Part shown: positions 1-64,000 of the stretch, one piece after another
How the letters are laid out: every line of letters starts with the position of its first letter
Position numbering within the stretch: position 1 is the stretch's first letter
Source of the DNA: Gammaproteobacteria bacterium
GTDB lineage: Bacteria > Pseudomonadota > Gammaproteobacteria > SZUA-229
Assembly: GCA_015488885.1 (NCBI GenBank)
Contig: WFMW01000028.1
Span: 63-64,062 of the forward strand
Length of the DNA: 64,000 bases
Direction: 5' to 3'
Notes under the pieces: generated by a model
What the model was told of the DNA's origin: nothing
What the model saw: only the letters and a program-made list of their open reading frames with translations
Database searches by the model: none
Translations under genes and position numbers: made by a program

Positions 1-1
1 C

Positions 2-223
2 TGTCATGTTGCCAGAGCGGTATGCCGCCGGGTAGAGCGCAGCCTGGTTGGCGTGCATCATCAACAGCCGCTCAACCCGCATTTGCTGGCCTATTTTAAT
101 CGCCTGTCTGATTTTTTATTTGTACTGGCACGGTTGATCAGTAAACAGCAAGGGGAGGCGGAAACCTACTGGCAATCGGAAAGGCTTCAGTGCGGGCATA
201 AAGACAAAGATTCAGGCTCCTGA
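2..223 (+). CDS. pduO: 3' end of PduO-type cob(I)alamin adenosyltransferase (5'-truncated by window edge)
   Basis: Hand translation from base 2: CHVARAVCRRVERSLV...LAYFNRLSDFLFVLAR, the PduO C-terminal signature; TGA at 221-223. Confidence 0.85.
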   Translation, partial: CHVARAVCRRVERSLVGVHHQQPLNPHLLAYFNRLSDFLFVLARLISKQQGEAETYWQSERLQCGHKDKDSGS

Positions 224-331
224 TCAATGCATTAGTACAGGTCTTAATCCAGATCTTGAACCAGTTAATAACTTCAGGGATACTCTGAATTCTATACTAT
301 ACTCTATTTTATTTTTTCAGGTATCTTTCAC

Positions 332-1132
332 ATGGTATTTATCAAACGTCTATTTTCAATAATAACTTTCCTGCTTGTTCTGCTTTTTTCCATTAACAGT
401 TTTGCTGTCATTGACAATATATCTTCAGCCATAAATATAGCCGGCCGACAGCGAATGCTTTCGCAGCGCATTGTAGCAACCTATAGCCAGATTGGTCAGC
501 AGATATTGATTAAAAAAAGCAGGAAACAACTGCGCGATGCGATCAATCTGTTTGATAAGCAGTTGATTGAACTTAAAGATTATCGTAAAACCGGAAAGAT
601 AAATAAACAGCTCCAGCGTGTTACCAGAGTTTGGGCATTAATGAAAAAAATAGCAGTAGCTCCGGTTGAACGTGCTAAAGCAGAGGAGCTTAGAATGCGT
701 GCTGAAGATGTATTGCATGCTTCTAATCGGGTGGTGATTATGTTGCAGGATGAATCGGGGACAAAGAAGGGGCATCTGATTAATATTTCTGGCCGACAAC
801 GGATGCTCTCGCAACGGCTGGCTAATTTATACACATTACAAAGCTGGGGGTTCACCAGCTCGGAATATTCTGACGATTATTCCAGTGCATTAAATGAATT
901 TAAAGGTGCTCTGGCTGAATTAAGAGCATCAAAATTGAACACAAAAGTAATCAATAAAAAACTGGATATGGCAAAAACAGAGTTTGATATGTTTAAACGC
1001 AGTTCACATTATAAAGATAGATATATTCCTCTAATGATAAAAATGTCAGCAGACAAGTTATTAACTTTAATGAATAATATAACATACCTCTATGAAAATC
1101 TGGGTGGTGAAAACCAGACGTCAGGCTCATAA
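332..1132 (+). CDS. Exported protein with two tandem PilJ/NarX-like N-terminal sensor domains and no output domain
   Basis: Hydrophobic signal peptide ending ..NSFA; repeated motif INIAGRQRMLSQRI / INISGRQRMLSQRL. Confidence 0.75.
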   Translation: MVFIKRLFSIITFLLVLLFSINSFAVIDNISSAINIAGRQRMLSQRIVATYSQIGQQILIKKSRKQLRDAINLFDKQLIELKDYRKTGKINKQLQRVTRVWALMKKIAVAPVERAKAEELRMRAEDVLHASNRVVIMLQDESGTKKGHLINISGRQRMLSQRLANLYTLQSWGFTSSEYSDDYSSALNEFKGALAELRASKLNTKVINKKLDMAKTEFDMFKRSSHYKDRYIPLMIKMSADKLLTLMNNITYLYENLGGENQTSGS

Positions 1133-1141
1133 AAAAACATT

Positions 1142-2041
1142 ATGCCAGGAATCGGTATTGATTTAGGCGGCACGAAAATCGAAGGTATTGCATTAAGCAA
1201 TACCGGTGAGGAACTGTTCCGCCATCGCATTGCCACGCCGCAGGGCGATTATACGGCAACGCTGCAATCCATTAATAATCTGGTTGGTTTGATTGAAAAG
1301 ACTATCGGTGAATCAGCAAGTATTGGCATTGCAACGCCGGGCGCGTTATCACCGGCAAGCGGTTTGATGCGTAATGCCAACTCTGTATGTTTGAATGGCA
1401 AACCGCTGCTCGATGATTTACAGCAACATCTGGGGCGGGAAATTCGTCTGGCCAATGATGCCAACTGTTTTGCATTGTCCGAGGCTGTCGATGGGGCGGC
1501 AAAAGCTGCTGATGTTGTGTTTGGCGTGATTATTGGTACCGGTACCGGGGCAGGCATTGTGATCAATAAAAAAGTCCTGACCGGCTCGAATGCCATTGCC
1601 GGGGAATGGGGGCATAACCCTTTACCCTGGCCACAGGATGGTGAGTTACCTGGCCGCCCATGTTACTGTGGCAAACGGGGGTGTATCGAAACCTGGTTAT
1701 CCGGGCCGGGCATGGCAGCAGATCATCTTGCGCTTCATCATGTAAGTTGTACGCCGCAAATGCTGGTGGTAGAGGCGGCAAAAGGCAATACAAAGGCAGA
1801 GCAGACCTTGCAACGCTATGAGCACCGGCTGGCCAGAAGCCTGGCGCATATTATTAATATCCTTGATCCTGATGCGATTGTACTGGGCGGTGGTATGGGC
1901 AATATCCAGCGCCTGTATAAAAATGTACCTGCGTTGTGGGGAGACTATATTTTTTCCGATGTGGTCAGGACGCAACTGCTGGCACCGGCGTATGGTGATT
2001 CTTCCGGTGTGCGTGGGGCAGCGTGGTTATGGGGGAGGTAG
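1142..2041 (+). CDS. mak: ROK-family sugar kinase (fructokinase/Mak-like)
   Basis: GIDLGGTKIE, NDANCFALSEA, GEWGH, CYCGKRGCIET motifs. Confidence 0.85.
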   Translation: MPGIGIDLGGTKIEGIALSNTGEELFRHRIATPQGDYTATLQSINNLVGLIEKTIGESASIGIATPGALSPASGLMRNANSVCLNGKPLLDDLQQHLGREIRLANDANCFALSEAVDGAAKAADVVFGVIIGTGTGAGIVINKKVLTGSNAIAGEWGHNPLPWPQDGELPGRPCYCGKRGCIETWLSGPGMAADHLALHHVSCTPQMLVVEAAKGNTKAEQTLQRYEHRLARSLAHIINILDPDAIVLGGGMGNIQRLYKNVPALWGDYIFSDVVRTQLLAPAYGDSSGVRGAAWLWGR

Positions 2042-2240
2042 AATCACTATTTTATCTGCCATAAACTCTGTTCTGGTAATACGTGTTTCAAGCTGAGTTT
2101 TTAGATATCTGGCTTTAAAACACTTTTAATATAGAGTGTCTGAGAGTGGTTCTTACAGGTTGTGCTGAGGGCGACTTGAAGGTTAAATTAGAGTAAGATT
2201 TAAAGCTTTCATTTTCTACTAATAGCAGCTTGGGAGCGTC

Positions 2241-5200
2241 ATGCAGGTTTTTATCGGTTCATCCGCCTTATCACCATTTCGGTTAAAAAAACGTTTACTG
2301 GAAATACAGCAGCAGGTACCACAGCTCGCGTCTATCAGTGCCCATTATGTGCATTTTGTCGATCTGAATGCAGAACTGGATGAGGCCGCTGCGGATATTC
2401 TGCGTCAGTTACTTACTTACGGGCCGGTACCTGACAGCACGGTAGCGGATGGCCAGCTGTTTCTGGTAACCCCGCGAGCGGGAACCATTTCACCGTGGTC
2501 ATCGAAGGCAACCGAGATTAGCCATAACTGTAATTTGACGGCGATAGAACGTATCGAACGTGGCATTGCCTATCATCTGATCTGCAAACAGGGTTATGTG
2601 ATCAGTGAGGATGATAAGACCGCAGTTGCCGCGCTGTTGCATGACCGTATGACTGAAATGGTACTGGCGGATTTTGCTGAGGCTGAATGTCTGTTTGCAC
2701 ATCATCAACCACAACACGGTGAAACCATCGATGTGTTGAAAGGTGGTATCGAAGCGTTAAAAGTGGCCAATTCGCATCTCGGGATGGCGCTTTCAAAAGA
2801 TGAAATGGGCTATTTGCTGGACTTTTTCAGCTCGATGAAACGCAATCCGACGGATGCGGAATTAATGATGTTTGCGCAGGCCAATTCGGAACACTGTCGG
2901 CACAAGATTTTTAATGCCGACTGGGTTATTGATGGCGCAAAACAGCATGATTCCCTGTTCAGCATGATACGTAATACTTATGCAACGCATCCCGACAATG
3001 TATTAAGTGCCTATCATGATAATTCAGCCGTCATCACCGGGCATAATGCGGCACGTTTCACCGTTGATCAGCAGTCCGGGCAGTATCAGTATCACGATGA
3101 AGCGGTGGCTATTTTGATGAAAGTGGAAACCCATAATCATCCCACGGCTATTTCACCTTTTCCAGGTGCGGCTACCGGTTCCGGCGGAGAGATTCGCGAT
3201 GAAGGCGCGACCGGACGTGGTTCCAAACCGAAGGCGGGAATGTGTGGTTTTTCGGTATCAAATCTGAAAATACCAGGGTTTCGCCAACCCTGGGAACAGA
3301 AATACGGGAAACCGGAACGCATTGCCTCGGCGCTGGATATTATGCTGGAAGGCCCCATCGGGGCGGCGGCATTCAATAATGAATTTGGCAGGCCGAATAT
3401 CAACGGCTATTTTCGTACTTTTGAACAGACCATCAAAACTGACAGTGGTGAAGAGGTACGCGGCTATCATAAACCGATTATGCTTGCTGGCGGCTACGGC
3501 AATATTCGTCAGGATCATATTGAAAAAAATACTATCCCAGCGAGAACCCCGGTTATTGTTCTTGGTGGCCCGGCAATGTTAATCGGCCTGGGTGGTGGCG
3601 CGGCTTCGTCGATGGCCAGTGGCAGCAGTGCCGAAAATCTGGATTTTGCGTCGGTGCAACGCGGTAACCCTGAAATGGAGCGCCGTTGTCAGGAAGTGAT
3701 TGACGGCTGCTGGATGCAGGGTGAAGACAATCCGATTATTTCGATTCATGATGTGGGGGCGGGTGGTCTGTCGAACGCGTTGCCGGAGCTGGTTTACGAT
3801 GGTGGCTGTGGCGCGGAATTTGAAATTCGCGAAGTGCATAATGATGAACCGGGCATGACCCCGATGCAGATCTGGTGCAATGAGTCGCAGGAACGTTACG
3901 TGCTGGCAGTGGACAAAGACCGTCTTGATGATTTTATTGCCCTGTGTCAGCGCGAGCGTTGTCCTTATGCGGTACTCGGTCAGACCACAAAAAACCTGCA
4001 GCTAAAAGTGCATGACGCGCATTTTGACAATTACCCGGTGGATATGCCGCTGGATGTGCTGCTGGGTAAACCACCGAAAATGCTACGCAAGGTCAAACAT
4101 ACTCGGGTAGAACAACCCACCTTTGATGTCAGTGATATTGATATTACCCAGGCCGCCTTTAATGTCTTAAATCTGCCTGCAGTGGCAAATAAAATGTTTT
4201 TAATCAGCATTGGTGATCGTTCGGTAACCGGTATGGTAAGTCGCGATCAGCTGGTGGGGCCCTGGCAGGTACCGGTTGCCGATGTCGCCGTGACCACGTC
4301 ATCGTTCAGGGGATATTGTGGTGAAGCCATGGCGATGGGGGAACGCACGCCGCTGGCATTACTCAATGGCCCGGCTTCTGCACGGATGGCTATCGGTGAA
4401 GCGATTACCAATATTATGGCCGCACCCATTGCCAGACTGTCGGATATAAAACTGTCCGCAAACTGGATGGCACCGGCGGGTCACAATGGTGAAGATGCCA
4501 ATCTGTATGACACGGTAAAAGCGGTGGGCATGGAGTTGTGCCCGCAACTGGGGCTGACCATACCCGTGGGTAAAGATTCCATGTCAATGAAAACCCTGTG
4601 GACGGAAACCGGTACTGATGGCAAAACGGAAAACAAAGCTGTGACGGCACCGTTATCGTTAATTATTTCCGCGTTTGCCCCAGTTACCGATGTGCGTAAA
4701 ACCTTAACCCCGCAACTGAATACCGAGCTTGAAAGTATTCTGGTACTGGTGCATCTGGCCGATGGACAACAGCGTCTTGGTGGTTCAGCGTTAGCCCAAA
4801 CTTGCCAGCAGACCGGTCATGAAGCACCGGACATGGACGATATTGAATTATTTAAAACCTTCTTTGAAGTATTTCAGTCACTGAATCAACAGGGGCTGAT
4901 TCTGGCCTGGCATGACCGTTCGGATGGCGGTTTGTTTGCCTGCCTGTGTGAAATGGCATTCACCGGTCACTGCGGTTTAGATGTGCATCTTGATACTAGA
5001 AATGGCGATGTCATCAGTGCGCTGTTCAATGAAGAACTCGGCGGGGTCATGCAGGTTGCAACCGAAAATATTGATGTTGTCTGCGAGTTTTTTGAGCGTG
5101 CAGGCCTGTCTCATTTTGTGAGCGACATAGGCACGCTGAAAATGGACGATCGGATAACCATTTATAATGAAGAACTTCCGGTTTTCTCTGCGACACGTTC

Positions 5201-6137
5201 TTCCCTGCAGCAGACCTGGAGCCAGACCAGCTATCGGATGCAGGCATTACGTGATAATCCAGCGTGTGCGCAACAGGAATTTGATACTATCAAGGAAAAA
5301 GATAAGGGGCTACGGGTGAATACGAGTTTTGATATCAATGAAGATATCGCTGCCCCTTATATTAAAACTGGCGTGTCACCGCAAATTGCTATTTTGCGCG
5401 AACAGGGGGTCAATGGCCAGCTGGAAATGGCCGCTGCATTTGACCGTGCCGGGTTTACCACCGTTGATGTGCACATGAGCGATATTATCAGTGGCAAACA
5501 GAGGCTGGATAATTTCCGCGGGCTGGTTGCCTGCGGTGGTTTTTCCTATGGTGATGTATTAGGTGCCGGTGAAGGCTGGGCAAAAAGTATTCTGTTTAAT
5601 CATCGCGCTCGAGATGTGTTCGCCGCTTATTTTGAGCGTCAGGATACATTCAGTCTGGGGGTATGTAACGGCTGCCAGATGATGGCAAATATCAAGCAAC
5701 TGATTCCCGGTGCGCAACACTGGCCGCATTTTGTCCGCAACCTGTCCGACCAGTTCGAAGCCCGCTTCAGCCTGGTGGAAGTGATGGACTCCGCATCCAT
5801 ATTATTGCAGGGTATGGCGGGTTCGCAAATACCGGTTGTTATTGCTCATGGTGAAGGTCGTGCTGAATACCATAGTGACGAGCAATACCAGCAGGTTAAA
5901 ACCAGTTTGCGTTATATCGACCATCAGTTACAGCATACCGAGCAGTATCCGTTTAACCCCAATGGTTCGGCAGGAGGATTAACCGGTTTTACCAGTGAAG
6001 ATGGTCGCGCCACCATTATGATGCCGCACCCGGAACGCGGCTTTCGCAGTGTGCAACATTCCTGGCATCCTGACGACTGGAATGAGGATGCCCCATGGAT
6101 GCGTTTGTTCCGTAATGCGCGGGTCTGGGTTGGTTAG
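2241..6137 (+). CDS. purL: Phosphoribosylformylglycinamidine synthase (large-type PurL)
   Basis: 1298 aa; [57 protein letters not shown]. Confidence 0.98.
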
Positions 6138-6196
6138 AAGAGAAGTTGGCAGTTTGCAGTTGGCAGAAAAGGCTATCTCGTTTGTATATCTCGTTT

Positions 6197-6260
6197 GCTC
6201 TGCGTGGGAATGCATACGTGGCGGTCAACGCAAGCTGTGGTATGGGTTACCACGCAGAGC
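6197..6260. repeat. Degenerate REP/REPIN-like inverted pair downstream of purL
   Basis: GCTCTGCGTGG(GAATGCA) at 6197-6207 and its exact reverse complement CCACGCAGAGC at 6250-6260. Confidence 0.6.
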
Positions 6261-6379
6261 ATGGGTACCAGTAAAAATGTGATAACTGTCTGTTAAATTT
6301 ATCCTTAAAATCTGGAACATTTAATTCTGGATTGTGTCTTAAATAAAATCAGCTAAAAAATCAACCCTTGAGACGCACG

Positions 6380-7330
6380 ATGGCAGTTATGATAAAAGTG
6401 ACGGATACCATTAAATCATCTGAAATTACCCCCAAAGATGTTTATCTGAATCGCCGTAAATTTATGCAGCAAACCATGGCAGGAAGTTTGCTGTTTGCCA
6501 GTGGCGCATGGTTACCGGCGTGGGCTAAACAGTGGCCGGATTTGTCAGTCAGTACCTATAGCAGCCATGACAAAATCAATTCCTTTAAAGATATTACCAG
6601 CTATAATAATTTTTATGAGTTTGGTACCAGCAAGCAGGATCCGGCTCGTCAGGCAAAATCTTTTAATCCTCGCCCCTGGTCAATAAGAGTTAGCGGGGAG
6701 TGTGACAAAACCGGTGATTATGATATTGATGACTTTCTCAAACCGGTCGGCTTGCAGGAATATATTTACCGTTTGCGCTGTGTTGAGGGCTGGTCAATGG
6801 TTATTCCGTGGGTGGGATTTTCACTGGCAGAGATGCTGAAAGGTTTTCAGCCGAACTCAAAAGCAAAGTATGTTGAATTTACCACCTTGCTGGATAAATC
6901 ACATATGCCCGGGCAAAAACGCCGGGTGTTGCACTGGCCTTATGTCGAAGGATTACGCATGGATGAAGCCTTGCATCCACTACCGATTATGGCAGTCGGT
7001 TTGTATGGCGAGTTATTACCGAATCAGAATGGTGCCCCCATCAGACTGATCGTGCCATGGAAGTACGGCTTTAAGAGTATTAAATCCATTGTCAAAATAC
7101 GTTTTACCGAAACACAACCCGAAACCACCTGGCATATGACCAATCCCCGGGAGTACGGGTTTTATGCCAATGTGAATCCCCATGTGGATCACCCGCGCTG
7201 GAGCCAGAAAAAAGAACGTGTCATCGGTGAGTCATTCTGGAAACCCAAACGTGCGACACAGATGTTTAATGGTTATGCGGAACAGGTAGCACACTTATAT
7301 ACAGGTATGGATTTAAAAAAATATTTTTAA
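6380..7330 (+). CDS. msrP: Protein-methionine-sulfoxide reductase catalytic subunit MsrP (start may be 6380 or 6389)
   Basis: SSEITP, Tat motif NRRKFM, YNNFYEFG, RLRCVEGWSMVIPW, GAPIRLIVPWKYGFKSIK. Confidence 0.95.
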   Translation: MAVMIKVTDTIKSSEITPKDVYLNRRKFMQQTMAGSLLFASGAWLPAWAKQWPDLSVSTYSSHDKINSFKDITSYNNFYEFGTSKQDPARQAKSFNPRPWSIRVSGECDKTGDYDIDDFLKPVGLQEYIYRLRCVEGWSMVIPWVGFSLAEMLKGFQPNSKAKYVEFTTLLDKSHMPGQKRRVLHWPYVEGLRMDEALHPLPIMAVGLYGELLPNQNGAPIRLIVPWKYGFKSIKSIVKIRFTETQPETTWHMTNPREYGFYANVNPHVDHPRWSQKKERVIGESFWKPKRATQMFNGYAEQVAHLYTGMDLKKYF

Positions 7331-7332
7331 AT

Positions 7333-8088
7333 ATGCCATTAACACCTTCATCAACCCTGTTAAGCTATATTATCAAGCCACTGGTTTTCAGCCTGTGTTT
7401 ACTGCCTTTTATATTGCTGCTGGTCAATATTATCAATGATAATCTGAGCACCAATCCAGTGGAAACACTGACTCATGTTACGGGTGACTGGGGGTTACGT
7501 TTTTTACTTATTACGCTTGCGGTTACGCCGCTACGAAAACTGTCCGGCCTGAACTGGCTGTTGAAGTTGCGCCGTATGTTCGGGTTATTTGTTTTTTTTT
7601 ATGCCTGTTTGCATTTTTTAACCTATCTCTGGTTCGACCAGAATTTTGACTGGCAGGCTATTTTGCATGATATTCCCAAACGGCCTTTTATTACCATCGG
7701 CTTTGCTGCGTTTGCCCTGCTGGTACCACTGGCTGTGACCTCGACCCATGGTATGCAGCGTCGCCTGAAAAAGAACTGGATACGTTTGCACAAACTGGTT
7801 TATATTATTGCGATTTTTGCCGTTATACATTTTATCTGGCTGGTTAAAGCCGATATTTCAGAACCACTTGTATATGCGCTGGGTCTGGCTTTGCTGTTTC
7901 TGTTCAGGCTGTATCTTTCTATCTACAGCAAACCCAGACAAACGGCTAAAAATAATATTTCAGATCTATCTGCGCAAAATCATCAAACCGGAAGGCAAAC
8001 AACGGACGGGATATTTTTGTACCGTGAAAGGCCCGCAACTCAGCTTCCAGTGTCCAGCTCTCGCCCAGCCGACGAGAGGCCTCGATAA
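7333..8088 (+). CDS. msrQ: Heme-binding membrane subunit MsrQ with an atypical hydrophilic C-terminal extension
   Basis: TGDWGLRFLLITLAVTP, RRMFGL, YACLHF, KRPFITIG, LHKLVY; directly follows msrP. Confidence 0.92.
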   Translation: MPLTPSSTLLSYIIKPLVFSLCLLPFILLLVNIINDNLSTNPVETLTHVTGDWGLRFLLITLAVTPLRKLSGLNWLLKLRRMFGLFVFFYACLHFLTYLWFDQNFDWQAILHDIPKRPFITIGFAAFALLVPLAVTSTHGMQRRLKKNWIRLHKLVYIIAIFAVIHFIWLVKADISEPLVYALGLALLFLFRLYLSIYSKPRQTAKNNISDLSAQNHQTGRQTTDGIFLYRERPATQLPVSSSRPADERPR

Positions 8089-9181
8089 AACTGCCTAAAG
8101 ATTGTGTGTTGGCATCGGTGACAATACCTGCAAGGATTTCGGTTGACTGGGCATCGTTGAAGACAAAACGTAAAGCGGTAGCCAGGTCGTTATCAAAGAT
8201 GGTTTGATGGATATGCTGATCGCTGTAATGGTATTCCACAACAAAACCAAGATCCATGATGGAATCCAGTACACCAACCAGGGTGTATTCAAACCCGCCA
8301 ACGGTTTTAAAACTTTTGGTTCCCCGTTTTTTTCCACTGCGTACTTCTGCTGCAGCGGCTTCCAGTTTCCATGTCCAGTCACCGACAAAAGCCTGACCAT
8401 CAAAACCAAGCTGATTGATTAAAGAATAAACCGGGACTACTGTAGTGGGACGACCCAGAGGATTAAATGCAACTGGCACAAAGTCCGTGGGTTCACGATC
8501 AACCCCACTGAACAGTGATACACCAAATTCAATATTGTCACCAGAGTATGAATAGCGCAGGGCATAATCAATATGATGTTTTCCAGCACTGAAATCATAA
8601 ACAGCCGGACGACCGGTATCGATAACAATGGCGGGTCGGGGGCGGCCTTCTACACCAGGGTAAGTACGTTCACGAAAACCGGGGAGAATAAATATATCCA
8701 GACTGCCCCAGTCACGTTCAGTACTGGCTTTTATCATTGGCTGCCCGAGTTTGTCTTCACCATCAACATCTTCCACCTGATCAGTTTGGTTGATAATATC
8801 GACCAAATGCTGGGTTTCTGTTACCCCCCAGAAAACCTTGCTGATACCAGCGCGTATTTCCCAGTTCTGTAATACATCTGTCCAGGATAACTCACGTATA
8901 TCAGCATGGGTGCGCTGTTTATCATACTGATCCTTGCGATAAAACAGTTTTACTTCTACGTTCTGTTTATCATTATCCCAGCTTTGGTAAAAGTCGGGTT
9001 CGACCACGCCCGACAGGTAGTTATTATGTTGTTCGGGAATACCGGGGTTGTTAAAAAATGATCGGATCTGAGCCCCTACGTACCCTGATAAATCGCCCGC
9101 GATGGCAATATTTATATCGACAATACTGGCAGTAAGTACACTGAACAGAATAGCTGGAAACAGCAGAACGCCGGTTTTCAT
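7946..9181 (-). CDS. Putative outer-membrane beta-barrel protein of an MMPL cassette
   Basis: Signal peptide, C-terminal AQIDLKYYF barrel-type ending, WGVTETQHLVDIINQTD motif; third gene of the MMPL/LolA-like unit. Confidence 0.65.
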   Translation of the reverse strand: MKTGVLLFPAILFSVLTASIVDINIAIAGDLSGYVGAQIRSFFNNPGIPEQHNNYLSGVVEPDFYQSWDNDKQNVEVKLFYRKDQYDKQRTHADIRELSWTDVLQNWEIRAGISKVFWGVTETQHLVDIINQTDQVEDVDGEDKLGQPMIKASTERDWGSLDIFILPGFRERTYPGVEGRPRPAIVIDTGRPAVYDFSAGKHHIDYALRYSYSGDNIEFGVSLFSGVDREPTDFVPVAFNPLGRPTTVVPVYSLINQLGFDGQAFVGDWTWKLEAAAAEVRSGKKRGTKSFKTVGGFEYTLVGVLDSIMDLGFVVEYHYSDQHIHQTIFDNDLATALRFVFNDAQSTEILAGIVTDANTQSLGSFIEASRRLGESWTLEAELRAFHGTKISRPLFAFRFDDFAQIDLKYYF

Positions 9182-9199
9182 TTTTCCCTGTTATGAATA

Positions 9200-10012
9200 T
9201 TAGCGAGCGCGTTTTAAACTATTACGGCTAAAGTCTCTGCGAGTAAAACCGTTTTTAAAATGGTAGTTTTTCCAGGTTAACAAAGTGCTTTTTCCTGACT
9301 GGTGATTTTCCATTAACATTTGATCCGGGCGCCAGTAGCGGTTTAAATATTGCTTTTCATTGATATTCGTCAGTGTTTTAAGCAGGGTGTTTTTACGGTC
9401 GTAAAAGTCGATTTTTTCTGCAATATATCTGTCCTTGTTGATCCAGGCAACTTCCCGGGTATAGCCGGAATGGGCATAGGTCGGGTAACGTTCCACCACA
9501 AAGCAGTCCACGCCCTGAGGAAATTCACGGGTTTTTATTTTTTCGTCACGCAGATATTTATAGGTATATTTTTTAACTTCCTGCGAGGACAAATCTTCAT
9601 AGGCAAATTCACTGCCCATAAAGGGCCCGGACTTGTTTTTTGAATTAATACGCTTGACCCGGCGTAGCGCGGGCAAGTATAACCATTGCTCATCCGGTTT
9701 AAGTGCATGTGAATAAGTTAAAAAAGCCGTACCTTTTACATCGGCAGGTTTATCAAAGATAGACAGGGATTTATCACCATCATTGGCGACTTCAAGGGTT
9801 TTAATACGAATATAACGTGTGCTGACATCCCCCTGCTTATTACGCAGTTCCATGATTAAATCTGCTTTTGAATCAACAAAGCCGTTATCACGTTTGTCTG
9901 CTTCTACTGCAATAGCAAGGCCTTTTTCAGCAGCAGTCTGTGCCTGTGCGCATGGCAGCAGCAGGCCATAGCCGGTTATCATCAGCAGTATGCCGGTACT
10001 TATTAATCTCAT
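9200..10012 (-). CDS. Outer-membrane lipoprotein-sorting (LolA-like) periplasmic protein
   Basis: Signal peptide; PADVKGTAFL, DEQWLYLPALRRVKRI, FMGSEFAYEDL. Confidence 0.85.
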   Translation of the reverse strand: MRLISTGILLMITGYGLLLPCAQAQTAAEKGLAIAVEADKRDNGFVDSKADLIMELRNKQGDVSTRYIRIKTLEVANDGDKSLSIFDKPADVKGTAFLTYSHALKPDEQWLYLPALRRVKRINSKNKSGPFMGSEFAYEDLSSQEVKKYTYKYLRDEKIKTREFPQGVDCFVVERYPTYAHSGYTREVAWINKDRYIAEKIDFYDRKNTLLKTLTNINEKQYLNRYWRPDQMLMENHQSGKSTLLTWKNYHFKNGFTRRDFSRNSLKRAR

Positions 10013-10051
10013 TAAGTGTCTCCAGAACTTTTATTGTACTTCAATATCGTG

Positions 10052-12334
10052 TTAAGTATCATGCTTGCCTGCAAATTTTATCAAGAGTGGGGGTAGCAAA
10101 GTCAGGTCAAAAATCAGCGCAAGAAAGATAACGATACTGGTTAATAAGCCCATATCGGAATTCAGCGAAAAATGTGACTGTGCCAGAATCATAAAACCCG
10201 CAATTAATACCACTGAAGTCACCACAATGGCTACCCCCACACTGCGGAATGCATAGCGCACTGCATCCTCAGCACTGAGATGCTGTTCACGCCGTGCGCG
10301 TAAGTATTTACTTAGAAAATGCACAGTATCATCGACCACAATACCCAGCGTCATGCCTGCGACGATGGATAAAGCAATGCCCACCTGACCAACAAATAAA
10401 CCCCAGATACCAAAACCTGCTATGGCTGGGGTCAGGTTGGGAATTAAACTGATGAAACCATATTTAAATGATCCCAGAAATATGATCAGTACGGCAGAAA
10501 TAAATATCATTGCAACCACTGTGCCGGTTAACATGCTTTTTATATTACGTTGACCAAGATGCGCAAACATAACAGTGGGGCTGCTACTGTAGACAGATAA
10601 TTCAGGCATGTGCTGATGTAACCATGCGGTGGTCTGCTGTTCCAGAGCAATAACCTGTTTTGATGACAGGGTTTTCAGCGTTACCGCAATTTTTGTTGCC
10701 GTTTTATCAACATCAATCTGATTGTTTAAATCCAGCCCGTAGGGTAATGACATTTCATAGAGTAATAAATACTGTGCGGCCAGATTACGTTTTTCCGGCA
10801 GTCGATACCAGGCAGGGTCATCAGCATGCATATTCTTATTTAGTCGTTTAAAGGTATCGGTAATTGACTGTACATGCACAACCTGAGGTAAAGTGCGTAA
10901 ATAAGCCACAAACTTCTCAGCCTGTTTGAGAAAATGTGGGTCACTGATACCGCCAGATTTATTACTACTGAGTGCGTAATTAATGTAATAAACACCGGTT
11001 AAATGTTTTGCTGTGTAATCTGAATCACGTCTGAACTCAATGGTTTTATCAAAATAATTAACAAAAACATCATTGAGTTCATTGCGTGGAACCAGTGCTG
11101 CAAGGACGATAATCATTACACTATTGCCATAAAGCAGGGCTTTTTTATGGCGAATCACAAATTCACCAAATTTCACCATGTAGTCTGTTCCAGCAATATC
11201 ATGTCTGCCTGTAGCCGGTAAAATGGCCACCGCAGCAGGTAGAAAAGTAATCGACAGGACAAAGGCAATAGCGACACCAATGGCGGCGATATTCCCCAGA
11301 TCATGAAACGGTGGCGCATCACTAAAATTAAGGCTGAGAAAGCCTAATACGGTGGTTAGGGAGGTAACAAAAACCGGGCGAAAATTAATCCGCATACTTT
11401 CTATCATGGCGCTGTCTTTATCCAGATTCCTCGACATTTCGTGACGCATGCTTGCCAGCAGATGCACAGAATCGGCAATTGACATGGTTAATATCATAAT
11501 CGGCGCTGACATCACTGGCGGGGATAATAATATCCCTGACCAGCCCGCTAGCCCCATCGCTGCCATGATAGACATAATCAGCAGAACAAACGTTGCAATG
11601 CTGCCACTGAAAGCACGTAATAAAATGTACAGGGTGAGAATAATAAACCCCAGAGCAACAGGATAGAGGTGCATAACATCATTCTTGCTGGCTTCTGGAA
11701 AAGCATTATTCATTACCGCAATACCGGCCAGTCGAATGTTTAGCTGCGGGTATTTAGCCAGCATTTTCTGTTTAAGCTGAGCGGCAAATTTTACCGCTCT
11801 GGGAATTTCGTTTAAATTTTTACCGGGTATTTGCAGGGTAACATTTACCCCGGTATATTTACTGTTCGGGGAGATAAGCCGATGAATCAATACGGGTTCA
11901 TTAATTGCAATGGACTGAATTTTTAATAAATCCTGATCGGTTAATTTTTCTGGATCGGGCACCAGGTCATCGACAATCAGCTCATCGCCTTCAGCATGGG
12001 TGTACTGAAAGTTGGTGATTGAATCGACCCTGCTTGAATATGGCATCTGCCAGGCCTGATGCGTGAGGTCTTTAATTGCAGCCAATGTTTTGCGGCTGAA
12101 AACCTGACCATTTTTTGGGGTGATAACAAATAGAATATTGTCATTTTTGTTGAAGGTTTGCTGCATTTTTTCAAAGGCAAGTAACTGTGGGTTGTCATTG
12201 CCAAAGAACATACGGTAATCATTACTGAAATGCAGATGTTTTGCACCGGATGCGGCGATGCCGACCAGAATAAAACTGCCTAATACAATCAGGTATTTCC
12301 AGCGGATAATCCATCGGGTATAGCGTTCAACCAT
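10052..12334 (-). CDS. MMPL/RND-superfamily putative lipid transporter
   Basis: 760 aa with two TM repeats; MSIADSVHLL and GIVVDDTVHFLSKY motifs. Confidence 0.88.
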   Translation of the reverse strand: MVERYTRWIIRWKYLIVLGSFILVGIAASGAKHLHFSNDYRMFFGNDNPQLLAFEKMQQTFNKNDNILFVITPKNGQVFSRKTLAAIKDLTHQAWQMPYSSRVDSITNFQYTHAEGDELIVDDLVPDPEKLTDQDLLKIQSIAINEPVLIHRLISPNSKYTGVNVTLQIPGKNLNEIPRAVKFAAQLKQKMLAKYPQLNIRLAGIAVMNNAFPEASKNDVMHLYPVALGFIILTLYILLRAFSGSIATFVLLIMSIMAAMGLAGWSGILLSPPVMSAPIMILTMSIADSVHLLASMRHEMSRNLDKDSAMIESMRINFRPVFVTSLTTVLGFLSLNFSDAPPFHDLGNIAAIGVAIAFVLSITFLPAAVAILPATGRHDIAGTDYMVKFGEFVIRHKKALLYGNSVMIIVLAALVPRNELNDVFVNYFDKTIEFRRDSDYTAKHLTGVYYINYALSSNKSGGISDPHFLKQAEKFVAYLRTLPQVVHVQSITDTFKRLNKNMHADDPAWYRLPEKRNLAAQYLLLYEMSLPYGLDLNNQIDVDKTATKIAVTLKTLSSKQVIALEQQTTAWLHQHMPELSVYSSSPTVMFAHLGQRNIKSMLTGTVVAMIFISAVLIIFLGSFKYGFISLIPNLTPAIAGFGIWGLFVGQVGIALSIVAGMTLGIVVDDTVHFLSKYLRARREQHLSAEDAVRYAFRSVGVAIVVTSVVLIAGFMILAQSHFSLNSDMGLLTSIVIFLALIFDLTLLPPLLIKFAGKHDT

Positions 12335-12683
12335 AGGTTTTGCTTTCCAGTTAAAAAATATAAAATTTAAAAATGTTAATTTTTTTGAAACCAGAGTATT
12401 TACCCATACCGGATATGAAATATGACTCTGAAGACTTTATTTTTTTGATAAGAATATGTTGTAAATATGTATATAACTAACTGATTATACGGTAAATATT
12501 CATCTATTTTTTTTGTGTCTAGCCAATTCGTATGTATTATGACAAGGTAGTCGGAGATGTCAACCGGCTATCATGCTTTAATTCGGTTCTTCCAGAGGGG
12601 GCTGAGAGCAGGAATCATAGCGAATAATCTGCTCAGGGCGTACAGCAAGTTGACTATTCTTCGACAGGCTTCTAGTATTCATT

Positions 12684-12708
12684 TGTAACCACTCGCTGAG
12701 TCGTTACA
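12684..12708. mobile_element. 25-bp minimal member of the TGTAAC...GTTACA MITE family
   Basis: TGTAACCACTCGCTGAGTCGTTACA flanked by ttcatt / tccatt (5/6 match, decayed 6-bp duplication). Confidence 0.5.
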
Positions 12709-12741
12709 TCCATTTTACTACTATTGCTGTGTAAGAACATT

Positions 12742-13713
12742 ATGAATCCAAACTATCTGGACTTTGAGCAACCGATTGCTGAACTGGAAGCCAAAATTGA
12801 AGAATTACGTTTTGTCGGAGATGATTCTGAGATTAATATTGGTGAAGAAATCAGTAAACTGGAAGAAAAATCACGTACCCTCACGCAATCCATTTTTAAT
12901 AAGCTGGACGCCTGGCAGACTTCAAAACTGGCGCGTCATCCACTACGTCCTTATACGCTTGATTATATTCAACGTATTTTTACCGATTTCCAGGAATTGC
13001 ATGGTGATCGTGCGTTTGCCGATGATGAAGCCTTAATTGGTGGCCTGGCACGTCTTGATGGTACCCCGGTGATGATTATTGGCCACCAGAAAGGGCGGGA
13101 TACCAGAGAAAATATCCGCCGAAATTTTGGTATGCCGCGCCCTGAAGGTTATCGTAAGGCTTTGCGTTTAATGAAGCTGGCCGAACGTTTTCGGATTCCC
13201 ATCATCACTTTTATTGATACGCCGGGAGCCTATCCAGGCATTAATGCCGAAGAACGTAATCAATCTGAAGCTATTGCACGAAATCTGTTTGAAATGTCTG
13301 CTTTGCAAACGCCCGTTGTGTGTACCATTATCGGTGAAGGCGGTTCGGGTGGGGCGCTGGCCATTGGTGTGGGCGACCGGGTGATGATGCTTCAATACAG
13401 CACTTATGCAGTGATTTCACCTGAAGGCTGTGCTTCTATTTTATGGAAAAAAGCTGATAAAGCGGCTGAAGCGGCGGAAGCCATGGGAATTACCGCAACC
13501 AGCCTGCGTGATCTTGGTTTAATTGACCAGATTATTCGTGAGCCACTGGGCAGCGCACACCGTGATATCGATGAAGCAGCACGTAATCTCAAACAGGCAC
13601 TGGTTGATGCGCTCGAAAGTTTTGAAAAATTGAGCATGGAACAGTTGCTGGAGAAACGTTACCAGCGGCTGACTTCTTATGGCGAATTTCTCGAAGAAAA
13701 ACCGGAAGGTTGA
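12742..13713 (+). CDS. accA: Acetyl-CoA carboxylase carboxyltransferase alpha subunit
   Basis: [43 protein letters not shown]. Confidence 0.97.
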
Positions 13714-13780
13714 TTCTCGGTGAACACTCTCAGCGATAATTTTTAGCCTTGATTTTTAGCTAAGAGCCGGCAACCTGTTA

Positions 13781-15127
13781 ATGAGCTTCCTGCAACGTTT
13801 TCAACATATACTGGACTCGTTATTACCTGAAACCATTAAATCACCAGCAAAGATGACACCAGGCCTGGTGATTGCCTATAGCGGTGGACTGGATTCGCAT
13901 GTTTTATTGCATGTCTGTCATTGTCTCAAGTTACCAATACGCGCCATACATGTTCATCATGGCTTACAACTACAGGCAGATGAATGGGTAGTACATTGCC
14001 AGGAAATATGCGATAGACTGAATATTCCATTAGACATTCTTTATGTTAATGCCGGTGCCGATAAAGGACAGAGTCCAGAGGATGCTGCACGTATTGCCCG
14101 CTATAGTGCCTTAAAACAGTCTTTAGCCAGTGAAGAATTTCTATTAACCGCGCAACATGCTGATGATCAGGCAGAAACGTTACTATTACAGCTGTTACGT
14201 GGTGCAGGTGCTGCTGGACTTGCTGCCATGCCATTGCAGCGCCAACTGGGACAACAGCGAATACAGTTGCGTCCACTGTTGATATTTACCCGTGCAGAGA
14301 TAAGTGCATATGCGCAACAGGAAAATCTGCACTGGATAGAAGACCCAAGTAATAACGATAGTCGTTATAATCGAAACTATATCCGCCAACATATTATTCC
14401 GCCACTAAAACAGCGTTGGCCAGCTATGGCACAGAGTTTTTCTGTGGCAGCAAAACATCAGCAGGAAAATCTGCAACTATTAAGTAATCTGGCGGCTATT
14501 GATTTATCGGCTATTGCAACGCAGCAGAGTAATATTATTTTAATTTCACGCTTGAATCAGTTGTCTGTGGCCAGACAGAGAAATGTTCTGGCTTACTGGC
14601 TGAAACGACAACAGCTTAAGCCTGCACGTCATATTCTGGAACAAATTCTGCAAACTGTTCTAACTGCCAGCAGTGATGCACAACCATTACTCCGGTGGGG
14701 TAATCATGAAATACGACGATATCGAGATCATCTTTATTTATTATCACAAACCCTGCCATTCGATAGTAACAATTTCTTTTTATGGCAACCTGATTCCATG
14801 CCGGAAATTCAGCTGACGGAATGTAGTCTGAGTTGTTATGATGTAAGCCCTTGCTTACCAGCAAACCCCAGCCTAAAGCCAGCCTTAAAACAAAAAACAC
14901 TCAGGGTAAGTTTCAGACAGGGAGGGGAGTGTATTCGTCCAGTGGGGACAAAACACACAACCAGCCTTAAATGTTTATTTCAGCAGGCAGGTATTCCTCC
15001 CTGGCAGCGCCAGAAAATTCCTCTGGTTTTTGTCGGGGATAGTTTGATCGCCGTTGCTGGCTACTGGCTGGCAGCTGATTATTGTGTAAAATCAGGGGAA
15101 CCCGGCTGGGGTATTGATATAAAATAA
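13781..15127 (+). CDS. tilS: tRNA(Ile)-lysidine synthetase
   Basis: AYSGGLDS, TAQHADDQAET, WIEDPSN, RNYIR, IPPWQR; follows accA. Confidence 0.95.
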   Translation: MSFLQRFQHILDSLLPETIKSPAKMTPGLVIAYSGGLDSHVLLHVCHCLKLPIRAIHVHHGLQLQADEWVVHCQEICDRLNIPLDILYVNAGADKGQSPEDAARIARYSALKQSLASEEFLLTAQHADDQAETLLLQLLRGAGAAGLAAMPLQRQLGQQRIQLRPLLIFTRAEISAYAQQENLHWIEDPSNNDSRYNRNYIRQHIIPPLKQRWPAMAQSFSVAAKHQQENLQLLSNLAAIDLSAIATQQSNIILISRLNQLSVARQRNVLAYWLKRQQLKPARHILEQILQTVLTASSDAQPLLRWGNHEIRRYRDHLYLLSQTLPFDSNNFFLWQPDSMPEIQLTECSLSCYDVSPCLPANPSLKPALKQKTLRVSFRQGGECIRPVGTKHTTSLKCLFQQAGIPPWQRQKIPLVFVGDSLIAVAGYWLAADYCVKSGEPGWGIDIK

Positions 15128-15150
15128 AGCCCCGTTATACGGGGCTTTAT
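15124..15150. terminator. Bidirectional intrinsic terminator between convergent tilS and yccA
   Basis: ATAAAGCCCCG-TTATA-CGGGGCTTTAT, 11-bp stem with A/T flanks. Confidence 0.8.
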
Positions 15151-15178
15151 TCATTTCTGAAATACTTATCGGTTATGG

Positions 15179-15841
15179 CTATCGATTATTACTCAGAGCA
15201 CCAAGAATCTGTAACAGACTGAGAAACAGATTATACAGGCTGATATAAAGTGTAACGGTAGCCATAATATAGTTGGTTTCGCCACCGTGGATAATTTCAC
15301 TGGTCTGGTAAAGGATCATGCCTGACATGAGTAAAATAAACATGGCTGAAACCGCCAGTGACAGGGCGGGCATACTGAATATCATTGCGCCAAGTCCGGC
15401 CAGGAAAGCAACTAAAATACCAACCATTAGAAAACCGCCCATAAAGCTGAAATCTTTACGACTGGTTAAGGCATAGCCCGATAATGCCAGGAAGATAACC
15501 CCGGTACCACCGAGTGCAGTCATGATAAGTTGACTACCGTTAGCCAGGTGTAAATACAGGTTTAATATTGGACCCAGAGTTAAACCCATAAAACCGGTTA
15601 ACATAAAAACAAAAAGAATACCCAGCCCGCTTTCTCTGAATTTGGTCGTTAGAAATAATAAGCCAAAATAACCGACCAGCGTGATAATCGGGCCAAATGG
15701 CGGCAGATTGAGTGTCATCGAAACACCTGCTGCCGCTGCACTGAATAACAGTGTCATGGACAATAAGGCATAGGTGTTTTTCAGTACTTTATTGGTTGCC
15801 AGAATTTGTGATTCTGAGCGAGCCGTCGATATTGATTGCAT
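15179..15841 (-). CDS. yccA: Bax inhibitor-1/YccA family membrane protein
   Basis: KVLKNTYALL, GETNYIMATVTLYISLYNLFLSLL; about 7 TM segments. Confidence 0.92.
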   Translation of the reverse strand: MQSISTARSESQILATNKVLKNTYALLSMTLLFSAAAAGVSMTLNLPPFGPIITLVGYFGLLFLTTKFRESGLGILFVFMLTGFMGLTLGPILNLYLHLANGSQLIMTALGGTGVIFLALSGYALTSRKDFSFMGGFLMVGILVAFLAGLGAMIFSMPALSLAVSAMFILLMSGMILYQTSEIIHGGETNYIMATVTLYISLYNLFLSLLQILGALSNNR

Positions 15842-16462
15842 CTTTCTAATCCTCTATAACTTATAAGAATTTAATAATTACGTTAACAGCAGCGCTGAAA
15901 CAAGTATGCTGTAATATACCTGATAATAACAGCTTTTTATCCTCTCAGGTTTTTAATAATATCAGATACTAATATCTAACACTAATAATATAGCATAACA
16001 CTAATCGCTAGCTGATTACCCTGCTTGAATTAATGAATTACCTAAACCCGTGCTGTTACCTCCTGTGACAGAAGATAATTGCGGTAGTTCATCCTGCGGC
16101 CTACGGATACGATGGGGATGATATGATAATATTTCAAGTGTCAGTTTTAACCCGAATATTTCATAAAAATATAGTGTTTTCCAAAACTGTATAGCGATAT
16201 CCGATATGTAATGAGGTTTTGTGATGCCTGTATTTATTAGTCTATTCATGGTGTTATAGTGATTTTAGAGCCTTTCTATAAAATATTCAGATTGATGACA
16301 TTATGGCTTATAAAAATTTCTGAATAACATAGGTTTCTCTGCAAGAATCTGTTATATTTGTCTGATTCTTAAATAATTGATCATCGATTGGTTATCTAAA
16401 GAGGGGAGGGAATCGTTCATGTGTCTATGTTGAAAAAATTGCAGATTCCTGATTTTAATTAG

Positions 16463-17755
<1,293 letters not shown>

Positions 17756-17761
17756 ATTATT

Positions 17762-17915
17762 TGTAACTCCTCAGCTAACCACTGAAATCAGCCAGTTCTG
17801 CGTTGAAAAATGGACATTTACGCTTGTAAACTCACATTTTTCGCCTTGATCTGACTGATTTCAGCGGCAATCTGAGCAGTTACTGTTACATTTGACTACT
17901 CACTGAGTAGTTACA
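17762..17915. mobile_element. 154-bp MITE with TGT...ACA termini and 6-bp target duplication
   Basis: Ends TGTAACTCCTCAG / CTGAGTAGTTACA; ATTATT on both sides (17756-17761, 17916-17921); internal inverted repeat CTGAAATCAG / CTGATTTCAG. Confidence 0.8.
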
Positions 17916-17935
17916 ATTATTTCAGGTAATTTTAT

Positions 17936-19804
17936 TTACTGGGTTAACTGGGTATATAAAAGCGGCAGGGTCTGCGGTAATTTTTCTGCATGATGTATAA
18001 CGATATAATTATTTTTGCCAAACAAATAGGGCAGGTAATCATTTGCTGTTTTATCAATGGTAATGCAGAACGGTAACAAGCCCATTTTTCTTGCAGTAAT
18101 CACAGCATGTCGAGTATCTTCAATACCGTATCGGCCTTCGTACTGATCCAGGTCATTAGGTTTGCCATCAGTTAGGATCAATAATAGCCGACGACCATTG
18201 GCTTCATTATTTAATAATTCTGAGGCGTGGCGAATGGCGGCACCCAGGCGCGTGTAATAACCGGGTTTTAGCGCTTTGATACGGCCACGTACGCTGGCAT
18301 TGTATGGCTCATCAAAATTCTTAATCTGATGAATTCGAATCGGGTCGCGTTTACGGGAAGAAAATCCGAGCATGGAAAAGCGGTCGCCGGTTGCCTGCAA
18401 GCTTTCGGCAAACAAATACACGCTATCACGGATAATATCAATGACCCGGTGGGTATCATTAATATGTGCATCCGTTGATAATGACAGGTCAGCCAGTAGC
18501 AGACAGGCCAGGTCGCGTGCGCCACTGTGCATTTCACGATACAGATTTTCTACACTAACACGCACACCAGCTGCCCGGTCACTACGGTAACGCAGGTAGG
18601 CATCCAGATCAACATCCTGGCCATCCATCTGTGCATTAAACCATGTTCTTGCCGGTGTCATCGCCTGAAATTGTGCACGCAGGCGTTTTGCCGTTTGTCT
18701 AAGGTGGTCGGGTAACTGACAGGGCTCGGCTGTATCAGCAATCATCTCAACAATGCGGCAACGGTCGGGAAGTAATTGCTGTTTTTTCCAGTGCCATTCG
18801 GGTAACAGTTTGCCGTCATTAAGAATAGTGTCATCGCAATCAGCTGCTGGCAGGTCAAGATCAAATTTGAGCCGGGTTTTTGCTGTTTTGCCACTATGGC
18901 TAACCGAAAGTTTATTCAGGTCACGTGCAACATCCTCTGCACGTTCTATATCATCCTCGTCTTCTGTGCCACGATCAAGATTGATAAATTCAGCCATAGA
19001 AAAAATATTTTCCATGCGTACAGTAACTAGACCACCATCCGTTTCCGGTTCTTTTACATGCTCAGCCTGGCGTCGCGCAATTTCTTCAAGTTCGTGTGAC
19101 TGTTCGGCGGGTAGTGGTGCAAGATCATTATCCAGCCTGGATTTACTCCCAGCAGTTATCGGTGGATCAGGATGCAACCACAATGGCACCGGGTAGGGTG
19201 GATACTTGCTTGCCGGTAAGATTTTGATACTACCGGGCGAACTTAATGCCTGCTGAATTGCTGCCTCGGTCGCGGCTTCAGTGTGGCGAAGTTTATTGTG
19301 CTCCGGGCGTTGCATCAAGTGTGCCTGCAATAAACGTTGATAACGTGGCTGAATACCTGGAAAGCGTGTTAAAGCAGCCAGTGTCATTAACTGGTTATGG
19401 TAGAACCAGTTTTTATCCGTTGCTATTTTTGGGGTATTTCCCGTAGTGGTTAAAACGCTGTCCTGAACGGCTGCCAGACTGGCTAACCAGTAATACAGGT
19501 CGGTGTTTAATGACTTTTTATCAAACCAGGCAATACTGGGGGGCAGTTTTAATGCTCGTTCGTCACGCCAGGCAAGCTGAATTTTTTTTTGCGTGCCTGC
19601 AATTCGTTGTAACAGATTGCGCTGGGAATTATTTTCTGTCGCATCGGCAATTTCTATTTGCAGACCACCATCACCACCCAGAGCACGAAAATAGATGCCA
19701 AGGTTTTTCTGTATGTCATGTAAAAAAATGCTTGCACCAGGGTATTGATTATCACTTGCACGAGTAATTAGTTTATGCCAGAGTGCACCAACATGTTCTT
19801 CCAT
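17936..19804 (-). CDS. norD: Nitric oxide reductase activation protein NorD (vWA)
   Basis: MIDAS DLSLS, GFSS, KPGYYTRLGAAIRH, LTDGKPNDLDQYEGRYGIEDT. Confidence 0.93.
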   Translation of the reverse strand: MEEHVGALWHKLITRASDNQYPGASIFLHDIQKNLGIYFRALGGDGGLQIEIADATENNSQRNLLQRIAGTQKKIQLAWRDERALKLPPSIAWFDKKSLNTDLYYWLASLAAVQDSVLTTTGNTPKIATDKNWFYHNQLMTLAALTRFPGIQPRYQRLLQAHLMQRPEHNKLRHTEAATEAAIQQALSSPGSIKILPASKYPPYPVPLWLHPDPPITAGSKSRLDNDLAPLPAEQSHELEEIARRQAEHVKEPETDGGLVTVRMENIFSMAEFINLDRGTEDEDDIERAEDVARDLNKLSVSHSGKTAKTRLKFDLDLPAADCDDTILNDGKLLPEWHWKKQQLLPDRCRIVEMIADTAEPCQLPDHLRQTAKRLRAQFQAMTPARTWFNAQMDGQDVDLDAYLRYRSDRAAGVRVSVENLYREMHSGARDLACLLLADLSLSTDAHINDTHRVIDIIRDSVYLFAESLQATGDRFSMLGFSSRKRDPIRIHQIKNFDEPYNASVRGRIKALKPGYYTRLGAAIRHASELLNNEANGRRLLLILTDGKPNDLDQYEGRYGIEDTRHAVITARKMGLLPFCITIDKTANDYLPYLFGKNNYIVIHHAEKLPQTLPLLYTQLTQ

Positions 19805-19810
19805 TATGAT

Positions 19811-20809
19811 TTACCTTTGAGTAATAGTGCTGCCTGGGTGATGTTTGCTGGTGTTGTATAAATTCGTATTCTGTTTGTTAGAGAAAGGCGCGTTCCTGGA
19901 TACCGGTGGTGCTGAAATTTTTTCTGCTGCCTCACCATCTACCCAGTGTAATAATGTTTCTTCGTGATAAAACTGCTGCACCTGAGTACAGGCAGAGATA
20001 CATTGGCCACATTGTGTACAACTGAACATTTTGCGTTTTAGCGTACGCGGTTGCAAACGCATCGGGCAGACATTATCGCAGGCATTGTTACAGTCTTTAC
20101 AGGATTTTGCCCGTGACCGGTCAAAATTGACCACCATGGCTTTACGGTTTGCCATCCATGCAAGACTCTGGAACACCCCCACCGCACAGCCATAACGACA
20201 AAATAAATGGCGGGCAAACAGAAACTCTATGCAGAAAGCAATACTTGCTGCACCCATAAATATTGCCTGATTCCGGGTGAGTTGGGCATGTATCAGGTTA
20301 TTGTAGATTTCAAAGGGTGGCAGCAAGTAGGTGAGTAAAACCACTGACCAGATAAAAGCAAACAGTAGTGCTGTTATTAAAGTTGGCAGCCAGTAGCGTT
20401 TATCCGGCGTTAAAATCTGTCTGTCTGCCTGTTGTTGCGGGAGTGATTTTTTCTCCCACAGGCTGGGTTTTCCGCAGGCACGTATCATCAGGCGATTAAT
20501 AATTTCAATCACTGAAAAATGTGGACAGAACCAGCCGCAGTAGATTCGTCCCCAGCGCCAGGCAATGAACAGAAAACCACTGGCTATGACAATGACGGGC
20601 AACAGACCATATAAAAGTACGTTTATCGCCACATTAGTCTGGCTATTTAGTGCTGAATCAATATACAGAGACCAGTGATGGCCAAATAAAATAAAATGCC
20701 CGAGGGTTAAATCATATCGAAAAATATTCAGCGGCGGTGCGGTGATAAATAAAACAAAGAAAGCTGCCTGAGTGATTGAGCGCAAATATTGCAGCGGAAC
20801 CTTTTTCAT
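19811..20809 (-). CDS. Membrane 4Fe-4S binding protein (NapH/CcoG-like) in the nor operon
   Basis: GRIYCGWFCP, FCRYGCAVG, CKDCNNACDNVCP, CTQCGQCISAC plus TM helices. Confidence 0.8.
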   Translation of the reverse strand: MKKVPLQYLRSITQAAFFVLFITAPPLNIFRYDLTLGHFILFGHHWSLYIDSALNSQTNVAINVLLYGLLPVIVIASGFLFIAWRWGRIYCGWFCPHFSVIEIINRLMIRACGKPSLWEKKSLPQQQADRQILTPDKRYWLPTLITALLFAFIWSVVLLTYLLPPFEIYNNLIHAQLTRNQAIFMGAASIAFCIEFLFARHLFCRYGCAVGVFQSLAWMANRKAMVVNFDRSRAKSCKDCNNACDNVCPMRLQPRTLKRKMFSCTQCGQCISACTQVQQFYHEETLLHWVDGEAAEKISAPPVSRNAPFSNKQNTNLYNTSKHHPGSTITQR

Positions 20810-20821
20810 CTTCAGCTGATA

Positions 20822-21253
20822 TTATTGATGACAGTCTTCGGGCAGGCTTTTACCCACCACCGGGTAAGACCAGCATTTTCCGGAAAGCGCTTTGGACAGG
20901 CCAATAATGCCAAGCAGAACCATGCTGGCATGAAAAAGGGTGAAGACAATGATAACAGTCATCCAGATGGTAAGATCTTCCACCCCGACAAGGTTTAGCA
21001 TCATAACCGTTAATGCAGCAATAAAAAATATTAGCCCGATCCAGATGCTGGCAGAGACGGTCTGCTCCAGATGTGAACGTGCCAGAACCGGTGCGCTGTC
21101 ATGGTTTCGTATAAATATAATGGCCAGAATAATAAACCCGAGCAGGGGTATCAGTAACAGGTTGGCGATATACAGTGACTCGGACAGAATTGCCATAGAC
21201 TGACCTTCAGGAGAATATCGCTGCGTTACTGGATCAGGTGCTGAAATTTGCAT
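20822..21253 (-). CDS. Small 3-TM membrane protein in the nor operon
   Basis: Three hydrophobic segments; overlaps norQ stop region, 12 bp from the next gene. Confidence 0.7.
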   Translation of the reverse strand: MQISAPDPVTQRYSPEGQSMAILSESLYIANLLLIPLLGFIILAIIFIRNHDSAPVLARSHLEQTVSASIWIGLIFFIAALTVMMLNLVGVEDLTIWMTVIIVFTLFHASMVLLGIIGLSKALSGKCWSYPVVGKSLPEDCHQ

Positions 21254-22049
21254 TGACTACCTCTACGAGTGCCGACAGAGTTTCTTCATCATCGCTTAAT
21301 GGTTCAATTATTGCAGCATGGCAGGCTGCCTGTATGACCATACCGCTTTTTATCAGGGTAGCAGCATACACCAGTAAACGGGTTGATGCAGATTCTTCCA
21401 GATCGTGGTCTTTTAATGCGCGTAATGAGTTGGCCAGATTAACCAGTTGGGTGGCCAGTGTTCTGTCGATACCGGTTTCACCCATAAGCACTTCAATTTC
21501 GGTTTCTGGTTGAGGAAAGTCAAAAGTCAAACCAATAAAACGTTGTCGGGTACTGGGTTTCATGCCTTTTAGTAAATTCTGATATCCCGGGTTATAGGAG
21601 ACAACCAGCATGAAATTATCGGGTGCCGATAAGGTTTCACCCGTACGTTCCAGTGGCAGAATGCGTCGGTCGTCAGTTAATGGGTGCAATACCACCGTGG
21701 TATCTTTGCGTGCTTCAACAATCTCATCAAGATAGCAGATGGCGCCTTCACGGACAGCACGGGTTAATGGGCCATCACTCCAGTAAGTACCGGAATCACC
21801 AATCAGATGTCTACCGGTAAGATCAGCAGCAGTCAGGTCATCATGACAGGCAACCGTGTGCAGGGGGCGTCCTAGTCGTGCTGCCATGTACTGGACGAAA
21901 CGGGTTTTCCCACAACCGGTAGGGCCTTTTATCAGTAATGGTAACTGGTTATTAAAGGCGTGCTCAAATAAGTCAATTTCATTACCACTGGGGTGGTAAT
22001 AGGGGAGGTTTTTATCTTGCATAGGTTCTGTTTTAACTTTTGTTTTCAT
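21234..22049 (-). CDS. norQ: NorQ/CbbQ/NirQ AAA+ ATPase
   Basis: GPTGCGKT, CHDDLTAADL, YLDEIVEARKD, SYNPGYQ, STRQRF, STRLL. Confidence 0.95.
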   Translation of the reverse strand: MKTKVKTEPMQDKNLPYYHPSGNEIDLFEHAFNNQLPLLIKGPTGCGKTRFVQYMAARLGRPLHTVACHDDLTAADLTGRHLIGDSGTYWSDGPLTRAVREGAICYLDEIVEARKDTTVVLHPLTDDRRILPLERTGETLSAPDNFMLVVSYNPGYQNLLKGMKPSTRQRFIGLTFDFPQPETEIEVLMGETGIDRTLATQLVNLANSLRALKDHDLEESASTRLLVYAATLIKSGMVIQAACHAAIIEPLSDDEETLSALVEVVNANFST

Positions 22050-22091
22050 CTGAGTTCAAGTATTAAATATTAAGTATTTTCTTACTGCCAG

Positions 22092-22250
22092 GAGTCTGTC
22101 GGACTTAACCAATCGTAGCGAGGGGAAGCCGATTTGAGACAGATTTTTCGTTATTTTGAGGCGAATAGTACGACTATTTAACGAAAAATAACGGGAAATA
22201 TGTCCAAATCCGGCTTTTACGCAGTAGTTTGTGTTAAGTCCGACAGACTC
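22092..22250. mobile_element. 159-bp MITE with 18-bp perfect TIRs and 4-bp target duplication
   Basis: GAGTCTGTCGGACTTAAC (22092-22109) / GTTAAGTCCGACAGACTC (22233-22250); CCAG on both sides; internally palindromic. Confidence 0.85.
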
Positions 22251-22266
22251 CCAGGTGTTGAAAAAA

Positions 22267-22551
22267 TTAACCGGCACTGACAAATGCCCAGGTAATTAAA
22301 CAACCCGGGATGAACAACCAGAGGATAATTACCCAGCGCCAGATGCTATTGATGCCACGTAAACCCATATAATAATCACCAATCATAAAACCTTTTATCA
22401 GTGCAATACCCAGTACAGCCAGTGAAAAGCCCAGCCCGGTCAGGGACGATTTGCCGATCAGCCAGGTTATAAAGGTAAAACTTACCAGTATAATATAGAT
22501 GACTGTGCAGGGGCGTAGTGCATAGCGGTTTCTGTTGTGTGTTTTCTGCAT
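22267..22551 (-). CDS. norF: NorF-like (cytochrome c oxidase subunit IV family) small membrane protein
   Basis: 3 TM, IKGFMIGDYYMGL motif; directly after norE. Confidence 0.7.
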   Translation of the reverse strand: MQKTHNRNRYALRPCTVIYIILVSFTFITWLIGKSSLTGLGFSLAVLGIALIKGFMIGDYYMGLRGINSIWRWVIILWLFIPGCLITWAFVSAG

Positions 22552-22567
22552 CCAGGCTAGATCCGCT

Positions 22568-23149
22568 TTATTTCATAATATAAATGAGTGGAAATAATAT
22601 CAGCCATACAATATCAACCATATGCCAGTAACATGCGCCGGTTTCAACGCCCGTAAAATCTGTGGAACTATAATGCCCCTGTCTGGCTTTAATCGCAACC
22701 GCTGAAAGTATTACCATACCTAATATTACATGCATGAAATGAAAAAAAGTCAGCGAAAAATAAAACATAAAGAACAGATTGGTACGAAGATTAATCCCGT
22801 TATGATAATGATGATGGTATTCGATGATTTTAACTACCAGAAAAATAAATCCCATCATCACTGCGGCGATTAACCAGCGAATACACAGGCGGGTTTTATC
22901 CTCCCGAATAGCAGCAACGGCACGTACTACAAAATAGCTGCTGGTAATCAACGCAAGGGTATTAATAAGCGCCAGATTAGTATTCAGACTTAGCTGGCTG
23001 TGATTAAATAGCGCGACATGGTTGCTACGGGTAAAAGCGTAAGTGGCAAAAAAAATAGCAAATACAAGCAATTCTGCCAGAATAAAAATCCAGATAGCCA
23101 GATCGCCCGGCGGGTAGTCTCTGCGTTCAATAGTGTAGGATGATGGCAT
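22568..23149 (-). CDS. norE: NorE (cytochrome c oxidase subunit III-like)
   Basis: PPGDLAIWIFILAELLVF, FHFMHV, ETGACYWHMVDIVW. Confidence 0.9.
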   Translation of the reverse strand: MPSSYTIERRDYPPGDLAIWIFILAELLVFAIFFATYAFTRSNHVALFNHSQLSLNTNLALINTLALITSSYFVVRAVAAIREDKTRLCIRWLIAAVMMGFIFLVVKIIEYHHHYHNGINLRTNLFFMFYFSLTFFHFMHVILGMVILSAVAIKARQGHYSSTDFTGVETGACYWHMVDIVWLILFPLIYIMK

Positions 23150-23247
23150 AAAATAATCGGGTATTTTTTTCTGCAGCGAAAAAGAAATTACCGATCCCTG
23201 CTTAACCCTAAGCGGAGATCGGTAATGAATAGTTTAGTAAGTATATA

Positions 23248-24669
<1,422 letters not shown>

Positions 24670-24739
24670 TCAACAAAAACAGGCAAGCTATTGCTGAATA
24701 GTTAATACTTGATTCAGGTAGTTGATAATTCCTGTCGTT

Positions 24740-25174
24740 TTAACCTTGAATATTTGGTGGCCAGCCATTTGTGTCGATTTCAGAGGCATATTTAAGAAAG
24801 GCAGCAATCGCTGAAAGCTGTTTTTCATTAAAATTAAACTGCGGCATACTGCGACGACCGGGAATGCCGTTTTTGGGTCGGCTTTTGATAAAGGCTTTAA
24901 TGGCATCAGTGCTGTTGCCAAAACGTTTGTAAACATTGCCTAGCTCTGGTGCGAAATAAGCGCCTTCGCCCAGTATGGTGTGGCAACCAATGCAATCGTT
25001 GTCTTCCCATATACGTTTACCCATGGCGACCTGTGGGGTAATAATCGCTTTGGCATTCTGTTTGGGAATGGCCTCACTGGTATCAACACTGAGTGCAATA
25101 AAAAGTAAAAAGAAAAACAGGCTACCACCATAAAAGATGTTACGCGCCATCGATTTTGTAAAAGTTTGCGACAT
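24740..25174 (-). CDS. norC: Nitric oxide reductase cytochrome c subunit
   Basis: FTKSMARNIFYGG, CIGCH, GEGAYFAPEL, RRSMPQF, WPPN. Confidence 0.97.
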   Translation of the reverse strand: MSQTFTKSMARNIFYGGSLFFFLLFIALSVDTSEAIPKQNAKAIITPQVAMGKRIWEDNDCIGCHTILGEGAYFAPELGNVYKRFGNSTDAIKAFIKSRPKNGIPGRRSMPQFNFNEKQLSAIAAFLKYASEIDTNGWPPNIQG

Positions 25175-25231
25175 ATTTTTTCCTCCTCTGGAAAGTTTGC
25201 GACAGTTTTATTGATGTTGTCCGTGAAGTAT

Positions 25232-25245
25232 ATGACTTAAGTCAA
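25232..25245. promoter_or_regulatory. FNR/DNR-type box proximal to norC
   Basis: ATGAC-TTAA-GTCAA, 57 bp upstream of the norC ATG. Confidence 0.7.
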
Positions 25246-25284
25246 GGCGTGATATTCAGGCTGTTTACGTGGTTTCAGAAAAAT

Positions 25285-25298
25285 TTGATTTAGGTCAA
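25285..25298. promoter_or_regulatory. FNR/DNR-type box in the norC-sgp divergent region
   Basis: TTGAT-TTAG-GTCAA, one mismatch to TTGAT-N4-ATCAA. Confidence 0.75.
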
Positions 25299-25465
25299 AA
25301 GAGTGATTTATTTATGTTGTCACCTTGAAGAATATGTTTAAAATCATCATTATCGTTTGCAGATATTTACGATACATTAGTTACGTTCTCTATTGCCTGA
25401 AATGAGAACGGTAGTGGGTTGGTCTTTGATGACCTTAAGTTATTTTTACAACATTTAGGAGATAA

Positions 25466-25912
25466 ATGATGAAAACTTTACTAGCAGCAACTGCAGCGGC
25501 AACCTTGCTGATAATTTCAACCTCTGCCAATGCCTGGTGGAACAACGGTGATAACTGGAACAATAACTGGAATAACAACGGTTATGGTAATGGCTATGGC
25601 AACGGTTATGGCGATGGCTATGGTGATGGTTCTGGCGATGGCTCTGGTGATATGGATGGTAGTTTTAATTTTGGTATGCATGCAAAAGGTCATGGCAACA
25701 GCCATTTTCGTGGTAACGGTTATGGTTATAACGGTTATAATGGATACAATGGCTGGAATGGTTATAACGGCTATAATGGTTATAATGGCTGGAACAACGG
25801 CTATTATAATCGGCCTTACTATGGCCCTTATTACGGTCCTGCACCTTATGGCCCACCGGCAGCTCCTGCTGCTCCAGCACCAGCAGCACCAGCTGCTCCA
25901 GCAGCAAAATAA
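25466..25912 (+). CDS. Sulfur globule protein (SgpA/SgpB-like)
   Basis: Signal peptide ..ANA/WW, Gly-Asn-Tyr repeats (NGYG, GYN), YYGPAPYGPP, Pro/Ala tail; sqr nearby. Confidence 0.8.
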   Translation: MMKTLLAATAAATLLIISTSANAWWNNGDNWNNNWNNNGYGNGYGNGYGDGYGDGSGDGSGDMDGSFNFGMHAKGHGNSHFRGNGYGYNGYNGYNGWNGYNGYNGYNGWNNGYYNRPYYGPYYGPAPYGPPAAPAAPAPAAPAAPAAK

Positions 25913-25954
25913 ACAATATCTTTCCTGTTAACAGGAAAGATTGTTGTCATAGAA

Positions 25955-25985
25955 AGGCGGGTTGAGTTCTCAATCGGCCTTTTTT
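25955..25985 (+). terminator. Intrinsic terminator after sgp
   Basis: AGGCGGGTTGAG-TT-CTCAATCGGCCT imperfect stem followed by a T-run. Confidence 0.6.
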
Positions 25986-26060
25986 GTTTTATTTCTTCAC
26001 AAATTTCCCTATTGTCCGTTGACAATAATCACTGTTCAGAGAGTGATTTCTTTATATTAC

Positions 26061-26074
26061 TTGACCTATGTCAA
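26061..26074. promoter_or_regulatory. FNR/DNR-type box upstream of nrdJa
   Basis: TTGAC-CTAT-GTCAA, perfectly dyad-symmetric half-sites. Confidence 0.75.
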
Positions 26075-26099
26075 TTAAATTCGTTAGTATTGGCCTAAC

Positions 26100-26146
26100 A
26101 TACAACATCTACCAAATAATAATTATAATATAACTATATATTGTGG
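26100..26146. promoter_or_regulatory. Tandem NrdR boxes upstream of nrdJa
   Basis: tACAACATCTacc and aACTATATATTGTGG, 31 bp apart; resembles the acaCwAtATaTwGtg consensus and typical spacing. Confidence 0.6.
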
Positions 26147-26197
26147 TTTGTCTCTAATTTAGAGATAACTGCTATATTGGTTGGGAAGGTACAATTT

Positions 26198-28360
26198 ATG
26201 ACTATTGCTACAAAAAACGAAACCTTAACACTTAATCATCAGCACCTTAATATTGCCATGCAACCAGCTGCACAGGATATTTGGGAGCGAAAATATCAGC
26301 TTAAAAACAATAAGGGTGAAGTGGTTGATCTGTGTATTGAAGCCACCTTTACCCGTGTTGCCCAGGCACTTGCAGAAATAGAAACCACTGCAGAAAAACA
26401 ACAGTACTGGTATAAGGAGTTTCTCTGGGCGCTAAAAAATGGTGCCATTCCTGCAGGCCGAATTATTTCCAATGCCGGGGCACAGACTTATAAACCGGCT
26501 ACTTCAACGATAAACTGTACCGTTTCAGGGAAGATTCATGATTCAATGGATGATATTTTAAGCAAGGTTCAGGAAGCTGGCATGACTTTGAAATCCGGTG
26601 CCGGCATTGGTTATGAATTTTCAACCTTAAGACCGGCTGATGCCTATGTTTCCGGTTCGGGGGCACGCACTTCAGGGCCGTTATCCTTTATGGATATTTA
26701 TGACAGGGTCTGTTTTACCATTTCTTCAGCAGGGGGTCGCCGGGGCGCACAGATGGCAACCTTTGATATTGGTCATCCCGATGTGGTTGATTTTATCCGC
26801 GCCAAACGTGAGGATGGCCGCCTGCGCCAGTTTAATTTATCCTTATTGATCAGCCGTGAATTTATGGAAGCGGTTAAAAGCGCATCACCCTGGCCACTGG
26901 CATTTCCACTAACTGAAGAAGAAGCAAAAAGCAATCATCTTGATTGCCAGGATCCCACTCAGGTCGTCTGGCGTGACTGGCCGATAAGCGATAACTATAT
27001 CGTCAACAATGTGGGGAAAGTCGCCTGTCGTATTTATAAAAACATTGATGCTGCCCGTTTGTGGGATACCATCATGACATCAACTTATGACTATGCAGAA
27101 CCCGGTTTTATTCTTATTGATCAGTATAATACAATGAATAATAACTGGTTCTGTGAAAATATCCGTACCACTAATCCTTGCGGTGAACAGGGTTTGCCCG
27201 AATACGGTGCCTGTTTGCTAGGGTCTATCAATCTTACCCAGCTGGTTAGTTTCCCGTTTACCGACAGAGCCAGTTTTGACTGGAGTCGTTATCGGAAAAT
27301 AATAAAAATATTTACCCGTATGCTGGATAATGTTGTTGAGATCAACGGCTTACCACTTACGCAACAACGTGATGAAATTATCAACAAACGTCGTCATGGT
27401 ATGGGTTATCTTGGCCTTGGTTCTGCATTGACCATGCTGGGTCTGCGTTATGGTGATGATGAATCTTTACAGTTTACCGAAAAAGTCAGTCGCGAACTGG
27501 CTTTAGCTGGATGGGAAACGGCACTGGAGCTGGCCAGGGAAAAAGGGGCAGCGCCTGTTCTGGAGCAGGATTTTACGGTTACCACTGAAATGCTCAACAA
27601 ACGCCCAGAAATGCAACAAGATGGCTGGAATGTCGGTGATAAAATCAAGGGTAAAATCCTGCATGCCCGCTATAGTCGTTATATGCAGAAAATAGCCAGC
27701 ATCAACCCAGAGCTGGTTAAGGCACTGGAACAAACCGGCGCCCGTTTCACCCATCATAGTTCGATTGCGCCAACCGGCACCATTGCTTTATCCATCGGCA
27801 ATAATGCCAGTAATGGTATCGAGCCGAGTTTTGCCCATCATTATGCGCGAAATATTATTCGTGAAGGCAAAAAATCCAAGGAAAAAGTTGATGTCTGGTC
27901 GTATGAACTGCTGGCCTACCGTGAGTTAATAAACCCCGGGGCAAAACCGTTTGCCGAATCGAAAGATGAAAAACTACCCGATTATTTTATTTGCGCTGAT
28001 GACGTCACCCCCAGACAGCATATTGATATTCAGGCTGCTGCACAGACCTGGATCGACTCATCTATTTCAAAAACAGCCAATATTCCCACTGATTACCCCT
28101 ATGAAAAATTCAAGGATATTTATCTTTATGCCTATGAAAAAAAGCTGAAGGGCTGTACCACATTCCGCTTCAATCCGGCAGCCTTTCAGGGCGTACTGGT
28201 GAAGGAAAAAGATCTTAAAAATACCAGCTATCAGTTTACCCTTGAAGATGGTTCAAAAGTTAAGGTGAAAGGTGATGAAGAAATCCGTTATGACGGTGAA
28301 TTACACACTGCGGCAAATTTATATGATGCTTTAAAAGAAGGTTATTACGGTAAATTTTAA
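26198..28360 (+). CDS. nrdJa: Adenosylcobalamin-dependent (class II) ribonucleotide reductase, split large part
   Basis: PAGRIISNAG, TINCTVS, GGRRGAQM, TNPCGEQ, CLLGSINL, SIAPTGT, KGCTTFR; ATG 26198 after GGAAGG. Confidence 0.93.
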   Translation: MTIATKNETLTLNHQHLNIAMQPAAQDIWERKYQLKNNKGEVVDLCIEATFTRVAQALAEIETTAEKQQYWYKEFLWALKNGAIPAGRIISNAGAQTYKPATSTINCTVSGKIHDSMDDILSKVQEAGMTLKSGAGIGYEFSTLRPADAYVSGSGARTSGPLSFMDIYDRVCFTISSAGGRRGAQMATFDIGHPDVVDFIRAKREDGRLRQFNLSLLISREFMEAVKSASPWPLAFPLTEEEAKSNHLDCQDPTQVVWRDWPISDNYIVNNVGKVACRIYKNIDAARLWDTIMTSTYDYAEPGFILIDQYNTMNNNWFCENIRTTNPCGEQGLPEYGACLLGSINLTQLVSFPFTDRASFDWSRYRKIIKIFTRMLDNVVEINGLPLTQQRDEIINKRRHGMGYLGLGSALTMLGLRYGDDESLQFTEKVSRELALAGWETALELAREKGAAPVLEQDFTVTTEMLNKRPEMQQDGWNVGDKIKGKILHARYSRYMQKIASINPELVKALEQTGARFTHHSSIAPTGTIALSIGNNASNGIEPSFAHHYARNIIREGKKSKEKVDVWSYELLAYRELINPGAKPFAESKDEKLPDYFICADDVTPRQHIDIQAAAQTWIDSSISKTANIPTDYPYEKFKDIYLYAYEKKLKGCTTFRFNPAAFQGVLVKEKDLKNTSYQFTLEDGSKVKVKGDEEIRYDGELHTAANLYDALKEGYYGKF

Positions 28361-28380
28361 TCTTTATGCTGACGACTGCT

Positions 28381-28488
28381 GAAATAAATGGGAAGCCTTG
28401 TTCAAAACACGCTGTAAATATATCCATGTAGGCTCGACACCCGCATCCATGCGGCTGATGGTCTTGAACAAGACTCCCCATTTATTTC
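28381..28488. repeat. CATGGATG hairpin element (REPIN-like), copy A
   Basis: 78-nt core 28395-28472 is 71/78 identical (reverse complement) to 33471-33548; outer arms GAAATAAATGGG / CCCATTTATTTC. Confidence 0.85.
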
Positions 28489-28533
28489 TACCTCAGTAGT
28501 AAAACATAAAACCATACACAAAGGGTGGCTACC

Positions 28534-29277
28534 ATGACAGTAGAAATAGATAAAAAGATTATTGCCTATGATGTCATCAAGGATGAAGACGATGTCGGAC
28601 AGGCTGATGTAAAAACCGATACGGATAATGCTGACGGTAAAAGAACTGAAGAAAAACAGGCTTCGGCAGAAATCATCCAGATGCATGAAAAACTCCAGCG
28701 TCCTGAACAGTTGCTGGGTTCAACCTACAAGATAAAAACCCCTCAGTCTGAACACGCTGTTTATGTGACCATCAATGATATTTTGCTCAACCCCGGTACC
28801 GCCTATGAAATGCGCCGACCTTATGAAATATTCATCAACTCCAAGAATATGGATCATTTTCAGTGGATTGTTGCGCTGACCCGGATTATATCTGCGGTAT
28901 TCAGAAAGGGCGGTGATGTCACTTTCCTGGTTGATGAATTACGTAGTGTGTTCGACCCGAGAGGCGGTTACTTTAAAAAAGGCGGAAAATACAAATCGTC
29001 ACTGGTTGCTGAAATTGGTGATGCTATCGAATGTCATATGAAAATGATTGGCATGATTGAAGAAGATGTGATGGATGATTGCCAGAAAGAAATTCTACAG
29101 GCGAAACGCAAAGAATATGAAACCATCCATCACAAAGGTAAGAATACTCAGGATGGTGAATTGCCGACTGCATTTCCACCAACTGCCCAGTTGTGTAAAA
29201 AGTGTCATACAAAAGCGGTGATTAGTATGGATGGCTGTATGACCTGCCTTAACTGTGGTGATTCAAAATGTGGTTAA
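28534..29277 (+). CDS. nrdJb: Class II RNR C-terminal subunit NrdJb
   Basis: YKIKTP..EHAVYVTIND, EIFINSK, ELRSVFDPRGGYF, C-terminal CKKC...GCMTCLNCGDSKCG. Confidence 0.92.
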   Translation: MTVEIDKKIIAYDVIKDEDDVGQADVKTDTDNADGKRTEEKQASAEIIQMHEKLQRPEQLLGSTYKIKTPQSEHAVYVTINDILLNPGTAYEMRRPYEIFINSKNMDHFQWIVALTRIISAVFRKGGDVTFLVDELRSVFDPRGGYFKKGGKYKSSLVAEIGDAIECHMKMIGMIEEDVMDDCQKEILQAKRKEYETIHHKGKNTQDGELPTAFPPTAQLCKKCHTKAVISMDGCMTCLNCGDSKCG

Positions 29278-29286
29278 ACACGAATA

Positions 29287-29300
29287 TTGATCCAGGTCAT
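29287..29300. promoter_or_regulatory. FNR/DNR-type box upstream of the TIGR01212-ubiU unit
   Basis: TTGAT-CCAG-GTCAT, 57 bp before the TTG start at 29358. Confidence 0.6.
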
Positions 29301-29357
29301 GTTATATACTGGTTGATTACTGGATAATACCTCGTTTAAGTCACTCTGGTTGTTATT

Positions 29358-30332
29358 TTGAATCTTGCCCAGTATGTCAATACTTTTGGTCAGTACCTGC
29401 TTCAGCGTTATGGCGAGCGGGTTCATAAAGTGGCCATTGATGCCGGCTTTACCTGTCCAAACCGTGATGGCAGTATTGGGCGTGGTGGCTGTAGTTTCTG
29501 TAATAATGTTTCGTTCAGTCCCAATGGTCGTCAGACTGGTTTAATGGATAAACAAATTATTGCCGAGCAAATTGAAGCGGGTAGACAGGTCATTCGTAAG
29601 CGTACTGGAGCAAAAAAATATATTGCTTATTTTCAGGCCTATACCAATACCTATGCTGATACGCAGGCATTGGCCAGATTGTATGAACTGGCCTTAACCG
29701 AAATCGATGTGATTGGACTGGCCATCGGTACACGGCCGGACTGTGTGGCCGATGACTTACTGGATCTGCTGGTAGCCTATCAGCAGCAGGGCTATGAGGT
29801 CTGGCTTGAACTGGGTCTACAGTCGGCGTTTGATGCAACCTTAAAACGCGTCAATCGTGGGCATGGTTTTGCTGAATATGAACAGACATTATTAAAAGCG
29901 CGTGCGCGTGGCTTAAAAGTATGCACGCATCTGATTCTCGGCCTGCCGGGCGAGAACAGCCAGCATTACCAGCGTTCCTTGCAACGGGTACTCGAACTGG
30001 GGGTTGATGGACTTAAATTTCATCCCTTGCATGTGGTTAAAGGTACTCGGCTGGCCAATACATGGCGGCATGGTGAATATCGACCGCTGACACTGGATGA
30101 TTATGTGAATAACGTGGTTGAACTGGTGAAACAAACGCCAGATGAGGTTATCTTTCATCGGCTTACGGGTACTGCGCCGACCAATATTTTACTGGCACCA
30201 TCATGGTGTACAAAAAAATGGCTGGTGCTAAATAAAATCACTGCTTTACTTGCCGGGCAGACAGGCGATAACCATTCTAATCGTCAGCATCAGATAATCA
30301 CAGCAAAAAAGTTATCATTATCAACAATGTAA
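29358..30332 (+). CDS. yhcC: TIGR01212/YhcC-family radical SAM protein
   Basis: DAGFTCPNRDG..GGCSFC, AYFQAYTNTYA, IGTRPDC, ELGLQS, HLILGLPGE. Confidence 0.9.
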   Translation: MNLAQYVNTFGQYLLQRYGERVHKVAIDAGFTCPNRDGSIGRGGCSFCNNVSFSPNGRQTGLMDKQIIAEQIEAGRQVIRKRTGAKKYIAYFQAYTNTYADTQALARLYELALTEIDVIGLAIGTRPDCVADDLLDLLVAYQQQGYEVWLELGLQSAFDATLKRVNRGHGFAEYEQTLLKARARGLKVCTHLILGLPGENSQHYQRSLQRVLELGVDGLKFHPLHVVKGTRLANTWRHGEYRPLTLDDYVNNVVELVKQTPDEVIFHRLTGTAPTNILLAPSWCTKKWLVLNKITALLAGQTGDNHSNRQHQIITAKKLSLSTM

Positions 30333-30375
30333 TCAACGATCAATTATTATCAATCAACAGCCAAGAGTTAGAGTT

Positions 30376-31371
30376 ATGCAACTTGTTTGTCCAGCGGGAA
30401 ATTTACCTTCATTAAAAGCTGCCGTCGATAATGGTGCCAATGCCGTTTATATGGGGTTTAAGGATGATACCAATGCGCGTCATTTTGCCGGGTTGAACTT
30501 TGATGACAGACGTGCACAGGAAGGTATTGAATATGCCCATAATCATGGCGTGAAAGTATTTATTGCCATTAACACCTACCCGCAACCTTCAGGCTGGCAA
30601 CGCTGGCAGGAAGCGGTGGATCATGCTGCCGGGCTGAATGTGGACGCCTTGATTCTGGCCGATATTGGCGTTATGGATTATGCCAGTGAACGCTGGCCAG
30701 AACTGCGTTTACATCTGTCGGTACAGGGTTCTGCGACCAGCGCCGAGGCCATCGAATTTTATTCTCAGCGCTTTGCTATCAAACGAGTGGTATTACCGCG
30801 GGTATTGTCGCTGAAACAGGTTAAACAGGTGGCAGAAACCAGCCCGGTGCCAATCGAGGTTTTTGGTTTTGGTAGTTTATGCGTGATGGTAGAAGGGCGA
30901 TGTATGCTGTCTTCCTATGTGACCGGTCGTTCACCCAATACTTATGGTGCCTGTTCACCCGCCAATGCGGTTAGCTGGAATGAAACCCCGAACGGGCTGG
31001 AAACCAGGCTGAATAATATTCTGATAGACCGTCACGGTGAAGGTGAATCGGCGGGTTACCCTACTTTATGCAAAGGTCGCTTTAATGTTAATGCAAATAC
31101 CTATTATGCCATTGAAGAGCCGACCAGTTTGAATACCATGGCAATATTGCCAGAATTACAGGCAGTAGGTGTGGCGGCGATAAAAATTGAAGGTCGCCAG
31201 CGTAGTCCAGCGTATGTCAAACAGGTGGCAAAAGTATGGCGTGCCGCGCTGGATGCCTGTGAGAAAAATCCGCAGCATTATCAGCCTCAGGCAGACTGGC
31301 TGGCGGCGCTGGAAAAAGTCTCCGAAGGCTCACAGACTACATTGGGAGCCTACCATCGTCCCTGGCAGTAA
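30376..31371 (+). CDS. ubiU: O2-independent ubiquinone hydroxylase subunit UbiU (U32 family)
   Basis: LVCPAGN, TNARHFAGLNF, FGSLCVMVEGRCMLSSY, GACSPA, YPTLCKGRF, KIEGRQRSPAYV. Confidence 0.93.
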   Translation: MQLVCPAGNLPSLKAAVDNGANAVYMGFKDDTNARHFAGLNFDDRRAQEGIEYAHNHGVKVFIAINTYPQPSGWQRWQEAVDHAAGLNVDALILADIGVMDYASERWPELRLHLSVQGSATSAEAIEFYSQRFAIKRVVLPRVLSLKQVKQVAETSPVPIEVFGFGSLCVMVEGRCMLSSYVTGRSPNTYGACSPANAVSWNETPNGLETRLNNILIDRHGEGESAGYPTLCKGRFNVNANTYYAIEEPTSLNTMAILPELQAVGVAAIKIEGRQRSPAYVKQVAKVWRAALDACEKNPQHYQPQADWLAALEKVSEGSQTTLGAYHRPWQ

Positions 31372-31395
31372 TACGGGTATTTACCATAATTAACT

Positions 31396-31464
31396 TGTAA
31401 CTACTCAGCTAACCGGTGAAATGAGCAGTTACTGTTACATTTGACTACTCACTGAGTAGTTACA
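31396..31464. mobile_element. 69-bp MITE with TGT...ACA termini and 6-bp target duplication
   Basis: TGTAACTACTCAG...CTGAGTAGTTACA perfect 13-bp TIR; TTAACT on both sides; right 43 bp identical to the 17762 copy. Confidence 0.85.
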
Positions 31465-31504
31465 TTAACTTTATAGAAGAGCAATACTTATAACTCAGAC
31501 AATT

Positions 31505-32470
31505 ATGACTCAGACAATAAAATCTCTGCCTAAATTATCACTCGGGCCAGTTCTGTATTACTGGCCACGTGAACAGATATTCGATTTTTACCGGACGATA
31601 GCACAAACGCCGGTTGATGTTGTTTATCTTGGTGAAACCGTTTGTGCAAAACGGCGCCTGATGAAACCGGATGACTGGCTACAGGTTGCACGGATACTCA
31701 CCGAAGCGGGCAAGGAGGTGGTGCTGTCTACATTAACCCTGCTGGAAGCAAATTCAGAGCTTAGTTCATTGCGTAAAATCTGTAATAACAGTCAATATAT
31801 GGTTGAGGCCAATGATATGGCTGCCGTGCAGATAGTATCCGCCCGTCAATCATCTGACAATAAAGGCTTTGTAACCGGCCCTGCGGTTAATATCTATAAT
31901 TCCCGAACCCTTGAAGTGTTAGCAAAGGCAGGCTTAAAACGCTGGGCACTACCTGTGGAATTGTCCCTTGAAACATTGACCGAACTGCATCAAAACCGGC
32001 CTGCAGGACTTGAAACAGAAGTTTTTGTTTTTGGTCGTTTGCCACTGGCGTATTCGGCGCGCTGCTTTACTGCACGCGCCCATAATCTGCCCAAAGATGA
32101 CTGTCAGTTTCGCTGTCTGGATTATCCCGATGGTCTGCTGTTATCCACTCGTGAAGATGAATCGTTTCTGGTTCTGAATGGCATTCAAACACAGTCGGCA
32201 AAAACGCAGAATTTACTGACTGAGCTTAATAATCTTATTGAACTTGATATTGATGTATTACGTATCAGTCCGCAGTCCACGCATACTGACAAAATTATTG
32301 CTGTTTTCAACGATTGTCTGCATGGAAAACAGGCTATTGACGAAGCAGAAAAATGGTTACAGCACTATATCCTTACCGGCGAGTGTGATGGCTACTGGCA
32401 TAATCAGCCAGGTATGGATAAAACGGTAATAGATAAAACTATAATGGATGCCGCATTAAATACTAAATAA
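31505..32470 (+). CDS. ubiV: O2-independent ubiquinone hydroxylase subunit UbiV (U32 family)
   Basis: LSLGPVLYYW, YLGETVCAKR, LAYSARCFTAR, KDDCQFRC, NGIQTQS, CDGYWH. Confidence 0.93.
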   Translation: MTQTIKSLPKLSLGPVLYYWPREQIFDFYRTIAQTPVDVVYLGETVCAKRRLMKPDDWLQVARILTEAGKEVVLSTLTLLEANSELSSLRKICNNSQYMVEANDMAAVQIVSARQSSDNKGFVTGPAVNIYNSRTLEVLAKAGLKRWALPVELSLETLTELHQNRPAGLETEVFVFGRLPLAYSARCFTARAHNLPKDDCQFRCLDYPDGLLLSTREDESFLVLNGIQTQSAKTQNLLTELNNLIELDIDVLRISPQSTHTDKIIAVFNDCLHGKQAIDEAEKWLQHYILTGECDGYWHNQPGMDKTVIDKTIMDAALNTK

Positions 32471-32515
32471 TGACAATTCTTTGAGTAGCTACAACTCTTA
32501 TAGTGGTATAAAAAA

Positions 32516-33439
32516 ATGAAAACATCAGCACTTGCACGCAATCCATTTAATGATCAATACAAAATTGGTACACCCTTTGACCTGGATGACGAGCCTGCCT
32601 ATCAGTCATGGGTAGAAGAAAAAATGGACAATTATCCACAGCATATTGAGGATATTATTGTTGAAGTTGCTAACCCGGCTGATTTATCAACAGCGGAAAT
32701 AGCGCGAATAACACAGCTGTGCAAAAAGACCAATATGGTTATTTACGCAGGCAATACCGGTACGGATGACGACAAGGAAATACCCACCAGGCTTGGTCGT
32801 CAGTTCAAGCTGTATTTAGCAGATAACAACAGGGGCGCTGATGATGGTATAACTGCACTCAGGGTGGTAAACGACGAATGGCGCAGTGAATATATTCCCT
32901 ATACTAATCATCTGATTCACTGGCATACCGATGGCTATTATAATGCTATGAATTATCAGATTCGGGCACTTTTGCTGCATTGTGTTCAGCCGGCATCCAG
33001 CGGTGGTGAAAACGCACTGCTGGATCATGAAATTGCCTATATCCATCTGCGTCAGAAAAATCCGGCATATATTCGCGCTTTAATGGCCGCAGACGCAATG
33101 ACCATACCGGCTAATATCAATAAACAGGGCGAGATCATTCGACCCGAACGTTGTGGCCCGGTTTTTTCTGTGGATGCTGATGGCAAACTGCATATGCGTT
33201 ATACTGCACGTACCCGTAGTATCATCTGGAAAGATGACGACATAACCCGACAGGCCGTGAAACAGCTTGCTGATTTTCTAGCATCGGATTCACCTTATAT
33301 TTTTCGCGGTACCTTGCAATCTGGCCAGGGGCTAATTAGTAATAATGTATTACATGATCGTTCGGCCTTTGAAGAAACGGGCGATACCCGCCGCTTGCTG
33401 TATCGACTGCGTTATTTTCAGCGTATTGCCGCTACCTGA
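32516..33439 (+). CDS. TauD/TfdA-family Fe(II)/2-oxoglutarate dioxygenase
   Basis: HWHTDGYY (HxD), LLHCVQPASSGGEN, NNVLHDRSAF, RLLYRLRY. Confidence 0.82.
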   Translation: MKTSALARNPFNDQYKIGTPFDLDDEPAYQSWVEEKMDNYPQHIEDIIVEVANPADLSTAEIARITQLCKKTNMVIYAGNTGTDDDKEIPTRLGRQFKLYLADNNRGADDGITALRVVNDEWRSEYIPYTNHLIHWHTDGYYNAMNYQIRALLLHCVQPASSGGENALLDHEIAYIHLRQKNPAYIRALMAADAMTIPANINKQGEIIRPERCGPVFSVDADGKLHMRYTARTRSIIWKDDDITRQAVKQLADFLASDSPYIFRGTLQSGQGLISNNVLHDRSAFEETGDTRRLLYRLRYFQRIAAT

Positions 33440-33453
33440 GGTTTTTATTAACC

Positions 33454-33563
33454 CGGCGATAAAGCCTTGCCTTGCTCAAGACCGTCAGCCGCATGGATGC
33501 GGGTGTCGAGCGTACATGGATGTATTTACAGCGCGTCTTGAGCAAGGCAAGGCTTTATCGCCG
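33454..33563. repeat. CATGGATG hairpin element (REPIN-like), copy B, between convergent units
   Basis: 29-bp perfect inverted repeat 33454-33482 / 33535-33563 enclosing two CATGGATG hairpins. Confidence 0.88.
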
Positions 33564-33591
33564 TTCAATTAATCAAATAAGCACACTGGCT

Positions 33592-34086
33592 TTAGCCAAA
33601 CAAGCGCTCGTAAACGGGCAGGCTTTTTTGCAGAATAGATTCAAGCAACGCCGATATTTTATGTGAATCCATATCCATGCCATCAAGAAAGTTTTTCACA
33701 TATAAACCCAGTTCAGTATCGCCCTGCATATGTAGACGTCGGCTGAAAAACAGGGTGTCGGTATCTTCGCGCCGACTGGCAAGTAGCAGGTAGTTATAGA
33801 CAGTTCCCTGAAGTATCACATCGGCAGAACGTCTGCTGTCAGCAATGACAAGTTTATTATTGTTCAGGCTGAAGCCGTATTTTATGCCGGCATCTTCAAT
33901 AATAATATGAATAATTTTTCCCTGCAGAAAGTCCAGTTCGCCATTATTTAATTCCTGATGGAAGAGTCGGTTGAGGCTTGTTATCAGCACTCTGTTATGG
34001 ATAAAAGCCGGCATATACTTCAGCGGCAAGGCCAGCGGAGCAGGCAATAATGGCTGTGGTTGTGCTGATGGCTGTGATCGTTGCAT
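33592..34086 (-). CDS. ubiT: SCP2-domain lipid carrier UbiT
   Basis: GELDFLQGK, LLASRREDTDTLFFSRRLHMQGDTELGLYVKNFLD; next to ubiUV. Confidence 0.9.
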   Translation of the reverse strand: MQRSQPSAQPQPLLPAPLALPLKYMPAFIHNRVLITSLNRLFHQELNNGELDFLQGKIIHIIIEDAGIKYGFSLNNNKLVIADSRRSADVILQGTVYNYLLLASRREDTDTLFFSRRLHMQGDTELGLYVKNFLDGMDMDSHKISALLESILQKSLPVYERLFG

Positions 34087-34121
34087 GAGATTCTCTCTTC
34101 TAAAATTCAGGGTTACAGGTG

Positions 34122-34694
34122 TCAGAGATTCCTTAACCAGTATTCATGGATGCGAGTATCGCCGCTTAATTCGGGATGAAACGACAAAGCTAAATGCCTG
34201 TCTGCCTGAATCATGACGGCTTCATTTTTATAGCAGGCGAGGATTTTTACCTGTGGTGCCATGTCCGTGATACCGGGCGCACGAATAAAAGTGGCCGGAA
34301 AAGCGTTTCCATTAAAGTCACTGTCTGCCAGTTTGATCGCCGTGGTAAAACTGTGAACCTGACGTCCATAATGGTTACGTAAAGCTTTAAACGGGATAAG
34401 CCCAAGAGGTTCAACCCGTTTATCATCCACCTCCGTGGCCATCATAATCATGCCCGCACACACGCCCATTACCGGGTGAGAAGCAGCGAAGATTTTAATC
34501 GCTTCGTATAAGTCATATTGCTGTATCAGTAGACTGATGGTAGTGGATTCGCCACCAGGTAAAATCAGTGCTGCACAGTTTTTCAGTTCTTCAGGCCGAC
34601 GAACCAGTACCGGCGTAATCCTCAGTGCCGATAAAGTATCCACATGTTTCTGGTAAGCACCCTGCAGGGCAAGGATGCCAACAGTTTTACGCAT
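34122..34694 (-). CDS. pdxT: PLP synthase glutaminase subunit
   Basis: GILALQGAY, LILPGGESTT, GVCAGMI, RNHYGRQ, FIRAP, SFHPEL; ATG at 34694. Confidence 0.95.
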   Translation of the reverse strand: MRKTVGILALQGAYQKHVDTLSALRITPVLVRRPEELKNCAALILPGGESTTISLLIQQYDLYEAIKIFAASHPVMGVCAGMIMMATEVDDKRVEPLGLIPFKALRNHYGRQVHSFTTAIKLADSDFNGNAFPATFIRAPGITDMAPQVKILACYKNEAVMIQADRHLALSFHPELSGDTRIHEYWLRNL

Positions 34695-34749
34695 TGTGTT
34701 CCGGGTTTCCTGATTGATTATGACAGATTTATCATTGCGGCTTGAGCAT

Positions 34750-35643
34750 TTACCAGCCACGTGCGGCGAGGCGTTCATCTTCAGGGATCTCTGACATTTC
34801 CAGACCTTTCATGCCAGCTTGCAGGCCACGACTAACCTCAAGTAAAACAGTCGGGTCATCAAAATAGGTGGTGGCTTTGACAATTGCCCGGGCACGCGCA
34901 GCCGGATCGTCCGATTTGAAAATGCCCGAGCCGACAAACACCGCTTCTGCGCCTAATTGACGAACCAGGGCAGCATCGGCGGGGGTAGCAATGCCCCCGG
35001 CAGAAAAATTGGGAACCGGTAATTTACCATGTTCGGCAACATAACAAACCAGATCGTAGGGTGCGCCCATGTCTTTGCTGATAGACATTCGTTGCTCTTT
35101 TGATACGGTTGTCAAACGCTGCATTTCATTTTGCAGGGCACGCATATGGCGTACCGCTTCAACAATATTGCCGCTGCCAGCTTCACCTTTGGTACGTATC
35201 ATGGCTGCGCCTTCACCAATACGGCGCAGGGCTTCACCCAGGTTTGTGGCACCACAGACAAACGGCACGGTAAAATCGCGCTTGAAAATATGGTTACTTT
35301 CATCTGCCGGTGTCAAGACTTCGGATTCGTCTATAAAATCAACTTCGAGTGCCTGCAAAATCTGTGCTTCAGCAAAATGCCCGATCCGGCATTTTGCCAT
35401 CACCGGTATAGAAACCGTCTGCTGAATTTCTTCAATCATTTTCGGGTTGGACATGCGCGCCACACCACCGTCACGGCGAATATCAGCGGGAATCCGTTCC
35501 AGTGCCATCACTGCACAGGCACCGGCATCTTCAGCAATTTTTGCCTGCTCCGCATTGGTAACATCCATAATTGCGCCGCCCTTAAGCATTTCGGCAAGAC
35601 CAATTTTTACTGAAAAATCATTTTGTTGAGTATCATTGTTCAT
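34750..35643 (-). CDS. pdxS: PLP synthase lyase subunit
   Basis: [58 protein letters not shown]. Confidence 0.97.
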
Positions 35644-35724
35644 GTTAAATAGTAACCAGTTAATAAAATATTGAGATGATTGTTTTGAATCGGACTACTG
35701 AATCAACCTATTGTACATCAATTT

Positions 35725-37320
35725 TTAATGACTGGTACCTGCTGAACGATGGATTTTATTATAAACATTATATTTGCCTACCGGTTTGCTCATTGGCAGA
35801 CGTTTGACAATTTTAAAGGTTTTTGTGTCATAAACGATAACTTCACCTTTATTTTCCCAGATGCTTAGCAATGCCCGACTGCCGTCACGATTAAATTCTA
35901 TGTGTCCTGAGGTTTTGCCGGGATCCGGGTTGAGGGTTTTAACAATTTTGAGGGTGCGTTTATCAATAATATGTACTTCGTCTTTATGCGGACCGACAAA
36001 AACATCCACCCAGGCATAGGGGGTGTTTTCATGGCTGCGGATAAAAAAGCCGGGGCCATCGGTTTTAATTTTTTTGATAGTTTTCCAGGTGTGCATATCG
36101 ATAACTGTTACCAGACCTTTACGCAGGTTAGGGGTAGCAAGTACCGTGGTATTTTTGTATTTCCAGGTGATGCCTGAACCTAAATGTGGCATTCCAGGCA
36201 GGTCAATATCGGCAATTTTTTTGCCCACGATAAGGTCAACAACCTGGCCTTTTTTGCCGGTGCGTGAAGCACCAATAAGATATTCATAAGACTGGTCAAA
36301 AAAGAAATCATCCAGATAATCGTGCAGTTTTATCCGCCGTATGGGGAATTTTCCGGTTTCTGCCAGGCCTTCACCAGAGCGATAGTCATGCACATAACCG
36401 GGATAAATTTTTGGCGGGTGATCGCTGTAATTAATTTCCCAGACTTCTTTTATATCTTTTAAGGCCACAATGAAACTGTGCCGGGGTGGTGCGGTATAGA
36501 CAGCGCTAACCCGTGATGAGTGGCCTTCATCATCTTTAACGTCGATGACTTTTATCAGGCTAAGGTCACGGGCATCGAGGATTACCAGTGTGTGGGGCAG
36601 GGTATTACCAACCAGTACGTAACGGTCATCCGCAGACACGGCGGCATTACGGGTATTGATGCCAGCGCGAATTTCAGCCACTGTTTCCAGCGTGTACATA
36701 TCAAACTTGCTAATCCAGCCATCACGTGAAGCAAAATATACATAGCGTCCAGTGGAAGAAAATTTAGGCCCGCCATGCAGTGCAAAACGTGATTTAAAGC
36801 GTTTAATGGGCACCATTTTATCGCCATCAAGCACGGTCACATGGTGGTCGCCACTTTCCACAACCAGAAACAGATTTAGCGGGTCGGCACTGTAAACCGG
36901 TTTAACATTTTTGGCATTGCTGCGTGCAAAGGCTTTCTTATAAATGATATGGCTATGGTTAATTTCTTTTTTACCCCATACGGGAATGTGGGGTAAGGGG
37001 GTATATATTAAATTAACCAATGCCTGTATCTGTTGATCATTTAATTTATCAGCATAGCCAGGCATCTGAGTGGCAACTCGACCATATTTGATTACTGCAG
37101 GAGCCTTAGTTTTTTTTAGGCGCTGTAGATTTTCTGGTAACAGAGCCGGGCCAGTTTCACCGAGTCGATCTTTACCGTGGCAACTGGAACAATATCTGGC
37201 AAATAACTGTCGGGCAGATAAGTTGCTGTTGGCAGATTGTGCAAAAACTAGCCATGGCTGACAGGTTGTGAGGAAAATAACAAAAAATAGAAGCTGTTTC
37301 TTCATGGTGTGCTTATTCAT
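35725..37320 (-). CDS. nirN: Heme d1 biosynthesis dehydrogenase NirN (cytochrome c plus d1 beta-propeller)
   Basis: CSSCHG, ALHGGPKF, PHLGSG, KPVGKYNVYNK; last nir gene. Confidence 0.9.
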   Translation of the reverse strand: MNKHTMKKQLLFFVIFLTTCQPWLVFAQSANSNLSARQLFARYCSSCHGKDRLGETGPALLPENLQRLKKTKAPAVIKYGRVATQMPGYADKLNDQQIQALVNLIYTPLPHIPVWGKKEINHSHIIYKKAFARSNAKNVKPVYSADPLNLFLVVESGDHHVTVLDGDKMVPIKRFKSRFALHGGPKFSSTGRYVYFASRDGWISKFDMYTLETVAEIRAGINTRNAAVSADDRYVLVGNTLPHTLVILDARDLSLIKVIDVKDDEGHSSRVSAVYTAPPRHSFIVALKDIKEVWEINYSDHPPKIYPGYVHDYRSGEGLAETGKFPIRRIKLHDYLDDFFFDQSYEYLIGASRTGKKGQVVDLIVGKKIADIDLPGMPHLGSGITWKYKNTTVLATPNLRKGLVTVIDMHTWKTIKKIKTDGPGFFIRSHENTPYAWVDVFVGPHKDEVHIIDKRTLKIVKTLNPDPGKTSGHIEFNRDGSRALLSIWENKGEVIVYDTKTFKIVKRLPMSKPVGKYNVYNKIHRSAGTSH

Positions 37321-38576
37321 GGTAATACACGGTGGCCTTTAGCCGGTTTGTTTGGGTTAATTTGTCTCGACCATGGTGTCAGTTGTAAACGGTTTTGTTG
37401 TTTATCCACCCCAATCTCTGCATTAGATAAATAACAGCCCGGATCTTCTGCCCAGAAATTACCTGTTAACTGCCATGCGCGTGTGCGTGAATTGCCACCA
37501 CAGATGCGCAGAAATGAGCAATGTGCACAGCGTCCTTCGACTGGCCGTGAGGTTTGTTTAAGACCTGCCATTAGCGGGTCAGAAGTATCTGACCAGATTT
37601 GTGAGAAAGGCCGCTGTTTGATATTACCAATTGTATAATCCCACCACATCGTATCAGGATGGACATTACCGATATTGTCAATATTGGAAATATTAACCCC
37701 TGATGCATTTCCACCCCAGTTGTTCAACAGGTGGTGAATTTTTTCAGCATATTGAGGCAGGTGTTTTTTTACCCATAAAAGCAGATAAACGCCATCGGCA
37801 TCATTATTTCCAGTAACAAACTCCCGTCGTTTCGTTGTACCTTTATTAAACTCAATCACGTCATTCCAGCAGGTTTCAAATAAAAGATCCATTGCCTCTC
37901 GTGTCATTTTATGGTGCAGGTCATTACTGCGATTTTTATTGCCACGACCAGCATAATTAAGATGCGATAGATAAAATTTGTCAATTGCTTCGTCTTTCAT
38001 TAACTGTAACAAAGCAGGCAAATCCTGCTGGTTATCCTGAGTCAGGGTAAAACGCAGGCCAACTTTAATGTCAGCATCATGGCACAGACGTATGCCGTGT
38101 AAGGCTTCATTATAGGCCCCCTGCTTACGGCGAAATTTATCATGGGTTTCAGGTTTGCCATCAATACTGATGCCTACATAGTCATAGCCAACCTGTTCGA
38201 TTTTTTTGATATTATCTTTATTAATCAGTGTTCCATTGGATGACAGACCAACATAAAAACCCATGTTTCTGGCACGGTGAGAAATGTCAAAGATGTCCGG
38301 GCGCATCAAGGGTTCCCCACCGGAAAGGATAAGCACACGTACACCGTAGGCTTTCAGGTCGTCCATTACCCGATAAACAGCAGCTGTATCCAGCTCATCG
38401 GGAAAAATTTTATCTGCCGATGTGGCATAACAATGTTTGCAGGTAAGGTTACAACGCCGGATTAAATTCCAGATAACAACTGGCCCAGAAGGTTTAGCCG
38501 TTATAGCAGGTTTAACGGCATCTGGTGCAGGTGTTTTATTGTTCAGCTGATACAGGTACTGGCTTAATCGAAACAT
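37317..38576 (-). CDS. nirJ: Heme d1 biosynthesis radical SAM protein NirJ
   Basis: MFRLSQY, IWNLIRRCNLTCKHCY, YLSHLNYAGRG, GNNDADG, EDPGCYL. Confidence 0.95.
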   Translation of the reverse strand: MFRLSQYLYQLNNKTPAPDAVKPAITAKPSGPVVIWNLIRRCNLTCKHCYATSADKIFPDELDTAAVYRVMDDLKAYGVRVLILSGGEPLMRPDIFDISHRARNMGFYVGLSSNGTLINKDNIKKIEQVGYDYVGISIDGKPETHDKFRRKQGAYNEALHGIRLCHDADIKVGLRFTLTQDNQQDLPALLQLMKDEAIDKFYLSHLNYAGRGNKNRSNDLHHKMTREAMDLLFETCWNDVIEFNKGTTKRREFVTGNNDADGVYLLLWVKKHLPQYAEKIHHLLNNWGGNASGVNISNIDNIGNVHPDTMWWDYTIGNIKQRPFSQIWSDTSDPLMAGLKQTSRPVEGRCAHCSFLRICGGNSRTRAWQLTGNFWAEDPGCYLSNAEIGVDKQQNRLQLTPWSRQINPNKPAKGHRVLP

Positions 38577-38590
38577 GGCTTATTATCATT

Positions 38591-39592
38591 TCAGGCAGCA
38601 AGGCGCATACCGGTTTTTTTGAGAATGGCAGAACTGAAGAGAATGTCCGATGACTGGCAGTGACTACCCAGCAATGTTTTTATCTGCTGTGTTTTTTCCA
38701 TTACTTCATCTTTGTTATGCCCATGCACCATGGCAAATAGATTATAGGGCCACATGGGTAAATGTTTTGGCCGCTGGTAACAGTGGCTGACAAAATTTAG
38801 TTTGCCTGTTATTTTCCCCATTTCCATTAATTTATCATCATTAACATTCCACACGGTCATCCCGTTTGCACTAAGACCCAGTTTATAATGATTGGGCACT
38901 GCGCCAATACGACGGATAATGCCACAGCTTAACATTTGTTTTAAACGTTGTATTACCATCGTTTCAGTTAGGCCAATATTTTCTGCAATACGACAATAAG
39001 GTGTTGGTTCAATCGGTAAGCCAGTTTGTGTCGCACGAATCAATTTTTTATCTATTTCGTCGATGTGATAAACAGATGGTGGAGGCGAGTCATTAGTGAC
39101 TGGTTTGCTGTCAATTTTAATGGTACTGGCGCACCCTGATGATGACAAATGTAACCATAAACCGATATAAAATTCATGCTGTTTGGGAAAGTTATAAACC
39201 TTGAGGCCAGTTTTCTGTTCAATTTCAGTCAGTATGGTCGTGATTTCTACAGCTGTTTGTGTCGCTAAAACAAACCACATATTCAGTGTATGTTCACGTC
39301 GGTAATTATGAGCAACCTGTGGATAAGCATTAATTAACTCAGTCACCATTGTGTAGCGATCAGATGGCACTGATATTGCGGCCAGTGTTAAATTTCCACC
39401 AAGATGGTCTGCATTATATAAAGGACCAAAACGTGTCAGATATCGACGAATTTTTAGTTTATTAACGGTTTCGATTAATTCATCCTGATCACAGTCAAGC
39501 TGTTTTGCCAGCTGTCTGAATGGGTTTTTTGTTAAAGGAAAATTACCCTGACAGGTATTAATAAACTGGCGCTCAAGTGTATTCAGTTGCAT
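38591..39592 (-). CDS. nirGH: Siroheme decarboxylase NirG-NirH fusion
   Basis: N-half AhbA-type (RFGPLY..GGNLTLAA, VAHNYRREH..NMWFV); C-half AhbB-type (IRRIGAVPNHYKLG, HCYQRP, WPYNLFAMVHG). Confidence 0.85.
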   Translation of the reverse strand: MQLNTLERQFINTCQGNFPLTKNPFRQLAKQLDCDQDELIETVNKLKIRRYLTRFGPLYNADHLGGNLTLAAISVPSDRYTMVTELINAYPQVAHNYRREHTLNMWFVLATQTAVEITTILTEIEQKTGLKVYNFPKQHEFYIGLWLHLSSSGCASTIKIDSKPVTNDSPPPSVYHIDEIDKKLIRATQTGLPIEPTPYCRIAENIGLTETMVIQRLKQMLSCGIIRRIGAVPNHYKLGLSANGMTVWNVNDDKLMEMGKITGKLNFVSHCYQRPKHLPMWPYNLFAMVHGHNKDEVMEKTQQIKTLLGSHCQSSDILFSSAILKKTGMRLAA

Positions 39593-40199
39593 TGTTTATA
39601 CTCATTTTTTCAGATTTAACCAGATGCAGACGGTTTTTATGGCCATGAGGGTTTGATTGTTTACTGTTGCAATGGCTATCCTGAGTATAGCTGGCACCAC
39701 GTTGTTTGAAACGACGAGTACTGAATAGAATGTTATGGTTGATGGATTGCAGGCCGCATTTTTCTACTATCTCAGTCACCTTTTGTTTAACTTCTTCTCT
39801 ATTGCTGCCATGTACCATGGTAAATAAATTATATGGCCACTGAGGCAAATGGCGAGGACGGTGATAACTGAGGGTTACACAGGCATATCTGCCAATACAG
39901 GTACCTAGTTCATCGACTTTATCATCTGCTATATCCCATACCACCATGCCGTTTGCATGGTAACCGAGTTCTTTATGGCGAACCACCACGCCATAACGTT
40001 TAATCACTCCAGTGGTGATTAACTGCTGTATGCGTTCAATCACTTCCTGTTCAGTAACATTAAGCTGGCTGGCGATTTTTGCGTAGGGACGATGACAAAT
40101 AGGCAGACCATGTTCAACACATTTAATGAGAGCATAATCACCGGGATTCATTGGTATAATCGTTTTATTTGAATGTGGTCTGTTATCAAAATTAAGCAT
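39573..40199 (-). CDS. nirL: Siroheme decarboxylase subunit NirL
   Basis: KRYGVVVRHKELGY, RPRHLPQWPYNLFTMVHG, FSTRRFKQRGA. Confidence 0.88.
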   Translation of the reverse strand: MLNFDNRPHSNKTIIPMNPGDYALIKCVEHGLPICHRPYAKIASQLNVTEQEVIERIQQLITTGVIKRYGVVVRHKELGYHANGMVVWDIADDKVDELGTCIGRYACVTLSYHRPRHLPQWPYNLFTMVHGSNREEVKQKVTEIVEKCGLQSINHNILFSTRRFKQRGASYTQDSHCNSKQSNPHGHKNRLHLVKSEKMSINNATEYT

Positions 40200-40674
40200 G
40201 TTTATACGCCCACTTAAGTTCAAAACCCAGGTCAATAAAGTAGTCCTCCAGCATAGGCAAAGACATTAGCGAGTATTGTGTCTGTAGCTCAATGTCATGC
40301 AGGACAATATTCAACTGCTCTTCATTCGCTGCCGTTACCACAAACCAGAGATTGTATTCATGCTCACGTTCATAATTATGATTAACCTCAGGAAATGCAC
40401 TGATAATATGCGCGACAGGCTCCAGCTCATGCTCTGGTACTGACATTGCAGCCAGGGTACTGACGCCTATTCTATTGGGACGGAATACTGGGCCAATGCG
40501 ACTGATATAACCATTTTCCTGTAATAACTGCATGGATGCAATAACTGTTTCTTCAGTCACACCCAGTTGTCTGGCCATATCAGCAAAGGGCGTAGCGGAT
40601 AATGGCATATCACGTTGAAAATCATTCAACAGGTGCTGTTCAAGATCGCTTAGCTGGTGGTCTGCACCGTTCAT
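40192..40674 (-). CDS. nirD: Siroheme decarboxylase subunit NirD
   Basis: LLNDFQRDMPL, SRIGPVF, STLAAM, VNHNYEREH.YNLWFV. Confidence 0.88.
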   Translation of the reverse strand: MNGADHQLSDLEQHLLNDFQRDMPLSATPFADMARQLGVTEETVIASMQLLQENGYISRIGPVFRPNRIGVSTLAAMSVPEHELEPVAHIISAFPEVNHNYEREHEYNLWFVVTAANEEQLNIVLHDIELQTQYSLMSLPMLEDYFIDLGFELKWAYKHA

Positions 40675-40675
40675 T

Positions 40676-41878
40676 TTATAAGCCTGTCTCATGAGCGCGA
40701 GAAGTTAGAAATATACCACTGGGCTTCCTGGCTTTAATGCTGCTATCCAGCCTGTAGGTATCGGTGTTATAAACATTAACGCGATTTTTGTCGCGTACAG
40801 AAACCCACACCTCTTCACCGCGTGGTTCAAATGCCATATGCAAAACCCCTTTACCGGGTACCAGTGTTTTCACTATCTTTAAAGTTTCGGTATTAATAAC
40901 CTGTACCGTGTCATTTCTGGGTACGGCAAAATTTACCCAGACATAATGGCCATCGGGTCTGGCCATAACAAAAATAGGTTGGCCATGTACCGGGATACGT
41001 CCAGCTTCGGTCCAGTTTTGTGTATTGATAACCAGAACTTCATGGTGACCAACGGCCGGTACAAAAGCACGGTCACCGGCAATGGTCCAGCCTTCAAGAT
41101 GGGGCATTTTATAGACGGGTAATTTTTTTTCACCTTTTCCATAATGGTTAAGAATACGTTTAACACCTTTATTAATATGCCATAAATCCAGCATTGCCAT
41201 GCCATCTTCACCAAACAGACCGGCAATATAATAACGGCCATTGGGTGTAATCAGTGCATCATAGGGATTCTTGCCAATATTTTTGAATTTGGTAATACGT
41301 GGTTTATTATGGTTTTTAGCCAGCGCCTGTTTTGAAAAATCTGCTATCCATATCTGTCCGGCATCCCACAGGCTGAAGACAAATTTTTCGCCTGGGGCAT
41401 CAACCAGTCCAACGACTTTTGAACGTTTGCCCGAGTTACCATAGCTTGCCGGTATATCGGCAACTAGTTCTAATGTTTTTGAGTTAAATACCTTTACGCC
41501 ACCCGGTGTATAATTGGATACCGCAATCAGACGGCCATCCTGAGAAATAGCACCACCGATACTGTTGCCAGACTGGATAATGCGTTTAACAATTTTATGC
41601 GCCAGCATATCTATTTTTGTAAGACCACCATCACGACCAAAAATATAGGCAAATTTTTCATCTCGTGAATAAACCACTGTCGCATGCGACAGGTCACCCA
41701 TGCCGGTGATACGGGCAAGGCTGGTATTGTGTGTGGTTTCTATAATTTGTATCGAACCCGTTGCGCGTTCGATAACAACACCCAGATCACCCGTACCACG
41801 CTGAGCAAAGGCATTAAAACTGAGTAAAATGCTTACTACCACAAAACACAGGCGTTTTATTTGTCGTTGCATTAGCAT
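40676..41878 (-). CDS. nirF: Heme d1 biosynthesis protein NirF
   Basis: RGTGDLGVVIER, DLSHA, FGRDGG, PVYKMPHLEGW, KPSGIF; ATG overlaps the nirC stop. Confidence 0.92.
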   Translation of the reverse strand: MLMQRQIKRLCFVVVSILLSFNAFAQRGTGDLGVVIERATGSIQIIETTHNTSLARITGMGDLSHATVVYSRDEKFAYIFGRDGGLTKIDMLAHKIVKRIIQSGNSIGGAISQDGRLIAVSNYTPGGVKVFNSKTLELVADIPASYGNSGKRSKVVGLVDAPGEKFVFSLWDAGQIWIADFSKQALAKNHNKPRITKFKNIGKNPYDALITPNGRYYIAGLFGEDGMAMLDLWHINKGVKRILNHYGKGEKKLPVYKMPHLEGWTIAGDRAFVPAVGHHEVLVINTQNWTEAGRIPVHGQPIFVMARPDGHYVWVNFAVPRNDTVQVINTETLKIVKTLVPGKGVLHMAFEPRGEEVWVSVRDKNRVNVYNTDTYRLDSSIKARKPSGIFLTSRAHETGL

Positions 41879-42210
41879 TAATCGGGTGCTCCAGTTGTGC
41901 CATTTAATAATTGATCTGCTATCCATGAAGCGTCATCACGGGAAAGTACGCCTAGCCAGGCGGGCATGGGGGTATTTTTACGTCCATGCAGAATGGTCGA
42001 AACAATAAACGCCTTTGATTTGCCTGCCAGTGCGGTTGGCCGAAGTGATGGCCCCAGACTACCTTTCAGCGTAATACCATGACAGGCACCACAGTCTTCA
42101 AGTAGCAGGTCATGCAATTCAGCTTTGCGTGATGCGCTTATGCCAGCACTAACCGTGGCTGAGACAAGCATAAAACAGGCCATAAATAGCAGGGGTTTTA
42201 TTATAGTCAT
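41878..42210 (-). CDS. nirC: Monoheme cytochrome c55X NirC
   Basis: Signal peptide, DCGACHG..LKGSLGP, GRKNTPMPAW. Confidence 0.88.
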   Translation of the reverse strand: MTIIKPLLFMACFMLVSATVSAGISASRKAELHDLLLEDCGACHGITLKGSLGPSLRPTALAGKSKAFIVSTILHGRKNTPMPAWLGVLSRDDASWIADQLLNGTTGAPD

Positions 42211-42218
42211 AACTAAGT

Positions 42219-42250
42219 GCGTTGCGGGCAGATTATTCAGCCCGCAACGC
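42219..42250 (-). other. GC-rich stem-loop just 3' of nirS
   Basis: GCGTTGCGGGC / GCCCGCAACGC 11-bp stem with no U-tract. Confidence 0.6.
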
Positions 42251-42274
42251 CCCGTTTACCTTCTACCTGAGGTG

Positions 42275-44026
<1,752 letters not shown>

Positions 44027-44064
44027 TCACACGCAGACAGTAAACAAATAATAGATAAATGTGT

Positions 44065-44078
44065 TTGACTTACATCAA
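44065..44078. promoter_or_regulatory. FNR/DNR-type box proximal to nirS
   Basis: TTGAC-TTAC-ATCAA. Confidence 0.78.
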
Positions 44079-44126
44079 GCTGTTTTAGTGATATTGAGGT
44101 AACAAAACAATTAACTGATAAAAAAG

Positions 44127-44140
44127 TTGATGCAGGTCAA
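44127..44140. promoter_or_regulatory. Second FNR/DNR-type box in the nirS-nnrS divergent region
   Basis: TTGAT-GCAG-GTCAA. Confidence 0.78.
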
Positions 44141-44336
44141 GGAAATGTGTTTTTGTTGCATGGATAGTTGTAGCGTAGATCACGATAACGATAGCTAATA
44201 AATAAAAAACCCCTGTTTTCTCTAAACTTCGTTAAAATAGACTAAATCTATTTTATATCGAGAAATATGAATGTTGTCGAAATCACAGACTGATCTGATA
44301 TTATCTGTAATAATTTATTGAGTTAGTATAAGAACT

Positions 44337-45530
44337 ATGCAAATTATGAATAACAAAACGGTTAAAATGATGCCATGGTTACAAAATGGCTTTAGAGTAT
44401 TTTTTCTTGGTGCAATAGTGTTTGCTATTGCTGCAATTACCCTCTGGGCCACTGAACTATCTTTTCACTGGCGTATACCACTTAAGCTTATTTCAAGGGC
44501 ACAATGGCATGGTCATGAAATGTTATTCGGCTATACCATCGCTGTTATCTCGGGTTTTCTGTTAACGGCAGTGCAAAACTGGACCGGACAGACTACAAAA
44601 AATGGTTCAGGTTTGTTACGCCTGTTTCTGTTCTGGCTAGTTGCGCGCTGTCTGGCTTTTTACCCTACTGAACAGACATTAATTTTTATTTTACTCAGCA
44701 GCTTGCTGTTTTATCTTTTTCTTATTACAGCTATTGTCCGCCCATTATTGAAAACCCATAATAATAAACAATGGGGAATAGTGAGCAAAGTAATGTTACT
44801 GGCTATACTCGATATTCTGTTTCTTTGTTCCGCCTGTGGATGGCTTCCAGCTGAATGGGCGAATACATTATTGTTACTGTCTGTTTATACTGTCGTTGGC
44901 CTGATTCTGGTCATGGGTGGGCGGGTGATTCCTGGATTCACCAGAAATGCTATTCGTGAAGCAGATAAAGTGAAGGACTGGCCGGTAATGACCTGGTTAT
45001 CCATGGTGATATATCTTGGTTTTGTCCTGGCAGATGTTTTCCACTGGCAAAACATACTGTTGCCAATAGCATTATTAATGGCAATATTGAACATCATTCG
45101 GCTATGGGGCTGGTATAATTATGAGATATGGAAAAAACCGCTGGTCTGGGTATTACATCTGGCGTTTGTTTTTATCACTCTGGGTATTGTGACGCGGGCT
45201 CTCAGTCAGCCGTTACAGCTTTTACCATTTTTATCCTTACACATGATGACGTATGGCGGCATCGGCTTAATGACTACCGGGATGATGGCAAGAGTGAGTC
45301 TGGGGCATACCGGACGTAGTGTATTTGAGCCACCGGAAGGTTTATCGTGGGTGTTTGTGCTGTTGGTAATCGGGGCTATCTTTCGTTCAGTAATACCCAT
45401 TTTCTGGATGGATTATTTCTTTCTATGGATACTAATTGCGGAAATTTTCTGGCTTGGTGCCTTTATTCTGATGCTGGTTTTTTATCTGATTCCATTAACT
45501 CAGTCGCGGCTTGATGGGCGTTTCGGATAA
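44337..45530 (+). CDS. nnrS: NnrS family NO-response membrane protein
   Basis: GFRVFFL, WHGHEMLFGY, GFLLTAVQNWTG, GGRVIPGFT, RVSLGHTGR. Confidence 0.93.
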   Translation: MQIMNNKTVKMMPWLQNGFRVFFLGAIVFAIAAITLWATELSFHWRIPLKLISRAQWHGHEMLFGYTIAVISGFLLTAVQNWTGQTTKNGSGLLRLFLFWLVARCLAFYPTEQTLIFILLSSLLFYLFLITAIVRPLLKTHNNKQWGIVSKVMLLAILDILFLCSACGWLPAEWANTLLLLSVYTVVGLILVMGGRVIPGFTRNAIREADKVKDWPVMTWLSMVIYLGFVLADVFHWQNILLPIALLMAILNIIRLWGWYNYEIWKKPLVWVLHLAFVFITLGIVTRALSQPLQLLPFLSLHMMTYGGIGLMTTGMMARVSLGHTGRSVFEPPEGLSWVFVLLVIGAIFRSVIPIFWMDYFFLWILIAEIFWLGAFILMLVFYLIPLTQSRLDGRFG

Positions 45531-45554
45531 CGTGTCAGAAGCATCTCCGAAACA

Positions 45555-45797
45555 ATGCCTGTAAAACAGAACAAAACGGTAACAGAAATAATCCTTGAAC
45601 ATGAACCTGTTGAACTGTATAAGATTTTAAAGTTTTCCGGTCTGCTTCCAAGTGGCGGTATTGCAAAAAAAGTTGTTGAGTATGGAGAAGTCAAGGTTAA
45701 TGGAAAAATTGAAACCCGGAAACGCAAAAAAATGATTGCGGGTGATATTATCGAATTTAACGGGCAACGATTGTCGCTCGGACGGGCTTCCGGCTGA
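45555..45797 (+). CDS. S4-domain RNA-binding protein (YbcJ/YaaA-like)
   Basis: ELYKILK, SGGIAK, VKVNGKIETRKRKK. Confidence 0.85.
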   Translation: MPVKQNKTVTEIILEHEPVELYKILKFSGLLPSGGIAKKVVEYGEVKVNGKIETRKRKKMIAGDIIEFNGQRLSLGRASG

Positions 45798-45882
45798 CCA
45801 GACAGGCAGCAACAAACAGTTGTAGATTGTTTGCAGAAGTCATTGTTTTTATAGTCTGTTTAGTGTTAAATTTAGTAGATAT

Positions 45883-47136
45883 ATGTCTACTAATTATCTT
45901 GCCTGCCCTGAATGTGATTTATTTATTGCATTACCAGTATTAGCGGCAGGTAATAAAGCCTGCTGTCCGCGCTGTCATTATATATTAACTGCCAGTCATT
46001 ATAATGCACTTGATCGAGTGATGGCTTTTGCTATCACAGCATTACTGTTTCTGCTTTTAGCCAGTTTTTTTCCCTTTCTGTCAATCAATGTACAGGGACA
46101 GGAACGTACGATCACGCTGTTACAAAGTATTTCAGTAATGGTTAGTCAGCATTTTCCTGTTCTCGCAGTTATAATTTTTATTCCAGTCATTCTGGGCCCT
46201 GCCATATATTTGCTATTGTCCATATATCTCTGTCTGTCATTAAAAGCCAGGTCATTATATCCTCATTCTATAACGGCAATGAAGTTTGTCAGTCATCTTC
46301 AGCACTGGAATATGGCAGAAATATTTTTAATTGGCATACTGGTAAGTTTTATCAAAATTATTTCTCTGGCAGAGGTGACACTGGGGCCATCATTCTGGGC
46401 TTATGTCTTATTTATTCCTGCAATGTCTGCAGTTTCAGTTAATATAGATAAATACCAGTTCTGGCAGTGGATAAAAATAAAGCAGGGTATGCCAGTTTTT
46501 AAACCTGTCTTATCGCCCGTGTCAGGAATAATCAACTTTAACAGTTGCCCCATGTGCGCCAGTATTATGCCATTATCCAGCACAAGCTGCGGCTTTTGCG
46601 GTACCCATGTGGATAAACGTGTTAAACACAGCATTCAGAAAACCTGGGCATGGTTGATAACAGCTGTTGTCCTGTATATCCCTGCCAATATACTGCCAAT
46701 TATGAAGGTGAAATATCTTGGCGAGGAAACAGCCAATACGATACTGGGCGGGGTTATTGTTTTATGGCAACATGGTTCTTATCCCGTTGCTTTAATTATA
46801 TTTATTGCCAGTGTACTGGTGCCCATCGGTAAAATATTAACCCTGGCGTGGCTTTGTTATAGTGTGCAAAATGGAAAAAACAGGTTTTGTAAACAGAAAA
46901 CCATCCTCTATCGACGTACTGAGCTGGTAGGGAGATGGTCTATGATAGATGTCTTTGTTGTCGTTGTACTGGTTGCCCTGATTCGCATGGGGACGGTGAT
47001 GAGCGTTTATCCCGGTCCGGGTGTACTGGCTTTCTGTGGACTGGTCATTGTGACGATGCTGGCGGCGATAAGTTTTGATTCGCGTTTAATCTGGGATCAT
47101 GGCGCCTGTGCAGAATATAATAAAGAGAACAGTTAA
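45883..47136 (+). CDS. pqiA: Intermembrane transport protein PqiA
   Basis: CPECD..CPRC, WNMAEIF, LYIPANILPIM, GRWSMIDVFVV. Confidence 0.92.
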   Translation: MSTNYLACPECDLFIALPVLAAGNKACCPRCHYILTASHYNALDRVMAFAITALLFLLLASFFPFLSINVQGQERTITLLQSISVMVSQHFPVLAVIIFIPVILGPAIYLLLSIYLCLSLKARSLYPHSITAMKFVSHLQHWNMAEIFLIGILVSFIKIISLAEVTLGPSFWAYVLFIPAMSAVSVNIDKYQFWQWIKIKQGMPVFKPVLSPVSGIINFNSCPMCASIMPLSSTSCGFCGTHVDKRVKHSIQKTWAWLITAVVLYIPANILPIMKVKYLGEETANTILGGVIVLWQHGSYPVALIIFIASVLVPIGKILTLAWLCYSVQNGKNRFCKQKTILYRRTELVGRWSMIDVFVVVVLVALIRMGTVMSVYPGPGVLAFCGLVIVTMLAAISFDSRLIWDHGACAEYNKENS

Positions 47137-48782
47137 TGCAAACAGAAGAAGAAATTGCGCAAAGTGAAACGGAAAAGATTAAATCTATTTCTATTATCTG
47201 GTTAATTCCTCTGCTTGCCTTATTAATTGGGGCATGGATGGTTTTTGTTCAACTTAGTAATCAAGGTGATCTGGTAACGATTACATTTAAAGATGCTAAA
47301 GGACTTGAAGCAGGTAAAACGACCATAAAGGTAAAAAATGTGCAGGTAGGGGTAGTAAAAAAAATTGAACTAAATGACCATCTCAATGGTGTTGTTGTGA
47401 CTGCACGGGTTCATAATAAGGATGATGATTTACTGGTAACAGGTAGTGAATTCTGGGTGGTTAGGCCAAAAATAGGCAAGGGAGGTATTACCGGTCTGAG
47501 TACACTGGTATCTGGTGCTTATATTGAGCTTTCACCAGGGAATTCTAAAACAATAAAATATACTTTTACTGGCCTGGAAAATGAACCACTAACTTCAAGT
47601 GGTACTCCCGGCTTGCATATTACTTTGTCTACGAACGGTGAACATGCATTACAGATTGGTGATGTTATCCTGTTTCATGGCATAAAAGCTGGCCGGATTG
47701 AATACGTATATTTTAATGCTGAAGAACGCACGGTTTATTACGATGCGTTTATTGAAAGCCCTTATGATAAATTGATTACCACCAATACAAAATTCTGGGC
47801 AATCAGGGGTATTGAAGTAAATCTTTCCGCAGAGGGTGTTCAAATAGAATCCGGCACTCTTGAAACTCTGATTTCCGGCGGTGTGACTTTTGATGTCCCC
47901 CCTGGCGTACCAGATGGTAAAGTCGTCACACAGCGAAAAGTATTTAAGGTTTTCCCAAATAAAAGTGCTATTAATGACAGCTTGTACGGGCAGGGAATGC
48001 AGTTTATTTTATTATTTAAAGATTCAATCCGGGGTTTAAAACCAGGTGCGCCAGTTGAGTTTCGAGGAATTAAAATTGGCAGGGTAAGTCGTACTGATCT
48101 TACCTACCCCAAAACAGGTCATTTGCTTGATCCAGATTCTTCTGTTCCTGTTATGATTACCATTGAGCCAAAACGCATTGGTTATAAAAATAATAATAAA
48201 GATATGAAACAGGCGAAAGAAGATATATTTAACCTGTTGAAAAAAGGCCTGTATGGTCGTCTGGTAACAGGAAGCTACCTTACTGGTAAAAAGTATATTA
48301 CTTTACAGTATGAAAAAAATCTGCAGCAGACAGTCCAGTATTTTAATGGCTACACCGTTATTCCGGTACAATCAGATCAACTGGATAAGCTGGTCAGGCA
48401 TTTTTCCCGTTTAATTGAAAAGATTAACCGCTTACCACTTAAAACGGTCGCCAATACTACCACTATTACCCTGCAACAGTTGACTGAAACATTGAAAGAT
48501 ATCGGCCAGACTTCCAGACAAATGCAGCCTTTATTAAAGCATGCAAACGATGAGAATCTGGTTGGTAATATTAATGCTGTATTAACCAATATAAAAAAAC
48601 TGACCGTTGATTTTTCTTCTGGCTCACCGACTAATGAAGCACTGATAAATACCCTTGGTGCTATGCAGGATGCACTGACAGAATTAAAACCTTTACTTAT
48701 ACAGTTAAATCAGAACCCCAGCAGTATTATTTTTGGCAACCAGAAAACACAGGATATTGAACCTGAAGGCAGGCAACAATGA
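47136..48782 (+). CDS. pqiB: MCE-domain protein PqiB
   Basis: IWLIPLLALLIG, GLEAGKT, FWVVRP, LSTLVSGAYI, GLKPGAPVEFRGI. Confidence 0.92.
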   Translation: MQTEEEIAQSETEKIKSISIIWLIPLLALLIGAWMVFVQLSNQGDLVTITFKDAKGLEAGKTTIKVKNVQVGVVKKIELNDHLNGVVVTARVHNKDDDLLVTGSEFWVVRPKIGKGGITGLSTLVSGAYIELSPGNSKTIKYTFTGLENEPLTSSGTPGLHITLSTNGEHALQIGDVILFHGIKAGRIEYVYFNAEERTVYYDAFIESPYDKLITTNTKFWAIRGIEVNLSAEGVQIESGTLETLISGGVTFDVPPGVPDGKVVTQRKVFKVFPNKSAINDSLYGQGMQFILLFKDSIRGLKPGAPVEFRGIKIGRVSRTDLTYPKTGHLLDPDSSVPVMITIEPKRIGYKNNNKDMKQAKEDIFNLLKKGLYGRLVTGSYLTGKKYITLQYEKNLQQTVQYFNGYTVIPVQSDQLDKLVRHFSRLIEKINRLPLKTVANTTTITLQQLTETLKDIGQTSRQMQPLLKHANDENLVGNINAVLTNIKKLTVDFSSGSPTNEALINTLGAMQDALTELKPLLIQLNQNPSSIIFGNQKTQDIEPEGRQQ

Positions 48783-49399
48783 AATGGTTAAAGCGTGCCA
48801 TCTGTAGTTTATCTATTGTGTTGTGTTCTGCCTGTGCAACAACGAGTGAACCAGTAAAGTATTATAGCCTCATCCTGGATGGTGAAAGTAACCGACCGGG
48901 TTTAATTCCTCCGTTGGCATCAGCCCGTGCCACAACAATAAAAAACATTATTATCGCCCCGATACACCTGACAAAATTTTTGCAGCAAGATGGAATAGTT
49001 ACCCAGATAGGTAGAAATGAAATAACGGTTGCTAATTATCACCGTTGGGCCGAACCATTGCATGAATCCATTGCTATTGTGCTGCAAAAAGATTTAAACA
49101 GTAAAGCCAGGCATTACCATTTTATTCGATTAATTAATAATACAAATGCCCATGCGAATTTTATTTTACGCATAGAAATGGATCAATTTTATATCCGCAA
49201 AAGTGGTGAGGTGGTGACCGGCGGGCACTACTGGTTGTTTAATAAAACAACCAGCCTCGTTCATGATCAGGCTTTTACTATTACTCAGCCATTAACTGCA
49301 CACGGTTATTCCAGCGCAGTGGAAAAACTCAAACAGTCGCTACAGCTATTAGCTGATAAAATACTTGCAGGATTAAAGGGTAGTACCGGGGAAGAATAG
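48779..49399 (+). CDS. pqiC: PqiC-family lipoprotein
   Basis: Lipobox LCSAC; HRWAEPL; follows pqiB. Confidence 0.85.
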   Translation: MKWLKRAICSLSIVLCSACATTSEPVKYYSLILDGESNRPGLIPPLASARATTIKNIIIAPIHLTKFLQQDGIVTQIGRNEITVANYHRWAEPLHESIAIVLQKDLNSKARHYHFIRLINNTNAHANFILRIEMDQFYIRKSGEVVTGGHYWLFNKTTSLVHDQAFTITQPLTAHGYSSAVEKLKQSLQLLADKILAGLKGSTGEE

Positions 49400-49637
49400 T
49401 ATCAGAGAGTTGCTCTGCCATTGTCTATAGAAAAAGGCAGGGCGATGCTGAACAAGTTATGTGCTGAACTACCATGCTTGTTCTATATAATAATTATATA
49501 TAAATAAGTGGTGTATATATGATAAGTGGTGCTCTTAAGGCTATTGATGACCATGATTGCGGTTATATGCTTAAATGTGTGGTCACCATTAAAAAGTAAC
49601 GTTGACAGGAGGGGTAAAAATATATCAAAGTGGCGAT

Positions 49638-51023
49638 ATGTTACATCTTGTCTGGGTTAGTTTACTGCATATTTCCAGTATTATCGGTGTGTTACTGGCT
49701 TTATTGCTAGTGTCACAGGTATTACGGAGTCCTCGTACGCCAGCAGCAAGTATGGGCTGGCTTTTTGTCATTATATTTTTTCCCATTATTGGCATCCCGC
49801 TATATCTGGTTTTTGGTGTACGTAAATTAAATGCACAGCTCAACCATAAAATAAAAATAGCCTTGCCATTCCAGAATAATGCTCATTATCATCCCTTGCA
49901 TTCACTGCTTGTTTCTCTTGGTATTCCGTCATCGTCTACCGAAAACAAAGTTAGTTTTCATGCTGATGGAAAAATTGCCTATGAGGAGTTAGTCGATATA
50001 CTGGAAGGCGCAAAGTTGAGTATAGACATTGCCATTTTCATATTTAATGACGACATGGTTGGCAGGTCATTGTTGTCGATATTACAGCATAAAGCCGAAC
50101 ATGGTGTTAAAGTACGCCTATTGCTTGACGGCGTAGGTTCATTTAAATTGCCACGGCGAGTAGTCCAGTCACTGGAAAAGTCTGGTGTCAACTGTGCATG
50201 GTTTATTCCTGTCATACATCGCCCCTTGCGCGGCAGAACTAATCTACGTAATCATCGCAAGATTGTCGTTGTAGATAACGAACGATTATGGACTGGCGGG
50301 CGCAATTTTTCCGCCAGGTATCTAGGCCCTGAATGCCCAACTGATTGCTGGATTGATCTGAGTTTTTCCCAAACCGGGTCTGCGGTTGCTATTTATGTTG
50401 CTATCTTTGAGGCTGACTGGGTTTTTGCTGCTGGCTCGCCGATGCCCCGACTGACTGATTCTGTTGCAACAGAAAGTTACGGGAACAGTCGTATACAGGT
50501 CGTTCCATCAGGGCCAGATGTTGACGGTGATCCAGTTTATGCTGCCATACTGACCGCCTGTTATGAAGCACGACAGCGCATTTTTATCGTTACACCTTAT
50601 TATATTCCCGATGCAGGCATACAGGAAGCACTCAGACTGGCTGCTTTGCGCGGGGTGGACGTTGAGCTGATTCTGCCGGCCAGATCCAATCATCGACTTG
50701 CGGATATTGCCCGGAACCGTTACCTGCGTGAACTGGTTGGAGCGGGGGTACAGGTACGGGTTATACCCGATATAATGGTGCATGCCAAAGCGTTTGTGTT
50801 TGATACCACGATTGCCATGTCGGGTTCGGCAAATATGGATATTCGCAGTCTGTTTCTCAATTGTGAGGTCATGAGCATATTTTATAGTGAGAAGGACATT
50901 GAATGGTTATTGCATTGGCAGCAACGATTACATGAGCGCTCAAACCGTTATCAACCACAGACTGTCGGTGCATTAAGAAACGTTCTCGAAGGACTGGTAT
51001 TGCTGGGTGCTTATGAGCTATAA
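49638..51023 (+). CDS. cls: Cardiolipin synthase / PLD superfamily
   Basis: Two N-terminal TM, NLRNHRKIVVVD and VHAKAFVFD HKD motifs, SGPD, TPYYIPD. Confidence 0.88.
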   Translation: MLHLVWVSLLHISSIIGVLLALLLVSQVLRSPRTPAASMGWLFVIIFFPIIGIPLYLVFGVRKLNAQLNHKIKIALPFQNNAHYHPLHSLLVSLGIPSSSTENKVSFHADGKIAYEELVDILEGAKLSIDIAIFIFNDDMVGRSLLSILQHKAEHGVKVRLLLDGVGSFKLPRRVVQSLEKSGVNCAWFIPVIHRPLRGRTNLRNHRKIVVVDNERLWTGGRNFSARYLGPECPTDCWIDLSFSQTGSAVAIYVAIFEADWVFAAGSPMPRLTDSVATESYGNSRIQVVPSGPDVDGDPVYAAILTACYEARQRIFIVTPYYIPDAGIQEALRLAALRGVDVELILPARSNHRLADIARNRYLRELVGAGVQVRVIPDIMVHAKAFVFDTTIAMSGSANMDIRSLFLNCEVMSIFYSEKDIEWLLHWQQRLHERSNRYQPQTVGALRNVLEGLVLLGAYEL

Positions 51024-51266
51024 AAATTACCCGATCATTTAACATAAACATCTAAAAAGGATTCCCCGGTAATGTGATAAGATTATTGTCTGTTATCCAG
51101 TTAAATCTAAATTAATCAGTTGATCGCCTATATGCATAGTTAGGTGTATGAAAAATTAGTAACAATACCATGTCCTTTATTTTGCTGCGCCAGCCAGAGG
51201 GGCAAAACCACTCTGAATGCTATTAAACTGATTAATTCAGGTTAAAAATTAATGAGAATTTGAATC

Positions 51267-51785
51267 ATGATAGACAAACCGATTGTTCCAGTAAAAATTG
51301 CTATTTTAACTGTCTCGGATACGCGTACCGAGGCGAACGATACCTCTGGGGATGCGCTGGTAGAACGCTTGCTCAGCACAGGTCATAAGCTTATTGAACG
51401 AACCATTGTTGCGGATGACCTGTATCAGCTTCGTGCTGTGGTGTCCCGCTGGATTGCTGACAAGGAAGTTGATGTGATTATTAGCACCGGTGGTACCGGC
51501 CTGACCGGACGGGATATTACACCGGAAGCGATTCAGCTATTATTTGACAAGGAAATAGAAGGCGTGGGTGAATTATTTCGTCAGGTATCCTATGAAGAGA
51601 TTGGTACTTCAACCATTGCCTCCCGTTGTATTGGCGGGGTTGCAAACGGTACTTTCATTTTCTGCCTGCCCGGTTCTACCGGTGCCTGCAAAACCGGCTG
51701 GGATAAAGTTATCGCGCCGCAGCTGGACTGTAATACCCGACCCTGCAATATTGTGGCTTTAATGCCGCGTCTGCTTGAAAAATAA
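51267..51785 (+). CDS. moaB: Molybdenum cofactor biosynthesis protein B
   Basis: LTVSDTR, STGGTGLTGRDITPEA, FCLPGSTGAC, RPCN. Confidence 0.95.
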   Translation: MIDKPIVPVKIAILTVSDTRTEANDTSGDALVERLLSTGHKLIERTIVADDLYQLRAVVSRWIADKEVDVIISTGGTGLTGRDITPEAIQLLFDKEIEGVGELFRQVSYEEIGTSTIASRCIGGVANGTFIFCLPGSTGACKTGWDKVIAPQLDCNTRPCNIVALMPRLLEK

Positions 51786-51817
51786 GCGAGTTAAAAAGTA
51801 AGCGAGGAAGAAGTGTC

Positions 51818-53059
51818 ATGCAAAGCAAGCCATCCATACCTGTTGACTGTTGTGCTTCACCCGGTCTGATATCAGTTGATGAGGCGATAAAATCTATGCT
51901 GGGAGCTGCCAGTGCCATCGTTGAAACCGAGAAGATAAAAATTGAAGATAGTCTGAACCGCATCCTGGCTGAGGATATTATCGCTACACTTAATGTTCCC
52001 GGTTACGATAATAGTGCTATGGATGGCTACGCCGTTCGTTGTGAGGATATTTCAGCCGGTGTTAGCCTGAATATATCACAGCGAATTCCTGCCGGTACTA
52101 CCGGCAAGCCGCTGGAACCAGGAACAGCAGCGCGTATCTTTACCGGTGCGCCAGTACCGCCGGGTGCCGATGCGGTGGTTATGCAGGAAAAATGTCATGC
52201 GGATAATGGCAGGGTAAGCATTAACACTGAAGTCAGGGCAGCCAGCAATATTCGTCGTGCCGGTGAAGACATTGCTGATGGCAGTACGGTTTTAAAAACC
52301 GGTCAACGCATTCGTCCGCAGGAAATGGGCTTGCTGGCATCAGTGGGCTGCGCTGAGTTTAAGGTTAAACGACAACTGAAAGTGGCGGTATTTTTTACCG
52401 GAGATGAAATTGTCAGCCCTGGCCAGCCATTACAGGCAGGACAGATTTATAACTCCAATCAATACACCATCACGGGTTTTCTGCAGGCATTAAATGTCGA
52501 AATTATTAATCTTGGCATGGTTGCTGATACCCTCGAAGATACCGTCAGGGTTTTACAGCAGGCAGCGTCAGCGGCTGACCTGGTTGTTACCAGCGGCGGC
52601 GTTTCAGTGGGTGAGGAAGATTACGTGCGTCTGGCACTGGAACAACTGGGCAAGCTTTCGATGTGGCGCATTGCCATGAAACCGGGTAAACCGGTGGCAT
52701 TCGGTAAAGTGGGTCAGGCTTTATTTCTGGGGCTGCCGGGCAATCCTGTTTCGGTATTTGTTACCGGCCTGTTGTTTGCCCGCCCGTTAATCCTGAAACT
52801 GCAGGGTGCCACACAGACAGCGGCACCAAAATTAATGGCGACTGCAAATTTTGACTGGCCGAGCGGTGGTCGGCAGGAATATCTGCGTGTGCGGATTGAT
52901 AATACGGGTAATGCCCCGGTAGCCTGTCTATACCCCCATCAGGGTTCAGGCGTGCTGAGTTCGGCAAGCTGGTCAGACGGGCTTGTTGAAGCAGCGGTCA
53001 ATCAGCCGATCAAGTCGGGTGATAAAGTCAGTTATATCCCTTTTCAGGGGCTGTTTTAA
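51818..53059 (+). CDS. moeA: Molybdopterin molybdotransferase
   Basis: NSAMDGYA, RIFTGAPVP, SGGVSVGEED, KPGKP, LPGNPVS, QGSGVLSS. Confidence 0.95.
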   Translation: MQSKPSIPVDCCASPGLISVDEAIKSMLGAASAIVETEKIKIEDSLNRILAEDIIATLNVPGYDNSAMDGYAVRCEDISAGVSLNISQRIPAGTTGKPLEPGTAARIFTGAPVPPGADAVVMQEKCHADNGRVSINTEVRAASNIRRAGEDIADGSTVLKTGQRIRPQEMGLLASVGCAEFKVKRQLKVAVFFTGDEIVSPGQPLQAGQIYNSNQYTITGFLQALNVEIINLGMVADTLEDTVRVLQQAASAADLVVTSGGVSVGEEDYVRLALEQLGKLSMWRIAMKPGKPVAFGKVGQALFLGLPGNPVSVFVTGLLFARPLILKLQGATQTAAPKLMATANFDWPSGGRQEYLRVRIDNTGNAPVACLYPHQGSGVLSSASWSDGLVEAAVNQPIKSGDKVSYIPFQGLF

Positions 53060-56000
53060 GGTCGCGCGGACGTTCCTGCCTGCTATGAAACAGCCGGTAG
53101 ACAACGGGAACCAGAATCAAGCTTACCAGCATTGAGAAACTCAATCCCCATACCACAACAAAGGCGAGAGGTTGTAACATCTCGGCACCTTCACCCAGTC
53201 CCAGCGCCAGCGGCAACATGCCAAAGACGGTGGTCAGGGTGGTCATTAAAATGGGGCGTAAGCGCAGTCTACCGGCCTGTTGAATAGCCTCGACAATACT
53301 CAGGCCGAATTCACGTTCAATTTCAATCTGCTCGACCAGCACAATGGCATTATTTACCACAATGCCAGTTAACATGATCAAGCCCAGCCACACCGGCATG
53401 GATAAGGGCATTGAAGTATTAAGCAGAAAACCACTGGCAACCCCGATCAGGGCAAAAGGAATACTGAGAATAATAATCAGCGGATTAAGTAACGATTCAT
53501 ATTGCACGGCCATCACCACCAATACCATAAACACCGCAAGTGCCAGTATCCATAAACTGTTGCGGCGACTTTCCTGCAAGGTTTTATTGCTGTTGTTATC
53601 GTATAACACGTAACCGTGTGGCAGGTTCAGGGCGCGAAGTTTTTGCATCGCCTGTTTAAGTACCTGCTGATGATTAACTGCCTTTTTATACGATGCGCTG
53701 ATTTCAACAATACGCTGTTGTTGATAGCGAATAATACGGCTGGGTGAAATACTGCGTTTCAGGGTGGCAATGTCACCAAGACGAACGGGGGAGCCGTTTT
53801 TTATCGTGACAATAATATTTTCCAGTGCCTCAATGGTATGCGTGGCAGATTTTTTCAGGCGCATGCGAATATCAAAACTTTTATCACCTTCAATATAATC
53901 GCTGATAATGTCGCCATCAAGGGCAATACGCAGGGCATGGCCAATTTCTTTACTGTCAATAGCATACTCTGACGCCCGCTGACGATTGATTTTTACCAGT
54001 AATTCTTCCTTAACTTCATCGTAGGACTGATTCAGGTTGCTCAAACCCGGCACTTTTTCCAGTAAGCGAACCGCTTTTTTACCCAGTCGGCGTAATGTTT
54101 GTAAATTATTACCCTGTATATGCAGGCTGATATCATCATCGTTATTACTGGTTCTAACACCACGCACACTGTTAACTTTGAGATAAAAACGAAACCCGGC
54201 CAGATTCAGCTGGTTAATTTTTTTTCTGGCCTGTTTTAACCATTGCTGTGTCGTGACAAAACGTTGTGAGCGTGGTAGCAGCTGAACTTTAATGGAACTG
54301 CGATTACTGTTCTGATATTCGGAACGCCCAAAAACAAAACCTCCTGCGGTAGTAAAAACCGTTTTAACATTGGCATCCGCCAGCAGCAGATTTTCAATTT
54401 TATCCACTGCACTATCCATCTCATCAAGTTCCATGCCGCTGTCACCGGTTATATAAATAGACACAATACCTTCATCAACAACTGGCAGATAAATGGCTTT
54501 AAGTTTAATAAAAGTCATCACCGAGATAAGCAGTAACAGACAGAAAATCAGCAGGGTGAAACCACTGTGTTTTAAACTCAGCTGGCTGATTTTCTTATAG
54601 CCTGTGGTTAATTTATGTAATATTCGTTTGACCAGCAGAGGTTCACGCTGGCATTTTTTTATTTGCGCACCCAGTGCGGGAACCAGCGTCAGCGCAACCA
54701 CCAGGGCAGCTGCCATGGCGGCGCTAAGGGTAATAATCAGATCCCTGAATAATAATCCGCTTAGACCACCAATAAACAGGAAAGGCAGCAGAGCGGCCAG
54801 ATTGGTTGTGGTTGAGGCAACAATCGGGCTATTGACTTCAGTCGCTGCATCAATAGCATCGGTATTTTTTAACTCTCCCTGTGCCTGATGTCGGCTGATG
54901 TTTTCCAGCATGACAATGGTGCTGTCAATAAGTAATCCGGTACCCAGAGCAAGCCCGCCCAGGGTCATAATGTTTAATGTCAGATGCATGGCATCCATTA
55001 ATATAAACGTTACCATGACACCAATCGGGATGGCTGAACCAATAATTAACGTGCGTTGAATACTGCCAAGAAAAATATAGATGACCAGCATTGCAAGCAG
55101 GGCACCACTGATAGCCGCATAGCTGGCATTGTTAATGGCATGACGGACAAAGGTAGACTGATCACCAACGATAGCAATATGTGTCGAGCGCGGGATAACC
55201 TTCTGCTGCTGTAGATAATGCAGTCGATGCCTGACTTCATCAACCACCGCCACGGTATTCGCCTGTGGCTGTTTCTGTATCGACATTTTAACGCCGGGTA
55301 TTTTATTTAACCTGATGCGCAGTTTTTCATCCTTATGGCCGTCAATAATGGTGGCAACATCCTTCAAATGGATATCATCACTATTATCGTTACCAGCTTG
55401 TGTTTTCCCGGTTAAGGTTAAAGGCAGGTTTCTCAGTTCCTCGAGTGATTGAAAACGCCCGGCAGTACGTGCGCCAAGTACCTGATGGCCGGTAAACATA
55501 CGCCCTCCCGGGACATCCATATTCCGGGTTTTGATCTGTTGTTCAAGTGACTGTAACGTAATGCCAACACTGGCAAGTTTTTCTTCATCGGGAAGAATTT
55601 CTATTTCACGTTGTAATCCACCCCCCACTTCTACTGAGGCAACTCCGGGTAAATTTAAAAACCATTTTGAGAAGGTATAATCCACCCAGCTGCGTAACTG
55701 AATCGGGTCAAGCGCAAAGCTGCTGACAACCAGTTCCAGTACCGCAATTTGCGCCGGGTCACGCTTGTAGATAACAGGCGGTTCATCACTGGTCGGCAGG
55801 AAACGTCTGGCGCGTTCGAGGCGGATACTGGCATCGCGTAATGCCGTGTCGATATCCGTGCCATAGGGAAAACTCAAATCAACCGCACTGCGTCCTTCGC
55901 TGGTTCTTGATTGTATCGCAGTTGCACCCTCGGTAATCGCCAGTTGTTCTTCGAGTTGACGGGTTACCTGATCTTCCATAATACTGGCCGGCACACCAGG

Positions 56001-56186
56001 GTTATTAACTCGAACCAGAATATCAGGGGCAATAATATGAGGCAGTAAATTAACCCTCAGATTATGCAATGAAAATAGCCCGAGAATAAAAACCGCAAGG
56101 GTAAGCATGGAAATACCTACCGGATGGTAAACAGACCATGCTGCCAGCCCACCAGAACGAAAGCGTTGCTTCATTTTCTGCTTCAT
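53028..56186 (-). CDS. AcrB/MdtB-type RND efflux permease
   Basis: 1052 aa; GLLIDSTIVMLENI, GIVVNNAIVL, RLRPILMTTLTTVFGMLPLA. Confidence 0.92.
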   Translation of the reverse strand: MKQKMKQRFRSGGLAAWSVYHPVGISMLTLAVFILGLFSLHNLRVNLLPHIIAPDILVRVNNPGVPASIMEDQVTRQLEEQLAITEGATAIQSRTSEGRSAVDLSFPYGTDIDTALRDASIRLERARRFLPTSDEPPVIYKRDPAQIAVLELVVSSFALDPIQLRSWVDYTFSKWFLNLPGVASVEVGGGLQREIEILPDEEKLASVGITLQSLEQQIKTRNMDVPGGRMFTGHQVLGARTAGRFQSLEELRNLPLTLTGKTQAGNDNSDDIHLKDVATIIDGHKDEKLRIRLNKIPGVKMSIQKQPQANTVAVVDEVRHRLHYLQQQKVIPRSTHIAIVGDQSTFVRHAINNASYAAISGALLAMLVIYIFLGSIQRTLIIGSAIPIGVMVTFILMDAMHLTLNIMTLGGLALGTGLLIDSTIVMLENISRHQAQGELKNTDAIDAATEVNSPIVASTTTNLAALLPFLFIGGLSGLLFRDLIITLSAAMAAALVVALTLVPALGAQIKKCQREPLLVKRILHKLTTGYKKISQLSLKHSGFTLLIFCLLLLISVMTFIKLKAIYLPVVDEGIVSIYITGDSGMELDEMDSAVDKIENLLLADANVKTVFTTAGGFVFGRSEYQNSNRSSIKVQLLPRSQRFVTTQQWLKQARKKINQLNLAGFRFYLKVNSVRGVRTSNNDDDISLHIQGNNLQTLRRLGKKAVRLLEKVPGLSNLNQSYDEVKEELLVKINRQRASEYAIDSKEIGHALRIALDGDIISDYIEGDKSFDIRMRLKKSATHTIEALENIIVTIKNGSPVRLGDIATLKRSISPSRIIRYQQQRIVEISASYKKAVNHQQVLKQAMQKLRALNLPHGYVLYDNNSNKTLQESRRNSLWILALAVFMVLVVMAVQYESLLNPLIIILSIPFALIGVASGFLLNTSMPLSMPVWLGLIMLTGIVVNNAIVLVEQIEIEREFGLSIVEAIQQAGRLRLRPILMTTLTTVFGMLPLALGLGEGAEMLQPLAFVVVWGLSFSMLVSLILVPVVYRLFHSRQERPRDLKTAPEKGYN

Positions 56187-57322
56187 TCTGATACGGGTAA
56201 ATCAGCCGTTGAGGTTGGGGGGAGAGCCATCTTAACGATCTGTACCTGTTGATGATTACGCAAACCCAGAAAACCACGTGTTACAATTTTATCACCGGCA
56301 TGAAGTTTACTGAGAACCGTGGTTTTATTGGCATATTCCGGGCCTTTCTCAAAAAAAACTTTTTCGACCTGATGCTTTCCCTTATGTGTTTTAATAACCC
56401 GATAAACATAACTGCCCGCCACATCCTGTTGAATACAGCGATTGGGTACCAGTAGCTGGCTGACAAGTTGTAACTTCAGCTGTACTTTTACAAACTGGCC
56501 GCTACGTATATGACTGGAAACCGGGATCAGTTGTATTTCTATGGTGCCTTTATGATTGTCAGGGTTAATCGTGGGAAAAATGCGGGTGATTCTTGCCTTA
56601 ATAGTGGTATTTTTTAGTCCATTAATCCTGACCGATACCGGTTGATGGATTTTTACCAATGGCAGATAGCGTTCCGCAAGTTGCAGTTTAAGGCGAAACT
56701 TCGTCGGGTCAATTAATGTCAGGATATGTGTCTGTACGCTAACATAGTCACCCGGTTCCTGCAGGCGTTCGGTAATCACACCATCAATGGGGGCTTTGAT
56801 GGTGGTCTGCTGCAATCGTGTAAGCTGGTAATCCCTGTCTGCTTTTGCCTGCTGTAATTTCGTATTCGCCTGGTTAAAATCTTCTTTGGTGGAAATATTT
56901 TTTGGCAGTAGTTTTTTTACCCGTATTAAATCAGCCAGAGCCTGTTTATAGGTGGCACGGGATTTTTCAACTTCACTACGGATTAATCTATCATCAAGCT
57001 TGACCAGAATATCACCACGATGAATTTGATCACCCTGATAAAAAGGCAGGCGGGTAATGCGGGCATTGACTTCGCTATAAAACCTTATTTTTGTTACCGG
57101 TTCAAGATTGCCGGATAATAGTAGTTTAATAGTAACCGGCATAATACTGATAGTGGTGACAGCAACGCGATGTTGAGGCAGTGTTTTATGTTGCTGGCCC
57201 GCTGACTGTGGTTGGTTTTTATCACATGCACACAGCAAAAAAATACTGATTAGACAGGTTAACAGCAAGGGTATTTGTCCTGTTAAAGGTATCAGCTTGT
57301 GTGTACAGGTGGGTAAATTCAA
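56183..57322 (-). CDS. RND periplasmic adaptor (MFP), lipoprotein
   Basis: Lipobox LCAC; IKAPIDGVI hairpin/lipoyl motif; 4-bp overlap with the RND gene. Confidence 0.9.
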   Translation of the reverse strand: MNLPTCTHKLIPLTGQIPLLLTCLISIFLLCACDKNQPQSAGQQHKTLPQHRVAVTTISIMPVTIKLLLSGNLEPVTKIRFYSEVNARITRLPFYQGDQIHRGDILVKLDDRLIRSEVEKSRATYKQALADLIRVKKLLPKNISTKEDFNQANTKLQQAKADRDYQLTRLQQTTIKAPIDGVITERLQEPGDYVSVQTHILTLIDPTKFRLKLQLAERYLPLVKIHQPVSVRINGLKNTTIKARITRIFPTINPDNHKGTIEIQLIPVSSHIRSGQFVKVQLKLQLVSQLLVPNRCIQQDVAGSYVYRVIKTHKGKHQVEKVFFEKGPEYANKTTVLSKLHAGDKIVTRGFLGLRNHQQVQIVKMALPPTSTADLPVSE

Positions 57323-57488
57323 GATTATCTCTCGCTAAATAGTTTTTCAGTCGTTCTTCAAGATATAATAACCGATTCACATAACCGATTCACAGACACA
57401 TAATCAGCATGCTGATAGTATATGTCATTTTTAGTAACGACTGCTACATTTGTAGTTACCCTTTTTATACCATTTGTATAGAGTATTT

Positions 57489-59339
57489 ATGCCACATCGA
57501 ACTGCTACCAGCACCCCTCACGCCAACCGTAAGGACTTACATAATATTAAACGTCTGCTACCCTATATCTGGGAGTTCAAGGGTAGAGTATTACTGGCAT
57601 TAAGCAGTTTAATCTTTTCCAAGCTGGCTATCGTAGGTATGCCGCTGGTATTAAAAGATATTGTTGATACCCTTGGGGGTGTTCATCCTGCTGTTCATGC
57701 AATGCATTCTGGGACAACAGCGTCAGTGGGACAAATGCTGACCTTACCGCTTACATTATTACTGGCCTATGGTATGCTCAGGCTGGTAGCCAGCCTGTTT
57801 GGTGAACTGCGTGATGCAGTTTTTTCACGTGTACGTTACCATGCCATGCGCGCTATTTCACAGCGTGTGTTAAAGCATCTTTTTTCACTTTCACTGGCCT
57901 TTCATCTCGACAGAAAAACCGGTGGTATCAGCCGTGATCTGGAACGTGGCACAAACAGTCTCAGTTCTATATTAAATTATCTGGTGTTTAATATATTCCC
58001 GACCGCCGCTGAATTTGTCTTTGTAGCGATTATATTACTGGGTAAATATAACCCGCGTTTTGCCATTATTACTTTTGTTACGGTTGCTATTTATATAAGT
58101 TTTACCTTATTGATAACCAACTGGCGGATGCATTTTCGTCACGAAATGAATGCCCAGGAATCCACCGCTAACAGCTATGCTATTGATGGCATGCTTAACT
58201 ATGAAACCGTTAAATATTTCAATAATGAAGACTATGAAATCAATCGCTACGATAAAACCCTGGAAAAATGGGAAACGGCTGCGGTAAAAAGCCAGCAGTC
58301 TATGTCTTTATTAAACTTCGCCCAGGGTTCCGTCATTGCGGTTGGGGTTACGATCATGATGATCTATGCGGCTAAGGGGGTGGTAAATGGCAGCATGACT
58401 CTGGGTGATCTGGTATTGGTCAATACCATGATGCTGCAATTATTTATCCCATTAAACTTTCTGGGGATTATTTATCGCGCCTTGAAATATTCACTGGCAG
58501 ACATGGATATGATGCTTAAATTACTCGATACAGAACAGACAGTAAAAGATAGAGACAATGCCGGGGTTTTAAAGATTAATCAGGCAGAAGTTGAATTCAG
58601 CCGAGTCAGTTTTAATTATAATAAGGACAGAAAGATTCTACATGACATCAGTTTTAAAATTCCTTCCGGGCACAAGGTGGCTGTTGTCGGTCCTTCAGGT
58701 GCCGGCAAATCAACCCTGGCACGACTTTTATTTCGTTTTTATGATGTGGATAGTGGGAATATTTTTATTGATGGTGAAAATATAAAAAATGTAAGCCAGC
58801 AAAGTTTACGCGAAAATATTGGCATTGTTCCGCAGGATACTGTCCTGTTTAATCAGACAATTGAACACAATATCCGTTATGCCAGACTTGATGCCAGTGA
58901 GGCAGAAATACAGCAGGCGGCAAAGCACGCCAATATTCATGATTTTATTATGAGCCTGCCTGATGGTTATCAGACTATTGTTGGTGAACGTGGTCTGAAA
59001 CTTTCCGGTGGTGAAAAACAACGGGTTGCTATTGCGCGTGTTATTCTTAAAAACCCCAAAATACTGATTTTTGATGAAGCGACTTCATCCCTGGATTCAC
59101 ACTCTGAACAACAGATATTATCTGCCTTAAAGTCGGTAGCCGAAAAACATACCACGCTGGTTATTGCTCACCGCCTATCGACGATTGTTGATGCTGATAA
59201 CATTATTGTACTGGAAAATGGCTGTATAAAAGAACAGGGAACACACCAGAATTTACTCGGTAAAAACGGGCTTTACACCCACTTATGGGATTTACAGAGG
59301 AAGCAAATAAAACAAAAAGAAGACGTCGAACTGCCATAG
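57489..59339 (+). CDS. atm1: Atm1/ABCB7-type ABC exporter (permease plus ATPase)
   Basis: FHLDRKTGG, LNYETVKYFNNE, GPSGAGKS, LSGGEKQRV, DEATSSLD, IAHRLST. Confidence 0.9.
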   Translation: MPHRTATSTPHANRKDLHNIKRLLPYIWEFKGRVLLALSSLIFSKLAIVGMPLVLKDIVDTLGGVHPAVHAMHSGTTASVGQMLTLPLTLLLAYGMLRLVASLFGELRDAVFSRVRYHAMRAISQRVLKHLFSLSLAFHLDRKTGGISRDLERGTNSLSSILNYLVFNIFPTAAEFVFVAIILLGKYNPRFAIITFVTVAIYISFTLLITNWRMHFRHEMNAQESTANSYAIDGMLNYETVKYFNNEDYEINRYDKTLEKWETAAVKSQQSMSLLNFAQGSVIAVGVTIMMIYAAKGVVNGSMTLGDLVLVNTMMLQLFIPLNFLGIIYRALKYSLADMDMMLKLLDTEQTVKDRDNAGVLKINQAEVEFSRVSFNYNKDRKILHDISFKIPSGHKVAVVGPSGAGKSTLARLLFRFYDVDSGNIFIDGENIKNVSQQSLRENIGIVPQDTVLFNQTIEHNIRYARLDASEAEIQQAAKHANIHDFIMSLPDGYQTIVGERGLKLSGGEKQRVAIARVILKNPKILIFDEATSSLDSHSEQQILSALKSVAEKHTTLVIAHRLSTIVDADNIIVLENGCIKEQGTHQNLLGKNGLYTHLWDLQRKQIKQKEDVELP

Positions 59340-59380
59340 ACAGGAGGTTGGATTGAGGATATTTATTGTTCAGAGTATCC

Positions 59381-59611
59381 CTAATAATGCGGCGGTGGGG
59401 TTTCTTCGCTTTCCAGTGCAAGCGGTGATGACTGTACGGCTTTTAATTTTTTATTCAGTTGTTCAAGCTGAAATTTAAGGCTATCAATTTCTTTAGACTG
59501 GCGGATAATCATCCTGTCAAGCTGATCCTGAGTATCTTCATAATGTGTCAGGCGAATTTCAAGTTCAGTCAGACGTGCCTGCATTTGTAATTTTTCATCA
59601 TTGCTATCCAT
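59381..59611 (-). CDS. slyX: SlyX family protein
   Basis: RLTELEIRL, coiled coil, C-terminal EETPPPHY. Confidence 0.92.
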   Translation of the reverse strand: MDSNDEKLQMQARLTELEIRLTHYEDTQDQLDRMIIRQSKEIDSLKFQLEQLNKKLKAVQSSPLALESEETPPPHY

Positions 59612-60356
59612 GGCTGGTATTTCCTGGCAAAGGCTGTTTTCTGCTCTGCGCGGTTTTTACTGTCATTCTGGTGGCCGCAGCTACCGCAACCGGCATGGCA
59701 ATAAAATTGATAAAGGGAATACTGGTTAGTACAAAAATACCGGTTCCCAGACCCAGTGCGCGCATGCGGTTTTCACGGTTATACTGTTTGACTTCATCGA
59801 ATAACTGGCCACGATTACCAAGTGGGTAGTCACTGTATTCGAGGGCAAAAAACCAGGCGGCAAATAGCCCCCAGGCAAATGGTGAGATAATATTAATTAC
59901 CGGAATGAAGCTGAGAATGAATAACGGTATCATCCATTTAATAGAATAAAAAATCTTCCTGATTTCAGATGCGAGCGTTCTGCCGATAAGCTTTATTATT
60001 TTATCCGTGGATAAATCAACCGGTTTAACGCCGGTCAGATTGGCTTCGACCCGGGAAGCTAAAAAACTGTTAAAGGGGGAGGCAATTAAATTGGCTATCA
60101 GGGTAAACGTGTAAAAGATAATCAGCAGCATGGTGATATAAAATAATGGCATGATTAACCATTCCAGCCAGTTTAACCAGCCAGGCAGGAAGTGGTGTAT
60201 CCAGGTGTCGATCTGGTTGCTGAAAAAATACATTGCACTGGCAAACAGGCTTATATTGATTATCAACGGGATAATAACAAAACGTTTAACCCCAGATTGC
60301 AGGATTAAACCAAAGCCGCTAAAACAGTCAGTAAAACCTTTGATAAATGAAAACAT
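59604..60356 (-). CDS. cysZ: CysZ/EI24-family membrane protein
   Basis: IIPLIIN, ANLIASPFN, ALEYSDYP, PVAVAAAT. Confidence 0.9.
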   Translation of the reverse strand: MFSFIKGFTDCFSGFGLILQSGVKRFVIIPLIINISLFASAMYFFSNQIDTWIHHFLPGWLNWLEWLIMPLFYITMLLIIFYTFTLIANLIASPFNSFLASRVEANLTGVKPVDLSTDKIIKLIGRTLASEIRKIFYSIKWMIPLFILSFIPVINIISPFAWGLFAAWFFALEYSDYPLGNRGQLFDEVKQYNRENRMRALGLGTGIFVLTSIPFINFIAMPVAVAAATRMTVKTAQSRKQPLPGNTSHG

Positions 60357-60411
60357 GATCGATTATTAAAGTATGATAGATTTAAAGTAGATAGAGTTAA
60401 AGCAGGGTAAA

Positions 60412-61719
60412 TTAATGGTTGGGAATCGTATTCCGTGTCGATGTTTTTTTCCAGCCTCGCATAGCTAATAAGGCACTGCCATAACTGGCCTCGGTATGTC
60501 GTGCAGTGACAATCGGTAGCCCCAGTTCTCGCTGACGTATTTTAGACCATGCCTGATTGTCGGCACCACCACCACAGCTAAAAATGCGTTTAACTTTTCC
60601 CGCTCCCAGTTGTGCCAGTTTAGCATAACCCTGATGTTCAATACGGCTGATACCTTCCAGTATGGCCTGAAAAAACTGACTGTCCGAATCCGGGCGCGGT
60701 GCAAGCACGGGTTTCTTCTGACTGTCATTAATCGGAAATCGTTCCCCGATTCCTGGCAGTGGGTAATAATTCAATCCAGTTGGTTGCTCGGGATGCAGTT
60801 GTGATGTCATTTGTTCAAGTTGCTGCTGGCTGAAAAACTGTTGTAATACGCGGCCACCACTGTTCGAGGCACCACCGACCAGCCAGTGTTTACCCAGACG
60901 GTGACTGTAAATGCCTGACCCGGCATCAAACACAGCTTGTTCAGTTAATAACTTTAAAACCAGTGTGCTGCCCAGTGACGTCACCGCGTCACCCGCCTGG
61001 CTGGCGCCTGTTGCAATAAAGGCGGCAATACTGTCGGTTGTTCCAGCAATAAGCTTGCAGTCTTCGGGTAATACCAGCCTGGCTGCCATTGCCGGTTTAA
61101 CTGTGCTGATACTGTCACCGGGGGTTAATACTTCGGGCAGCAAGCTTATGTCAAAAGATAACTGCTCCAACCATTGAGGCCAGCATCGGCGAATAATGTC
61201 ATAGCCCGTTTTAAGGCAGTTGTTTTCATCGCTGATAGCGTAACAACCGGTTAAACTTCCCGACAGCCAGTCGGCCTGATGACATAAATGTCGGGCTTCG
61301 GGGTAACGTTGAGCCAGAGTCAGGGCTTTTGCCAGTGACGCACTCGCCCCATGCGCAGCACAGTCCGGGGGAGCAATACGAGAGATCATTGCTGCCTGCT
61401 CAATACTTTGCTGGTCGTTATACATTAAAGCTTTACCCAGCGGTGAACCTTCATTATCACAGGCGAGCAGGGTTCCCGAGGTGCCGTCAATAGCAATGGC
61501 ACAGATTTTACCGGTATCCGTCAGTTGTTCGCTCAGTTGCTGGATTAGCTGGTGCATGGCGGTTAGCCAGTGAGTCGCCTCGCTTTCACAGCGCCCGTGT
61601 TTAATATCAGGTATTGGCAGCTTTATGCTGTTGCTGAGTATTTCATTGGCATGCTGGTCAATCACACTGGCACGTATACCCCCTGTGCCCGCATCAATAC
61701 CCATAAAATAATGTTTCAC
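60412..61719 (-). CDS. FGGY-family carbohydrate kinase (D-ribulose kinase-like)
   Basis: GIDAGTGG, IDGTSGT, SDENNCLKTGYD, AGTTDS, SLGSTL, GGASNSGG, GGGA. Confidence 0.85.
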   Translation of the reverse strand: MKHYFMGIDAGTGGIRASVIDQHANEILSNSIKLPIPDIKHGRCESEATHWLTAMHQLIQQLSEQLTDTGKICAIAIDGTSGTLLACDNEGSPLGKALMYNDQQSIEQAAMISRIAPPDCAAHGASASLAKALTLAQRYPEARHLCHQADWLSGSLTGCYAISDENNCLKTGYDIIRRCWPQWLEQLSFDISLLPEVLTPGDSISTVKPAMAARLVLPEDCKLIAGTTDSIAAFIATGASQAGDAVTSLGSTLVLKLLTEQAVFDAGSGIYSHRLGKHWLVGGASNSGGRVLQQFFSQQQLEQMTSQLHPEQPTGLNYYPLPGIGERFPINDSQKKPVLAPRPDSDSQFFQAILEGISRIEHQGYAKLAQLGAGKVKRIFSCGGGADNQAWSKIRQRELGLPIVTARHTEASYGSALLAMRGWKKTSTRNTIPNH

Positions 61720-61765
61720 CGTTTAGCTTTCTTTTTTTTGCTCAGGTTTCTGTTTGTGGGGGCTG

Positions 61766-62155
61766 TCAGGGGAGTTTAACCACTACCGATGGCTGCCAGC
61801 CAGGATGTCGATAGTCGGCGACCACGGTTGTATAAATACCTCCACGTACTTTAAATTCGGCGCTTAGACGCATAAAACGTGGTTCACAGGCAGCCACCAT
61901 ATCATTGAGAATTTGATTGGTCACGGCTTCATGAAAAGCACCTTCATTACGAAATGACCAGATATACATTTTCAATGATTTCAGCTCAATACAGCTTTCC
62001 TCAGGCACATATTCAAGAAGCATGGTGGCAAAATCGGGCTGGCCTGTTTTCGGGCACAAACAGGTGAATTCTGGCATACGGATACGGATAGTGTAATCAC
62101 GTTGTGGTTGCGGATTAGCAAATATTTCAAGTGTTTTAGAAGGTTGTGAAGGCAT
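61766..62155 (-). CDS. queF: NADPH-dependent preQ0 reductase (short type)
   Basis: [35 protein letters not shown]. Confidence 0.95.
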
Positions 62156-62279
62156 AGTTTTCCCAGCAAATCGTTAATGGTCAGTAAAACTGCCTATTAT
62201 ACCTGATGGCTTAAGGATTTGACTGCTGTGGTCGATACCTGATTAACGTCCTAAAAAAACACACCCCAGATTATTATTT

Positions 62280-63800
62280 ATGATAATGGATCTTGATCAG
62301 CTAACAGAAACTGAAACACCCGCTGAAGATTTTCAGCAGGCTCTGGCAGCGCTTGCATCAGAAGGCAATATTGATGCCTGTAATCAGCTTAATGTCATGA
62401 TTACACCACTGATTAATGAGCAGAATCGGCGTTTCTGTCAACGTTTTTGCGGGCAGAATAATCGCCGTTATCAATGTAGCCTGTTGGGGGCAGAGGAATC
62501 GGTTAATAATGAGCAGTCATCCGCCACTGTATGTGAATGGGGTAAAGCCGGTTATCTATGGATGCTGGCAGCATTGACGGATCGTCAGCAACTGCTGCAA
62601 TATGAACAGCGTCATCAGGATACGCTGGCTGATTATTTCTTTCAGCATATCAATTCACTAAATTTTTATCAACAATGGAAAAACTGGCGATTTTCCACCA
62701 CACAACCGCTACCGGCGTTTATTCAGCAAATGGGACCAGACAGTGCAAAGCTGTTTCAGTTGCTTAAAACCGGGCGCAGGACAACCTTTATTGCGCAGAA
62801 TCTCTCGCTGCCAGAAACAGAAATCAGTGTAAAAATACAGCAATTGATACAGGAACTGGTCAATCGGCAGAAACTGTTTTTACTGGATAGTGCCGATTCT
62901 TCATACCCGTCAGTTAATAATATCGATGATCTGGCCGGTAAAAAGGTAGAAAATAACCCAAAGCAAACCTTGCTACAGGCATGGGAACCATTGACACCGG
63001 TTGAACAGTTTATTGTTCAGGCATTACTGGTAGAAAATCAGTCAGCAGAAGATGTGCTATATGCACTGAAAACTCTGGATATTCGCATCAAAGAAGGCGT
63101 GTTGCCCGAAGATTGTAACCCGCAGCAACTGACAGGGTTTAAACTGGCGGTATTGAAGAAGCTGGCTGGTTTCGATAATAGGGCAGGCATGACAGCCGAG
63201 ACCGATGTTCAGGCATGTCATCATCAGTCGTGCAAACAGCAAGGGCATCTGGATATAGAAAAACTGGTTTATTATACTTCTCACCCGTATGAAAAAATGG
63301 ATGAGATCTTTTGTCGGCATCTTGCTGAATGTGCCGAGTGTCGCCAGTTATTTATTACGGTTACCCGGTTACAGCAATATTCGAACATGATTATCGAGCA
63401 GAGTATAAGTCGTGATCAGCATAATCTTATTATTGACTATATCCATAACCGGCTGGATGACGTCAGTCGGACACCGGCCAGGCAGAAAATTATTACTGAT
63501 GCAGCAATGTGTAAGGCCGCCCTGCATTATAGCAGCCACAGTACAGCAATGAGACGGGGATTAAAACCGCAAAAAATCACACCTGTTATCACTGATGCCC
63601 ATCTATCTGACAATAATTGGAGCTGGTTGCAAAGCGTGTTTCGTTTATGGCGGGTGCCGACATGGCGCAGGCATGTCTTCAGTTATATAGAAAAATACTT
63701 CAACGCTTTGACTGCGTTCAAATTAGCTGCCTGGCGTACACTGGTTGCAGGTGGTATAGTCGTCATCGTTTTATTTCTGTTTATTGCACTGGCTTATTGA
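62280..63800 (+). CDS. Hypothetical protein: sigma-factor-like N-terminus, zf-HC2-like zinc motif, C-terminal TM helix
   Basis: 506-aa ORF; HTH-like IAQNLSLPETEIS; LTPVEQFIVQAL; HLAECAEC (Hx3Cx2C); hydrophobic C-terminus. Confidence 0.55.
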   Translation: MIMDLDQLTETETPAEDFQQALAALASEGNIDACNQLNVMITPLINEQNRRFCQRFCGQNNRRYQCSLLGAEESVNNEQSSATVCEWGKAGYLWMLAALTDRQQLLQYEQRHQDTLADYFFQHINSLNFYQQWKNWRFSTTQPLPAFIQQMGPDSAKLFQLLKTGRRTTFIAQNLSLPETEISVKIQQLIQELVNRQKLFLLDSADSSYPSVNNIDDLAGKKVENNPKQTLLQAWEPLTPVEQFIVQALLVENQSAEDVLYALKTLDIRIKEGVLPEDCNPQQLTGFKLAVLKKLAGFDNRAGMTAETDVQACHHQSCKQQGHLDIEKLVYYTSHPYEKMDEIFCRHLAECAECRQLFITVTRLQQYSNMIIEQSISRDQHNLIIDYIHNRLDDVSRTPARQKIITDAAMCKAALHYSSHSTAMRRGLKPQKITPVITDAHLSDNNWSWLQSVFRLWRVPTWRRHVFSYIEKYFNALTAFKLAAWRTLVAGGIVVIVLFLFIALAY

Positions 63801-63832
63801 ACAGGCAGGAACCTGATTAATTCAGCTTCAAG

Positions 63833-64000
63833 GAGTCTGTCGAACTTAACTAATCGTAGCGAGGGAAAGCCGATTTGAGACAGATTTTCCGTTATTTTGA
63901 GGTGAGTAGTGCTACATGGATGTAGCAGTTACGAACCTAAGGACGGAGAAGTACTACAGGGACGTAGTGTTTACGCACCTAAGGACGGAGAAGTACTACA
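63833..64000. mobile_element. Second copy of the GAGTCTGTC MITE with an expanded, tandemly repeated core; truncated by window end
   Basis: 63833-63910 is 72/78 identical to 22092-22169; then hairpins and a 24-nt direct repeat at 63935-63958 and 63977-64000. Confidence 0.8.

Follow-up and report, generated by a model that had tools for sequence, protein, structure and literature searches.

The window analysed in this work is a 64,000-nt stretch of DNA from the 100%-complete assembly of a sulfur-oxidising, denitrifying bacterium (G000). Its gene calls and profile scores place nine genes at positions 26141-35643, in the gap between the nor and nir genes, each of them identified by a score over the curated cut-off. 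On the left, the block is flanked by norCB (23248-25174), and on the right by a minus-strand series comprising nirS, a cytochrome c gene, nirF, nirD/L/G/H, nirJ and nirN (35725-44017), which lies directly upstream of pdxS-pdxT-ubiT and in the same direction. A first-pass annotation had named these nine genes and proposed that they constitute a co-regulated set of oxygen-independent replacement pathways; gene calls and profile matches agree with its gene assignments and positions. In our reading, the block quite probably represents a lineage-conserved low-oxygen biosynthesis gene cluster arranged in three transcription units, and all of its parts but one are already known from model bacteria.

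The first unit, which we regard with reasonable confidence as nrdJa-nrdJb behind a perfect Anr/Dnr-type box, encodes a class II ribonucleotide reductase that is adenosylcobalamin-dependent and split in two. Its large piece, NrdJa (26141-28360, plus strand; PF02867), scores 545.6 bits for TIGR02504 against a cut-off of 399.95, its true start being probably the ATG at 26198, and the C-terminal piece, NrdJb (28525-29277, plus strand; PF12637), contains a TSCPD domain, ends in a Cys-rich tail and matches positions 579-759 of NF006417, i.e., its C-terminal 180 positions. The gap between both genes harbors a palindromic REP/MITE-like element of ~108 nt (28381-28488), which belongs to a family with ~15 occurrences across the genome and is outside the module. 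The O2-dependent class Ia genes nrdAB also coexist in this genome, hence NrdJab is a true O2-independent alternate, as had been proposed; nrdD was not found in the complete genome, and a scan for Rfam families, B12 riboswitches included, gave no hit in the 64-kb window. The split reductase, the consensus of its Anr/Dnr box and the carriage of a class Ia enzyme are all shared with Pseudomonas aeruginosa, in which anaerobic induction depends on the PnrdJ box (PMC4860495). Unlike the genome studied here, P. aeruginosa also has NrdD (PMC5645315).

The second unit, on the plus strand, is likely formed by yhcC(mnmL)-ubiU-ubiV and a DsrQ-like oxygenase gene behind a conserved FNR-type box. Its first product, the radical SAM enzyme YhcC/MnmL (29358-30332; TIGR01212, 369.4 bits vs 180), presents the cluster-binding cysteines C33-x11-C45-x2-C48. 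A 2026 preprint shows that YhcC/MnmL, whose gene is FNR-activated, converts cmnm5s2U to nm5s2U in tRNA without O2 and takes the place of MnmC under anaerobic conditions (bioRxiv 10.64898/2026.05.18.725915). The MnmC oxidase domain was not detected in our genome, as the best TIGR03197 match (85.8 bits vs the cut-off of 174.2) corresponds to ThiO and was rejected; therefore, MnmL looks like the sole copy here, and, unlike in the E. coli model, we found no MnmC oxidase with which it could alternate. Regarding operon structure, a yhcC-ubiU-ubiV operon was not found in the literature searched, and we observed it to be widespread among sulfur-oxidising Gammaproteobacteria.

UbiU (30376-31371, plus strand; NF047963, 569.7 bits vs 440) and its partner subunit UbiV (31505-32470, plus strand; NF047965, 404.9 bits vs 275) would form the O2-independent ubiquinone hydroxylase, with UbiT (33592-34086, minus strand; NF047962, 136.2 bits vs 46.9) as the SCP2-type accessory factor of the pathway. 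Cys169/176/193/232 of UbiU are invariant in the alignment and UbiV carries four cysteines, Cys47/187/200/204; both sets fit what is expected of a predicted [4Fe-4S] cluster and are conserved as in E. coli, where the equivalent positions are the reported ligands (Pelosi et al. 2019). The genome also encodes two UbiH/I-type enzymes (TIGR01988, 413 and 411 bits) and Coq7 (152 bits), and with these O2-dependent counterparts coexisting, UbiUVT is likewise a genuine alternate. In E. coli, ubiUV is activated by Fnr; ubiT is under separate control there and has a constitutive promoter as well (PMC10470549). In P. aeruginosa, UbiUVT is essential for denitrification (bioRxiv 10.1101/2020.03.22.002311). 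Several differences in arrangement distinguish the present locus. The Pseudomonas/Stutzerimonas loci surveyed carry ubiUVT without yhcC, pdxST or a TauD-like neighbour; the members of the P. aeruginosa Anr/Dnr regulon (nrdJab, ubiUVT/PA3911-3913, nir, nor) are here physically packed between nor and nir; and enterobacterial loci have ubiT divergent from ubiUV with no yhcC beside, whereas here yhcC heads the ubiUV operon and ubiT is joined to pdxST.

The fourth gene of this unit encodes a TauD/TfdA-family Fe(II)/2-oxoglutarate oxygenase (32516-33439, plus strand; PF02668, 75.8 vs 27 bits), and begins 45 nt past ubiV with no terminator between. Downstream, the REP-like palindrome occurs again (33454-33563), here with perfect arms of 29 nt; this copy separates the oxygenase gene from the convergent ubiT and is likely to act as a bidirectional terminator.

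The third unit, on the opposite strand, can be described with fair assurance as pdxS-pdxT-ubiT, boxless and in direct continuation of the nirS-to-nirN operon. PdxS (34750-35643, minus strand; NF003215, 501.6 bits vs 395) and the glutaminase subunit PdxT (34122-34778, minus strand; TIGR03800, 186 bits vs 105.6) make up the PLP synthase; since the family match of PdxT begins at residue 33, its true start is probably further downstream, without overlap with pdxS. The pdxS gene begins 81 nt after nirN, no terminator lies between them, and no FNR-type box was found in its upstream region. From ribose 5-phosphate, glyceraldehyde 3-phosphate and glutamine, the PdxST complex produces PLP in a direct route that involves no oxidase. 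PdxH is present in the genome; however, pdxJ is absent from it and from both same-genus genomes, and PdxST is consequently the only de novo PLP route. The supposition that every pathway of the block has an oxygen-dependent counterpart elsewhere in the genome was thus borne out by nrdAB, the UbiH/I-type enzymes and Coq7, and failed for vitamin B6: as sole route and boxless, PdxST is not the O2-independent replacement that it had been taken for. Since PdxST is the sole route, pdxS is boxless and MnmL is apparently also a sole copy, these two functions are not switches in this genome. Scores far over the equivalog cut-offs tie PdxS and PdxT to the PdxST of Bacillus and archaea; unlike these, they occur in a gammaproteobacterial host whose relatives are mostly PdxJ users, and are encoded after nirN in an operon-like string with ubiT.

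Regulator boxes were located with the pattern TTGAY-N4-RTCAA. Upstream of nrdJa lies the perfect palindrome TTGACCTATGTCAA (26061-26074), of Anr/Dnr type, where a box had been claimed, and a TAACAT -10-like hexamer (26096-26101) would place its centre near -41 of the predicted start site. The box upstream of yhcC, TTGATCCAGGTCAT (29287-29300), is of FNR type with one mismatch, and a GATAAT hexamer (29323-29328) would set its centre at about -41.5 of a predicted start. Perfect boxes are overrepresented in the window (4 vs 0.48 expected), all four within promoter gaps: besides that of nrdJ, a perfect FNR/Anr/Dnr-type box, TTGATTTAGGTCAA (25285-25298), occupies the divergent gap between norC and a sulfur-globule-protein gene (sgp), and two occur in the divergent nirS/nnrS gap (44065-44078 and 44127-44140). 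One-mismatch boxes number 19 vs 11 expected, near chance as a class, which weakens the earlier claim for the yhcC box taken singly; its conservation before the same gene upholds that claim, given that a box at the same position was found in 10 of 11 related loci in a first comparison and in 14 of 16 family loci in a second, and a broader survey showed an upstream box at 12 of 21 loci, compared with 4.9% as background. Boxes also precede nrdJa in all six relatives (6/6). Of the 38 perfect boxes in the whole genome, 27 fall between genes, against a non-coding share of ~12% (P ~6e-17); nosZ, nirS, nnrS, norC and several cytochrome c genes are among those that follow a box. Candidate regulators comprise an FNR/ANR orthologue (C17:16461-17216) with the motif C-x2-C-x5-C...C and ETVSR (E--SR recognition helix), a DNR-like protein (C18:29211-29918) with ETFSR and without the Cys cluster, and a third member on C48. 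Together, these data support the boxes as real and conserved elements, seemingly placed for class II activation.

The synteny comparison showed that the clustering recurs in other genomes. Both same-genus genomes retain the block in full, as does G003; among the other genera that keep it, G020 shows the same nor and nir flanks, with norCBEQ to the one side and nirJ-nirN-pdxS to the opposite one. These comparisons also bear on the main competing explanation, namely that the block is a neighbourhood without a common programme, whose units are independently regulated, in which pdxST (and mnmL perhaps as well) would simply serve housekeeping, and which came to lie between nor and nir through rearrangements in small, gene-dense genomes and not as a selected module; we consider this improbable, though the least improbable of the alternatives. 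The sole-copy status of PdxST and MnmL and the boxless pdxS would fit such an explanation, as would the variation in block content and flanks between genera: G023 lacks yhcC and the oxygenase gene, G019 lacks ubiUV, nir adjacency of the block is limited to G000 and G020 among the relatives compared, and ubiUV(T) stands alone in most UbiU-bearing genomes surveyed. Against it, however, several genera share the order nrdJab/yhcC-ubiUV/ubiT-pdxTS at protein identities of 60-88%, the distant MAG L146 again has pdxST paired with ubiT, conserved boxes precede two of the units, and the nirN-pdxS adjacency is found again in G020, with a gap of ~39 nt.

We thus favour a low-oxygen cluster whose co-regulation as a whole we infer from these sequence features. 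When O2 falls or NO appears, the [4Fe-4S] FNR/ANR orthologue and/or the DNR-like paralog would bind the boxes ~41 nt upstream of the starts, and the first two units would be switched on together with nirS, norC, nosZ and nnrS. Synthesis of dNTPs would then proceed via B12 radical chemistry in place of the O2-requiring class Ia NrdAB, ubiquinone precursors would be hydroxylated by UbiUV in place of Coq7 and the UbiH/I flavoenzymes, and wobble cmnm5s2U would be demodified by the radical SAM enzyme. The third unit would serve as the source of UbiT and PLP; as the only PLP synthase in the genus, PdxST must also be expressed in air, and it is probably transcribed from a constitutive promoter, with a further contribution from nir-operon read-through.

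The oxygenase is harder to accommodate. Its residues H137, D139, H280, R293 and R297 (the HxD...H iron triad plus downstream Arg) are invariant in 22 sequences, and its predicted model (pLDDT 88.8) has BBOX1, TmpA and CsiD as best fold matches. With the full Fe(II)/2OG triad kept, the enzyme is intact and should presumably need O2, and it was rejected as an O2-independent replacement step. Of the two enzymes that the first-pass annotation had left unassigned and put forward as candidates for undescribed oxygen switches, YhcC/MnmL proved to be one, now published, and the dioxygenase did not. An O2-requiring enzyme as the fourth gene is, on its own, odd for an anaerobically induced operon. The protein shares 47% identity with another copy encoded in the genome (C57:21418-22275), which divergently adjoins dsrABEFHCM. 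This is the arrangement described for dsrQ, which in chemotrophic sulfur oxidisers is a tauD-like gene lying divergently next to dsrA; DsrQ is uncharacterised, and sulfite release from sulfonates is a speculative role (PMC7596348). The iron triad is common to both proteins; nonetheless, the block oxygenase was rejected as DsrQ itself, since it follows ubiV and is not divergent from dsrA. In the tree, the ubi-linked copies, which sit after ubiV or ubiD and not beside dsr, form a separate clade with 98/91 support.

An alternative reading, which we hold to be rather unlikely, sees two undescribed oxygen-linked steps at the locus. According to it, PdxST may be a denitrification-coupled PLP route, transcribed with nir alongside PdxJ/PdxH in relatives and later the only route in the genus, and the DsrQ paralog linked to ubi may use O2 with high affinity, as partner or backup of one of the O2-sensitive Fe-S enzymes (UbiUV or MnmL) at the microoxic boundary. 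Even less credible is a horizontally acquired anaerobic island arriving in one piece: the patchy occurrence of PdxST (11 of the 41 relatives of the family), its coexistence with pdxJ in five of them (G003, G011, G013, G020 and G023), as expected after acquisition, and the REP/MITE-like elements within the block would agree with it, but the G+C content (0.43-0.47) and skew match those of the flanks, neither an integrase nor a tRNA border was noticed, the repeat elements recur genome-wide, and nearly all of the family has ubiUV and yhcC, so that at most pdxST was imported.

[quoted passage not shown] As the well-identified parts are all as known in E. coli and P. aeruginosa, the gain concerns organisation and candidates, not a new mechanism. 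Two leads stand out: relatives with two PLP routes in which pdxST is wired to nir, and an uncharacterised DsrQ-type oxygenase clade travelling with anaerobic ubiquinone genes. A hemerythrin gene is sometimes adjacent to the ubi-linked paralog.

The source organism is a sulfur-oxidising, denitrifying gammaproteobacterium whose relatives are uncultured marine MAGs; its genome (G000; 2.63 Mb, rated 100% complete; the window is on contig C28) encodes an rDsr set and a sulfur-globule protein (sgp), together with nirS, norCB and nosZ. A first-pass annotation had described a block of O2-independent replacement pathways at 26061-35643, and all nine genes it named were found in place, every one of them scoring far above its curated cut-off: nrdJa (26141-28360) and nrdJb (28525-29277); the TIGR01212 gene, yhcC/mnmL (29358-30332), followed by ubiU, ubiV and a TauD-family oxygenase gene (32516-33439); and, convergent with these, pdxS, pdxT and ubiT, running from 35643 down to 33592. 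The block is flanked on the left by norCB and on the right by a complete string of nirS, cytochrome c, nirF, nirDLGH, nirJ and nirN. UbiU, UbiV and YhcC retain all their Fe-S cysteines, and an Rfam scan of the window returned no riboswitch and no other RNA family.

The cluster is real and conserved, and its novelty resides in the arrangement of known regulon members, not in mechanism. The order nrdJab, yhcC-ubiU-ubiV-TauD and opposite-strand ubiT-pdxT-pdxS was found in both same-genus genomes, in the relative G003 and in two public MAGs (L011 and L013), while G020, from a different genus, displays this order with flanks like those of the window, nrdJ being divergent from norCBEQ and pdxS preceded by nirJ-nirN; the clustering is not, then, a peculiarity of one genome. 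Reduced blocks are carried by G023, without yhcC and the oxygenase gene, and by G019, with nrdJab and pdxTS only. Among 80 UbiU loci surveyed, yhcC was directly upstream of ubiU in 26, including those of Sedimenticolaceae, Ca. Thiodiazotropha, Chromatiaceae, Thiolapillus and a Nitrosomonadales MAG, whereas in Pseudomonas, Stutzerimonas and Enterobacterales it does not directly precede ubiU. No paper in the literature searched dealt with yhcC and ubiU together, and ubiU is never mentioned in the preprint on YhcC (bioRxiv 10.64898/2026.05.18.725915). A foreign-island reading of the block was ruled against, as it shows no compositional signal.

The consensus TTGAY-N4-RTCAA, applied to Anr/Dnr sites of P. 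aeruginosa (PMC4860495), has four perfect matches in the window, where 0.48 would be expected, in all four cases within promoter gaps (norC/sgp, nrdJ and nirS/nnrS). Genome-wide, 27 of 38 perfect boxes lay in non-coding DNA, which makes up ~12% of the genome (P about 6e-17), and perfect boxes precede, among others, nosZ, nnrS, several cytochrome c genes and the gene of a MiaB-type radical SAM enzyme. Both boxes previously proposed for the block were confirmed: that at 26061 is perfect, and that at 29287, upstream of yhcC, deviates from the consensus at one position and is kept in relatives, although one-mismatch sites as such occur in the window at close to the chance rate. A site of the same one-mismatch form (often TTGAT-N4-RTCAT), ~60-90 nt off, precedes yhcC in 10 of 11 loci of a first set, in 14 of 16 loci of the family and in 12 of 21 loci of a wider survey, against a background of 4.9%; sites upstream of nrdJa were present in all six relatives. 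Judging from the -10-like hexamers TAACAT (26096-26101) and GATAAT (29323-29328), the nrdJ and yhcC sites are both predicted to be centred near -41.5, which would be the class II activation position. The regulators encoded in the genome comprise an FNR/ANR orthologue with the pattern C-x2-C-x5-C...C, a DNR-like paralog and one further member of the family, each carrying an E--SR recognition helix. Two units of the cluster are very probably FNR/Anr/Dnr-activated, as judged from comparable promoters that have been tested in P. aeruginosa and E. coli.

Boxes of this type were also observed elsewhere. The gene nnrS (44337-45530, forward strand) is divergent from nirS, and their shared gap contains two perfect Anr/Dnr-type boxes (44065-44140). 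One upstream gap is shared by sgp and norC (25232-25298 and 25466-25912); it contains two boxes, one perfect and the other with a single mismatch, and formation of the sulfur-globule coat may therefore likewise be under low-O2 or NO control. Furthermore, PEP synthase/PPDK, class I fructose-bisphosphate aldolase, glucokinase and transketolase are encoded behind perfect boxes (C7:3653-9967, C12:62716 and C49:2997), which suggests that central carbon metabolism falls within the same low-oxygen regulon.

The proposal that the enzymes of the block are O2-independent replacements holds in G000 for two of five functions, ribonucleotide reduction and ubiquinone, and for MnmL in chemistry only. A class Ia nrdAB pair is located on contig C17 and NrdD was not found in this genome (100% complete), NrdJ thus being the only O2-independent ribonucleotide reductase; UbiUVT, in turn, coexists with a full set of O2-dependent ubiquinone hydroxylases, namely two adjacent UbiH/I-type monooxygenases and Coq7. 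The TIGR01212 gene, whose current NCBIfam name is MnmL/YtqA, had been put forward as a candidate for an undescribed oxygen-switch step. E. coli YhcC is FNR-activated and under anoxia replaces the O2-dependent MnmC oxidase in cmnm5s2U demodification (bioRxiv 10.64898/2026.05.18.725915); the oxygen-switch assignment therefore stands, and the step is no longer undescribed. No MnmC oxidase was detected in G000, and since the best match is ThiO, well under the cut-off, MnmL looks like the sole enzyme for this step.

The replacement reading fails for PdxST in G000 and for the oxygenase. PdxH is encoded in G000, and pdxJ was found neither there nor in either same-genus genome; PdxST is therefore the sole de novo PLP route and replaces nothing. 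Coexistence of both de novo routes is uncommon; among the 41 genomes compared, five relatives have pdxJ and pdxST together (G003, G011, G013, G020 and G023), six genomes including G000 have PdxST only, and the rest have mostly PdxJ only, with neither in two incomplete genomes, a distribution that looks as if PdxST had been acquired and some lineages had afterwards lost PdxJ. No FNR-type site was found upstream of pdxS in any of the three PdxST-only genomes of the genus, G000 included, and the third unit, pdxS-pdxT-ubiT, rides behind the nir operon. The gap between nirN and pdxS is 81 nt in the window, no terminator was found there in a promoter/terminator scan itself at chance level, and the same nirJ-nirN-pdxS-pdxT-ubiT string occurs in G020, where nirN and pdxS are about 39 nt apart. 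At L083, L084 and L126, pdxS does have an FNR-type site with one mismatch, 80-155 nt upstream.

The oxygenase (307 aa), put forward as another candidate oxygen-switch step, has an intact iron triad and is a predicted O2 consumer. Its full HxD...H triad and downstream arginines are invariant in 22 homologues (49-67% identity), its structure model is confident (pLDDT 88.8), and the closest solved folds are BBOX1, TmpA and CsiD/GlaH (17-21% identity); it should thus be a working, O2-consuming hydroxylase. The fold search gave family-level matches only (12-21% identity overall), a PDB sequence search gave no match, and the more than 8000 metagenomic homologues bear generic names only.

All 25 genomes of the bacterial family carry at least one copy of this oxygenase family, and most carry two. 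The second copy in G000, 47% identical, is divergent from the adjoining dsrABEFHCM, the arrangement of dsrQ, a name for the tauD-like gene divergent beside dsr (Lenk et al., 2012, as cited in PMC7596348); where PMC7596348 discusses its role, sulfite release from sulfonates is speculative only. In contrast, the block's copy sits after ubiV. Maximum-likelihood analysis placed the 17 ubi-linked copies, without exception, and seven relocated ones in a single clade (support 98/91), apart from the dsr-linked copies. The ubi-linked gene is directly 3' of ubiV or, in eight loci, separated from it by ubiD; elsewhere it and yhcC are divergent, or it has a hemerythrin gene alongside. Neighbour analysis of the relocated copies revealed no consistent partner but recurrent hemerythrin genes. 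Hemerythrin-domain genes adjoin the ubi-clade oxygenase in several MAGs (L014, L018, L023, L038 and L045), a proximity that hints at a role in sensing or supplying O2 when oxygen is scarce.

Our best guess, of low confidence, is a small-molecule hydroxylase working at very low O2. E. coli Fnr already activates ubiUV in the microoxic range (PMC10470549), and an oxygenase in an FNR-type operon would fit that range; a literature search on UbiV and ubiquinone biosynthesis gave no mention of TauD among the top-ranked matches listed. An O2-dependent cmnm5s2U demodifier, taking the place of the absent MnmC by TfdA-type N-CH2-COOH cleavage, is chemically attractive, but this reading is weakened by L141, where the oxygenase gene occurs with ubiUV and without yhcC; moreover, 19 of the 22 family members have an acidic pI (5.3-6.4), unlike typical tRNA-binding enzymes, which makes a tRNA substrate unlikely. 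A role as the missing third O2-dependent ubiquinone hydroxylase was rejected, Coq7 and two UbiH/I-type enzymes being already present.

Outside the window (C57:16600-27700), a small ORF comes after the dsrQ-type copy, and then genes for a stand-alone Cas6-like protein (PF09559), a DsrC/TusE-like protein, a PiuC-like Fe/2OG hydroxylase and a DUF6866 protein. All of these are divergent from dsrABEFHCM, and loci of Thiohalophilus and Chromatiales show the same combination. Within the block, a palindromic element of ~110 nt is present in two copies of opposite orientation (28381-28488 and 33454-33563), which share a 78-nt core (91% alike) and have terminal arms of 28-29 nt particular to each; with about 15 copies across the genome, it looks like a REP/MITE-type family. 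The first copy separates nrdJa from nrdJb, and the second, between the convergent units, could act as a terminator.
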